From NCBI GenBank assembly GCA_964035545.1, contig OZ037766.1:12328722-12392721 (forward strand): 64,000 bases of DNA, given 5' to 3'. This DNA is from Bugula neritina. Taxonomy: Eukaryota > Animalia > Bryozoa. Both the position numbers and the translations under genes were made by a program. The notes below the pieces were generated by a model. It saw only the letters and a list, made by a program, of their open reading frames with translations. It searched no databases and had not been told where the DNA came from. Shown here in pieces: positions 1 through 64,000 of the stretch (positions within the stretch are counted from its first letter, which is position 1; each line of letters begins with the position of its first letter).

Positions 1-3000
1 TTCAGACACTGGCTGGTCTGGTTCTTCAGACACTGGCTGGTCTGATTCTTCAGCAACTGTCTGGTCAGGCTTCTCAGAGACTTTCTGGTCTGGTTCATCA
101 GTGGGCGTCTGGTCTGGCTCATCAGCAACCATAGGCTCTGCTTCCTCAGCAACAGTCTGGTCTGGTTCTTCAGACACTGGCTGGTCTGATTCTTCAGCAA
201 CTGTCTGGTCAGGCTTCTCAGAGACTTTCTGGTCTGGTTCATCAGTGGGCGTCTGGTCTGGCTCATCAGCAACCATAGGCTCTGCTTCCCCAGCAACAGT
301 CTGGTCGGGTTGTTCAGGGACAGGTTGGTCCGGTTCCTCAGTGACCACAGGCTCACTTTCAACAGCTTCTACAGCTTCTACAGCTTCAGGTACAAGCTCT
401 TTTTCAGCAACAACAGATTCAGTAGCGTCTGAATCAACGTCGCAGGCTGGAGGTTGTTCAACATCTGTAGGTTCTTCAGCTTCGAGCTGGTCCGGGTCCT
501 CACCAGCTGGCTGGTCTGGTTCTTCAGAAACCGTCTGGTCGGGCTCTTCAGCAACAGTCTGGACTGGTTCTTCAGCCAGAATCTGGTCTGATTCTTCAGT
601 TACTGGCTGGTCTGATTCTTCAGCAACCGTCTGGTCAGGCTCCTCAGAGACTTGCTGGTGGGCTTCATCAGTGGGCGTCTGGTCTGGCTCATCAACAACC
701 ATCGGGTCTGCTTCCTCAGAAACCGTCTGGTCTGGCTCTTCACCAACAGTATGGTCTGGTTCTTCTAAGACAGGCTGGTCTTCTTTTGTAACAGTCTGGT
801 CTAGCTCTTCAGCAACAGTCTGATCTGGTTCTTCAGAAACTGTCTGGTCGGGCTCTTCAGCAACAGTCTGGACTGGTTCTTCAGCCACAGTCTGGTCTGG
901 TTCTTCAGAGACAGGTTGGTCCGGTTCTACAGTGACCACAGGCTCACTTTCAACAGCTTCTACAGCTTCAGGTACAAGCTCTTCTTCAGCAGCGACAGAG
1001 TCAGCAGCGTCTCTGATTTCTGCTTTAATGTCGTCAGTTGCAGGTTGTTCAGCATCTGCTTGTTCCCCAGGAACGGGCAGGTCGGCTTCTTTAGCAAGAG
1101 CGGAGACAGATTCCTCAACAACTGGCTGGTCTAGTTCTTCAGCAGCTGTCTGGTCTGGCTCTTCAGAGACATGCTGGTCTAGTTCATCAGTGGGTATCTG
1201 ATCTGGCTCATCAGCAACAGTCAGATCTGGTTCTTCTGAGACAGGCTGGTCCTCTTCAGCAACCGTCTGGTCTGGTTCTTCAGAAACCATCTGGTCTGGT
1301 TCTTCACCAACAGTATAGTCTGGTTCTTCAGCAACAAGCTGCTCTTTTTCAGCAACAGTCTGGTCTGGCTCCCCACCAACAGTCTGGTCTGGCTCTTCAG
1401 CAACAGCCTGGTCTGGTTCTTCAGAGAGAGGTTGGTCCGGTTCAACAGTGACCACAGGCTCACTTTCAACAGCTTCTACAGCTTCAGGTACAAGCTCTTC
1501 TTCAGCAGCGACAGAGTCAGCTACGTCTCCGATTTCTGCTTTAATGTCGTCAGTTGCAGGTTGTTCAGCATCTGCTTGTTCCCCAGGAACGGGCAGGTCG
1601 GCTTCTTCAGCAAGAGCAGAGACTGAATCCTCAACAATTGGCTGGTCCGGTTCTTCAGCAGCTATCTGGTCTGGCTCCTCAGTGGGCGTCGGGTCTGCCT
1701 CATCAGCAACAGTCAGATCTGGTTCTTCTGAGACAGGCTGTTCTTCTTCAGCAACAGTCTGGTCTGGTTCTTCAGAAACCGTCTGGTCTGGCTCTTCAGA
1801 AACCGTCTGGTCGGGCTCTTCAGCAACAGTCTGGTCTGGTTCTTCAGCAACCGTCAGATCTGCTCCCACAGCAACAGTCTGGTCTGGTTCTTCAGCAACA
1901 GTCTGGTTTGATTCTTCACCAATAGTCTGGGTTAGCTCATCAGAGACTAGTTGGTCTGGTGCACCAGTGGGCGTCTGGTTTGCCTCATCAGCAACCATAG
2001 GCTCTGGTTCCTCAGCAATAGTCTGGTCTGGCTCTTCAGCAACCGTCTGGTCTGGTTCTTCACCAACAGTATAGTCTGGCTCTTTTGAGACAGGCTGGTT
2101 TTCTTCTGCAACAGTCTGGTCTGGCTCTTCAGCAACAGCCTGGTCTGGTTCTTCAGAAACCATCTGGTCGGGTTCTTCAGCAACAGTCTGAACTGGTTCT
2201 TCAGCCAGAATCTGGTCTGGTTCTTCAGATATTGGCTGGTCTGATTCTTCAGCAACCGTCTGGTCCGGCTCCTCAGAGACTTGCTTGTGGGCTTCATCAG
2301 TGGGCGTCTGGTCTGGTTCTTCACCAACAGTATAATCTGGTTCTTCTGAGACAGGCTGATTTTCTTCTGCAACAGTCTGGTCTGGCTCTTCAGCAACAGC
2401 CTGGTCTGGTTCTTCAGCAACAGTCTGGTTTGATTCTTCACTAACAGTCTGGGTTGGCTCATCAGAGACTAGTTGGTCTGGTTTATCAGTGGGCGTCGGG
2501 TCTGCCTCATCAGCAACAGTCAGATCTGGTTTTTCTGAGACAGGCTGGTCTGGCTCTTCAGCAACAGTCTGGTCTGGTTCTTCAGAAACCGTCTGGTCTG
2601 GCTCTTCACCAACAGTATGGTCTGGTTCTTCTGAGACAGGCTGGTCTGGCTCTTCAGCAACCGTCAGATCTGCTTCCACAGCAACAGTCTGGTCTGGTTC
2701 TTCAGCAACAGTCTGGTCTGGTTCTTCAGCAACAGTCTGGTCTGGTTCTTCAGCAGCAGTCTGGTTTGATTCTTCACTAACAGTCTGGGTTGGCTCATCA
2801 GAGACTAGTTGGTCTGGTTTATCAGTGGGCGTCGGGTCTGCCTCATCAGCAACAGTCAGATCTGGTTTTTCTGAGACAGGCTGGTCTGGCTCTTCAGCAA
2901 CAGTCTGGTCTGGTTCTTCAGAAACCGTCTGGTCGGGCTCATCAGCAACAGTCTGGACTGGTTCTTCAGTGACAGGTTGGTCCGTTTCCACAGAGACCAC

Positions 3001-6000
3001 AGGCTCACTTTCAACAGCCTCTACAGCTTCAGGTACAAGCTCTTCTTCAGCAGCGTCTTTGATCTCTGCTTCAATGTTGTCAGTTGCAGGTTGTTCGGCA
3101 TCTGCTTGTTCTTCAGGAACCGTCAGGTCAGCTTCTTCAGCAACAGCAGGGACTGATTCCTCAACAACTGGCTGGTCCGGTTCGTCAGCAGCTGTTAGGT
3201 GTGGCTCCTCATAGACTTGTCGGCCTGGTTCATCAGTTGGCATCTGGTCTGGCTCACCAGCAACAGTCAGATCTGGTTCTTCTGAGTCAGGCTGGTCTTC
3301 TTCAGCAACCGTTTGGTCTAGTTCTTCAGAAACCGTCTGGTCTGGCTCTTCACCAACAGTATGGTCTGGTTCTTCAGACACTGGCTGATCTGATTCTTCA
3401 GCAACTGTCTGGTCAGGCTCCTCAGAGACTTGCTCGTCTGGTTCATCAGTGGGCGTCTGGTCTGGCTCATCAGCAACCATAGGGTCTGCTTCCTCAGCAA
3501 CAGTCTGGTCGGGTTCTTCAGGGACAGGTTGGTCCGGTTCCACAGTGACCACAGGCTCACTTTTAACAGCTTCTACAGCTTCAGGTACAAGCTCTTTTTC
3601 AGCAGCGACAGAGTCAGCAGCGTCTGAAACAACGTCGCAGGCTAGAGGTTGTTCAACATCTGTAGGTTTTTCGGCTACGAACTGGTCCGGGTCTTCACCA
3701 GCTGGCTGGTCTGGTTCTTCAGAAACCGTCTGGTCAGGCTCTTCAGCAACAGTCTGGACTGGTTCTTCAGCCAGAATCTGGTCTGATTCCTCAGATACTG
3801 GCTGGTCCGATTTTTCAGCAAGCGTCTGGTCAGGCTCCTCAGAAACTTGGTGGTCTGGTTCATCAGTGGGCGTCTGGTCTGGCTCTTCAAAGACTTGCTG
3901 GCCTGGTTCATCAGTGGGCGTCTGGTATGGCTTACCAGCAACCATAGGCTCTGCTTCCTCAGCAACCGTCTGGTCTGGCTCTTCACCAACAGTATGGTCT
4001 GGTTCTTCTGAGACAGGCTGGTCTGGCTCTTCAGCAACCGTCAGATCTGCTTCCACAGCAACAGTCTGGTCTGGTTCTTCAGCAACAGTCTGGTTTGGTT
4101 CTTCAGCAACAGTCTGGTCTGGTTCTTCAGCAACAGTCTGGTTTGATTCTTCACTAACAGTCTGGGTTGGCTCATCAGAGACTAGTTGGTCTGGTTTATC
4201 AGTGGGCGTCGGGTCTGCCTCATCAGCAACAGTCAGATCTGGTTTTTCTGAGACAGGCTGGTCTGGCTCTTCAGCAACAGTCTGGTCTGGTTCTTCAGAA
4301 ACCGTCTGGTCTGGCTCTTCACCAACAGTATGGTCTGGTTCTTCTGAGACAGGCTGGTCTGGCTCTTCAGCAACCGTCAGATCTGCTTCCACAGCAACAG
4401 TCTGGTCTGGTTCTTCAGCAACAGTCTGGTCTGGTTCTTCAGCAACAGTCTGGTCTGGTTCTTCAGCAGCAGTCTGGTTTGATTCTTCACTAACAGTCTG
4501 GGTTGGCTCATCAGAGACTAGTTGGTCTGGTTTATCAGTGGGCGTCGGGTCTGCCTCATCAGCAACAGTCAGATCTGGTTTTTCTGAGACAGGCTGGTCT
4601 GGCTCTTCAGCAACAGTCTGGTCTGGTTCTTCAGAAACCGTCTGGTCGGGCTCATCAGCAACAGTCTGGACTGGTTCTTCAGCCACAGTCTGGTCTGGTT
4701 CTTCAGCAACCGTCAGATCTGCTTCCACAGCAACAGTCTGGTCTGGTTCTTCAGCAACAGTCTGGTCTGGTTCTTCAGCAACAGTCTGGTCTGGTTCTTC
4801 AGCAACAGTCTGGTCTGGTTCTTCAGCAGCAGTCTGGTTTGATTCTTCACTAACAGTCTGGGTTGGCTCATCAGAGACTAGTTGGTCTGGTTTATCAGTG
4901 GGCGTCGGGTCTGCCTCATCAGCAACAGTCAGATCTGGTTTTTCTGAGACAGGCTGGTCTGGCTCTTCAGCAACAGTCTGGTCTGGTTCTTCAGAAACCG
5001 TCTGGTCGGGCTCATCAGCAACAGTCTGGACTGGTTCTTCAGCCACAGTCTGGTCTGGTTCTTCAGCAACCGTCAGATCTGCTTCCACAGCAACAGTCTG
5101 GTCTGGTTCTTCAGCAACAGTCTGGTTTGATTCTTCACTAAAAGTCTGGGTTGGCTCATCAGAGACTAGTTGGTCTGGTGCATCAGTGGGCGTCGGGTCT
5201 GCCTCATCAGCAACCATAGGCTCTGTTTCCTCAGCAACAGTCTGATCTGGTTCTTCAGAGACAGGTTGGTCCGGTTCTACAGTGACCACAGGCTCACTTT
5301 CAACAGCTTCTACAGCTTCAGGTACAAGCTCTTCTTCAGCAGCGACAGAATCAGCAGCGTCTCTGATTTCTGCTTTAATGTCGTCAGTTGCAGGTTGTTC
5401 AGCATCTGCTTGTTCCCCAGGAACGGGCAAGTCGGCTTCTTCAGCAAGAGCGGAGACTGCCCCAACAACTGGCTGGTCCGGTTCTTCAGCAGCTGTCTGG
5501 TCTGGCTCCTCAGAGACTTGCTGGACTGGTTCATCAGTGGGCATCTGGTCTGGCTCATCAGCAACAGTCAGATCTGGTTCTTCTGAGACAGGCTGATCTT
5601 CTTCAGCAACCGATTGGTCTAGTTCTTCAGAAACCGTCTGGTCTGGCTCTTCACCAACAGTATGGTCTGGTTCTTCAGACACTGGCTGATCTGATTCTTC
5701 AGCAACCGTCTGGTCAGGCTCCTCAGAGACTTGCTCGTCTGGTTCATCAGTGGGCGTCTGGTCTGGCTCATCAGCAACCATAGGCTTTGCTTCCTCAGCA
5801 ACAGTCTGGTCGGGTTCTTCAGAGACAGGTTGGTCCGGTTCTACAGTGACTACAGGCTCACTTTCAACAGCTTCTACAGCTTCAGGTACAAGCTCTTTTT
5901 CAGCAGCGACAGAGTCAGCAGCGTCTGAATCAACGTCGCAGGCTAGAGGTTGTTCAACATCTGTAGGTTTTTCGGCTACGAGCTGGTCCGGGTCCTCACC

Positions 6001-7350
6001 AGCTGGTTGGTCTGGTTCTTTAGAAACCATCTGGACTGGTTCTTCAGCAACATGCTGGTCTTCTTCAGCAACAGTCTGGTCTGGCTCTTCACCAACAGTC
6101 TGGTCTGGCTCTTCAGCAACAGCCTGGTCTGGTGCTTCAGAAACCGTCTGGTCGGGCTCTTCAGCAACAGTCTGGACTGGTTCTTCAGCCACAGTCTGGT
6201 CTGGTTCTTCAGAGATAGGTTGGTCCGGTTCTACAGTGACTACAGGCTCACTTTCAACAGCTTCTACAGCTTCAGGTATAAGCTCCTCTTCAGCAGCAAC
6301 AGAGGCAGCAGCGTCTTTGACTTCTGAATCAACGTCGCAAGCTGGATGTTGTTCAGCATCTGTAGGTTCCTCAGTTACAGGCTGGTCTGGTTCTTCAGCA
6401 ACCGCCTGGTTAGGCTCCTCAGAGACTTTCTGGTCTGGTTCATCAGTGGGCATCTGGTCTGGCTCATCAGCAACAGTCTGGTCTAGTTCCTCAGAGACAA
6501 CCTGATCGGGTTCCACAGCGACCACAGGCTCACTTTCAACAGCTCTTACAGCTTCAGGTACAAGTTCTTCTTCAGCAGCGACAGAGGCAGCAGCGTCTTT
6601 GACTTCTGATTCAACGTCGCAAGTTGGATGTTGTTCAGCATCTGTAGGTTCCTCAGTTACAGGCTGGTCTGGTTCTTCAGCAACCGCCTGGTCAGGCTCC
6701 TCAGAGACTTTCTGGTCTGGTTCATCAGTGGGCATCTGGTCTGGCTCATCAGCAACAGTCTGGTCTAGTTCCTCAGTGACAGGTTGGTCTGTTTCCACAG
6801 AGACCACAGGCTCACTTTCAACAGTTTCTACGGCTTCAGGTACAACCTCCTCTTCAGCAACAACAGATTTCGCAGCGTCTTTGAGTTCTGCTTTAATGTC
6901 GTCAGTTGCAGGTGGTTCAGCACCTGCACGTACCTCAGCAACCGGCAGGTCTACGTCTTCAGCAACAGCGGGGACCGATTCCTCAACAACCGGCTGGTCT
7001 GCTTCCTCAGCAACAGCCTGGTATGGCTCTTCAGAAACAGGTTGGTCTCGTTCCACAGTGACCACGGGTGCACTTTCAACAGCTTCTGTAGCTTCAGGTA
7101 CAACCTCCTCTTCAGCAACAACAGATTCAGCAGCGTCTTTGATTTCTGCTTCAATATCGTCGGTTGCAGGTTGTTCAGCATCTGCTTGTTCCTCAGCAAC
7201 CAGCAGGTCGGCTTCTTCAGCAACAGTCTGGACTAGTTCCTCAACAACTGGCTGGTTTGGCTCTTCAGCAATAGGCTGGTCTGGTTCTTCAGAGACAGGT
7301 TGGTCTGGTTCCATAGTGACCACAGGTGCACTTTCAACAGCCTCCGTAGC
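1..7350 (-). repeat. 24-nt coding tandem repeat (GAAGAACCAGACCAGACTGTTGCT) with higher-order structure
   Basis: Very many agcaacagtctggtctggttcttc variants, interrupted about 12 times by an [20 protein letters not shown] module. Confidence 0.95.
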
Positions 7351-7844
7351 TTCAGGTACAACTTGCTCTTCGGTCACAATAAGTTCTGTAGTGTCCGTAA
7401 CTTCTGCTTGATTTTGACTTGCTTCAACTTTATCAGCTGCAAGCACTTCATCACTCACTGGTTCTTCAGCTGCAGGCTGCTCTACAGTGATTGTGGGCTC
7501 AATTTCTGATGCTTCAATCCCAATGTCAGGCTTATCAATCAGCTTAACTTCTGAGGTTCGTTCAACTTCTGTAGTGAGCTTTTGTGTAGGTAATTGTGTA
7601 GCAGTATCATTCTGTGCATAATCTTCACCCCTTTTTGAACTACTTTTATTTTCCAGAATTGCCTGAGCTGTCGGGCTTATTTCTTCAATGGAAATGGATT
7701 CATGGAATGGTTTACTCAGGTTATGTGCTTTGCTCTCACTAGAAGCACTTGTTACGGTCATACATAACGTAATTTCTTCTCGTCTCATAAGCTCATTAGA
7801 TACCTGGGCAATTGCCTTCCCAGCAGCATCATTTTCTGATGAAG
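1..7844 (-). CDS. Ank2: Giant ankyrin exon, at least 7,844 nt (2,600+ aa), acidic EEPDQTVA repeats, runs off window
   Basis: Acceptor ttttcgttttag at 7845, phase 1; the frame at 7842 equals the EEPDQ frame at 1-24; the ORF track lists no terminated minus-strand ORF in this frame despite in-frame ATGs, implying no stop. Confidence 0.88.
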
Positions 7845-10800
7845 CTAAAACGAAAACATATATCATCACAAAACCCAAAATAAATGAACTATTATTACAA
7901 ATTTCAACAAAAATACTAGTAAAGTGGTGCTTTGAGTAGATGTTCATGCAATGCTCATTCACATTAGGCAGGCAGCTGATAAAACCTCAAACTCAATTTA
8001 TTCGGCTTCAAAGCTGTTCTTAAAATCAATAGTATAAGCGCCAAGGAATCTACTGTCAGTGAATATACACCTGCCCTGGTCCTGGCTGTGTTTGGAATTA
8101 AGGCAAGGCTGTTAATGGTTGCAGCATCGAGCATATTAGATTGCATATGTATATTATGTATTCGTAATATATAAAAATTCCCCTTTTAGATTCATTACTT
8201 TCGTTCAAAACATAAAATAGCTAAATGTACCAGATGCAATTACAACAAATAATGGAAAACAGAAATACTAACCAATGTGTTTTGTTGAATTTTCTGATGA
8301 GGTCTTCATAACAATTTGGTTCCTTCATGCAAAAGCACTGGCCAGCTCGGAGGCGTAAGTTTTATCAGTACATGCAGCAGTGGTGACATAAAGTGAGTAA
8401 AGTTTCTAGGGCTAGCTAGCCAAAGCTTGTTGAAGCATCAGTGGAGTAGTCATAAACGAAGGAAGGATGTCGATAGTATTTATGGTTAAAGCTATAGCCG
8501 CCAGCGGAAATCATTCAACTACGAGTTTGAAGTCAAACCTTCGAAGGTCAACTCATGTCGCAAATTACTTTTTTATCCAAAATATAGTCCCAACAGTTCA
8601 TTCATTGTCTCTGCAGCGCGGCCATTGCAAATATTAGAGCATTAGAAAGTGTGAGAAAGAAAAGTGAAGACTAGGTGTTTAAGTGGTTAGCATTCTTTGT
8701 CAAAGGGAAGCAAGCAACCAGAGATGAAATTTGAAGAAACTGACATTGCGTTCCATCAGATAAAGATGAAGACTACTGATTATGAAACAGTAATTCCCTG
8801 TCTGTGTAAGAGAGGGCAGTGTGATACGAGAGCCTGATAAGCAATGACTAATGGATATGAAATACTTAATAGCTGTAAGTTTAGAGCAGGCAACATGCTA
8901 TGAACCATAATGTGACAACATAGGACCACAAGCTGTAAAAGCTCTTGAAAAATTTAAAATGGAACTTTTATCTTTAATGAAATAAAGAGCACAACTCTCA
9001 ATATTGTACATGGATTACCTGCATTTTCCGTCCACAGCAACACCAAACAAGAGTAAATTAATACTTACCATCCAAGCCATCCTTTTCATCTGTGCTCACC
9101 AATGGTGTGGGACTGGATTCATTTTCTCGAAAATCTACATAAATAAAACAAACTAGGATTAATATAGTTCCATGCTATTATCTAAATTTTACGTCTTAAA
9201 CCAATTACAATACAACATTCAAAGAGTTGGAAGCTACGTTTAACACTTGAAAAACAAATTGAAAATTTACAAAATTGTGTTATTACATGTAAATGCTTTG
9301 CTTTTGAGTTTTACAACTAGAATAGAACACTATGTCACTGGTATCAAGTGTAAACAGTGTAAACAGGTGTTGGAGTTGTCATAACTATAAACTAGAAGTG
9401 ATAGCAGAAAGATTCAACTGATGCAAACCAACAATTAATAATAACTGAGATTACATAATTATATATTACAATACTGGATGGCTAAAATCACATAATATTT
9501 TTAGAAGACTTCACATAATAAGCATTGAAAAACTTACTAATGAAAAACCTATAAAAAGAGTTTAGAAAACATGTATCACATGACTTGAAATTAATAATTA
9601 AAGAAAAAATGTTTTGGGCTTGAAGGAGGTTAAAAAATTGCTTATACCTTCAATCGTATTGAAAATATCAGTCAACTCAAACACTCCAAAAAATAGCCCT
9701 AAAAAAGACTACCTGTGTAAGGATCATATCCAGCTAGACGAAGAGTTAGATGAGCTAAGACAATAACACCAGCAAATACGGCACACAAGCAAGTCGTGGC
9801 CCATTTTTGCAGAGAAGAGATATAGTTACAAAACTGGTGTGATATATCAGCCTCCATAACCAAGATGGAGAAATGAGAACCTAACTCTATGCATTCCTCT
9901 TACAAGATGGCAGGTAGAGAAGACATCAGGATAATTAGAAACAAATAAACTTGCAGTGAGCCAATGAGGAAAGAGTTGCACCTGACCTCTAAAGCTGGTG
10001 TCAGTAAGCTATATACAGGTAATCAATGACCTCTAAGGAATGACACTAAGCTATATCAAATGGCTGTGTTCAGATCCAACAATAATTAGCTAAGCAAAAT
10101 ACTAGAAGTTTAGGGCTACAGTTGAGAGAGTTCGACAGGGCTAAATGACGTTGGATGATAAAGTAAACTACATGACAGTTGCCAAGACCAGACAGTGTCA
10201 AATCTACCTGATGGCTGAATTTCAGTAAGGTAATGACTCAATGTTTGAAGAACGCCATATCTCAACAACATAAACAAACATAGAGAAACACATTACAAAA
10301 AATACCAGAGGTCATCAGAAAGAAGACAAAAATGCCATAGCATTGCTCTAGCAAATAAAAGATTAATTGCATATCACCATGTAGTTTGGACAAACCTTCA
10401 CCCTTCTTCGTTATTCCCTTCTTCTTTGACTTGGATTTTATAGCATTAGAACCACAGCAAAGTTTGTAAAATATTTTAGGCATCACTAGCAGTTAGGTTC
10501 AACACAGGTGTGTCACACCGGGTTGCTAGACAAGTGTGTAGAAAAATCTGAACAGCCGTAGAAAGCTCATGCTTAGATATACAGCACAGCCAATACTAAA
10601 TTCCACAGTGTGTTGATAGGGCAATAACGCAACAAGCACGATATTGCAGCAACTGACGTAACCAAGGCTAGCAGACTAAACACAAGAGTGTCATGTGATC
10701 AAATACTAAAGCAGAAGATGAAATCAAAAACTTCCAAATTCTTTTATAATTTAATCCAGCCCAGACCTTGTCTGCGGATCTAATAAATAACTAGAGTATC

Positions 10801-13800
10801 AGTTGCCAAGAATACTGGTTTAGACTGGTTGAAACTGAGTCAAAAAGAACATTTTTCCAGCTAATGATTTCTGTATGCAATTCCCAGACCATGAACTTCC
10901 TAAACCTCCTCATTATATTCGTACTGTTCATTCAAAATTGGGAATGCTGACAAACCAACTCACAGTATATTCAAATAACAGTGACTATTATAAATAAAAA
11001 ACACATCAGTACATGCAAAAATGTTTGGCATTTTTTGCTAGAGATTAGACATGTATGGAAAACAAGTGACATTATTATGGCAGCAGCACTAGGTTGAGAG
11101 TAATTAGCATAAAATGTGTTGGCCGAATACAAGGCCTCCAGCTAGCAACTGTGTGCTTTATAGAATACTTGCAGCAATTCAAACATTATCTACATAACCC
11201 ATTTTTTATATCAAATCAGTTTAAAAACCTACAAATCACCACTGCATTTCTCATATCGGCAAAAACCTCTTTCATCAACCAGCTCAAAGTCAGAAAGTAT
11301 TAACTAAATTATGTAGGAATGGCAGTATACTTATACCTATTTACCAATATCATTTCAGTGTGTGAATTGCTTTTAAAAATACCTAACGCGCCTAATTGAG
11401 CACCCTTTGAATAGAACTAAACAATAGGACACCCCTGCAAACACATGCAGCAGTAAACACCAAGAGTTGAAGCTGTCAAGATTTCATGACTGACCTTGTG
11501 GTTCAAATGCTTCCATCTGGGCGTTACTTTGGGTGATGGAGACGGAGCTGCTGACTTCAGCAAACATAACAGACGTGCTGGTCTCGGAGAAGGTGGTTAC
11601 TCGTTCGACACATGGAGACAACTCTATGACTTCATCAACAGGCTCACCTGCAATGGGCATTAGAAAAATTCACTGTTACAGTAGGCAGGCTTTTTCTCCC
11701 TCTACATACTTTAACTAATCATACACACACAAATTCCTTTTCAATGCCAAGTCTTAAATTATCATCACAGATCTTGGAATTAAAATAAAAGTGATTGAGC
11801 ATGCCACCTCTGGTTTGAATTAAAGTTGAAATTTTGTTGCTTGTTACCTAATGCTGTGTCACAACATTAGAGAGCTCAAAAATATACCTAGCTAGTGTAG
11901 AGACAGGTGAACAAAAAGCTGTATTATACAATAGAACAAAAAAGGTGTTGTATAAATGCATTTTTTAATTGATACCTTTTCATTCAGACATTTCATTTTA
12001 CAGTGTACCAACCATTATTTTGGCCAGCTTTACAATCATTGAAAAAGTGCGAAAGAACTATTAATGATTTAATGCTGTTTATGATATAAAAACACATGTA
12101 AGCTCTCCAAGAAATTATGCAGCCCTATTTCCTGTTTATTCCAACAGCAAAAAACCTTTACAGTGAACTCTTTTATTATGCCAATAATTCTGCTCTGCCA
12201 TTATAGACATCATCCCAAACTTTATGTAAACATAATGTGAACATTATGTAAATTCAAACTAAACTTGGCATACCATTGATGTATGGCATTAAGTAAAAGA
12301 ACTTCACATGGAAGACATTTCCCAACAGCAAGGCAGATTAAATTTATTCAAATCTCAAAAATAGATATATACCTATTACCAATTAAGACATACAAGCGAA
12401 GAAAAACCTAATTTTCTGCCATTAAGTTCCTGGCACCTTGTAAGTTTCCTAAGAAAAACATGCAAAACATTGAGCTGTTGGTAGGTGCAAACGTAATTAC
12501 TTGACATGTGCAACAGAATAATCAAAGATAAAATCTAAAAAATATACGAACTGTATCTGTGATTTACTGGCCTTAAATCCTAACCCATGAACATTATTTT
12601 TTATAACATACTAAACTATATGCCGAAGAATACTTTGTGTGCGTTGAAAAATGCTACTGTAATTTGTAATGTAATAGCTAAATACATTATATAGTCTACG
12701 GCTCTAGGCACTACAATATTTCCTAGGATATGAAATCGACAACAAAAAGAGAGCTGAACAAGCCAGTACAAAACTAGTCTGACAATTTAAAGATCTTTAT
12801 AATACAGACAACTTTTTAACTTTTCCATCAAGGTGAAACTTTAAACCAAAGAGTTTCAACTCTAATGGAAGCAACTAGTGACCAATCAATTAATTTATGC
12901 TATAAAGTTAACCCAGTAGAAGCAATTTGTTCTACTTTTATGTTGCATAACATGCCATTAGAGTCACGCAAAATTGCAGCTACAACCTACAGTTTTAAGA
13001 CTTGCAGCTACAACCTGAAGTTCTAAGACGGACATATGCTTTAACAGCAATTTCTATTAAAGATCACACATCAGATGAACAGATAGCCAAAATACAAAAG
13101 GAGAACTTCGAACTTCTCTATCTATTTAGCCCGGCAGGTGCAAACTCAATCATGAATATAATACCTTCCATATGCTCTTCTATCAGCACATCTTGTGAAG
13201 AGACTTCCAGCTCTCTGACGAGTGTCTGATATGCTTCCTGGCGAACTAGAGACTTTTCCAACAGCTCTTCTTCATTTGGTGTAAACGACTCAGAGTACCG
13301 AAGATCAGTACTTCTTACTATCACATCTGAGTGGCCAAAATCTATTCGAAACATGAATCAATCCAATTTAACATACTGAAGGAAACAACATGGAGAAATT
13401 GTAATTTTGTATTTCGAGTTTATTGAAGGATGAACCCGAGGAAAAGAGATCATTAAAACATTGTGCCGATATTGGTAAAAGCAAGTGGATGCTAGTAAAT
13501 ACAGCTATAATATTCAGCAATAGTCTACCCTTTGTATTATTACAAACCCAAAGATTCAAAGACCATAAACAGGTAGCAGCAATGATTGTTAAACAAGTAC
13601 CTTCACCGCCTGCAAAGATGACTTCAGAAGATTGGATGTCTTCAGCCAGAGGAGTAACAATCTCGAGAGATGGTGACACTTCTTCGTAGACAGGCTCAGC
13701 ATGCTCTGCTCCTTCGACATCTAGTGGAACATCATAGGTGTCATTTTCAGTGGCAGGCTCTTTCTCAAGTATCTCACCGGGAGTACTTTCAGTACTACCT

Positions 13801-16800
13801 TGGTATGAGACTGGTATCTCGTAGTCTGGGCCACCTTCTGTATCTGACAAGTCGTTGAGTGAATGCTGTACACTTACTGGTGTTTCGTAAGTTGGTTCTG
13901 GTGCATCTATAGCGGTGGCCAATTCTCTGTCAAAACCAGGCGCATCGTATGATGGTGGCTCAACCTCTTCAGAACTGAATTCTTGAGGTTCATCTGCAAT
14001 AGCTGGACTCAAGTCTTGAGGTTCATCTGCAGGAGGTTGACTGAAGTCTTGAGGTTCATCTGCAGGAGACTGACTGAATTCTTGAGGTTCATCTGCAGGA
14101 GACTGACTGAAGTCTTGAGGTTCATCTGCAGGAGACTGACTGAATTCTTGAGGTTCATCTGCAGGAGACTGACTGAATTGTCGAGGTTCATCTGCAGGAG
14201 ACTGACTGAAGTCTTGAGGTTCATCTGCAGGAGACTGACTGAATTCTTGAGGTTCATCTGCAGGAGTTGGACTGTAGTCTTGGGGTTCATCTGCAGGAGA
14301 CTGACTGAAGTCTTGAAGTTCATCTGCAGGAGACTGACTGAATTCTTGAGGTTCATCTGCAGGAGACTGACTGAATTGTCGAGGTTCATCTGCAGGAGAC
14401 TGACTGAAGTCTTGAGGTTCATCTGCAGGAGACTGACTGAATTCTTGAGGTTCATCTGCAGGAGTTGGACTGTAGTCTTGGGGTTCATCTGCAGGAGACT
14501 GACTGAAGTCTTGAAGTTCATCTGCAGGAGACTGACTGAATTCTTGAGGTTCATTTGCAGGAGACTGACTGAATTGTCGAGGTTCATCTGCAGGAGACTG
14601 ACTGAAGTCTTGAGGTTCATCTGCAGGAGATTGACTGAATTCTTGAGGTTCATCTGCAGGAGACTGACTGAAGTCTTGAGGTTCATCTGCAGGAGATTGA
14701 CTGAATTCTTGAGGTTCATCTGCAGGAGACTGACTGAAGTCTTGAGGTTCATCTGCAATAGCTGGACTCAAGTCTTGAGGTATATCTGCAGGAGTTGGAC
14801 TCAAGTCTTGGGGTTCATCTGCAGGAGACTGACTGAATTCTTGAGGTTCATCTGCAGGAGATTGACTGTAGTCTTGAGGCTCATCTGCAGGAGACTGACT
14901 GTAGTCTTGAGGTTCATCTGCAGGAGACTGACTGTAGTCTTGAGGTTCATCTGCAGGAGTTGGACTGTAGTCTTGAGGTTCATCTGCAGGAGACTGACTG
15001 TAGTCTTGGGGTTCATCTGCAGGAGACTGGCTGTAGTCTTGGGGTTCATCTGCAGGAGACTGACTAAATTCTTGAGGTTCATCTGCAGGAGCTGAACTGT
15101 AATCTGCAGAAAGCTCAGTGTGGTATTTTGAAATGTTATCGTCAGTGGAGTAAGTGTCCGGTAGAGATTGTGGTGTGTCAACAGTGTCATCTGTGAGATC
15201 AACAGGCGCTTGAGCCTCTAGGGAAGTCACAGAAGCAAAGACAACTGGGGCAGATTCAGCAGTCGGTGCTGATTGCTGCTCGATAGCAGCTTCACTTTCT
15301 AATATGTCTTCATCCAATTGAGGTCTAGACACACGACATGATTCTTCCATCATATCGTTCACAGAATCTACAATCAAGCATAGGCTCTTGTAAACAGAGA
15401 GCACTAAGTCAAACATCCCGTCAATTTCAAACTTGTATTATCCAAACCAATTAGAAGCATGCGCATTTTCAATCCAATTTCTAGCTCAGAGAAAATATTG
15501 GGGCGGTGTGGTTAGACACACCAGCTATTTTACTATTGCAAGTGCAAATGCTATTTTGGCAAGAGGCATAAATCAGAGCAAAACTCATTGCAAGAGACAG
15601 AAGATATAAGTTGAATAAAATTTATAGATTGACTGCTAATATTTTTGACATAGAGTTTTGAAAATAAGTAACTGACATTAGAATTTTGATTATAACACGG
15701 CCAAACTTGCAGCAATTTCTTGCTTGTTCTCATGTTGGTGCGGATAAATTATTTATTTGATAAAACGTAACAGCAATGTTGGATACCAAAAAAGCAACTT
15801 CTAAGCTGTATAGGCTGAGACATGTATAGAGAATATATATAACAAGTTTACACTTTGTCTCTATATAGACTGAAGAGCCGCTTCCATGCAGTAGTAGCCA
15901 CGTCACACGGTTAATAAATTGAAAATCCCAAAAATCATTTCCACCACAACTAAACAACCGACGCTTATACACAGTGACACATTGAGAGACTGTATACCTG
16001 CGTCATCGTCTTCCGTGTCACTAATATCTACAGCTGAAGAGATCAGCTCAAGCTCGGCAACAAAACTATGCAACGCTTCCTCTCTTTGAGCTTTCTGCTC
16101 ATTGAGCTCTTCTTCGGTTAGAGACGGTTTCGGAGATCTAGTTGAATTGTTAACTGGTACAATCTCTGATCCGTCATCTACATTTGCACACAATAATGCT
16201 GTTAGTTTGACTGTTTTTATACATGCCATGCAAGTAATAAAAACAGAAACAAAAGATGTTAGCAGAAAAAGGATAAACTATCAAATGACAAAAAGCTGAG
16301 TTGTAGAAAGAAATATCTAGAAATTAGAATATGCATCAGCTTTTGAAAAGCCAGTATTTGAAACCTGCCACTAAATCAATATTGAACATATTGTTCTCAA
16401 AATAATATCTTGTGCCAATTTACAAAACAGAGTTTTGTGAGCGTTGTGTACTTCAATCAGAGGTCTAATGCACACTTTCATTCTGCTGTCACCATAACAA
16501 GCGCAAGGTTCTCAAACTTTCCTCCTCAATAAATGGGGCATGGTACATAAAATGAAAAAAAAGGGTATTGTCATCTTTACCTTCACTTTCAGAGTCTTTT
16601 TGCTGATTTGCAAGAAGGTTGAATTCTTCCAAGTGTCTCTAAAATAAGAAAACTAAAATATATACTGTCTATTGTATAATGTCTCAATTCATAATTAGCT
16701 CTGATAGAAAACATTATAACACAGGAATACATGATGGAGGTAAGGTTCGTAAAGAGTCTTTCATAACCTAATAAGTGCTCAATAAAACAATTTGATATTA

Positions 16801-19800
16801 AAGTTGTGCAGACATACAGTAATAAGGCTATCCTCGTCATGGACAGAGTCATGTGACTCGTCAGACTGCTGTAAGTCATGTGACTCGTCAGACTGCTGCA
16901 AGTCATGTGACTCGTCAGACTGCTGCTGAGAGTCATGTGACTCGTCAGACTGCTGTAAGTCATGTGACTCGTCAGACTGCTGTAAGTCATGTGACTGGTA
17001 TGGTTGATGCTCTGTATCCACAGCCTCTGTAGTAGATACCAACTCAGGTGAAGACTGGACAGGTGAGAGGCTAGACAATATAGCAGCATCCTTCTCAATC
17101 ACCACATCTACAACAAGTACACTTTGACTTTACACTGACAGTAACACTTCTCATATACGAGTACATACTAAATCAAGCAGCATAGTGATAGCAGTTTGAA
17201 AAAAAATTATATCTTCAAGTCAATAATATTTCCTTCAAAATTGTACATTGCCATAAGCTCGGTGCTATACAACTGTTGGGTTAGCAGCAAAAAGAAACCT
17301 TCCGCATAATTCAAGCATAACATACTTTATAATAATTTATGAGCCTAGCATATATGAATAGATGCTGGACAGATGGAAGACATATTGCAGGGCTACTGCA
17401 ATACACTGTGTGTGAAATTAGTACCTATAAACTTATATATTATCAAAATACAACAAGAAGATTATTTCAAATATTACATAGGGACATTAAAACTGCTATA
17501 GTTTATAGTCGGTCAACAGATCAGTATGTTAGCACACGCATAAGAAAGTACACTTAGCAATGTTATGCTAGTATTAACCTTTTGCTCCATCCACACCCAA
17601 TTCTTTTCTAGCAACTTCTTTTTCCTTTTCACTTGTGACAGGTTTGACAGAGTGAATACACTTTATTATCACATCATCTCGATTGATTCTTTGCAACGCC
17701 CTTTCTAAAGTATTGCCTGAAAGCATACTTTGATAATTAATATGATTTGAACACCTTTGTTAACAATTAGTCCTAGTAGCTCTAATAAATACAAAAAGTG
17801 TTTTTAATGGACTCCTTCAAAATTTAATTAAGTATTAACTCATTGAAGTGTAGTGACCTGGGCTAAGCTAGAAAATGGAAAAAGTTAACACTCATTCAGC
17901 TGTTGGATGTAATACTCTAATAAGTGTAAAGCCTGGTTACATTGTAAACAGAGGTGCAATAAGTTGGTAAGTGGCTGTAGAGATTCAACACAATACAACA
18001 ATCACCTGTAGCCAGAACACCAGCTTGTTTCATCCACAACTTCAGCATAGAAAGAGATTGTTTTTGCTCATTCTGGCCATCAGCTTGAATCCTATCCACC
18101 TCTTTGTTGCTAATATTAAGTTCTTGTGCCAGACGCGGCCAATCACTGCCCACTTCCTCAGCTATTTCTGGGAGTCTAAGATTAGCGCTGACTATATTTT
18201 CTGAGATGACTACAAAACATCATATGGTTTCATTTACTTCCAACCGACGTTTTGTTAATAAAAGTATTCATATTTTAGTTTGAAAGTCAGAGTATAAAAC
18301 TGGTTGTTGCTTCCATCGGCCCAACAAAAAAACTCGACTGAAATAACTATGGTCATACAAGGACTTAGTCGCTAAACTCACAGGAAACGCCATGATCTCG
18401 ATAGAGTCTGTATCTTTCATTGAAGTCAGCTGTTCGACTTAGATCAAGGTCAGACGCAGTTTTCTGAAATCATATTCCATATTGTTGTTATTTATATAAA
18501 TTAAATACTTTTTTTACAAATGAAAGAATGATGGAACATATACCACGTCATGCAATACCAGACTATATATTATTGCAAGTTCCCATGAATTGAAACTTTA
18601 CAGGTAAAACACAAAATATAAATATAATGCATGCATGTAAATATTCTTGTTACTACTAGGACTTACCATTCTAAATTATTTATATTGAGTTAGTAAAAGC
18701 AAGTTTCTGTACACCAATATATTATTTTAGTGTGAAAACAAAAATTTGGCAAAGCATTGAAACCCAAAATAATTATGTAGAATGTAAATTAACAATAATG
18801 GGCAGTTTGTTAAATAAATTTATTAAATAATAAGAATTACTTGGCACGCAGAGATGTTGGTACAAATACAAAACACATATGAACACCGCTCTATATTTAA
18901 ACATAGGCTTACATGGTAGAATTGTATATATGAGCATGTGTGTATATATGAAAAGGTAGATTCTTTCAATAGACAAATAGTCGGATTGTATGGCAAGTGG
19001 AAGTGGCAGCAGATATTAATTGCAAAAAGAGTCTGTGGTGGAAAAGTTAGCAGCATGTTTAATAAATTTTAAACTGCATTGCATATAATTTGTATAAGGT
19101 AATATAAAACATCCTCTAATGGCAAACTGCAATTGAATTTCTTTTCATTCCGGTATGCAGTTATTATTAAGCAATGCTGGGATGTTGACTCAGTTTATGG
19201 TTTAGACTTTAGATAGTTTTTATTATCAAAAATTCACTAACTTGTTTAGCCATAACCATCTTACAGATAATGATATAGTATTTATACTCAGAATAAATTT
19301 CTAAATAATTAGCAAGCATATATTTTAATTTTGCTGCGCCCAGATATCTTTGAGGCTCTTTAAGGTTAAAAGCAAGAAGCAAAATAATAAAATGATGGCT
19401 GCACAAAGCAATGAGGCTTAGCATTGAGGGTAAAGTTCAACATAAATCGCTTAGGTTAGTTCAGGAACCAACATTTTATTTCCGATAAACAATAATCACA
19501 GCAATAGTTTTAAGAATTTCAAATGTCACGTGTTTTCGTTTCAACAATTATCCTGAAATACAAAACATGCAGAAACGAATTAATATATCATAATTAAAAC
19601 ACTGATGACTTCAAATGAATTCTGATGTTAGTCCGGTTAGTAATGGACGAAACAAGTAATTGAAATGCTAAGTAAGCGAAATTAGTTTCTTTGACTGCAG
19701 ATCGAAGAGCAATTATCTGTTGAAACAAATTACGTCTACTTGACTAAACATGATTCTATAAAGCATGGAGACATAGCAGCTAAAGGACATAATAGCGAGA

Positions 19801-22800
19801 AATAAAAGAGGGTACAACACCAGCAAGGGTTCACCACATTAAGAAAAGTATAGAAATGCAAGACATGCTCAAATTACAACATTCCCAAGCAGCACCATAC
19901 GCTGTCAACTTACCAGGTCTTCATCATACTCAGGCAGTTTTATTTGCAGATTGCAGATGGGCATCTGAGATGGTTCGCCTTTAGCTACTTTAGGCTCCCT
20001 CATGAAAGCCACCCTTCCGGTTGGCTCTCTATCTTGGTCACGGATGCGTACAATAAAAGGGAGACGATTCTCTTGGAAAGCTTGGAATTTAATATGTAGC
20101 TGGGTATCATCAGACCGGGTTATTGGTATTAGGTTGCCAGCCATCTCCAGCCATTGTTCCTTATTCTCTAGAACCTAAACACAGTGGGAGAATTGCTAGA
20201 GCTGCCGTAACAAATTACATTTTAACATGGGCTTTGTTTTCACAAATAATATAACAAACATACAAAATAATCCCAGACCTGCTTAGTTATCATATAAATG
20301 AAAGTGAAGTTTAACATACGTGCTGAGTAAGTTTTAATTAAGTCAATAAGACAAAAAAATAAAATATTTTAAGATTAGTTCAAGAAATAATTATGCATAC
20401 AGACCCTAGCTTGAATTTCTGATTATCTCACAAGGCATACCTCGATGTCTCGGCTGCGGGCCACTTCGGTGAAATACTGTTGGGTCTCCAGAGTCTTATC
20501 AATCTTGTCATCAGTCATGCAGAAGACCCTGAGACGAGCTTCTTTCTGCTCGTGTCGCTTGGCAAACACAACAAACCGAGACACGAAAGGCACATTGCAT
20601 ATTTCTTTGTAGAGGGTGTTGGCCATAGATATAACCTCAGGCACCTGTTGGTAGTCCACTAGCCAGAATCTAAAGCACAGAGTGGAGCCTCACAATGCAC
20701 ACATTCTCTAATTAATCACTGAAGCAATCAATGTATAAACAGCTGCTGCATTTCGTTCTGGTATGTAGAATAAACTTGACTGTGCTACTATTTTTCCAAA
20801 CATCCTATAGGCAAGAGTAATAAGTTAGCTACCACCATTAATTTTTAATAGAACTCGTCAGGAGAACTGATTTTCAATGAACCTCTTGATTATATAAACT
20901 CATACAGCACAGAACCTGAAAGGAAAAAATTGTTGAAACAAATTTCGCAAAGTCAAGCATGCTAGCTAGCCTAAACTTACCTGGCAGAAAAGTTGGTGGT
21001 AAAGGAGACGCAGTCATTTACAAACTTGAGAGTCGTGCTATCAGTTACATCCTTCCATTCAGCAGGGTTTTCTCCGTCTATAAAAACAAATACAAAATAA
21101 GGTAGGAAAATATGACATGCCAATCAACATTGTATCTTGAACCATAAAACATTCTATACCAAAAATCAAAGGGGAAAAATAGCAAAGAAACAAGGTTCAT
21201 GATAGAAATCCTCACAAACACATAGATATAATATAGTACACATGAATGTTGTATTTTGAAAGCTTCAAGACTGTCTTAAAAACTAACAAAACATGAATTA
21301 TATAAATGAGCCCGATTTTTATGTTAAGCTTGTGCATATTTCCATGAAATGGATAACAAAATCACATTCCAGCATGTTCTATATACTTGAGCTCACATTA
21401 TACATAACTTATACATGTATATATAAGCTAAATTACTATAGTGTCGATGAGTTGTGCACAGCCATAACAAACTGATCAGATGATAGATATAGATTATAGA
21501 TGATAGAGATATAGAGCAGCACATCACCTGCCATACTGGAGAGCAATCGAAGGGTAGCTGAACGCTGAGTGTACTGATTCGTCATCCCTTTGGTGGCAGC
21601 TTTGGGCAGAGGGAAGGTCAACGTGATCTGTTTACGAAATTGTCTCCTCCTTGGTTCTACTGTCACTACAGGGCTAACAGCCGCTCGGTTGCCATATAAT
21701 CTAGCCACAATGTCGGCCGGCACGGGATGTGCCTACAGCAGTCAACAAGAGCAAACTCTGTGACAAAGAGACAAATCTGTGATATCGGTTACAGAAACAC
21801 AACAAAATTAAAAACAAGACTTTTAAAAAATATAGAAAACTGAAGTTTTATGCTTGTAAATTTCTCTTGTAATCACCTGTAATCCAATCTTGGTGGGCTT
21901 CTTCAGAGCACCGGCAGGGAACACAGCCTGTGCTTGAGGAACCACAGTTGAGCTAATGATAGCTCCTTCAGGCCCAACCATACTAGTTTCAATTTTCACT
22001 CTAGAAACTAAGGCAAAGTACTTGGGGAACTGTGTAGTCACGATTCTAGTAATTCTCTTCTTGGCCAGTTCATCCAAAGGTTCAATGTCTGACAAGTACA
22101 ACATGCATAATAGATTTGCTTTACATTATTATTTTCTTGTGGCATTAAATATAAGCTCAACATCTTAGCATTCTCATATGGGGAAAAATAATGCATTTAT
22201 AAAGTTGTTATTTAAAGTGCAAGAAGCATGTAGTTTCATATTTCTGAGCAGATAGTCTTTTACTATCAACTTCTAAAGATACCAGATATCTTCTCAATAG
22301 CTGCCCCATAGGCTGCTGCAATGACTGAATATTGAAGCATTTTGATACTGATGAGCAGTTTGCATTGCTAAATCTCTGAAGATATCAAAGCCGGGAGATA
22401 GGCCAAGCACATGATTAATATTTCCACTATATGCTAACATGTCATATGATATAACATTCACTCGTCTCTTGACTGTAGGCTGCTTGTATAAAACCATTTT
22501 AAAGGCAACTTTGCATATCAGCATGCATCAAGCACAGCTCGGGTTTTGACGATAGCCAAAGCAAAACTTATTTAATAGCAAAGATGGTTCATATAACAGA
22601 AAGTCGAGTCAGAATCCAGTCAAGTCAATCAATGACTTAAATTAACTCAAGTCAGGTAAAATGGACTTGCAAGTTCTTGATCACGTTAATTTATGTAACT
22701 TTCATTGTAGTAGCATTAAAATTATGGTTACTTGATGAAATAATGTTGAATAGATTTTATCAAAACACTGCTAAATCACAGATATTTTTAACAAAGTTAC

Positions 22801-25800
22801 CTGTACCTTTCTAGAAGCGCTAAAAACTACTCAAACTTCAAATACTTGCAAAAGTTGTCAACCGATTAAAACTTTCAAGTCAAACCGATAATTCCAGCAA
22901 ATTACTGAGTTAGCATGAGTCAGAACAGGTCTGTTTATTAGTATAAGCTGAAGTCTCTTATGACCATGTTATCCTATACTGAGCAATACTGCTGTCAGTT
23001 CAGCTTACATACGAAGGCAGCAGCGCCATTTGCAATGAATAATCCAACTAAACTCACCAGGAAAATTTTCTTGATGACCTGCCAGGCAAGTTACAGATTT
23101 TACTTGATATTTACAGTAAAAGATAGAGTGACAACAGCTCAATAGTGTCAACAAGAAAAATTAAGCTTCAACGTCCCTATTTAGTACATACCATCAAAGC
23201 TGTTATTCACAGCTTTGAGCACAAGGTCATCGGTTGGTTTGACCTTGTGCTCCTCCCACCGCCGTCCATCCTGACTCTTTAAAACTAGAACTTCTCTATC
23301 TTCTTGGAGGGAAGCAAAGTGGGGCACCTCGATTATTACCGGACTACAAATGATAACACCAAGTTTTACTACAAACAAAATATATTTTTAGCATACAATA
23401 TTCTTAAACAGAGATATGGGAAGTTTATAAATACAAATGATGAAGTACTATAAATGAAAATAACTATTTTAAGTTACTTCCCGTGAACCTGAATGGTGAA
23501 TGAGTGGATTAAAACTTACCCCAGAAACGAAGTACCAGCTGGCCCCAAACTCACAATTCGAGAAGCCAGTGCCTCTCCATCACAGAGAGAGGGTGGTACT
23601 GGTAGCTTCTCCTTCTTAACCAGCCGGCACGTGATCCTGGTCGGTCCGGTAGCCATACCAGGTGGTATGACAATCCTGACCCCAGCATGACGGCAACCTC
23701 GCATGGCCCCACCACGAGCGTCCACCATGAAGCTGACGAGGAAGCTGAAATATGATACACATATAACATAAGAGAGTCAAGTAACAACTTGTGATTGTAC
23801 AAAAGAATAAAGCTTGTCTTACAGTAATAATACAGCCACTAGTTTGAGCTAAATGACTACAGTGTGAACAGCTGAGAGGCATTGATAAGCTGTTGGCACC
23901 AAATACAGCTGCTTCTGCAATTCACAGAATTTTGAACAGCATGCAAATTTAAAAAAATTCAAAACGTTTAAAAACGCTAGAAAAATATTTATATAAGCAG
24001 CAGTTTTGCTGATAAAGATATTATGCTTAAATTGAAGCATTGCGAGGGAAGGATTGTTAGCAATATTCAAGGTTTTTAATAGTTCTAAAGAGCATAAATA
24101 AGGTAATAATGTAACACGACATATGTATCTATATAAAGCACAGTATCTAAAATTTATTACTAATTAAACTTGTATATTACAACAACTACAAAACAAATAA
24201 AATAAAACTAAGCAACAATGAACGACAATCTAAACTGTAACATCCTTTACAACATTTCAGTATCAATACCTTTTCCATTGGAGTTTATCACTAAAAATAA
24301 ATAGGAAAACCCTAATTGAAATACAACAAATTTACAAATTATATGTTATTAAACTCTCTTTGAACATACATGCAAGTACCGAAGCTCAGACAACCAAGGA
24401 ATAGAAACGCATCATATTTACTCAAGTTCATATTTCATATGAAAAATAAATCCACATGCAGTTTGGTGTATATACTCAACGTACCCAGTAAAGACAGGGT
24501 TTCTATCTACAACTACGTTGTCGGGGTTAAAGTCTCTCCCGAAATCAGTTCCACTGTAAGAAGCCTCAATAGTTCTTCCTCTTTTTAATGTAAACACACT
24601 CCAGGGCATTAAACCTGAATGAATAAAACACAGTAACCCTATCAGAATAATATTTATATTTAGGTTTAGCTTGGAAGATATGGAAGAATACTTTTACAGT
24701 GCACAGTCCATAAATCAAGGAACTAATCTTGACTATTTCAGATGAAATAAAAGAGCTGTGACTTTTCTATATTATGATAACAAACTAAACAATTTCAGCT
24801 TGAGAGAAGTGGATAAACCTACAAAATATCAACAATATTCCAAAAAGCTTAAAGCATTATCTTCTATGTAAAGGGAGTTTGGAGGCAGGAGATTCACAAA
24901 CAAATAGGCAGAGTATTTACAAAGTAATGACAATACTGAGATTGGATACTTTCTTTTTATTAGGTAATCATGTCATCGATGCAAATCAGATACAAAAGTC
25001 AGCAAGAATAACAGGTTTGAGAGGTACATTCAGAATGCAGCAAACACAACTTACCAGGAGGTAGGGTGCTAGGAAGAGGGGGTGGAGATGTTGGAGATCC
25101 CTTGTCAGAATATGCACCTCGAACACCGACATTGGCTGATTGCGCTACAACATATATATTTAGTCCTCAGAGTATTCAGTCACACGACTTTACTTCAACC
25201 AAAATCATGTACAAATTAACAACAAACTTTTAATGTTACACATTTATAGTTATAATTCACAAAGATGGCTTCAGCCACCTCAAATTTATAAACACAAACA
25301 TACCTGTCTCAGCAACCTCTTGTCCTATGATCTCTTCAATGATTTCAGGTCTCTGTACTTTCTGCAGAGGTGGGGCGGGTGAGCTGTGTACCGAACTACC
25401 TTGTGGAACTCTCACAACCTATATATAAGCAAGTGTCAAGATAGAGATTGTGATAAACTATGTTTGAAAAAAAGATGCAGAGTGAAACCACACAATTTTG
25501 TAGAACTTTATAAGCATCTACCTCTCCTTTGGGGTCCACTACAGCTTTGCCATCTGGACCAACCAGAGCACATTCTCCAGCAGGAAGTAGAACCACCGCT
25601 CCATTTACATCACTAGCATACTGTCCATCAGGCAAGACTAAGTGCCCATCAGCTCCAGCCTCCATAATCTTAGTACCTAGAAAATGAGGAAATTAGACAT
25701 GTCCTGAAGTCTTGGAATACAACTAAAAATGCCTGAGACAAATTTACATTGACAAAAATATTACCGCCAGATTAATTTAATTATCAGATATAATTTATCT

Positions 25801-28800
25801 AAAGGACTCACAATGGTAATTAAATGACTCTTTTTAAAAAGAAATTTCCTACTTGAAAAGCGATAGACTAGTAAAGTTATTTTAAAAAATCAGTTCTATA
25901 CTGACACACACCTGGTGTAACTTGAAGAGGAAGTCCATTTTCCTCTAAAACAGGGTCGCCAGCACTGTCCACCACAACTTCATGTTGTACAGGTGTTATT
26001 CTGGAGCCTCTGGGCACCGGCACAGGGCGGCCCCGTGGAGAATTAACAATTTGTCCAGCTGGAGAGACTAGTAAGAGACTGCGAGGAGCTGCTACTACTG
26101 GTTTACCTGTGTATAACCGCATATGGATATTGTATAACAACTCATGTGATATAGAGTAGTACTACACAAAACTCTGTATTATAATGCAAACCTCAAGTAT
26201 TATAACTTAACCAACAGTACCCTAACATAACACAATAGCCTACACACCGTATTTATCCGTCACTGGGACGTTGTCGGCTCCAGTAACACTGCCATCATCT
26301 GCTACTTCTAGAATCTGCGTGCCAGGTTTCACTGTGAGTGGATGACCTTGACTGTCCTTCACGGGATTGCCGTCAACGTCACGCAGGAAATTTTCACCGG
26401 GAGCCATAATAACACTTCCTGGAAACAGCAAATACTTGAAAGCTGCCAGTACCACACTTCGTTACAAGAACGAAAACAAAAAGGAATATTCCTCACCTTC
26501 AGGAACAAAGACTGGCTGAGTATTTTTATAGCAGACAGGTTTATCGTCAGGTCCAACAACAACTTCTTGACCTGCTGGAATCTTCAATGGGAACTGAGTT
26601 TTATCCAACAATTTTCCTGCTGAAATATGAAATGTGCAGATATAGTAATAATAGCTAAACTATTGGTGAATAGAGCAATCAACACTAGCGTATCAACTTT
26701 TCTGGTTTCTCAAACTGATGAGCTACAAAACACAAACTCAGTGTACATGAAATTGCAATTCTACAAATTTAAAGATAAAATTATGTAAGAAAAACTACAG
26801 CACACTTAATAGAATTTGCAGAAAATATACCTTGGCCTACAGTAGCATAGCCATCACTGTCACCTGTGAGCAGCCTGGTGCCTGGTGTCACCCAAACAGG
26901 CTGCGAGTTGTCATCTTCAACTACTGTCTTATCAGGACATACTATATAAAGGAGTTGACCAGGTTGGGCTATGTTCACACCTGCAAGCAGTGTAGGTTAG
27001 GATTCAGTATATATCTTCAAGGGAATGTGAAATCAATACAAACATGATTTCTCAGACCAGTGTCAGAAAAAAATCTAAGCATGTAAGTAAAATTTTGAAA
27101 TAAAATGCTATATAATCAAATTGTATAGACAGCTTCTACTTTTATTTTTTCTTAAGACCAGCAGTTTTTAGACCTAATGAAAAACCAATGCTTTACCTGG
27201 TTTAGTAACAACTGGCTGTCCTCTAGCATCAAGAATTGGCTGCAATGATTCAGCATCAACAAGAACTTCCTGTTCGGGAGCTGTAATGATTGGACGACCA
27301 ACCGAGTCGCACAGCTTACTGCCATCTGGAAGTTGTATCTTGCCAGTATCATCAGCCTGAAAAATTTCCAGGCAAAAAGTGAAACAAACAACAATAAACT
27401 GACGTATCATATTTTACCGGAATAGTCTATTTAACAGCACTTATTGATCTTGAAATTAATATTAATCCAAAGCTAAACAGTTGAGGTGTATAAAATCTTA
27501 GTTGCTTTTAAATAAGCATTCTTTTGAGCTTCTCAGCAGGTAACCTATGAGAGCCTCAATCCCTGCGTGAACCCCTGATGGTAAGAGGTAGGTGCAGTCA
27601 CAGCGAAATTGGGAACAGCTTATGTTCTGGATGTAAAATGGAGCAAAGAAAGTTATATTCTGGTGAGAATTTCAGCCTGAGGTCTAAACGAAAATTTGTT
27701 AAAGAAAATTAAAGAACTTGGGTCATTGAAATTTCTCCACTATTGCACCCAAATGAATGGTGAAGAGTTATGCAAATTGCTCCAGGGTAGAACTATAACA
27801 GTAATATAACATAGTGTAGACATACTTGTAGAATAATTGTGTCATTATTAACTGTTATAGAGCGGCCTTTGTGGTCAGCTACAGGGTGGCCTTCATTATC
27901 CAGAACGTACTTCTGTCTGGGAGCAATCACCACACTTCCTGCTGGAACCACCACCACGGCGCCATCTGGAAGAAAACCAAAAGTGAGTGAGAGCTTTTGT
28001 ATAAGACCAGCAAGTCAAACACTTATTAATAAATAATATAGAAAAAGTAACATAAAGCAAAAAGCTCTTCATAAAGAAGTGAGCAGTTAGTGTACTATAA
28101 ACTGATTTGTTACATATAAATTGCAATTAAACATCAATGACTGCGCGGTGAGAGCATCTGAGTATATTAGTAAGATAGATCAGGGAGCAGCCGTGGTCTG
28201 GGCGTTACAGCACTGGCTCAATAATCAATAAACAGAAAGTCAGTGGTTCAATCCCAAATAAAGGCAATTGGTGATGTTACGCAGAGCATCCGGTCATAAT
28301 TACTCCTTAGCCACAATAGTGAAGCACTTAACCTGCTTAAAAAAGCCCTTTCCATCAGGGTTTCTCACAGAGATGGCGACTATGAACCCAGTGAGTGAGC
28401 TTATCAGTGAAGTAAATAGTGCTGAGTAGATTTAAACTATGGCCACATGACTAACCTTTGTCTATGACAGGGTGGTAATCAGGACCAACAGCTATAACAG
28501 TCCCAGGAGTGTGTTTAAAGACCTTGCCATCTGCAGAGGTCAGCTTAGATCCGTCAGGTAGATACACAAAGTTATCTGATGCAACAGTCAGCAATGAAGA
28601 GCCTATAATATGGCAGCATTAACGTCAAAATCAAACTGTGTCCAACAAACATGCCTAACAGAAGAATAAAAAATAAATCAACATTCTTATGTTGGATGAG
28701 TGCAACCATTAAATAGAGATTGGTAAAATTAGTTGTTGGCTTGTAGTAGGTCACACAGCAACATCAACTCACGTCAATGCTTAAACCACTCCCTGTTCAA

Positions 28801-31800
28801 CATGTATATTCAGTATGAAATTAACACCTCAATTAGCCGCTTGTGTTTTTAAATATCTGCTTGATTTGATACATGAACAAATGATTTGGTTGCTGGATAT
28901 ATTACTAATTTATACTTGCAGAATCTGGCAAATACACCTGTTTGAGTCAAATGTGAACAATAATTATCAGTGTTGGTGACATCAGTTATTCAACTCAGTA
29001 ATGGCACATTGATGGCACGATAAAGTATGAAACTGGTTAACCATAAGCATTTGTATTTATGTACCTACGGACAGTTCTTATATTAAAACTAGTACTAATA
29101 TTGTGTGCATAGTGTAAGTAAGTGGTGCAGTATGTAGCAAGTCCAACACCATATGTGATGAAACCACTCACCTTGATCAACGCCGAGTGGTACTCCTTTT
29201 TCATTAGTGATGGCCTTGCCATCTGGCCCAAGAATGGCCTCCTCCTGTCCAGGAATAGTGAGCTTACTCCCTCCAGGCACGGTTATGACTCTAAAGAAAC
29301 ATTTAGCTTATATGTTATTGCAAATTATACGCGAAAACTGCACTTGGATCTAATACAATTTGACATAAAATCAGAAATCATAATTCAGACAAGTATTCAG
29401 AAATGATGTGTGGCAAAAAAGGTAGGGCAATTTATTAACTATCAACTTTTGAAAACCTAACATTTTGAAAACATATACTAGAAGCAGCAACAGTTTAACG
29501 CAGTTCCAAAAATTTGTGAACTCAAGCCGACTTCGTATTGGTAGGCAACATGAAATATGACCTTTACTTGTATAAAAATGTCACTACAATAGTATAGACT
29601 AAGTTTCTTACTTTCCATTCTTATCTGTTAGGGGGGTGTCTTCAGGTCCCAGTATAACTTTGCACACATTTGGGAGAATCTGTATCTGCCTTCCTTGTTT
29701 GTCGAGCACTGGTTCTCCAGTTGCACTGAAAACATAGCCTTGGCTATCCGGGACTACCACTTGACTTCCCACCGGCACTCTCAGGGCCTTACTGTCCTTA
29801 TCTGAACCAGAAGGAAAAGCATTGCGCATTGCAACAGCTGATGGCGAGAAACTTTAATTTGTCTAATAAATGTCACAAAATGTAGCATCCTAGGGGTTGC
29901 CATTAGAATGATCTTGTCAAACCACCCAATAGTACAGCTGTGTGGTAAAAATGCTGGTAAAGTGGTTATAAATACAATGAATAGCTGTGAACCAACATAA
30001 CGTGACATGACCTTGACATCAATTTGAAAAAGAAAACTGAAACCATAGCTAGACAAATAGCTGATATATGTAAAATCATAACTAAAAAGATGTACCAACA
30101 ACCTGCTATAAGAAACACATGTATACATGTACTCTGACATCATAATACAAAAATTGAACTAATTTTTTGTAACGACAGATATGTGTAAATGAGGCAAAAC
30201 AGACATCAGTTACATTCGCTAATCAGACAATCTCCTACCCCTCAACAGATATTGATTGAACTTACTTCTTCTGCGTGAATTTAGTACCTTTACTAAATAA
30301 AAAAGGCAATTTTCTATTACAGAAAGAAGAAAATAAAATAAATGTGGATATAAATTAAAAGCTATTTGATCGAAATCACACTGAAAGTTGAATTGAAGAT
30401 TTATCAAGAAGAAACCTACTTTTTAGCAATTTATTTCCTGGCACGACTATTACAGGCTCTTTTCCACCATCAACTTTTACTGACTTTCCATCTGCGGTGT
30501 GGATCCTCTTACCATCAAGCCCCTTAATCTTCCCGTCTTTTCCAGGGGTAACAACTTGAGACCCTGGGGCTACACGAACAAACTGTCCATCTCTGTCCAT
30601 AACTGCGTAAAAACACATTATTTACAATAATTATACACACAAAAATACAATACAGTACAGGTTTGAGGAAATCATCACGATTTTGTATCTATCCTATCAA
30701 ACTTTGCTGTACATGTATAGCACATATCAAGATATTTCAGACGATCAAGATTCCTGGATATGAGGTACTACTAGAACATATTATGTAACATATGAAGGAC
30801 GGCAGGTTGTAAACTAAGAAATCAGAAGAAGCAATGAGACATGCCAGATCACCTATGAGACTCAACCGTAGATGGCCGAGTTCAGGTGACACAACATTGT
30901 GTTAGACTCAGATTTCTACAGTGGCTGGAATAGCATGCAGCCGTCACCAGCGAAGAACAGATTTAGCCTTATCTTGCAATTTGATGACATAAAAACTTTA
31001 GAGAGAACATCTCTATCACTGTGAGCAATACAACTGTGCCTACTGCCAGCTACAGAATGTTTATCTTTCATTTAAAGAAAACTCTTAAAAGAAGAATTAT
31101 TTTTTTAAGAAAATGTAAACATACTAAATATTATTATCAACTAAAAAGATAGAAGTCAAGCAGCATTAGGTTATTAATTAATATTGGAATTCAACAAGAT
31201 TATAGCATCATGCAGAATATAAGTTCAGGTATAATAAATGTAGCTGCCATGGCTATATAAAACCCAAAGTTCACATATATCATGTGCATAGACAGACATG
31301 TAGGAAATATGTGCAAACTCTAGTTGTACTGGAATTTTGCAGCTGTATTTAATTTATCAAACAGAGACATGAATACCATTCCTCATATCAAAATAAACAT
31401 GTAATGCAGAGAAATGTAAATAAAGTTTATGAAGAGAGCATGTGTACACTACCTGATTTCCACAGAGCACGCTTTTTCTTCCCTAGTTAATTAAATAGTT
31501 ATAGTCAACAACTTTCTTGAAAAAGACATTGGGCTATATTATAATACGTGTTATGGTAGATTGTAATTATCCATAGTAAAAAATGGTGTTGAGACAGAGT
31601 GGGTATATATCACATATTTGGTTATGGTATCACAGTTACCTAGATTGAAGTCAGGGGAGACAACATATGCTGCTGATTCAGGGTTAACCTTGGTATTACT
31701 TCCATTAACCAACACCTCACTTCCGTCAGGCTTGACAAGACGACCTACAAATCAGAATCATTTATTAGAAATTCTTCAACTGAGTAGAGCAGCTTTATAA

Positions 31801-34800
31801 GGTTGAGGTCATATCAAAAGCTGACACAGGAATGTTGACTGAACTTTCATCTTGACAGCATTTTTTAAATAGTGAGCTAGAGGTAAACTCTGTATAAGTT
31901 GTAGGACAGGTTCAGCACCAGATTTAACCAGTTTAACAACTCCTAATCATTAGAGAAGGCAAGGGGCCAACCTAAACTTAATATTTATACATGCAATCAC
32001 TGGTTGTATAAAGTATACAAGAATTGATTAGGGCGTATAAAGCCAGTCCCTGCTTTTCATTGGTAGAATTGCACTAGCTATGAAACTATCCTAACATCAT
32101 ACAACACCATAAAACAATTAATGTGTAAACTGTTGTCTAATACAACACTAAGATGGTGGTTTGTCTAGCATCAGATGGTTGTTATGTTATCTTATAACAC
32201 TGCAAGGGCTGTGACACATTCTTAACCAAACAAATATGATAGTCAGCCCTGCTCCATAATAGGTAGATGACAGCACTAATGTACTTACAGCTCTATAATA
32301 TGTAATAAAGTAATTCATAAAACATATACAGGATGTCAAACAAAGCATCACAGAGTGTCTTCTCTATATACTTAAAGTCTAAAATTTCATTGAGGTCAAT
32401 TGTAGACGTGCACAGCTATGAGCTCAAGTGCAAGATAAAACTGAGATAGTTGCATCTCTTTGCTTTCCTACGACTCAACAAAAGAGTTACATATAGAAAA
32501 TGAACACTTACCATCAGAGTGGGGAATAAGCAATGTGCTGCCAGACAGTACCAGAATTGGTTTGGAGTCAGCACCAAGAACAGGTAGGCCATGCTTGTCC
32601 ACCACCACCTGCTGCATTGGTGGCACCTTGATGGCTTTACCATCGGGTCCGAGGATCTGGATAATAGAAAAAAAGCTTTATAAATTGCCAAAAAAAATTC
32701 TACTAGTTAGAAGAAGGAAAGAAATTACTGCAAGACAAGATACATGCACTACACATGTACTTTATTGGACTTTTTCCAACATTCGAAGCCTATGCACCCA
32801 CCATGTAAATATTTAAAGTAGCCGTCAGTTTCAGCAGACATAAACACACTACCTTAGACTTCCAGGTAACTCAATGCAGTAGAATCACCCACCTTTTTCT
32901 TATCTGCACCGTGCAGTGTACCATCATCACCAGCAGAGGCAAAGTGGCTAGAAGCAGGGACACGCACAATCTTTCCCTGAGCAGTCGTAACAACCTCCTG
33001 GTTGGGGGAGAGAATAACTGCTGCACAGAACTTGTCCACAACTTTCACAGGTTTCATAGAGTCATCTATAGAAAACACATCTTATATACATATATAGTGT
33101 TTTAGGGCTTCAAAGATTCTGCATCATGTTGATTAAAACGATAATATATTCTAACCCTGAAGATGAATAGAGAGGTATTTGAAGTATCAGTTTGCCATAT
33201 CCTTGTATAAATAAAGTAATGATAAAATGTTTCTCATTTATCTATTTCTGATAATATATTCAATATTAGGTTATCTGTATTAGTACTGTTTGCAAAGCTA
33301 ATTGATGAGCAGAATGACAGTATGGACAACATGGCAATAATATAGTTACGGTGCGTTACTCACCAGTTACAATTACACCAGCAGAGTTAGTTACTGTTCT
33401 GTCAACATTTGGATACACCAGTTTACTACCAGCAGGCACACACACTGGCTCATCATCTTCTCCGATCACTGGTCTGCCATTAGCAAACACTATGTAGTTC
33501 TGTAGACCTACAAATTATATCCGCATGTATTACAAAAACTCAGACAGGCATTGCTGGTTTTCATTACTGAATTTAAATTAAATTATGTTCCTCCCACTAA
33601 AAAATTCATTTATATTTAAAAACAAATAATGCTTGGAAAGGCACTTCAACCACTTAGCTGCTACAACAAACCACATAACCAATGTCATTGAGTTTCAAGC
33701 TAAGTATTTCACAAGAAGCCATGGAAGTGTAAAGTTACGAAAAGATGGCGATAATTTTTTAATAAAATCAAGTCTCGTTGAAATGAATTTATCCAGCTTG
33801 TCGCTAGTACCTCACAGCTTGTATATGAAAAGTTGTCAATAGCTAATGTTAATCTCATTTCCTATTAATTTTATGTCTAAGTAGCTTACCTGGAGCAATA
33901 AGCACACTGCCACCAACTACCGTAACCGGTTTACCAACCAGGTTCACAGTCTTCATATCAGGTCCCACAACTACAAGGACATCTGGGGCCGCGTGTCTCA
34001 AGACTGCAGCTTTGCCAGTGTCAGCGTCAATAACTTGCTTGTCATTTACCTGCAGGCAGATTATTGCATTGCTAGTGTTCAGGTACACCCAGTATCAGTG
34101 TTCATTAATAGAAGTGCTAATATATGTACAGGGATTACTCAAAATCGCTTCAACTGAGAAAAACATTACAGGAAGGCAACCCAAGCAATCATGGCAGACC
34201 TAATTATAGCAATAAATCAATAAACATTTAGTATGTCAGTTATAGCATAACCTAGAGCAATCTGAGAAAGAAGACCTACAAATAATAGCTACGCTTGATA
34301 AAAATTTTGTAAAGTAGATTCACTTGTAAAGTGTCACTAACATTACAATATGCTTCACCTACATTGGAATTATTATGATATGATGTAATACAGGAAGCAG
34401 TTTACCTTGATCCTTCCATCTTTCAACGGGGTAACGAGCTGTGTTCCAGCCTCAACAACTAAAGGATTCCTCTTGTCATCTAGCGTGAGTTTGCCAGAAG
34501 GCTCCAGAATGATTTTGTTACCACTGGGTTTCACTCGGATGATGTTACCTTCGGCATCTGTGTAGGGTTTGTGGTCAGGGCCATAGATGGTGCCATCTGC
34601 AGCAAGAGAGTATAGAGAGTGCTTGTCGTGAACGAGCACTATCGGCTTCCTGTCGGCTCCGTGTAACACCTTTCCATCTGGACCAATCACTTCTCCTGAA
34701 AGATGGCAGAAAGGCAGAGACACATGAAAATCACATGCGTGATTACAATATTGTTCTACAAATCAAATCAGAACTTCACATCATAATTTCTTGACCTAAG

Positions 34801-37800
34801 TATTGCAAAGCCTTGGAGTCTTCCTAAAAACTAAGGGTATCGAGACATTGTTATGGAACATTATGTGGAATTCTTTTCAACACAGCATAATCTTACAGAA
34901 AGTGACAGTATTCATGCAGCCAGCCACAGACATTAGAGACAGTAGGGTCATACAATAGACAAGTCAGTACCTGAGGTGGTCAGCACATATCCCGTCTCAG
35001 AGCCGCTGTCCTCCATGTACTGGGGAGCAGCTTCAGTAGCCGTAACAGTCTCTGGTGTTGTATATATATCGTACATCCCGGGGTCTTCACCTTTAGGTGG
35101 GATAAACACTCCCCCAACAGGCTCGTCATTCTTCTACAAACACAAAACAGTTGAAAGTTAATTAAACCGATCACTTAACTACAGTTAGAGACTCTGTCAA
35201 AACCTAACTATTCACTTACTTGCACATGAGTTGGTGCTGATGATTGTAATATCCTTTCCTTTACTTGGAAACTGCCATTACGGCTAACTTTTCTCTTTAG
35301 AGAAGAAAGCATTCTTTAATTTTTTAGAAAAAATTATGAAACCATGTTGAAATTTCAACTCATAATTTCAAATAGCAAATCTAAACTGCATGAAGCTAAG
35401 ATTCATGTATAACTTTGTCAATGAGTGTAACTAGTGTTTTCTGCAGCATTAAAAATGACGTAGAGCTTGCTTCACAGATCTGCCAACTACTTTATGGAAG
35501 TAAGAGACTAGAATATGTTCATATACAAAAAAGAATTAATATCTATTGCAAAAATTTTTGCTAGCTGTGAAATGATGCAAATGCTAAAGATGCTTATTCT
35601 TACATTGAGTAAATAAAATAAATTTAATTATTGTAGAAATAGTAATTTCCTGCTCAAAAACTACTACACTGTAGTAATTGGTCTATAAAATCTAAAGGAA
35701 AAAAGTTTAGCATATGGCAGGTCTGCTCAAATGGGAAAAGTGTCAGTGCTACTTTGACCTCTACAAATATTCCAACTACCTGGGAAAAATGCTCTCTAAA
35801 TGTTTATGTACTTTGTAAATATTTGTTGGCAGCTTTTAAACATGTCAAGCGATGCCGACTCATAATATGTGTGTAGACAACTCCTAAATGTACACAAGAT
35901 TAGTTACCCCATAATCCTGTCAGAATTATCAGGAGAAGAAATTCATAATCAAAGGTCAGAGTGAGTTGGGGATAGAAAGGCAAGATTGCCAGTTCTAACA
36001 TAAAGGTCTGAAAATGTCAGTAGGTCTTGGATACAACAAGGTATGTTTAATGAATAGGACGAAGGAAACAGACTGTTAATGCTAGCAACAAGAGAAATTT
36101 TCATACATCAAACTATTTTCTTTCAATCAAGTTCAGAAAATAAATTCTAACAGTTTTTATCTTGACTTTAAAAAAATTAAGATTAAAGTAGCAGACGTGG
36201 CCAAAAAGTCAATCGTGGTGAGAAATAGTCAAGAACGTTCTTAAAATCTTAAAACTGTGTTGAATAATTACAATTACTGTAGTGGGATGCTAAAAGTAAA
36301 ACCTACTTCAATAACTGCCAACTACAACTATTTTATTTGTAAATCCTCTGTATTTTGCAAGCTTTATTGCTGTCAATGTTAAGCAGAAAAATTACTATTC
36401 ATGAGAGGAGTGGTGAAACATTTAAATTTAATTTTGAGATAATCAATTTCAACGTGAAATTGCAATATCTGAAGGAAGCTTTTAATGTTATTTCAATGAT
36501 CACCATAGTGAAAATATGCAAGAATGAATCCGGTAGAAATGCAAAAATATCAAAACCACAAAATTAACATTAAAAATCTACATGAGTAGAATAAAATAAC
36601 CAAAAAAATTGCCTGATGAACTTTGACAGAGTTTTATAGTACCTATGGTATGTGCATGTGCTCGAAATGCTAAAAATTGCTATGTAACACTATTATAGAC
36701 ATACACTAGAAAAGTGTAACACTTTAGAGGCCAATGGGATAATAATAGAGCAAATTTTGCATATTTAGTTCTTTGTACTATTATTAGAGAAATATATTAG
36801 CCAAGAACTGTGCTGAGTGTAAACTACATAATGTGATCTATTTATAAAACAAAGGTAGAAAAACAAATTACACATAAAAAAAACATAATGTGAATGAAGA
36901 GAGTATTGGAGAAGTTAGTATGTTATTGGTTGAGGTACTGCAGAGTGGTTTGGAATACACATTTACACTTCACTGACCTTGTAAACTAAGTATAACAAAG
37001 CCTACCAAGTATATTATATATGGCAATTACACATGAGTACTAAATTTAAGACATCAACCCCATATGTGTACGAGTGTAATTATTATAGTCTGACCATGTA
37101 CAAATATACGCAACAATGACAGAAATAGGAAAAACATATACTACCTAACCACCTTTGCATGCATGTTTGAAAATGTTTAATGATTGCGAAAAATGTATTC
37201 TATCATTATGATGTTATCACGTTTTACTCATTTAGGAGCAGTAGCCTAGTGGAGAAATTGAGATAGCCTAACTACCGTTACTCACATCCTTTACCATTTA
37301 TAAAACAGCACCGAAGCCAGCAGAACAACAAACATCAGTAGCAGCTGCCAACATCAACACAACAACAATTTCAGCAATGAAGAAAGTATAGACATAGAAA
37401 GAGGAAGATATGTGGCACACAAACCTCATCTGGAGGAGCGGAGTCATCAGGAAGCTGAGTCTTCCAAAGCTCAGTTTCATACAAATTATCGATTTGACCA
37501 TCACCAGCGAGTTCGATGGAATGTGTGGGAATATTACTAGATAGCAGCTGTTGTTCCTATAAGCGACAACATTACTACATACATAGTGAGGCAACAACCA
37601 GCAGTGATAGCGTGTTACAACAATAAGCATGTGCATTAGATGAGCCACATTCATTACATTTCATTGTTTCATAGCAATAAGATCATAGAAGTCTTTTAAG
37701 GAGAGAAAAACTCCCAACATTACATGTTTACTCCTTAAAATGAGTTGAAAGGAAATTTATCGAAACATCTTTTGAGATTTTAGCAGTCAATAATGTATAC

Positions 37801-40800
37801 CAAAATAGATTTATTTGCAATTTTCATTTATCTTCGGAATTCTTTACATTAATAAATAATTATGGAAAATCGATTACCCAACAAAATTAAAAATAATAAA
37901 TTTTTCGTATTAATAATCTTTTTAAACATAGTGGTAACAGAAATTGAGCTGGATAATACAACGAAAAGTTAAGTTTTAATAAATAGATGCTGCATTCCAC
38001 ATACTCAGCTAGGAAAAGAAAAACAAAACAAAGCACGAAGGCAGCAAAAAATACTCTCAGCATGTGTGTAGATAAAGTAGAAACAAAATATTGGAGAGTT
38101 TCACAACACAGCTATTAGTAATGTGAAGGATAAGACTCAGCATGAGACTTATCTTCACCAACACTCACCTCTATAAATTGATCATTTCTATCTAAACTAT
38201 CATCAAAGTCTCCGGGGAAATTTCCCATATGACCAACATGCTTACCACCCTGTACAAAGCACCATATAGAAAAAGCATAGTTTAAAATTATAAAAAAAAC
38301 ACAAAATATAAAGCTATAAAGGCATAAATATTTTTACAACAATCAAATATGGAAAGCCTTGCACATGCATGGAGCTATTAGTACAATGTTATTATAAATT
38401 AAGAAATCAGGAATCATGGGATCAAATGAAAACAACCAAAGACTAAGCAACAGTTGACAGAGTTGAAAACTTCAGACTATTTGAATTAATACCAAAGAAT
38501 TTGTTAGGGCTTTGGGGTCCAGCTACATATGTTCATATATTCTGATGTGATAGCACATTTGCTTTATTATTTGGACCAATCTATCATTTTCATATTATAC
38601 TCTCTCCCACCTTTGGAGTTGGGCTCTCCGCACTTTCCTCTGCTACGAGTTTTAAAGAATCCGATTCAGTTTGGTAGACTGGGTTTTGCTGTTTGGTAAC
38701 AGCAGCATGGTGCATTCTAGCAGCCGCGACTGGTGCTGAGATATCAATGTCAACTGTCTCATTAACCTCTAGAGAAGGAGTTATGTGAGTATCAGGAGAG
38801 CTTGTGTCCTCGCGTCTCTTGTGATACTTTCGCTGAGACGGAGATGGTGGAATTTGGTGTTCACTACCAGTGCTCTTGGGTGGTGATTCCACAACCTTGC
38901 TTCGACTAGGAGCTATTGGCGCTGTATCCAATGATGACGTATCCATAGCTGGTGAGTCAGGTGAAAATGGAACAGAGCGAGTTTTAGGATTAGTTTCTTG
39001 GCAGACCGATTCGGAAGCATCCTGAGGAATGAGGCTGGGTGAGTGGCTGACGTCAACTCCTGCAGGTCTCAGCGAAGTAGGCTGATATGAACAATAAAAT
39101 GGCGCATCTTCAGCCAATTCAGTAGTCAAATTGCCAGGTTGAAGACGCTGTGATGGTTTTGGCTGTAATAATTGTGAAGACTGGTCTACAGCTTTGGGTT
39201 TGATTGAATCTTCCCCTTCAGGTGATACTGAGTGAGGAGCTGACGTAGATTGTTGACCTGTACCGGGTTCAGGCTGAGTGGATTCTGTATATACGTGGTC
39301 CGCATCATATCTAGCATCAATATCACCAGCATTACTACGTTCAGACGGCACTGGGTGAAAAGCTGAAGCAGAAAACTGCTCTGCAGCGAGTTCAATGCTA
39401 GAGTCATTCCTTCTACTACGATCAGACGCAACTGGGCGAAAGGATGATGCACCCGACTTATCAATAATGCTACTACGCTCAGATGGCAGTGGATGAGACG
39501 ATGGTGTAGAGGTATCATCAGTAGTCGGTACATCACCGGATCCATTCTGTCCAGCTGCTTTTACAGATGGAACATGCAACTGCTCACCAGTTTCCATAGA
39601 CTGCGTCTTGGGCTGAGCTTCTACCACTGAACCAGCACCTCCCGGTGATTGAAGTGGCAGATTCTGATAATCAGCAGTGACAGTTGGAAGAATTTCTTCC
39701 ACTTCCATAGCTTGAGGAATATTTTTTATGGAGCGTTTGCTTGCCCGGGGTGGACTGCTGCGGTAGCTTGTTGGTGGCAAAGATTGTTCATCGGGGTGAT
39801 CTGATATTGTGTCAACGGGTCTTTGTCTAGATGGAATATTCTGATAAGGAGACATGGCGGATATAGAGATTTCCTCATATGGGATTCCTTCAATAGAAGC
39901 TATACTGTCACCGTCGCCTCTCTTTACTGGGGTTGCTGGAGTAGTATCTCTGGGGAGACCTCGCTTTCGGGGGCTTGGTGAAGATTTTGAAACTTTTGAA
40001 ATTGAGGAAATGGAGGCTTGACTGCGAGTTCTGGGAACTGGTGCTTGCCGAGCAGAGGCGGACATTTGCGGGTGATGATGCGACTCCTGGTAGGCGTGAG
40101 GGTAATCAAGAGACTCAACAGAATACGAGGGAAAAGCACCGCTTTGCTAAAGGTGATACAGAACAAAGGCTAGTTATACAACACATAATAGCAACAAATC
40201 TAATGTTAACAGAAACCGTGCGGAAAGCATCAAGCGAGTAAGTAAAGGCTACTACACACAACACCAACTATTAGACAACTAAACTGTGCATATAAGTGTG
40301 CAGCACTTGAAATAAAATACCATTGAAAGCTCAGGTGAAGCAGGATCTAAGATCTCATCATACTGCTGTGAAGGTAAAGCAAACTGCTCTCTGTTAGAAG
40401 GCTGCGGGGAAGAAGGACTGTCTATTTCCCACGGAGCAGCATTCTTTGTTGGACTACCGGTGGCAGTGTTACTAACAGACAAGCGTGGCGCCACCACCAA
40501 AGGGGTAGCAGCATAGCTTGTCAAAGACTCGCTATGAGCAAGAATTCCCTGTGTGAGAAATATATTAGTACATGCGGTAGCAGCGGAGTTAAGGAAGCAG
40601 CACCCACAGGTAATGTTTAAAGCAACAGTAAGCAATCATAGTACAAGCAGAGAGTTTCATAGCATTACAGAATAAATTTAATTCTTCACAAAACATTAAA
40701 TTTTAGAAATGAAAACCATAAATTTATCATGCAAGAGAATGTTGAGTAACAATAGCTCAGAAACCAAAGTGAAAATAAATATTAAAAATTAGTCTAACTT

Positions 40801-43800
40801 TGTTCTTGCTACATAGTTAAATTCAAGCAAGCACATCTAGTTTAATAAGGGGGCTTTGACTAAGAAAGCCTGCTAGGGTTAGAAAAAGTGTTAGTTCAAA
40901 CCAAAGTTTGCAACAAAATATTTAACAGTTTTTACTGCAATTACATACACTTCATCTATACTTTATCTACTTCTTAGCATGGTATACAGTAACCACTATG
41001 CATGTATCAGACAACACAACCGAACATAAAATACTAAAAGCAACAATTAAAGAAAAAATAGAGGAACAACATAAAAGGAAGCACATCAAACAACCAGAAC
41101 TTCTTGACACTCACCTTAGCAGAGTTTAGGCTTGTTCTTGACCTTGCTTTTGGAGTGAATTGTCTGATGCTGCCTTTAGATATTGGACTGAGCTGCTCTA
41201 CATAGCTTTCCTGGTAAAACAGTTGAATGTATAATATTTAGGTAGAGAGTATAAAACATAAAATGCTCATAACGCTACATGTTTATTTAAAATGATTAGA
41301 GAAAACAGAAAATAATCTAGACATATTACTTGATGGTCTAAGCCCTAAGGGTACACATGCTGAGCATGTATCATAATTTCTAGAACATTCCTTAGACTAA
41401 CTGCTGATAATCATAGCCAAAATATATAGTAGAGTCAAACATACAGCACTATGACTGTGTTGCATCAGAATATAAGTTGACTTTGATGTGTACAAATAAA
41501 AACGGGGCCAACTAAAAATGTAAGCAGGGTATAGGAATAAAGAACTGTTACTGCAGAAAAACATAATCATCAATACAACAGTCCGGCATGCTGCCTTTGA
41601 CTCAAAAACCTGACAGCAGACACAAAGTTCATCAATTATCGTAATACCTCTGCATAAAGTTCAGAGTCATCAAAGTTGTGAGTTCTCATGGCTGCCTCCT
41701 GTTCTCTGCTGCTAGGCTCATTCTACATCATATGAGTCACAGTTTAAGCTTCTATCAACTGTTCTACTTTTCAAGTATTTTATTTACTGGAGGAATGGTG
41801 CGTCAACTCGTGTTCAAAATATTGAAGTTTTCAGCATTGATAGTGTACATTGAAAAAGAATGTAACTGAATAAATGTTGCTGAAAATATCAACTAACCCT
41901 TTATAGTTTTTAGCAAAACTGCACCAAATTACTTCTAAGTAGAAATAAGTGTTTACAAAAACAATATTTCAGCACCATTTGAAACCATTTTTCAAAAAAA
42001 GAACTAACTTATAAAAATTATGAACAGGTTTGCAACAAATTAAATATAGTTTCACAGCTATTTATCATGCCTGAGACAGAAACTTGAATAAGCGTGTATA
42101 AAAGAAAACCATAATGTATTTTTAGTATCAGTGAGGGTTGAGTTTATTGCAGTCATTGCAACATCAAATTATAAATACTCAACACAACTACAAGTGTGAG
42201 CCGTGTCACGTGCACAATATATTGTCAGATGAAATAAACAGATTCATCATATCTTCATTTCAGTACTGAGAGTACAAGCCTGTATTACGAAACCACAATG
42301 CCATTGCGCGTAGAATCCTGCAAAATTAATGCCTTCGGGCAAAGTCAGTAGGTTACAACTCACCTTGAAAGAGTAACTACTTCGAGCTGCTCCCTGCATG
42401 TAGTCATCTCTTGACGACAGGAACGGGTATTGGTGTGAGAACACGTCATCTGCGTCTGCAAACAATTTGTCAACATTCACTAACCATTTTACAACCAAGT
42501 CACAGTGACAGCACGTAAAGTTGATGAAAAATATACACGATTTAGAGAAAAGGGCATGGCTTTAAAACTCTATAGAAAAACAAAACACTCAGAAATGTTA
42601 GTGTATGATGTGAGATTAAGAAAGTGCAGGCATTCCATCTCAGCATATACGGTGGGTGTCTTTTGCGAGTAAAATAAGGGAAGACAACTACACTAACCCT
42701 AATGTTAAATATATAGGCATTACATCCAATGTAAGAAACTGCATAATAGAAACTATTCAGTCTTATAGATGGGAGAATGAAATTTAATTAAAACAACTAG
42801 TCACCAGCTGAAAAAAATTTACATACAAAAACATTATAGAGTATTTAAAAAGGTGTGACAAAAATGAGATGCAGCAAAAGTCAAAACTGGAAGGATAAAT
42901 TAATAAAAGTAACACTCGTCATTCAAAACCCACTTACTACAATGCATTGATGAAGACATGTGTGTATAATATGGCATATACACACTATCTGAGTCAATAA
43001 GACTCATGCTAGTCTGACTTGGGGTTGTTAGAGTTCCAGACATATCTGTATGTATATTTATTATAATAAATAATACACCACTAACAGTATCAAATACACT
43101 TGTCAATATACTACACTGTCAACAGTCGACTATGGCTAAAAGAAGCTAGATAACTATGAGCCTTTTAATATAGACATTGCAGTTTGCGTAACCATTTAGA
43201 TTTATCACCTTAAAAGGATAGAGGAGACAAATCTAATACACATATAATTATTTCTGAACCAATTATGATGTCATATCACACAATTACTAAAGCAAATGTT
43301 TATGCCAACTGCAATCAGCATATATAAAAGTACTGAACAGATTCAAAAATCTGCTCACCCTCAATATTTTATCTACTTGAGATTATTAGTACCAGGGCGC
43401 ACTGCCTACCTTGCTCTTCTTCACTGTCGCTAATGGAATGCTCCTCCATCTTCTCAGGGCCGACCATAGAATATTTGAAGTCTTCGTGAAGGTTTTCAGT
43501 AGACGCTGAGACAGTTGTTACTCCTTGTAGAACTTGCTCCAGGGAGACATAACCCAGTCTACGAGCTATTTGCAGGGCTGTCACGCCATTCTACAATACA
43601 CAGGAGTATTCATGTCTGACAGTCATGTAGACACCATAAAACAACTAGAACACACCTTGTCCAGCACAAATCCTATTGCTACTCCAATTTATGTAATGTT
43701 CAAGTTTACATAACATGGCTATCTGCCTACCCAAACATAAAAAATATGGTGAATAATAAAGAAATGTGGCAGTACCACATAATATATATAATCTTACATT

Positions 43801-46800
43801 GGTTTTGGCTTCAGGAGTAGCTCCAGCCTTGAGTAAAATATTCACCACGAGAACGTGACCTTGCTGGGCTCCTTGGTGAAGTGGAGTGTAGCCAAGCTGT
43901 GACAATCAAAAGTAATGCATAACAGGCTAGAAACTAGTGTTGAGTAGCAGGTCTTACCAACAATGTCACTGTAAAAATTTTAGCACATGAAAACTAACAA
44001 ATACTGTTCAAAATAGGCTACAGTGTTCTGTAATGACTCAAAGAATGTTGTGGAGGAGTTTTACAAATGTCAACTCAATGTTGAGTGTGTGTTAGTGTGA
44101 ATACAAGATAAAAGGGATGAATAATTAGCTAGCTCTCAACAGCATTTTAAGATGAAGTATTTAGTGACGACACACAATTGAAATCAATGGGACAACTCCA
44201 TGTTTATTCTTTTTGAAAATTCTGGTTGGTCTTAAAACAGAAATAATGCGAATATGTTATAAATAGCATACCCTTGTTTTAGCATCTACTTCTGCTCCCA
44301 GTTCCAGGAGAAATCTCACCATATTAATTTGACCAAAGTGACTAGCAGTGTGTAGCGGAGTGTAACCAGCTTTGGTGGTCGGGTCAATACGAGCGCCGTA
44401 CTTACACAGGATCTCAGCAACATGCACATGGTCCTCTTGGGCACACAGATGCATCGGGGTTAGTCCGTTCTGAAAGCATACCATGACAGCATCAAATATA
44501 AAACACAATCCACAACAGAACTGCCAGTCAAACACTTAGAACATACTTTGTGTAATCTAAAAGTAAAAAGCACTCAGCATAACACAAAAAGCACCTGGTA
44601 TCTAACAGCCTGTAGAGTACTGTTGTCATCAGTTTTGAATAAATCATACATTATTCATGAGAAATCAATATCTCAGGTGAAAATACTTGCTTTTTAAATT
44701 TCATAAAATGCAATGACCCACTTTCAACAATATGCACTCAATATCACGCCAAACTTAAATTATATTTGTAAAATTAATTACACAATTTTGAACCAATGAA
44801 TATTATTCAATCAAAAGTTGTAGCGCTATTGACAACGGTATTAACTATAAGAAAATCTAAGGAGACTCAAATATGATTTTTGAGACATGATTAAAGTCTT
44901 AGTGTTAGTAGGTTGTGTGGTGCTGCATAGTGTATGATAACAGCACTAAATGCTATAAAAGTATATCAATTGTCTAACTCAGCTCTTTCAACATCTGTTA
45001 GTATGATAAGTTGTAAAGTTACCAACTCATTCATAGCATATAAAGCTCAGCAAACCATTAACTCAATCTCGGAATCATTAACAGCAGCTGACCCAGTTCT
45101 TCAAATTATTGATTATCCCTACTGGTAATGGCTGCAGTGCAGTAGAGTCTGAAGTACTAGTGTTTATAGCAAAGCTTGTTGCATAACAATAAACAGAACA
45201 TATTCTGACTTCATGTCGGTAGTAATGAATATAATGATGCCATATTATTATACAGTTTAAATAAAAGTAATGAAGGTAGTAAATGTCGGAATAGTAGCTG
45301 CAGTGCTAACACTTAGCAAGAGAAAAAGGGACGGGAGTAGCATCAATTGTAAATAAGTAGTAGACTTACGGTTGCATAGCAATTAGAGTTTGCTCCATTC
45401 TCTAGCAAAAGTGACACCATGTCGGTGTGACCTTCTTGTGCGGCTAAATGTAATGGTGTGAAACCATTCTTAGACTCGGCATTTGCTCTGGCACCGTACT
45501 CCAGCAAGGATGTGGCAATGTCCATTTGATTCTTTTTGGCAGCAATATGCAATGGTGTGTAACCATTCTGCAAACACAAGTAATAGTATTCTTTATAACT
45601 CATTTAGTGGCGAAAATAGTTAACAAAACAAACAACGTATCACTAATATTATAAAGAATAATATCACCTAGTAAATATAATACAGGTTATGTCGCAATGT
45701 AAATTAGCATATAATAAATATCAGCATACAGAATAAATTTATTAATTAATAGTTAATGAACCTGAACATATGTGTATACTTTTACCAAACTATCACAATT
45801 TAGCAGAGTAACTTTCACCTTAGCTTGGCAGTGAGGAGAGGCCCTAAACTCCTCCAGTAATAGTAGTACTATAGTAGGTCTGTTATAGTGGGCAGCTACA
45901 TGGAGAGCTGTTAATCCATTTCTTCCCTGCATATCAGGCTGGGCACCTCTTTGCAACAACAGCCTAGCCACCCCGTGTTGACCATATTTAGCACTTATGT
46001 GAAGGGGTGTCATTCCCTTCTACAAGCACAACATGAACGTGCCCACCTTGCATCACAGAATATCAGTGAAAACATTTTGTCAACATTGGAAACAAGTTTT
46101 TCTTTAAATAAATAGTTTCACTAATTCTCTGTAATTTATTATTAGGCATATTCAAGATAGATGGCAAATGGCTAGTAGATGCACTAGACTGTTACCTTGG
46201 TGACAGAATTGGGTGAAGCTGATTGGTCAATGAGTACACCAATCACTTCCTCGTGACCTTCTTTAGCTGCAATGTGTAGCGGAGTGTAGCCGTCTTTAGT
46301 TACAGCCTCGACGTCAGCTCCATGTTGTAAGAGAAGCAGCACACTATCTACACTACCCATTCTGGCAGCGATGTGCAGGGGAATCTGTAGCTCCTGTGGA
46401 ATAATAAACTTGCATTAAATAAATAGATAAATAGCACCACTTGCTGTTCCAAAAGAAACTTAAGTAACACCTTAAATAAAATATATTTTGCCTATAATAC
46501 AAGGTAAAGACTACTAAAACTTTGTAAGCGCACCGCACAGCAAAACACGAGAAAACTGCAAAAGAAATAAATTGAACAGTAAGTTTATATGATATTTTAT
46601 CTCTATTGACAAAAAAACATAACTGTAGCATACTTGTCATGTATACTGCGAATGTTTATGAAAAAATACACTAACAGCGATACTAAAACTAGCTCACCCT
46701 TGCTTTAGCATTAACATCAGCTTTGTTTCTAAGTAAAATTCTGATAACATCTATCTGGTTTGACCGAGACGCTAGGTGAAGAGGTGTTTCGCCTCGCATG

Positions 46801-49800
46801 GTTCGCCCGTCCACATCAGCGCCATTGTTGAGTAGTGTCAACACTATGCTCATGTTGCCTAAAAATTCAATTATATATAAAAACATAACATAAGCAAGAA
46901 CAAAAACTAACAAAAATCATACATTCAAACATGAGCTACAAAACATATATAGAAAAAGCTCCTAGGTTTGCATTTCTAGTCACTAATTCTCATTCCTCTG
47001 GCAGCAACAACTTTGGCAACATGACTAGTTTACCAAATGAACTGACAAATATAAAAACCTTTGAAAATATTTTACCAAGCAATGATATTAAAACCTGTGT
47101 CATGCATATAAAGGTAGCCCATGTCCCATATCACCCGAAGTGAACGTACCCATGAAAGAGGAGACGTGAAGAGGTGTGAGGCCAGACTCGGTGGTAGCTT
47201 CTATTAGTGCACCAAACTTCAGCAACAGCTCCACTACTTTGATCCTGTTTTTCTTGCAAGCAATATGCAAAGGAGTGAACCCATTCTATAACATATACAG
47301 CACCACCATGATTCAATTTATACACAGCTATATCTGATGGTAATTATACCCTTTCAAAATTTTTCATTTTAGCCTACGACTTTTTTTTCTAAATAACAAT
47401 AAAATAATGTAATTTTTTGGGCGAAAAAAGCGCACGAGACTTTTTCAAGCTATAAAATATAGCACAATGGAGAAAGGACAATTTAAATGTTAAACCAACA
47501 ATTAAATATGTCCAAACCCACATCCCGGCTCCTAACAGAGAAACGTGAAATACACTCACCAGGGCCCTAGCATTAACATCACAGAGACGGTCAAGAAGAA
47601 GTTTAGCCGTTTTCACATGACCATAGTGCGCCGTGACGTGGAGGGCAGTAAGGTAGTCCACACTCACTTCATTCACATTAGCCTTAGCATGTAGTATGAG
47701 TCTGGCGCAATCGGCATGATCACCTTGGCAGGCCATGTGTAGTGGAGACAACCCATTCTATAACAAACAGCTACTACTTTACAAAGATACAATGATGACA
47801 TACTGGTAAAGTTTTAAACTCATATCCTTATTTTCATAAACATGATTATTTTACGATATTGATTGTAAGAATTTTGTGAATCTAAGTTTAGGACAGAATT
47901 GTACAGTACAGCAATTCTAGTAGTTCTGCTACGGTATGCTAAAGTGTACAATGTAAAGGTCTGTAAATGGTTTACATACTTGTATTAAAATATCAGCTAC
48001 GAAAATTCTAAATATTTATGATTAAGTAAAAGTAACATCAACTCATTAGTTGAAAACAGATCTGCAGTTGAATGGTGCTGCCACTAATCATAGCCTGAGC
48101 ACTACAATCTGCTTGTAATGTAGGGAGGGGAATTATAATAACACTATGTATGCAATGCAGCTCTGGATTACATCTAAACTACGGAAAGAGTTTGAGCATC
48201 ACCTGAAAAGGTCAACAGTTTAGCTGGTAAACTCTATTACAACATTCACCATCACTTAACAAAAGGTATGTATTAGGCCTATAGTGAGGGATATCACTGA
48301 ATTGTCACCCAACAGTAAAGGGCATAAATGGCTTTATATTAAGAGTTGACAAACAACTTCATGGATATACGACAAATTATTCTAAACTACTTCATGCTGA
48401 GAAAAAAATTATTTACAAACAACTGCAAGAAACGCATAACTTTTTTTCTAAAGATGAATAATACAGAAATTTTATTTCCAAATCAATATTTGGGTCCTAG
48501 GTGAACAAGATCACAATATTAAATGATGACAGAAATACATACTCGGGTTTTAGCGGAATGGTCAGCATTGTTCTCTAGAAGAAAGTCTACTACTCGGACG
48601 TAGCCACTTCGGGCAGCGCAGTGTAACGGTGTGAGACCGTCCCGTGTCTGTATATTAATGTAGGCGTCTTTCTCTACGAGTAGCACTATCATAGACAATT
48701 GTCCCCATTTAGCAGCTACGTGCATTGGGGCTATAGCATTCTACAACAGCAAACCTAAGAGTTTAGACAAGAAAAATCTGTTTGAAAAAACTACAACATT
48801 TATTATAAAATATAATAGGAACATATAGAGAAATACATATAGAGAAATATATGCAGAAATATATATAGAAATATATGATGTAGACATATATTTTCCAGTT
48901 TATGCCAACTGTTGTGTAACTGATGTATTATATATAAATCAATGGAAATTGCAGCAGACTATATCAATATTTTATAAATAACTAAATTACTTATAAAATA
49001 TTCCAAGGATAAAACATAACTCCAACCTTGGCTTTATAGTTGACATCTGCTCCCATATCTATCAGCAGTCTGGCAACTGTATGTTTACCATAATGAGAGG
49101 CTATGTGGAGAGGAGTGAATCCACTCTACAACATCAGTAGAATGTATATTAAAGCAACGAATGGGAATACATGACATCATATGTGACATCATACGTGACA
49201 TAACACGGAACAGCCATCAATGAGCATACACCAGTTTACTTGGTTAGTTATGGTTTAATAGTTGAGGTTGTTTGAGTTTTAAAGTGGAAACAGTTTATTA
49301 GCCCATCAAGGAATACCAGCAAAAAGTTAGAGTCCAGTCATTTCTGAACCTGTTGTTTATTGTAATGAAAGTATTAAACATGTTACACCAATGGCTGAGG
49401 TGTTAGAGGAAAATACAAAATGAAACATAGCACATCCATATATGTACAATAAGCATAAAACATCAGTCAGCAAGCAATATGTTGACATGATTACAAGCAA
49501 TGAAAATGTATTAGTAGTCGGATAAAAGCCATGCTTAGCTCTCTCTCAATACACAGTACACAATATTGAGTCAAACTAATATAAACTGACTGCCTATATA
49601 CCGAGTTACAACAAAATACTTTCTCTACATCTCAATCACTCGTGGTAGAAACCATATAAGGTTGTGTCAATAAATATAATATCGTGAAAACACAGTCAAC
49701 AAAAACGCCATGAAGCAGAAACTCAGGTTTAACAGGAATGTAATGAGTAGGTATATTTGGAACATTCCTAAAGTCTCCATAAGACAAAGCTGTTAGATTG

Positions 49801-52800
49801 TCATTACATTCTCTGCCATCATTTCTAACCATGCAGTATGAATTGTATTCTTCTAAGATATGCGAGTGTAATACTTATTTTGTATACAAGATTTTTATAG
49901 AGATTTAGAAATTACACCAAAATTTTCTGTACATTACAGGCACCTGAATAGGGTATACAAAAACATAATATCTAGGTATAACAACAACCAGCTCAGCAGA
50001 CAATGAAGTTATGATTACCTTTGTAGTGTCATTGACAAGTTCAACCTGCAGACAGCAACACAGCAAATATGTTTAATGTTATGCAGTGGTAAGGTTACCT
50101 CACAATGTCTGAAAATTAAGTTGTATGAACAACAGCCATATTCAATGAAGCTATTGGGTAACTACTGGAATATGATTTTTTTATCTGAGCTAAAAAGAAA
50201 AGGTAGTATTACAATCCTTCAGGAAGCAAGTATGAGGAGGCAGGAGCCAACAACTCACCATGGACTCCTGGTCAGCAGTCTCGCTTCTCAGCAACAGCTT
50301 CACGGCACTCACATCGTCCTTCTTGGCAGCAATGTGTAGCGCCGGCAGCTTTACCTTACTACCTTGGCCATACTCTAGCAGAACAGTCACTGCCTTTTCA
50401 CTCTTCTGCTGCAGCGCCACTGCGAGTGGAGTGTATCCTTCCTAAAATACCAGAACAATATCATATACTCTCTGTACCTGAATATACCATATACTTCTAC
50501 AAATACCAACAGCATATGTATAGACATCGCAATGCCGTCACTAAACATATATAAATAAACTGAGAGAACTTATATATATATACAGTACATAGGAGAACAG
50601 GCTGAGCAGCAAGTAGAATATTGTATAATAGTGATTAGAAATGTTTCTCATTGCCTAACACCATCATACTGTATTCACAGCAGTGAGCAATTATGATATC
50701 AGATGTACGTATTGCACATCTACTTACACTCTTCATGCACTCAACAGCTCACGATATTTTAATCAATATTCCAAGTGGACTGCAGCATCTCTAGACTAGA
50801 GAATTATATAGCCGAGCAGAGCTTTCAGTGTTCACATGATTATGCAGTAGAGTCTGGCACAACCTAGTTTAGTAAACTCTATAGTCTATACCCTAGGGAG
50901 GTAATTGAGACAATAGTAACATCTCCTGAATGTCCTATGGCAGCCATATTGGTATTTCATTATAGCGTAATCTAGTAGAAAGTGGCCAACAATTACTCAA
51001 ATGCACTCTACTTCGGGAAAAATCTACCCTCATATTTGATGGTGCTCGTAAATTCTTACCATGACTAAGAGATTAACCAAAGAATTGAGATGAGTAACAA
51101 GAGTTGGCTAGAAAGAAGCTTACTCGAAATCATATTAAATGAAACTTATTAGATTAAATTTGTTAAATAAAATTTATAAAATAAAATGTATTACATGATC
51201 TGTATTAGATAAAAGTTATTTGATGTAAACTGGCTAATAAAACTGTTTTATCTAATCTAACATTAGAAGACTGAGTAAAATGTACCAAGTACATTTGTAC
51301 TGTAATGGAAGGTCATATTGTAGTACTTGTGGGTATTGCCCATGAATTATATTGAATATGATAATTATTCATCACTCTCCATTGCTAGACAGGATATCCT
51401 ATGTATTATACACGGCCAGATATCATATCTTGCATTCCTACGGCAACATACTGTCTATAATTAATGCAATTATAATGATACAAGAAGCTGATGTATACTG
51501 GAAGCTGATGTACAGTGATGCTGCTACTGTTCAATACTTAGTTATCTATTATCAAGCAGAGATTTACTTGATATTACTTGGAGCAAACGAATCCAACACT
51601 TGAAGCATGTGTTTGAATATCTGCTAACATATGTGCTGTAAATAAATACTCCCAGCGTGAATTACACAGCATATACAGACATCAGTTGAGCTGATGATAT
51701 CTTGCTACAGTAACTGCAATACACTATCAGCTAATATATCTCAACCTTGTCCTCAATACCTGTGAAACCATTCAGACCTGCAGGGTTTACAGATGATGTA
51801 GAACTAATACTAGAAATTTATGACCTGTAAATGGTTAAAGATATTTACCTCTGTGGTTAAACTAGGGTCAGCTCCATGGTCCAATAGGAATTTAACGATA
51901 TCTTCTTTGTTTTCTTGGGCTGCCATATAAAGTGGGGTAAAACCCAGCTGAGATTGGGCATTAATTGGACTGCCATGTTCCACTAGAAGTTTGGCCACAC
52001 GAAGTTTCCCTCCAAGAGAGGCAACGTGTAAGGCAGTGTTCCCTTTCTGAAACAGACAACATTTCATGTTACGTTTAGATAATAAGTTAAGCAGGTAACT
52101 GTGCAACTGGTGTAAGCATTGAGAAATTTGTGGAGTATTAAATACCTTGGTGGCAGACTCAACCTTAGCCCCTCTGTTTATCAGCTCCTGTACCAGCTCC
52201 ACATATCCCTCCTTGGCTGCTAAATGCAATGCATTTAGTCCATTCTGTATATAAATAGAGAAATTGCTATGTTGAACATTGCAGACACTACATGCATCAA
52301 GCTAGTTGGTAATTGTGAACCCTTAGATTAAAACATTTGTTTTGTAACCAAATCAATTTATTGAAATTAATAAATAACATACAAGAAAGATACTCCCCCC
52401 CCCCCTCCCTATATGATTGATATTATTGAAATATCATCCCTTATTAGACAATTATTAAATAATGAAACATTTTCTCATCCATTAATTGTGTACAACAAAT
52501 TTAAATATAAAAAATTTCAAGATTGGATGCTTACAGCATTAGAGCAGTTGATGTCTACACCTTGTCTGGTCAGACCATCTATTACCTTCTCTATATCACC
52601 TGACCGAGCAGCTCTGAGAAAGCTAATATTAATATCACTCTGAAAATATACATAGATGACGTGTTTTATACAATAGCAGCAAATCATATAGAGATAACAT
52701 AGATGAAGGAAACTATCCCATGGGAACATTTAGTTTTAAAACGTGTAGTTCAGACAAACTAAACACACTGCACTCATGATATATTACCATTTAGCACACA

Positions 52801-55800
52801 ATAAACATCATGGTTGTCTATTTGACCTAAATTACCATAGCTATCACTTTCAACACATATCTCCCATTCAGCATATTGTGAACAGATTCGAGCAGAGATG
52901 TACTTGAACATTTCTTTTGAATCATTATTTAAAGTTCACTAATGGCTAAGCAGGAATAATTAGGTAGATACAAATAGACCGTTTCCTGTATTTCTAATCT
53001 CCTTCATTGACCTAGTTTTACTGTGCTATAACCTGTGCAATTGCAATCTATAGGGAACTTCAACTGCAGTTGTGAACATGCAAAGGTAGCTAACTAATCA
53101 ATAGATATATTCAACAGTATTTATAAGTCGGAGTGAAATCAAACAGTGCCACTGACTAGGAGTGCGTTGACATGACAAAGAAATGTCTCAAAACTGGTGA
53201 AATAACCTCACAATAATACCTTCTGTAGACATTGTAGACAACAGTTCTTCTACATGTAGATACAAAGACATGCAACAGTATACCTCTAGCAATTAACTAA
53301 CCTTCCCATCAAGTCGAACAACAATACACGCTTTAGACATCTTGTCCATGATAACAAAATCAGTTACTAAGTTTTACATTTTAAGACAGAATTCGAAAGC
53401 ATAGAATATTGTATATTGCAAAGTACTTCACACAGCTATGTTCAAGTGATCAAAGTGCAATGAATGCTGGAACAATATTGATCTGAGGGAAATAATTAGA
53501 CTAGCCTAACAATGCTAATAAAAAATATAAATTATAATACATAATGCCACAGAAATCAATGGCGGTAATGAACAAAATGCCTGCCCGTGGCTATCGTAAC
53601 TCCACTCACAACTCTTGGATCGGAGTTCTGGAGGCGAAAAGTATTGACTTAATGACTAGATAACATTTGAAAGAGAGTTGGCTAGCCATAGGTTTATACT
53701 GCTATTCTATTCTACTACACTTAGACAAACAAACCTGTTTTGAGCTTGTCATAGTATAGTTAGAGAGGTGGGAGTGAGTAAATCCACCATATGGTTAGTA
53801 GTACATACTAGACTCCTTCAGAGTTGAAGATAAACTGCTGCACCTTACACACGCTAAGAGAAGAGATAGGTGCACAGCTGCTGCTATCTATGCATACAAA
53901 TCAATGCTAGCAGTACATTATGCTGTTAAGCAGCTGAAACTAGCATACCATTTGCTGTTATTGTTAACTCGTTTAGCCTCATTATGTTAATTAATGAAAG
54001 GAATCAACAACCTTGCGAGAGTATTATAAGTTGGAGGTAGACCACAGGTCGACCTTCTTACTGACAGCATTTCTTTCTAATGAGGGTTTTGGGTAACTCG
54101 TGAAAAATATCACAATCACTGGGAAGAATGACTGACATATGGAACCAAGTCATCTAAATAAAATGCATCACTGCAACTCTGGTTGACTACTCTTTTGCAT
54201 AATTAAATAATGACTAAAACAAGAAGAATGAATTCCTACTTGTCAGATCTAATTACTGAGCCAGTGAGTAAGCAGTGGATCTACAGTATAGTAACTTCTT
54301 GACTTATCAAGGGTTTAGGTAATTGGTCACAGCAGACTATTGATGGCATCCAACCACGCGACGGCTTTAGCTTGTAGCAGCTTGACAGGCATAACATTAG
54401 CTAAAGGGCATGAAACCCAATACACTGCCATCATGTAAAAGGCTATGATTTACAATCAACCACCAGGAAGATTCAAGCTGAGGTTTATATAAACAGTTGG
54501 TTGAGGTGAAAGATTAGAATTTTTGGAGAAGTTTAAAAATGTGACTTTAACTATTTATAAGATTATTAAATAACTATTCAGTTTCCATGGAATGCTGCCA
54601 ATAATAATTGGAGCATATATAATTACAGATATCTAACCATATTATTTTAATGAATAGCAGCATTGAATGATTTCAAAAGAGCAAGAGGAGAAAACTCCAT
54701 TCCCACGCTTACAATTTTGTAATTACCACTTTTCAACGCTCAAAATTTACTTACAGGAAATGGTTACAGCAATTAAAATGAATAAGTTGGTGCATGCATT
54801 TTTAAAGATTAACTACATTATGGAAATTATGGGCGGCAGCTACAGTAATTACAACTGTAAGTTACAACATGTTTGAAATATAAGATGCTGAAAAAATATC
54901 TTTTGGTCTAATAGCTTTGATTTTTTATTTATTTAATAGACATAAAATATTAATTGCATAACTCGATATAATGCAGTTTCTTCGATAAAATAAAGTTAAA
55001 AGTTTTTATTTTTCAAGTATAGAATTAAGTTTGAAGAGATAAACCAAACAGATTTTACTGAGTTATTAGTTTAGGTAGCTATTAGATTTCATTTCAAAAC
55101 ACTACTTGAAACCTTTCTCTAATAAACTTTTCCATTAAAATAGCATTTAGTTGGCTTCCACAACTTATGTTGGGTTTACAGGTGAAAATATGAATTATAA
55201 TGACTTTTTAATTTAATGGTGACCATCCAGACAAGTAGAGAACAATGAGACAAGTTCTGGTAAGCAGGTTGGTAGGTTGAGAAAGTCAACATCAACTACT
55301 AGAGTGTGGTAGAGGATACACCTGAACTGCATTGCCTAGGCCTTAGTTACGAGCTCCTAGCATTTTGATGATAATTATCTTGCAGAGTGACTAAATAAAA
55401 ACATCACCAAATGATGGGACAAACGCTAAGAAAGTGGAAGCTTAGTAATATAATGTACTAACTGCAAGTAGGTAAACTTAGCAACAGCTATGGATACCAA
55501 TATAAAAAACTGTTCTTTCTTGTAAGTGATATAAGTGGTCAAACTTGATACTAGGCTGCTCAAAAAATGATTGCAAAGGTTAGCACTGGGGAAGTACAAG
55601 TTCAAGAGACGTGCCACTTCCATGGGGGCAGGAAACGCACTCCTTATTAAACATAGCAGGGTTTTAAGAACTGCAAAGTTTTCTCCATCAACTTATAGCA
55701 GACTACATGAGAAAAAATTAAATAATCAATAAATACATGCTATAATACAGACGCCACTCATGAAAACTCTATCAATGCCCTGAAGCTGCCTTGGCTAACA

Positions 55801-58800
55801 TATAATATCTCACAGATATTACGGTAAAAGATATCGTCAAAATAATTATTAACAGCACAAAATATTCTACTCATTAGCTCAGCCTCAATCTAATTAAACT
55901 ATTTTAAGGATTTTAGGAACAACAATAAAAATTTAAGGCAACAGAGTACTTTTGGTCTACAAAACAAGAGTTCTCCCAGTGTCCGTGCAGAACAGATTTA
56001 TCAATTATAATCTTTCAATAGATTTAAATATTAAGATTGTTTATTCATATCGGTGAAATTGGCACCATTTACAATAATTTCAATGTATGTGGCATCTGAA
56101 TAGTTGTGATTGTGGATGAAATTCTGAGAGAAATATTTTAATTATAGGATATAACATGAGCTGAGCTTCTGTTAGTTTGGAGTCTCTTTTTCTATATTAT
56201 TCTAGTAGTATCTGAACATGCTCCCTCAACATATACTGGCCACTGAGAATACTTTCTAATATAGAAATCTACATTTCTTTCATATAATGAAAAACATCGA
56301 ATTATAAAAACTGCCTTTGGTTTAGGAAATTGTCCTCTTTTTTAGCTCTGCAGTACAAAGGGCATTCATTCAAAGATCAGCAATGAAATATTTAATCACT
56401 ATCTTTGCTTATCTGCAAAATTGGACCGGCTAGCTAAGCAAGTGAACATTCCAATCTTGAAGTTCTAACTTTTTGATAGTTTCCATCGAAAAACTGACAA
56501 ACACAAGAGAATTATTTTTATTATTCTACCCCTCAGTTAATTTAGTCTGCTAACTGAAGAACTATAGTCTAGACTCCAGGCAGTACTAAAAGCAATGACT
56601 ACTAGGTCAGCTACCTATAGCACAATACAGAGGCAATAATTAATTACTTAAGGCAGGAATACATTCTATGTGATTTGACCACCTAAGTATAAGTTTCCGT
56701 TTCTAACCCCACTAACAATCAGTCCTACAGTTGCATACAGTCAATACTCTTATTCAGTGTGACAAGCTTACTCACAGCACAAAGTTATCATGGATTGAAA
56801 TTCAGCTTTTGTAAACTACAATTACGTGAATATTGATTACAAGAAAATGACTTGGCCGTCACAATCCAAGATATCTACTGTCAATAGCTTCTAGACTATT
56901 TGTATTGCATATTGTAATATGCAGAGTGTAGTTATATACAGATTGTGTATGCAGTGTATGATGTAGAGTGAAGTTTATACAAGACGGAAGAGGCTGCAAA
57001 TTATCAAAAGAGAAGTCATGGTCTCCCAAAAATTAATCTAAATTGAAGTTAATCAAGGAAAGTAAAAACTGGGGCGCTTTAAATAACTTTCACTGCAGTT
57101 GAGACAGACTATTCCGTGAACACCATGGCCAAGCTGCAACACCTGTCAGTCAACCTAATAGATTAGACCGAACAACTACCTCTACCTTGTTTAATAAAGC
57201 ATATATTAGTAGGAGTTCCAGTGGCTAAACATGGCAACTAAGGTTTTAAAGGCAACTTCAGTAATGATTCAGTATCGTGTTGATAACATAGAAATAAATA
57301 ACGGCAATAGCCATGAGCAACTCTTGTAGTGATTCAGTCTTGTGTTAACTGCTAACAATATAGAAAAAAAGTAACCTAAATACTGCTAAACTCGCACATG
57401 GCTTAACTTGGTCTAGAAATGTGTGCGGAGTTACAGGTTCGAATCCCGCAGGGCCAGTGATGATGTCCGGAAGGGCATCTGGTCGTTTTCCCCTGCTTTA
57501 CTTTGAAATCCCTGTCGCCATGTTATCAGTATAGTGAGAGGCAGAGCTCTTAGCCAGATTAAAAAACTCATTCTTACCATCAGTGGTTTTCACAGGGATG
57601 GGAAGTTTATACTTGAGATTTTTATAGTTTTATTTGGTCATATAAAATACACACTGCACAGTCGTGCAAGTGAGTAGTACTAAGCTAGGGCACTCATTAC
57701 AAATACTATTACACGCTAAGACACCTTATCTGAATAGGAATAGTAAAGCTAATTTACCCAATGTCAACATGATAAGTCTTTCTTATGCACTAAGGCATAC
57801 TTAAACTGAAACTTACTATAAACTACTGCAAATGGCACGAATAACCCAGATCAGAGCTGCCAAGCATATGATGTACAAAAACTGGGCTCAACACTATTCA
57901 CTGCTGAGTTCTGTATGAAATAACCCATAGCTGTCTAAACATAGCCTTCCGAACTATCACACAGACTACGCAAGCAGTAAACAGTTAGTGTGGTGCTCAA
58001 TTATATATAACTTTCCAAAGTCAATTTCAAATTTCATTTAAAATTGACTTTGCAGTTTCAAACTGTTTCTTTTTCTTAACGCTGGGAGAGTGTATATGAA
58101 CAGTATGTTTATGAAACAGCAGTGTATGACAGAAATATAACAGCTACAATAGTCTAAGCATTGGTGACCCCAGAAACCATTCTTACCTGATCCATAGTAA
58201 GCAGAGTAGTAAATGTCTAATATTAACACAAGGAGTGTCTATACGGATAGATTCACAGACTGACTATGAAACATCCTCTCAATGATGCATCTAGATTATT
58301 ATCTGACATTTGAAGCAGTAATCACTGGAGCAACACTGAACAACTCATGGGATATGGTGGTGGTGTGATAAAACTCACTGCAGTTTAGTCATTCTCATCA
58401 AAAATAATAAACCAATCTGTATTGTTATCTATAAAAACTCTCTCAGTATTCAGATCACTGCATCTGCCACAACAAGCAGTTTAGTGCATCCAAAAATTAA
58501 ACAAGTGCAAACAAAATGCATCACCTGGTATGTGGGCATTGATCATCAATGTTCTTATATACTATACACACTTAGTTAGCCTAGCCAGGCTAACAAAGTG
58601 TGAACAAAAAAGGACCAACACTAAAGTGTTTGGTTTTCAAAGACTATTAAAATAACAAGATCAGGTGAGAAATGCACAATATTGAGTACATTTCCTGTTT
58701 AGAAAAAAGTGGAATGAACTATTACAATTTGACAATCAGTTCAATGGGAAATTAGGTTACCGGCTGTTGCTACTATCGTAATACACATCAACTGAGTTAC

Positions 58801-61426
58801 ATCGGGCTGATCACTCAAGCGTGATAGATAAAAAAGAAATATTGCTGAAACCTAAGGATGTGGAAACTAGTAGAGAAAGTGAGTGGGTGTAACTGAATAC
58901 AGCCCCCTGAGACTCCCTACAATGACCTCTAATATATATTAACCTCTACAATAAATACACTTGTTCTGTTCAACAAGGAAACAACTGGCAAGCAGTTTGA
59001 ATAGAAATATCTTAAAATAAATCAAGGAATATTCAGTTTTTGCAATTAACGAGGTGCATTGAAGAAATTAATTCAAATTTATGGCATTTTGTGGCTTACA
59101 GCATTATCTGAGACTGAGTCATTTAAAGTACTAGTAACTAATAGCAGATTGAACACTGCAGGTCTTAAAAATCTTAACAAAAACGACAAGTAAATGTTGT
59201 AAGCCTGTAAAGCAGTAAGAAAAAAGATGTAATACAACCACCAAACAATGCAAATTGCATCATGTGAAATAGATTACTGTGAACCATACAGTTTATAGCA
59301 GACTTTACTCTCTATTTCCTGACACTAGACAATAAAATCTTAAAAGGTTTCAGATTACCAATAAATTTGCTTCTATTGATCTTTTAGATAGACAGGTATA
59401 AAAACCGATTAGTTGAAAATGTAGGTTAGGATCTTGAATTCAAAAGAGAAGGGAGAAAATCAATGAAACTGACTGCATTAGCATGAATCTCTACCAAACA
59501 GCTTCAACATGTCACAGAAAGCAAGCTGAAAACAATGAATACTAAGAATAGAAATGCAGCATCTCATTGCAAGGTGGCTTGTATTTGCTTCAGCAGAGAG
59601 TAACTACCAGGCAGGTGTGAGTAACTTGAGAATTAACAAACATGCTCATAGGAAATACAGTGATACTAGATACTTCAATCACCTTCATTTAAATACTGCT
59701 TAAAACTAATGTCATCCAGAGTAAGACACTGTGCTGGGACCAAATGGCCAAGTACCACTACTGTCAAAGAGTTACACTACAAAGACTAACATCAGAACTG
59801 TAGTTGTAACATAGAGTATCACTTTAAGAAACTCGATTAACTCCAATTTTTAAAATAAAACTTTTCTTCTTTGTTAAAGACTACAATATTAATATTGGCT
59901 TGAACATTAAACTAAGTCACTGGAATGCAGCAGCAGACCAAAATATCCTTTACAACAAAATTGACAACAAAGGGTATTAGCCCAGGGAAAAACACTGCTA
60001 TACTTAGTTTATAATACACGTGTAAAAAGCAATAGCAACAACTATATTAACTACGCCAAATCTTAGACTATAGCAACCTATAACACGGTCCATAAAACAT
60101 ATATTCGTGGGAGTTTGAATTGTGAAGTATTTGTTTCACATCTTTAAACTGAGGAATAACTAGAAACCTGTCGTAAAACATAAATAGCTTCCTTAAAGTA
60201 CAATTATCAAATTATTATCTTTGTGGACCAATGAAGGTCTAAACAGCGTAAATTCTCAACAGCGATATCCAAAAGCGTATGACCAATCATTATTAACTAT
60301 AAGAAATAACAGCATTACATGTTGCAGGTGCCAGCAATAAATGTATGATATTATCACAAGAAAGTTTATATATAATATTGCATTGGTTTCAAAAGAATGT
60401 GCAAGATTTACCATGATATTAAAAAAAACTGCAGGACACCAGAAAACAAAAGTGGAACATGTTCTCCATCAAGGTTTTATACTGGGCCCCTTATTTTTCA
60501 TTACCATTATGAATTAAATTTCCAGTAAGAGAAGAATATGTACTGGAATATCAATATTCAACTTAGCAAAACTAACAGCATCATCATTATGACTAACAGC
60601 AACAGGCAAGTTGAGGTTGTCATAGTTACCTTTACATAATAACCAATCAATGGGCAATATGAGTATACTATCATTGTAATTATAGATTTAAAGATTGCAA
60701 AATTATAATTCGGATTTTCATTTTAACAATTTTATGTTGCATTACATCCTTACCATTACATTTAATTAAATTAATTGTGATTATATCTGTTGGTGTTAAA
60801 GGCTTAGTTTGTGACTTAAACTTGACACAGCCCTGACAGCAACTGTAATTGTAAGGGTAACAGTAACACTAACAGTAGCACACAATTTTTAATAATTTTA
60901 ATATCTAATATAAGTTAGACAAACCCAGGTTTAAAATCAAAATTAAAACACTGCAAAATGGGTAGCAGAGCGTCACAGGCCGCCACTGAAAAAAGTTTAA
61001 CTTCTTGAGTACTAGTAGTACTAGTAGCTACTACGCTAGTTATCGAACTCATAGTTATACTTATAGAAAAACTATTAGTAATAGCTCAAGCTGAAACTCA
61101 AACTTGCACTAAAACTGAGTTTCAATTTGCAGGTCAAAGTAAAATCTGCAGAGTGTAGACTTTTAAGTTTTAAGCATATTGATATAGTTGATACTGTCAC
61201 TTACTCAGTTACTGCACTCATGTCTCGGTTTTCAATTTAAAGTTTACAACTAGCATTACTTCAAGTTGAACTTGATCTTAAAGTGCTAAACTTGAAATTA
61301 CTTATTTAGTCATTAGTGATTAGATTTAGTGTTTTGGCTTAGCTTATAGTTATAGTTACTCGCACTGCTTAGGCTTACCGTTGAAGAGCTGTTGATGTTA
61401 GACTTCGTGTTTTCACCTTCAACCAT
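1..61426 (-). CDS. Ank2: Giant ankyrin gene (ANK1/2/3, Ank2, unc-44 family), spliced, ~64 coding exons, 3' end beyond window start
   Basis: 24 ANK repeats (SFLRAARSG...[13 protein letters not shown]...), ZU5 ([19 protein letters not shown]), UPA and death domain exons in canonical order on the minus strand; all traced introns GT-AG and phase-compatible; summed exon length 20,421 nt keeps frame to position 1. Confidence 0.95.
9069..9134 (-). CDS. Tail exon ([22 protein letters not shown])
   Basis: 66 nt, phase 1/1, G|gtaagt. Confidence 0.7.
11495..11647 (-). CDS. Tail exon ([27 protein letters not shown]...AFEPQ)
   Basis: 153 nt, phase 1/1, ttgcag and gtcagt. Confidence 0.72.
13165..13326 (-). 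CDS. Tail exon with helical motif ([26 protein letters not shown])
   Basis: 162 nt, phase 1/1. Confidence 0.75.
13601..15367 (-). CDS. Large 1,767-nt acidic tail exon with 11-aa repeats and YxxP motifs
   Basis: ttgtag|AT TCT in frame with ORF 13368..15416; donor GAAG|gtactt; phase 1/1. Confidence 0.82.
13975..15100 (-). repeat. 33-nt coding minisatellite, ~34 copies ((D/E)(F/Y)SQSPADEPQ)
   Basis: tcttgaggttcatctgcaggagactgactgaa(g/t) repeated in tandem. Confidence 0.95.
15998..16177 (-). CDS. Tail exon with helical motif ([27 protein letters not shown])
   Basis: 180 nt, phase 1/1; donor position slightly uncertain. Confidence 0.75.
16581..16638 (-). CDS. Tail exon ([19 protein letters not shown])
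   Basis: 58 nt; supplies the required phase 0 to 1 change. Confidence 0.7.
16818..17107 (-). CDS. C-terminal tail exon with (QQSDESHDL)n repeat
   Basis: 290 nt, phase 1/0, within ORF 16779..17105. Confidence 0.75.
16848..16996 (-). repeat. 27-nt coding tandem repeat, ~5.5 copies (QQSDESHDL)
   Basis: gtcatgtgactcgtcagactgctgtaa repeated directly. Confidence 0.9.
17579..17716 (-). CDS. Ank2: Death domain exon 2 ([21 protein letters not shown]...)
   Basis: 138 nt, phase 1/1. Confidence 0.92.
18006..18209 (-). CDS. Ank2: Death domain exon 1 ([23 protein letters not shown]...MLKLW)
   Basis: 204 nt, phase 1/1; GxDWxxLAxEL death-domain motif. Confidence 0.92.
18382..18463 (-). CDS. Ank2: UPA-death domain linker exon ([27 protein letters not shown])
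   Basis: 82 nt; supplies the required phase 0 to 1 change. Confidence 0.8.
19914..20174 (-). CDS. Ank2: UPA exon ([17 protein letters not shown]...AFQENRL...[16 protein letters not shown])
   Basis: 261 nt, phase 0/0. Confidence 0.95.
20441..20669 (-). CDS. Ank2: UPA exon (FWLVDY...[17 protein letters not shown]...ARSRDIE)
   Basis: 229 nt, phase 2/0. Confidence 0.96.
20981..21077 (-). CDS. Ank2: ZU5B exon ([28 protein letters not shown])
   Basis: 97 nt, phase 1/2. Confidence 0.93.
21528..21732 (-). CDS. Ank2: ZU5B exon (AHPVP...[18 protein letters not shown]...LRLLSSMA)
   Basis: 205 nt, phase 0/1. Confidence 0.95.
21877..22088 (-). CDS. Ank2: ZU5A/ZU5B exon ([20 protein letters not shown]...KIGLQ)
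   Basis: 212 nt, phase 1/0. Confidence 0.95.
23058..23078 (-). CDS. Candidate 21-nt microexon in ZU5A loop (GHQENFP)
   Basis: ttgcctggcag|GTCATCAAGAAAATTTTCCTG|gtgagt, symmetric phase 1. Confidence 0.5.
23192..23343 (-). CDS. Ank2: ZU5A exon ([12 protein letters not shown]...RWEEH...NSFD)
   Basis: 152 nt, phase 2/1. Confidence 0.95.
23520..23744 (-). CDS. Ank2: ZU5A exon with spectrin-binding DAR motif ([19 protein letters not shown]...)
   Basis: 225 nt, phase 2/2; hallmark ankyrin ZU5 sequence. Confidence 0.97.
24485..24614 (-). CDS. Ank2: Pre-ZU5 linker exon (...[17 protein letters not shown])
   Basis: 130 nt, phase 1/2; DNV...PV..G motif typical of the segment preceding ZU5A in ankyrins. 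Confidence 0.85.
25055..25144 (-). CDS. Pro-rich linker exon ([30 protein letters not shown])
   Basis: 90 nt, phase 1/1, gtaagt donor. Confidence 0.75.
25304..25418 (-). CDS. GPDG-repeat module exon 18, module end ([10 protein letters not shown]...QEVAET)
   Basis: 115 nt, phase 0/1. Confidence 0.8.
25522..25676 (-). CDS. GPDG-repeat module exon 17 ([18 protein letters not shown]...[14 protein letters not shown])
   Basis: 155 nt, phase 1/0. Confidence 0.85.
25912..26106 (-). CDS. GPDG-repeat module exon 16 (GKPVVAAP...LQVTP)
   Basis: 195 nt, phase 1/1. Confidence 0.82.
26248..26418 (-). CDS. GPDG-repeat module exon 15 ([19 protein letters not shown]...TDKY)
   Basis: 171 nt, phase 1/1. Confidence 0.82.
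26497..26619 (-). CDS. GPDG-repeat module exon 14 ([28 protein letters not shown]...VPE)
   Basis: 123 nt, phase 1/1, CAGCAG tandem acceptor. Confidence 0.82.
26831..26980 (-). CDS. GPDG-repeat module exon 13 (GVNIAQPGQ...ATVGQ)
   Basis: 150 nt, phase 1/1. Confidence 0.82.
27197..27356 (-). CDS. GPDG-repeat module exon 12 ([15 protein letters not shown]...VVTKP)
   Basis: 160 nt, phase 0/1. Confidence 0.85.
27560..27590 (-). mobile_element. Fragment of the same SINE tail
   Basis: Reverse complement tcttaccatcaggggttcacgcaggg resembles the tails at 57572 and 28350. Confidence 0.3.
27826..27965 (-). CDS. GPDG-repeat module exon 11 ([16 protein letters not shown]...IILQ)
   Basis: 140 nt, phase 1/0. 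Confidence 0.82.
28185..28385 (+). mobile_element. tRNA-derived SINE-like element, diverged copy
   Basis: B-box-like ggttcaatccc (28245-28255), core gatgttacgcagagcatccggtc, tail ttccatcagggtttctcacagagatgg. Confidence 0.5.
28456..28575 (-). CDS. GPDG-repeat module exon 10 ([18 protein letters not shown]...[11 protein letters not shown])
   Basis: 120 nt, phase 1/1. Confidence 0.8.
29172..29290 (-). CDS. GPDG-repeat module exon 9 ([10 protein letters not shown]...ILGPDGKAI...GVDQ)
   Basis: 119 nt, phase 2/1. Confidence 0.82.
29612..29801 (-). CDS. GPDG-repeat module exon 8 ([15 protein letters not shown]...TDKNG)
   Basis: 190 nt, phase 1/2. Confidence 0.82.
30420..30602 (-). CDS. GPDG-repeat module exon 7 ([18 protein letters not shown]...NKLLK)
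   Basis: 183 nt, phase 1/1; donor A|gtaggt chosen for phase compatibility. Confidence 0.8.
31640..31744 (-). CDS. GPDG-repeat module exon 6 ([15 protein letters not shown]...SPDFNL)
   Basis: 105 nt, phase 1/1. Confidence 0.82.
   Translation of the reverse strand, partial: VVLSSLTEVRCWLMEVIPRLTLNQQHMLSPLTSI
32512..32656 (-). CDS. GPDG-repeat module exon 5 ([13 protein letters not shown]...IPHSD)
   Basis: 145 nt, phase 0/1. Confidence 0.85.
32893..33065 (-). CDS. GPDG-repeat module exon 4 (DDSMKPVKV...LHGADKK)
   Basis: 173 nt, phase 1/0. Confidence 0.82.
33364..33507 (-). CDS. GPDG-repeat module exon 3 ([30 protein letters not shown]...)
   Basis: 144 nt, phase 1/1. Confidence 0.82.
33890..34049 (-). 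CDS. GPDG-repeat module exon 2 ([13 protein letters not shown]...VLIAP)
   Basis: 160 nt, phase 0/1. Confidence 0.85.
34406..34695 (-). CDS. GPDG-repeat module exon 1 ([18 protein letters not shown]...KDGRIK)
   Basis: 290 nt, phase 1/0, GT-AG. Confidence 0.85.
34971..35133 (-). CDS. Linker exon preceding GPDG module ([24 protein letters not shown]...VLTTS)
   Basis: 163 nt, phase 0/1. Confidence 0.75.
37425..37556 (-). CDS. Linker exon ([44 protein letters not shown])
   Basis: 132 nt, phase 0/0. Confidence 0.7.
38169..38249 (-). CDS. Linker exon ([27 protein letters not shown])
   Basis: 81 nt, phase 0/0, GAG|gtgagt. Confidence 0.7.
38611..40146 (-). CDS. Large 1,536-nt Ser/Pro-rich, predicted disordered linker exon (512 aa)
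   Basis: cctttag|CAA AGC in frame with ORF 38590..40065; donor AAG|gtggga; phase 0/0. Confidence 0.8.
40321..40548 (-). CDS. Linker exon, Ser/Pro-rich (GILAHSES...PASPELSM)
   Basis: 228 nt, phase 0/0, within ORF 40279..40635. Confidence 0.7.
41115..41210 (-). CDS. Linker exon ([32 protein letters not shown])
   Basis: 96 nt, phase 0/0, AAG|gtgagt. Confidence 0.75.
41648..41722 (-). CDS. Linker exon ([25 protein letters not shown])
   Basis: 75 nt, phase 0/0, GAG|gtatta. Confidence 0.65.
42364..42455 (-). CDS. Ank2: Linker exon ([30 protein letters not shown])
   Basis: ttgcag acceptor, AAG|gtgagt, 92 nt, phase 1/0. Confidence 0.8.
42938..43045 (-). CDS. Linker cassette exon ([36 protein letters not shown])
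   Basis: acag acceptor, gtaagt donor, 108 nt, symmetric phase 1. Confidence 0.6.
43410..43590 (-). CDS. Ank2: Ankyrin exon, ANK repeat 24 and start of linker
   Basis: [16 protein letters not shown]...[16 protein letters not shown], 181 nt, phase 0/1. Confidence 0.93.
43798..43896 (-). CDS. Ank2: Ankyrin exon, ANK repeat 23
   Basis: [14 protein letters not shown]...KTN, 99 nt. Confidence 0.95.
44272..44469 (-). CDS. Ank2: Ankyrin exon, ANK repeats 21-22
   Basis: [13 protein letters not shown]...[14 protein letters not shown], 198 nt. Confidence 0.95.
45370..45567 (-). CDS. Ank2: Ankyrin exon, ANK repeats 19-20
   Basis: [19 protein letters not shown]...[13 protein letters not shown], 198 nt. 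Confidence 0.95.
45819..46019 (-). CDS. Ank2: Ankyrin exon, ANK repeats 17-18
   Basis: [13 protein letters not shown]...[13 protein letters not shown]...QAK, 201 nt. Confidence 0.95.
46196..46393 (-). CDS. Ank2: Ankyrin exon, ANK repeats 15-16
   Basis: [13 protein letters not shown]...[17 protein letters not shown]...SVTK, 198 nt. Confidence 0.93.
46698..46858 (-). CDS. Ank2: Ankyrin exon, ANK repeats 13-14
   Basis: [10 protein letters not shown]...[14 protein letters not shown]...AKAR, 161 nt, phase 1/0. Confidence 0.95.
47150..47285 (-). CDS. Ank2: Ankyrin exon, ANK repeat 12 and start of 13
   Basis: [45 protein letters not shown], 136 nt, phase 0/1. Confidence 0.95.
47560..47757 (-). 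CDS. Ank2: Ankyrin exon, ANK repeats 10-11
   Basis: [14 protein letters not shown]...[14 protein letters not shown]...NARAL, 198 nt. Confidence 0.95.
48543..48740 (-). CDS. Ank2: Ankyrin exon, ANK repeats 8-9
   Basis: [13 protein letters not shown]...[13 protein letters not shown]...AKTR, 198 nt. Confidence 0.95.
48820..48880. repeat. Degenerate AT-rich intronic simple repeat (atatagagaaat-like)
   Basis: About 4 imperfect copies. Confidence 0.5.
49027..49125 (-). CDS. Ank2: Ankyrin exon, ANK repeat 7 ([33 protein letters not shown])
   Basis: 99-nt phase-0 exon; absent from the ORF track. Confidence 0.93.
49171..49206. repeat. 12-nt intronic tandem repeat x3 (tgacatcatatg)
   Basis: atgacatcatatgtgacatcatacgtgacataac. 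Confidence 0.5.
50019..50045 (-). CDS. Ank2: 27-nt microexon between ANK repeats 6 and 7 (VELVNDTTK)
   Basis: ctgcag|GTT...AAG|gtaatc, phase 0/0; resembles vertebrate ANK2 insert MMVNRTTE at the same junction. Confidence 0.8.
50259..50441 (-). CDS. Ank2: Ankyrin exon, ANK repeats 5-6 ([12 protein letters not shown]...[12 protein letters not shown]...DQESM)
   Basis: 183 nt, gtgagt donor; diagnostic [12 protein letters not shown]. Confidence 0.95.
51849..52046 (-). CDS. Ank2: Ankyrin exon, ANK repeats 3-4 ([13 protein letters not shown]...[12 protein letters not shown]...LTTE)
   Basis: 198-nt phase-0 exon. Confidence 0.95.
52146..52244 (-). CDS. Ank2: Ankyrin exon, ANK repeat 2 ([13 protein letters not shown]...SATK)
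   Basis: 99-nt phase-0 exon, classic ankyrin repeat 2. Confidence 0.95.
52535..52639 (-). CDS. Ank2: Ankyrin exon, ANK repeat 1 ([35 protein letters not shown])
   Basis: tttcag acceptor, gtaagc donor, 105 nt. Confidence 0.93.
53302..53349 (-). CDS. Candidate alternative first coding exon ([16 protein letters not shown])
   Basis: ATG, 48 nt open, donor AAG|gttagt, phase 0, 660 nt upstream of the ANK1 exon. Confidence 0.4.
57400..57605 (+). mobile_element. tRNA-derived SINE-like element (MetaSINE-like core), intron 1
   Basis: B-box ggttcgaatccc (57436-57447), core gatgtccggaagggcatctggtc, tail ttaccatcagtggttttcacagggatgg shared with the copy at 28185. Confidence 0.55.
61379..61426 (-). CDS. 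Ank2: Ankyrin first coding exon ([16 protein letters not shown])
   Basis: ATG at 61426, 48 nt, donor ACG|gtaagc, phase 0 matching the ANK1 exon. Confidence 0.75.
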
Positions 61427-64000
61427 CTCGTTTTTGCAAGTTTGCTGATAATCGGTTGCTTGAGAGCATACTAAGAATATGATAAAACTTAAAATGTGTT
61501 TCTTTTCAGATAGTATTAGTATAGGATATCGGAAATAAAATTACAAATTAAATCCTGTGTCAAAGTGATTGAATGTGATGATCAAAATTTGTCCGTGGCT
61601 TTGCAAGCTACGACTGTTCAACAAATCAAATCAGCGAATTGGTTAGTCTTAGAACCTAGATTTTTCTGAAATGAATTTACCTCCCCAACAAAACAAATTA
61701 AACGTCTGAAGTAGTTATCTGTCCTCTACAAATATCACTTTACTTGACCATATTTCGAGCTTGCGTGAAGTTTGTCTACCTGTCCCAACCTGCAACGTTT
61801 TAAAAAAAGACAACTCCAAGTATTTTTCAGAACTGTCTGTCAATTGTTGCTGCTGAATCTATCAAATCTTGTATGAGAAACATATTATTATTATGGCATA
61901 ATAATTTCTGGGTAGAAACTATTTCTTATTTTTCATATTAGAGGAGATCAACAGTTGTATAATTATTGACCCGTTTTTCATTACGTATGAAATATATATT
62001 AGAAAAAGTAATTCCTTCAGACTTTTCTCCACGGAAAGTAATTTTTAGTGAACAAGCCATGTGTGGTTATTTTGCCATTATTACTTATAGCAATTTTTGT
62101 CATAATATATAAATTACACATATAGCACAATAATTGCTATAGTTGCTTTTTATTGTGAAATCACTTGAAAATAGCTTGCCTGAACCCAATAAACTTTCTA
62201 AAGAGAGGAAAACCATTAAATGTTGAGGCAGAAGTTCACAACTCTGCTAGCTAGTGATCCTATTTCAAAAACATTTAAAAAATCACATTTGGAAAAGATG
62301 TTTTAAATCACTCATGTAATGCTGTCAAAATATTATTCCAACATAGAAGAGTTGTGAATTGTGATGCAACAGTTTTTGTTGTAAGTAGCCAGTTAATTGT
62401 GATGTCATACAACAATGGTATCTTAAAGTGTAATTACTAAAAAGTTGGAGTCAATATCAATTTAGACATGTAGTTTTCTGCATGCAAATAATTGTTTCAA
62501 TTTGCATGTTATTACAGAAAAAAAACATGAAAGATTAAATTGTTTCTAACACAACACAAAACATATGACCCAACAATTGTATGGTGAGTATAATTTAAAA
62601 ACAATATATTTTAGTTGCAGTAACTAATTAAGTTATTCCCAGCATATTTTTACGAATATTTTTCATTAAATAATAGAATATAAAATAATTTTATTTCACA
62701 TATCGTATGCAGTATAAGTTTTGTAGAATCCCTATTAAAAAGTCTCAGATGCAAACATGCAGCAACAATGTTTAAGTTTAAAATTGACTTGAGCTGAGAG
62801 TCAACACTGGGTTGAAAAGGTCAAACCTAAAACTTTGTAAGTCGCCTATGCCAAGTAGTACCAAATAAGAGAGTTTATATGCTTATACCTGTTCAGTTTA
62901 TGTAATCAGGAGTCTCGAGAGTTTGAGATATTATATATGAACTATTTTCTAATCAACTTCAATGTTACACAACACATTAAAACTCTCATTTTAGAGTTTA
63001 CTTCTATTAAAAGCTTACCTATAAAATTTTAATTCTGCAGCTGCATAAAAAGAGAAATAAACATTTACAATTTTGCAAAGGTTAACAAACTTTAAAATAA
63101 ACTTAACGGTTTAGGGTTTAAATTTAAGAGTAAAGCTTTCTGGTTTTTTAACTACAACAGTTAGTTGCAAATCCTCCTTTTTTATAAAATTCTTAAAATA
63201 TTAGTCATAAAAAAAAACACTGCAAGTTCATGTGTTAAAGTCTACAGTGGATAGAACCTTTAAAAATACTTCAACCTATAGACTACAGCTGCAAAGAGTT
63301 TGTCTCAACAAACTCACAGCAATAATTTTTGCTCAGAATATTAGCAAAATTAGTTACAGCATATTTCATATTATTGAGCAAATATTGTAGGCCGGCCTGT
63401 TAGTAAATTACTTTTCTTTTAAGTGGGGGCAATAACAATAATATGATCAACTTTATTTATACAAACTAAATTGCAAACTAATTTAATATCTCTATAATTG
63501 TATAGTAAGAATATTATTAAACTACGACATTATGTCACAAAGAGACTAAGAGACCTTTCTAATGTGAGCATTCTTTACGTTATGCTATGAGCACGTATTT
63601 ACTTTACGCAATGCTTAAATCCAATCAGAATTTAAAATTTTGAATTACTGACGCACTTGAGGATGCTCACAGAAATTAACTCAAATTTAGTGATATTGAA
63701 TTGGCCTCGCAAGGTTAGTTCTTAAATGTTAATTGTCCGCTATTTAGATCTCTTTTTGTATCTGTCTACTTTATTTTCGTTGATTTTTTTATTTTTTGTA
63801 GTCCTGATTGCTAATAGTAATAGCAATACTAATAGTTAAATCTTAAACATTATATTAATTACAGCATTGGACACTTCATGGTTGTACACTCCTTGATTAC
63901 AAAAACTGATTCACCAACTCTTTTAAAGTGGTAGATAACCTTGATACATTTTACATAGTTCATATACCTATTATTTAAATATAAGTGCTCTGATTGGACA

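Follow-up and report, generated by a model that had tools for sequence, protein, structure and literature searches.

Introduction

What is the block of beta-hairpin repeats that lies between the ANK repeats and the ZU5 domain of an ankyrin gene of Bugula neritina, and what might it do there? Animals ranging from placozoans and cnidarians up to mammals are reported to share the core ankyrin layout (PMC5135030); the linker of AnkB is an autoinhibitory peptide of about 113 aa (PMC3663501, PMC5779224). The block was analysed in a window of 64,000 nucleotides (contig OZ037766.1, 12,328,722 to 12,392,721), and all coordinates below are positions in that window. A preliminary description had proposed a folded, elongated, all-beta module of 2,838 nt and 946 aa, encoded by 18 GT-AG exons in one frame and inserted between the ANK repeats and ZU5.

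Results

The host gene

The host gene is a canonical, giant-type ankyrin. It has 24 ANK repeats, counted from exon translations and also matched by Pfam Ank, along with the ZU5-ZU5-UPA and death domains, in common with AnkR/B/G, Drosophila Ank2 and UNC-44 (PMC5135030). As in protostome giant ankyrins, a giant exon is predicted after the death domain: from window position 7986 outwards, its frame runs for at least 5,969 codons without a stop. ZU5, UPA and Death were assigned using the window exons and Pfam calls on the collinear loci L039 and L045. The public model of this ankyrin omits ANK15-22. The features outside the module are as follows.

43411..52639, minus strand: ANK-repeat exons, 24 repeats
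43590-43411, minus strand: last ANK exon, ANK24 and an AI-c-like tail
34971..42456, minus strand: upstream low-complexity linker, eight predicted exons (about 42456-42364, 41722-41648, 41210-41115, 40548-40321, 40146-38611, 38249-38169, 37556-37425 and 35133-34971)
25055..25144, minus strand: Pro/Ser-rich linker exon, 90 nt, RNA joints; kept in L012, L013, L019 and L039
24485..24614, minus strand: conserved pre-ZU5 linker exon, 130 nt, RNA joints
24270..24290, minus strand: optional micro-exon before ZU5, 21 nt, present in two RNA runs
17920..23744, minus strand: exons for ZU5-ZU5-UPA and the death domain, the first ZU5 exon (23744-23519) being joined to the module in RNA

The eight upstream linker exons were located by mapping the public model P0159, and their phases are compatible. 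In the public model they encode about 780-820 aa, rich in Ser/Glu/Pro/Gln, between ANK24 and module exon 1, and the last two have orthologues at loci L014/L015. The 3′ half of the pre-ZU5 exon is 50-58% like the mollusc ankyrin linker, and both linker ends of canonical ankyrins are kept in the Bugula protein.

Exon structure and splicing of the module

The module consists of 18 minus-strand exons from 34695 to 25304, with AG acceptors and GT donors and a single stop-free frame (percentages below refer to orthologues).

34406..34695, minus strand: exon 1, 290 nt, phase 1-0; 79%
33890..34049, minus strand: exon 2, 160 nt; 70%
33364..33507, minus strand: exon 3, 144 nt; 80%
32893..33065, minus strand: exon 4, 173 nt; 60%
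32512..32656, minus strand: exon 5, 145 nt; 52%
31640..31744, minus strand: exon 6, 105 nt; 53%
31453..31482, minus strand: candidate AG-GT micro-exon, 30 nt, 10 basic residues; in the public model
30420..30602, minus strand: exon 7, 183 nt; 75-77%
29612..29801, minus strand: exon 8, 190 nt, 3′ end spliced to exon 9 in each of the four RNA runs; 57-76%
29172..29290, minus strand: exon 9, 119 nt, RNA joint; 85-87%
28456..28602, minus strand: exon 10, 147 nt, acceptor from RNA; orthologues span all 48 codons
27826..27965, minus strand: exon 11, 140 nt, RNA joints; 72-76%
27197..27356, minus strand: exon 12, 160 nt, RNA joints; 68-70%
26831..26980, minus strand: exon 13, 150 nt, RNA joints; 63-75%
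26497..26619, minus strand: exon 14, 123 nt, RNA joints; 69-77%
26248..26418, minus strand: exon 15, 171 nt, RNA joints; 57-63%
25912..26106, minus strand: exon 16, 195 nt, RNA joints; 66-73%
25522..25676, minus strand: exon 17, 155 nt, RNA joints; five distinct orthologues, 45-57%
25304..25418, minus strand: exon 18, 115 nt, repeats end, then low-complexity linker, RNA joints; 50-64%

The 18 exons in one frame were thus as first described, whereas the size was not: after two RNA-based corrections the module measures 2,865 nt and 955 aa. RNA places the acceptor of exon 10 at 28602, 27 nt more 5′ than in the initial model (28575), and bears out that of exon 14 at 26619. Low-complexity linker already makes up the final ~25-30 residues of exon 18, so that the repeat block itself comprises ~930 aa. 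At intron composition, a run of 955 codons without a stop would arise by chance with a probability of ~1e-29. The public model A0A7J7KFH7 includes the block without annotating it. A further candidate exon at 28379-28333, which sits in a high-copy interspersed repeat, was skipped in RNA and was rejected.

The joints from exon 8 to exon 18 and on to the ZU5 exon were all present in RNA contigs from four studies, demonstrating expression, and in three runs contigs extended without a break from the ZU5 exon into the module. The module belongs to the ankyrin gene, and in mRNA it is spliced to ZU5. The proposed insertion between the ANK repeats and ZU5 is supported on the ZU5 side; on the ANK side the block and the repeats are not adjacent, eight predicted linker exons lying between them. 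The ANK-to-module connection rests on exon phases and the public gene model, from which we infer that both lie in the same chain.

The module might instead form the N-terminal domain of an ANK-less isoform (module-ZU5-UPA-DD) transcribed from an internal promoter, with full-length ankyrin skipping it. Vertebrate ankyrins have ANK-less isoforms, the module phase of 1-1 permits skipping in frame, and a 5,425-nt contig stops, according to exon-length arithmetic, ~360 nt beyond the 5′ end of module exon 1. However, contigs, which drop rare forms, are unbroken at both acceptors where skipping would branch, the upstream exons are all phase-compatible and joined in an independent public model, and upstream linker exons are collinear in another species, making this isoform an improbable explanation.

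Comparison with other ankyrins

In 120 other ankyrins from vertebrates, arthropods and molluscs, the distance from ANK24 to ZU5 was 124-321 aa, and the hairpin repeat was absent from all of their linkers, in line with the preliminary view that the module was new to ankyrins. The Bugula linker comprises at least ~1,030 aa (the module and two exons joined in RNA) and up to ~1,850 aa, and the Bugula ankyrin thus departs from the canonical short linker of 100-300 aa.

Repeat architecture

The module can be divided into 31 hairpin units with an 8-residue period, which fall into three types (12 A-B pairs, six C units and one partial unit), and its sequence periodicity peaks at 8, 25, 33, 41, 58 and 90 residues (z 6-11). 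It is rich in V (14.6%), G (10.7%), P (9.5%) and D (8.4%), with 3% aromatics, and order-promoting residues make up a fraction of 0.34, compared with 0.23 in the linker that flanks it. Compared with 2,000 shuffles, the turn motifs DxxG (19 vs 8.5) and PxG[ST] (10 vs 1.0) were in excess. Literal [GA]PDG occurs only four times, so the original label of a 'GPDG repeat' was overstated. The units share 25-35% identity with each other, no tandem repeat was found in the module at the DNA level, and introns fall at scattered offsets inside the units, confirming that the units are highly diverged and that introns ignore their boundaries. The B. neritina genome yielded no further copy of the block; six other genomic matches of the repeat profiles, when opened, were minisatellites or low-complexity stretches and not donor genes.

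Orthologues and constraint

Each of the 18 module exons has collinear, in-register orthologues in no fewer than five further species, probably bryozoans, with 67% identity, and the unit order appears frozen between species. In-register exons showed pS of 0.65-0.87 versus pN of 0.07-0.35, except exon 18 in L019/L020 (pS 0.46). At the level of coding sequence, these values demonstrate purifying selection on the module with saturated synonymous sites, and the module is old, as had been supposed. Gly (87%), Pro (85%) and Asp (82%) were the best-kept residues, Arg was kept at 74%, compared with 50% for Ser, 45% for Ala and 35% for His, and 88% of hydrophobic positions remained hydrophobic, a pattern suggestive of fold-level constraint.

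The block may possibly act mainly as a new binding or self-assembly platform for a new partner, with exposed beta edges that, as in the CPAP TCP domain, would bind peptides or further copies of the block, and with spacing as a secondary effect, though we consider this doubtful. Units are 67% identical to their own orthologue versus 25-35% to their neighbours, and positions are therefore individually fixed; exons 1, 3, 7 and 9 reach 75-87%, Arg is kept at 74%, and the profile weakly resembles CPAP (E 0.03). On the other hand, most polar surface residues vary freely, aromatics are few, and CPAP gave no structural match (Foldseek E 0.1, TM 0.09).

Predicted structure and family searches

AlphaFold predicted an essentially all-beta structure with a repeating bridge pattern for the C-terminal 213 residues (pLDDT 81.7, pTM 0.49), from an input alignment of distant repeats, mostly bacterial and protist, that may bias the model. 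Weak structural matches fall separately on residues 31-124 and 127-208, and the C-terminal module apparently forms ~90-aa lobes. The all-beta part of the original proposal is thus predicted with confidence for these 213 residues, whereas an elongated shape is not (pTM 0.49, two ~90-aa lobes). The 743-aa model reached a pLDDT of 44, which could indicate that the N-terminal part is only loosely folded or that the block arose as an expansion that is mostly neutral and tolerated. Its input alignment was, however, noisy (1,946 columns), and the N-terminal exons contain the same unit types and show the highest conservation (70-80%), their synonymous sites being saturated; either reading is very unlikely.

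Pfam gave nothing at cut-off exon by exon, with unit alignment A1 or with the entire block. No convincing match was obtained by PDB sequence search, Foldseek against PDB and BFVD, VIA or the Atlas by shape, no usable match by searching the ESM Atlas by features, and neither the insert nor the repeat type was found described in the literature. Several co-matches contain families of the Beta-flower (PF21784-6), DUF3659, DUF6799, CPAP/Tcp10_C and FlgF D1 types, which have DxxG-type hairpin tips as in the Bugula module. Each was rejected. Beta-flower, a symmetric 8-12-strand barrel with an aromatic core (PMC10584680), had no Pfam match (PF21784/5/6), is at odds with 3% aromatics, and the Atlas row with these families had TM 0.30. 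DUF6799 scored 16.5 bits versus a gathering score of 26.8, and DUF3659 had no Pfam match. The TCP domain of CPAP/SAS-4 (Tcp10_C), a single-layer beta-sheet, scored 13.9 of 36 bits on exon 1 (Foldseek TM 0.09-0.10). The FlgF/FlgG rod D1 domain, absent from the VIA matches, gave only matches to a ~40-residue hairpin motif (FlgF: NCBIfam E 1e-11, summed over repeats; PDB E 4e-4). NHL-propeller matches of the repeat profile were gappy DG-motif matches.

Similar repeats in other proteins

A word-indexed homologue search returned P0006 as its sole match, and repeating the search from there gave nothing more. The closest non-orthologous matches are uncharacterised protist giant ARM proteins (P0006, P0064; metagenome ERZ746982), with E 1e-45 and 24% identity across 98% of the module's length. 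Their repeats, inserted in a helical-repeat scaffold, have a unit opening and turn motifs like those of Bugula, but differ in a regular 34/68 period and one long exon; the likeness may reflect homology or convergence. DotG/IcmE/TraO-like TrbI and other bacterial envelope proteins share the 8-residue hairpin period, and the Bugula A, B and C unit profiles scored up to 26 bits on these bacterial repeats versus <2 on shuffles. DotG-like repeats lie between an N-terminal anchor and the TrbI domain, between two functional ends, at the place where Legionella DotG has a stalk of repeats; unlike the hairpin repeats, that stalk is a predicted beta-helix (bioRxiv 10.1101/312009). The bacterial repeats differ in being periplasmic or surface-located, with units of 24-32 or 79 residues that are often near-identical copies. 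Horizontal transfer of the block from bacteria was considered; the resemblance is one of motifs, the Bugula block is interrupted by 17 introns, and trees of such short repeats would not be reliable.

Protein 4.1 of Physella acuta, auto-named 'mesocentin-like' (XP_059167298.1, P0010), is likewise an adaptor of the spectrin skeleton, and its variable middle contains ~1,070 aa of 8-period hairpin-type repeats. These repeats differ in being aromatic and Lys/Asp-rich with 21/29 periods, do not exceed 12 bits against the Bugula unit profiles and were not found in the Bugula genome; the two blocks are probably of separate origin. Judged by sequence likeness, the hairpin repeat type is not exclusive to the bryozoan ankyrin, similar repeats occurring in bacterial, protist and snail proteins. 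A resemblance to nematode DIG-1 (mesocentin) was raised initially. No search returned a DIG-1 sequence, and none of the 18 long matches inspected was DIG-1-like; the auto-name 'mesocentin-like' of the snail protein lends the resemblance indirect support. The central region of DIG-1 is described only as poorly conserved, its function not known (PMC8544517).

Discussion

Considering these results, we propose that the block is a folded all-beta insert in the middle of the ANK-ZU5 linker and most likely a semi-rigid spacer (probability about 0.55). In the proposed scenario, an 8-residue hairpin element (two hydrophobics, an Asp-x-x-Gly turn, then Pro-hydrophobic) would group into 25-34-residue units, which may pack as a chain of compact ~60-90-residue lobes. 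This chain would hold the spectrin-binding ZU5-ZU5-UPA far from the membrane-binding ANK solenoid, and neither the autoinhibitory tail next to the ANK repeats nor the pre-ZU5 segment would be disturbed by its insertion.

By analogy, DotG-like and protist ARM repeats, which likewise sit between functional parts, would favour a spacer. Against it, the ~800 flexible upstream residues would already decouple both ends, weakening the need for rigidity; a frozen unit order would not be required of a pure length spacer; and the overall shape is weakly modelled for both the 213-aa and the 743-aa segments.

A wider and more tentative proposal, which we hold to be rather unlikely, is that the block represents, for the first time in the animal cytoskeleton, a superfamily of beta-hairpin repeats that has yet to be described and whose fold the PDB does not contain. 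Such repeats would serve as a molecular stalk in bacterial secretion machines, in protist ARM giants and, independently, in two lophotrochozoan spectrin adaptors (bryozoan ankyrin and snail protein 4.1), where they would set the distance between membrane and spectrin lattice.

The reach of these findings is limited to one animal lineage so far, in which the function is one that we infer. The block provides an example, predicted to fold well, of a repeat type without a Pfam family or solved structure, and a natural construct for asking whether linker length and stiffness matter in ankyrin function. That a lineage keeps a ~930-residue folded domain in the linker would mean that the binding of membrane and of spectrin can take place at a great physical distance from each other.

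Results

The block of beta-hairpin repeats in the Bugula neritina ankyrin gene comprises 18 minus-strand exons, each bounded by an AG acceptor and a GT donor, which once spliced form a single stop-free frame, as the preliminary description had proposed. The chance probability of 955 stop-free codons is about 1e-29, and G+C content is 48% in the block exons versus 33% in the introns. The features of the window considered here are as follows.

34695-25304, minus strand: the 18 exons of the block
28150-28440: interspersed repeat in intron 10 of the block
38611-40146: 1.5-kb Ser/Pro/Glu-rich exon of the upstream linker
44260-46414: exons for ANK15-22
13371-15437: second repetitive frame, 689 codons
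1-7986, minus strand: part of a giant open frame that also covers G000:C2:12318800-12328721

RNA contigs from four studies were compared with positions 23600-29590 (exon 9 to the first ZU5 exon); three of the four runs were typed as RNA by the tool's guess, and their contigs cover exons and skip GT-AG introns. The contigs show every joint along exons 9-18 and on, by way of both short linker exons, to the first exon of ZU5, and a loose contig end matches the 3' end of exon 8. With the acceptors of exons 10 and 14 placed by the RNA at 28602 and 26619, the block measures 2,865 nt and 955 aa, a small correction to the earlier 2,838 nt and ~946 aa. The repeat in intron 10 (about 205 bp; 2,011 genome candidates at 74-81% identity) is highly represented in RNA, shows A-box- and B-box-like motifs by eye and is possibly a tRNA-derived SINE.

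The match to exon 1 led to a cluster containing KAF6036985.1/A0A7J7KFH7 (EB796_004707, named 'Ankyrin-3'), whose residues 1358-2322 match the block at 97.5% identity and draw on its 18 exons and on an additional micro-exon of 30 nt. This public model leaves out the ANK15-22 exons and stops within the first ZU5 region, and is therefore an incomplete annotation of the ankyrin gene. The gene encodes 24 ANK repeats, ZU5-ZU5-UPA and a death domain. Downstream of these lies a giant frame, at least 5,969 codons long (end not reached) and rich in Glu, Pro, Gln and Thr and in tandem repeats, which is the giant exon of a giant ankyrin of the protostome type. The block does lie between the ANK repeats and ZU5, within the linker, but the preliminary description omitted eight exons of low complexity, compatible in phase and amounting to ~800 aa in the public model, that separate it from ANK24. 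One of them, at 38611-40146, is 86% identical between window and public model versus 97.5% for the module, and is a fast-evolving, probably disordered segment. The post-ANK24 segment and the pre-ZU5 exon are similar to the opposite ends of the linker in molluscs; the new material thus occupies the variable middle.

A 5,425-nt RNA contig runs from past ZU5 into the module and, by exon-length arithmetic, would take in the whole 18-exon block and about 360 nt more, without ANK exons. Such a transcript would suit an ANK-less isoform as the owner of the block; given the phase-compatible exons leading from ANK24 to the block, we regard that assignment as improbable.

Periodicity peaks lie at 8, 25, 33, 41, 58 and 90 residues. 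With borders drawn by eye, 31 units follow in the order partial C, two A-B pairs, C, five A-B pairs and five C-A-B triplets (A, 32-34 aa; B, 24-27; C, 32-34), which gives order to the 57-60-aa long and ~32-aa short units first noticed. Leave-one-out profiles recovered the own type for 23 of 30 units, identity inside a type being 25-35%. The repeats are built on a hairpin of eight residues whose turn is of DxxG type; literal GPDG/APDG occurs at four places only. No DNA-level repeat remains in the block, and introns fall at scattered offsets within units.

When a profile built from eight pieces of one exon each (alignment A1) was run against a set of 1.84 billion proteins, it retrieved single-exon orthologues on metagenome contigs whose exons, order and splice positions are those of the Bugula neritina block. 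One contig, L039, carries exons 10-18, both linker exons, ZU5, ZU5, UPA and the death domain, and L014 carries exons 1-3 with the preceding linker exon; an orthologue was found for every one of the 18 exons, and for exon 17 there are five different ones. Over 1,718 positions 67% of residues are identical, the share being 82-87% for Gly, Pro and Asp; synonymous sites have reached saturation or nearly so, and pN is 0.07-0.35 (in-register rows only). This collinearity and saturation bear out the proposed old age. In a tree of 103 columns without brachiopods or annelids, contigs L013 and L019 form a group with Bugula at 100/99 to which molluscs, arthropods and vertebrates do not belong. Records of L039 and L042 are labelled BRYA16, which presumably stands for the work of Bryant et al. 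2016 on plastic debris; in that study 30-90% of eukaryotic rRNA reads came from bryozoans (PMC5069773). The other orthologue-bearing species are likely bryozoan.

Across a set of 120 vertebrate, arthropod and mollusc ankyrins, in which many entries are isoforms from the same fish genes, the ANK-ZU5 distance is 124-321 aa and the repeat profiles scored in none, in agreement with the claimed absence from known ankyrins. No second copy was found in the Bugula neritina genome, and the block was absent from two ANK-ZU5 paralogues on contig C4. Across 0.66 Mb of that contig (G000:C4:12414034-13076771) a ZU5-like exon recurs about 20 times, at 54-59% identity to the ZU5 exon of the ankyrin gene; in the two copies inspected, four ANK exons lie 2 kb upstream and the hairpin block is missing. 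The array resembles a tandem family of ankyrin paralogues that have been truncated and have diverged. Just past the high end of the window, upstream of the ankyrin gene (G000:C2:12394546-12410639), are weak ZU5-like fragments of 28-59 aa at 43-57% identity, some of them interrupted by stops.

Discussion

The block stayed below the Pfam and NCBIfam cut-offs throughout. Whole-block searches and folding used the public protein, and the window sequence was searched exon by exon; the repeat analysis used the spliced exons. The best non-orthologous match was a protist giant ARM protein (24% over 98% of the block, E 1e-45); two paralogous giant ARM-repeat proteins from a short-intron protist (L017:10001-18262, L018:10001-18439) each hold ~1,270 aa of 34/68-period hairpin repeats amid helical repeats. 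Further matches were DotG/TraO-like TrbI proteins, an OmpA/PorE-like protein and actinobacterial proteins. Many DotG/IcmE/TraO-like TrbI proteins, among them P0018, P0047, P0116, P0035, P0071 and P0002, one being from Teredinibacter purpureus, carry 900-2,000 aa of hairpin repeats, in the same place as the predicted beta-helix stalk of Legionella DotG. Protein 4.1 of Physella acuta (XP_059167298.1; FERM-FA to 4.1 CTD), whose automatic name 'mesocentin-like' is a misnomer, has ~1,070 aa of 8-period hairpin-type repeats at residues 461-1533 and is a second spectrin-skeleton adaptor with such an insert. The 8-residue period is common to all, whereas the higher-order unit differs; common origin with the block is possible but not established, because E-values for such repeats are inflated. 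A 24-nt minisatellite (L024:3892-4500, contig C5) reads in one frame as an 8-residue unit that has three hydrophobics and a turn of Thr-Asp-Gly-Asn; this illustrates how simple DNA repeats could give rise afresh to a hairpin-like repeat of period 8.

The preliminary observation is thus confirmed with small corrections, and its interpretation is partly supported. We favour, at a probability of roughly 0.55, a chain of folded beta-hairpin lobes that serves as a semi-rigid spacer between membrane binding and spectrin binding. Conservation in the block is centred on turn and core residues, and in unrelated proteins like repeats are placed between functional ends. If lined up, ten lobes, each about 3 nm, would span ~25-30 nm, a rough figure from typical domain size. 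A new binding or self-assembly platform is a possible though less favoured role, and a loosely folded expansion appears the least probable reading. No papers on the insert were found, and its sequence stands unannotated in public databases. The host is a canonical giant ankyrin carrying an undescribed, conserved, probably folded insert, which would separate the membrane-binding part from the spectrin-binding part.
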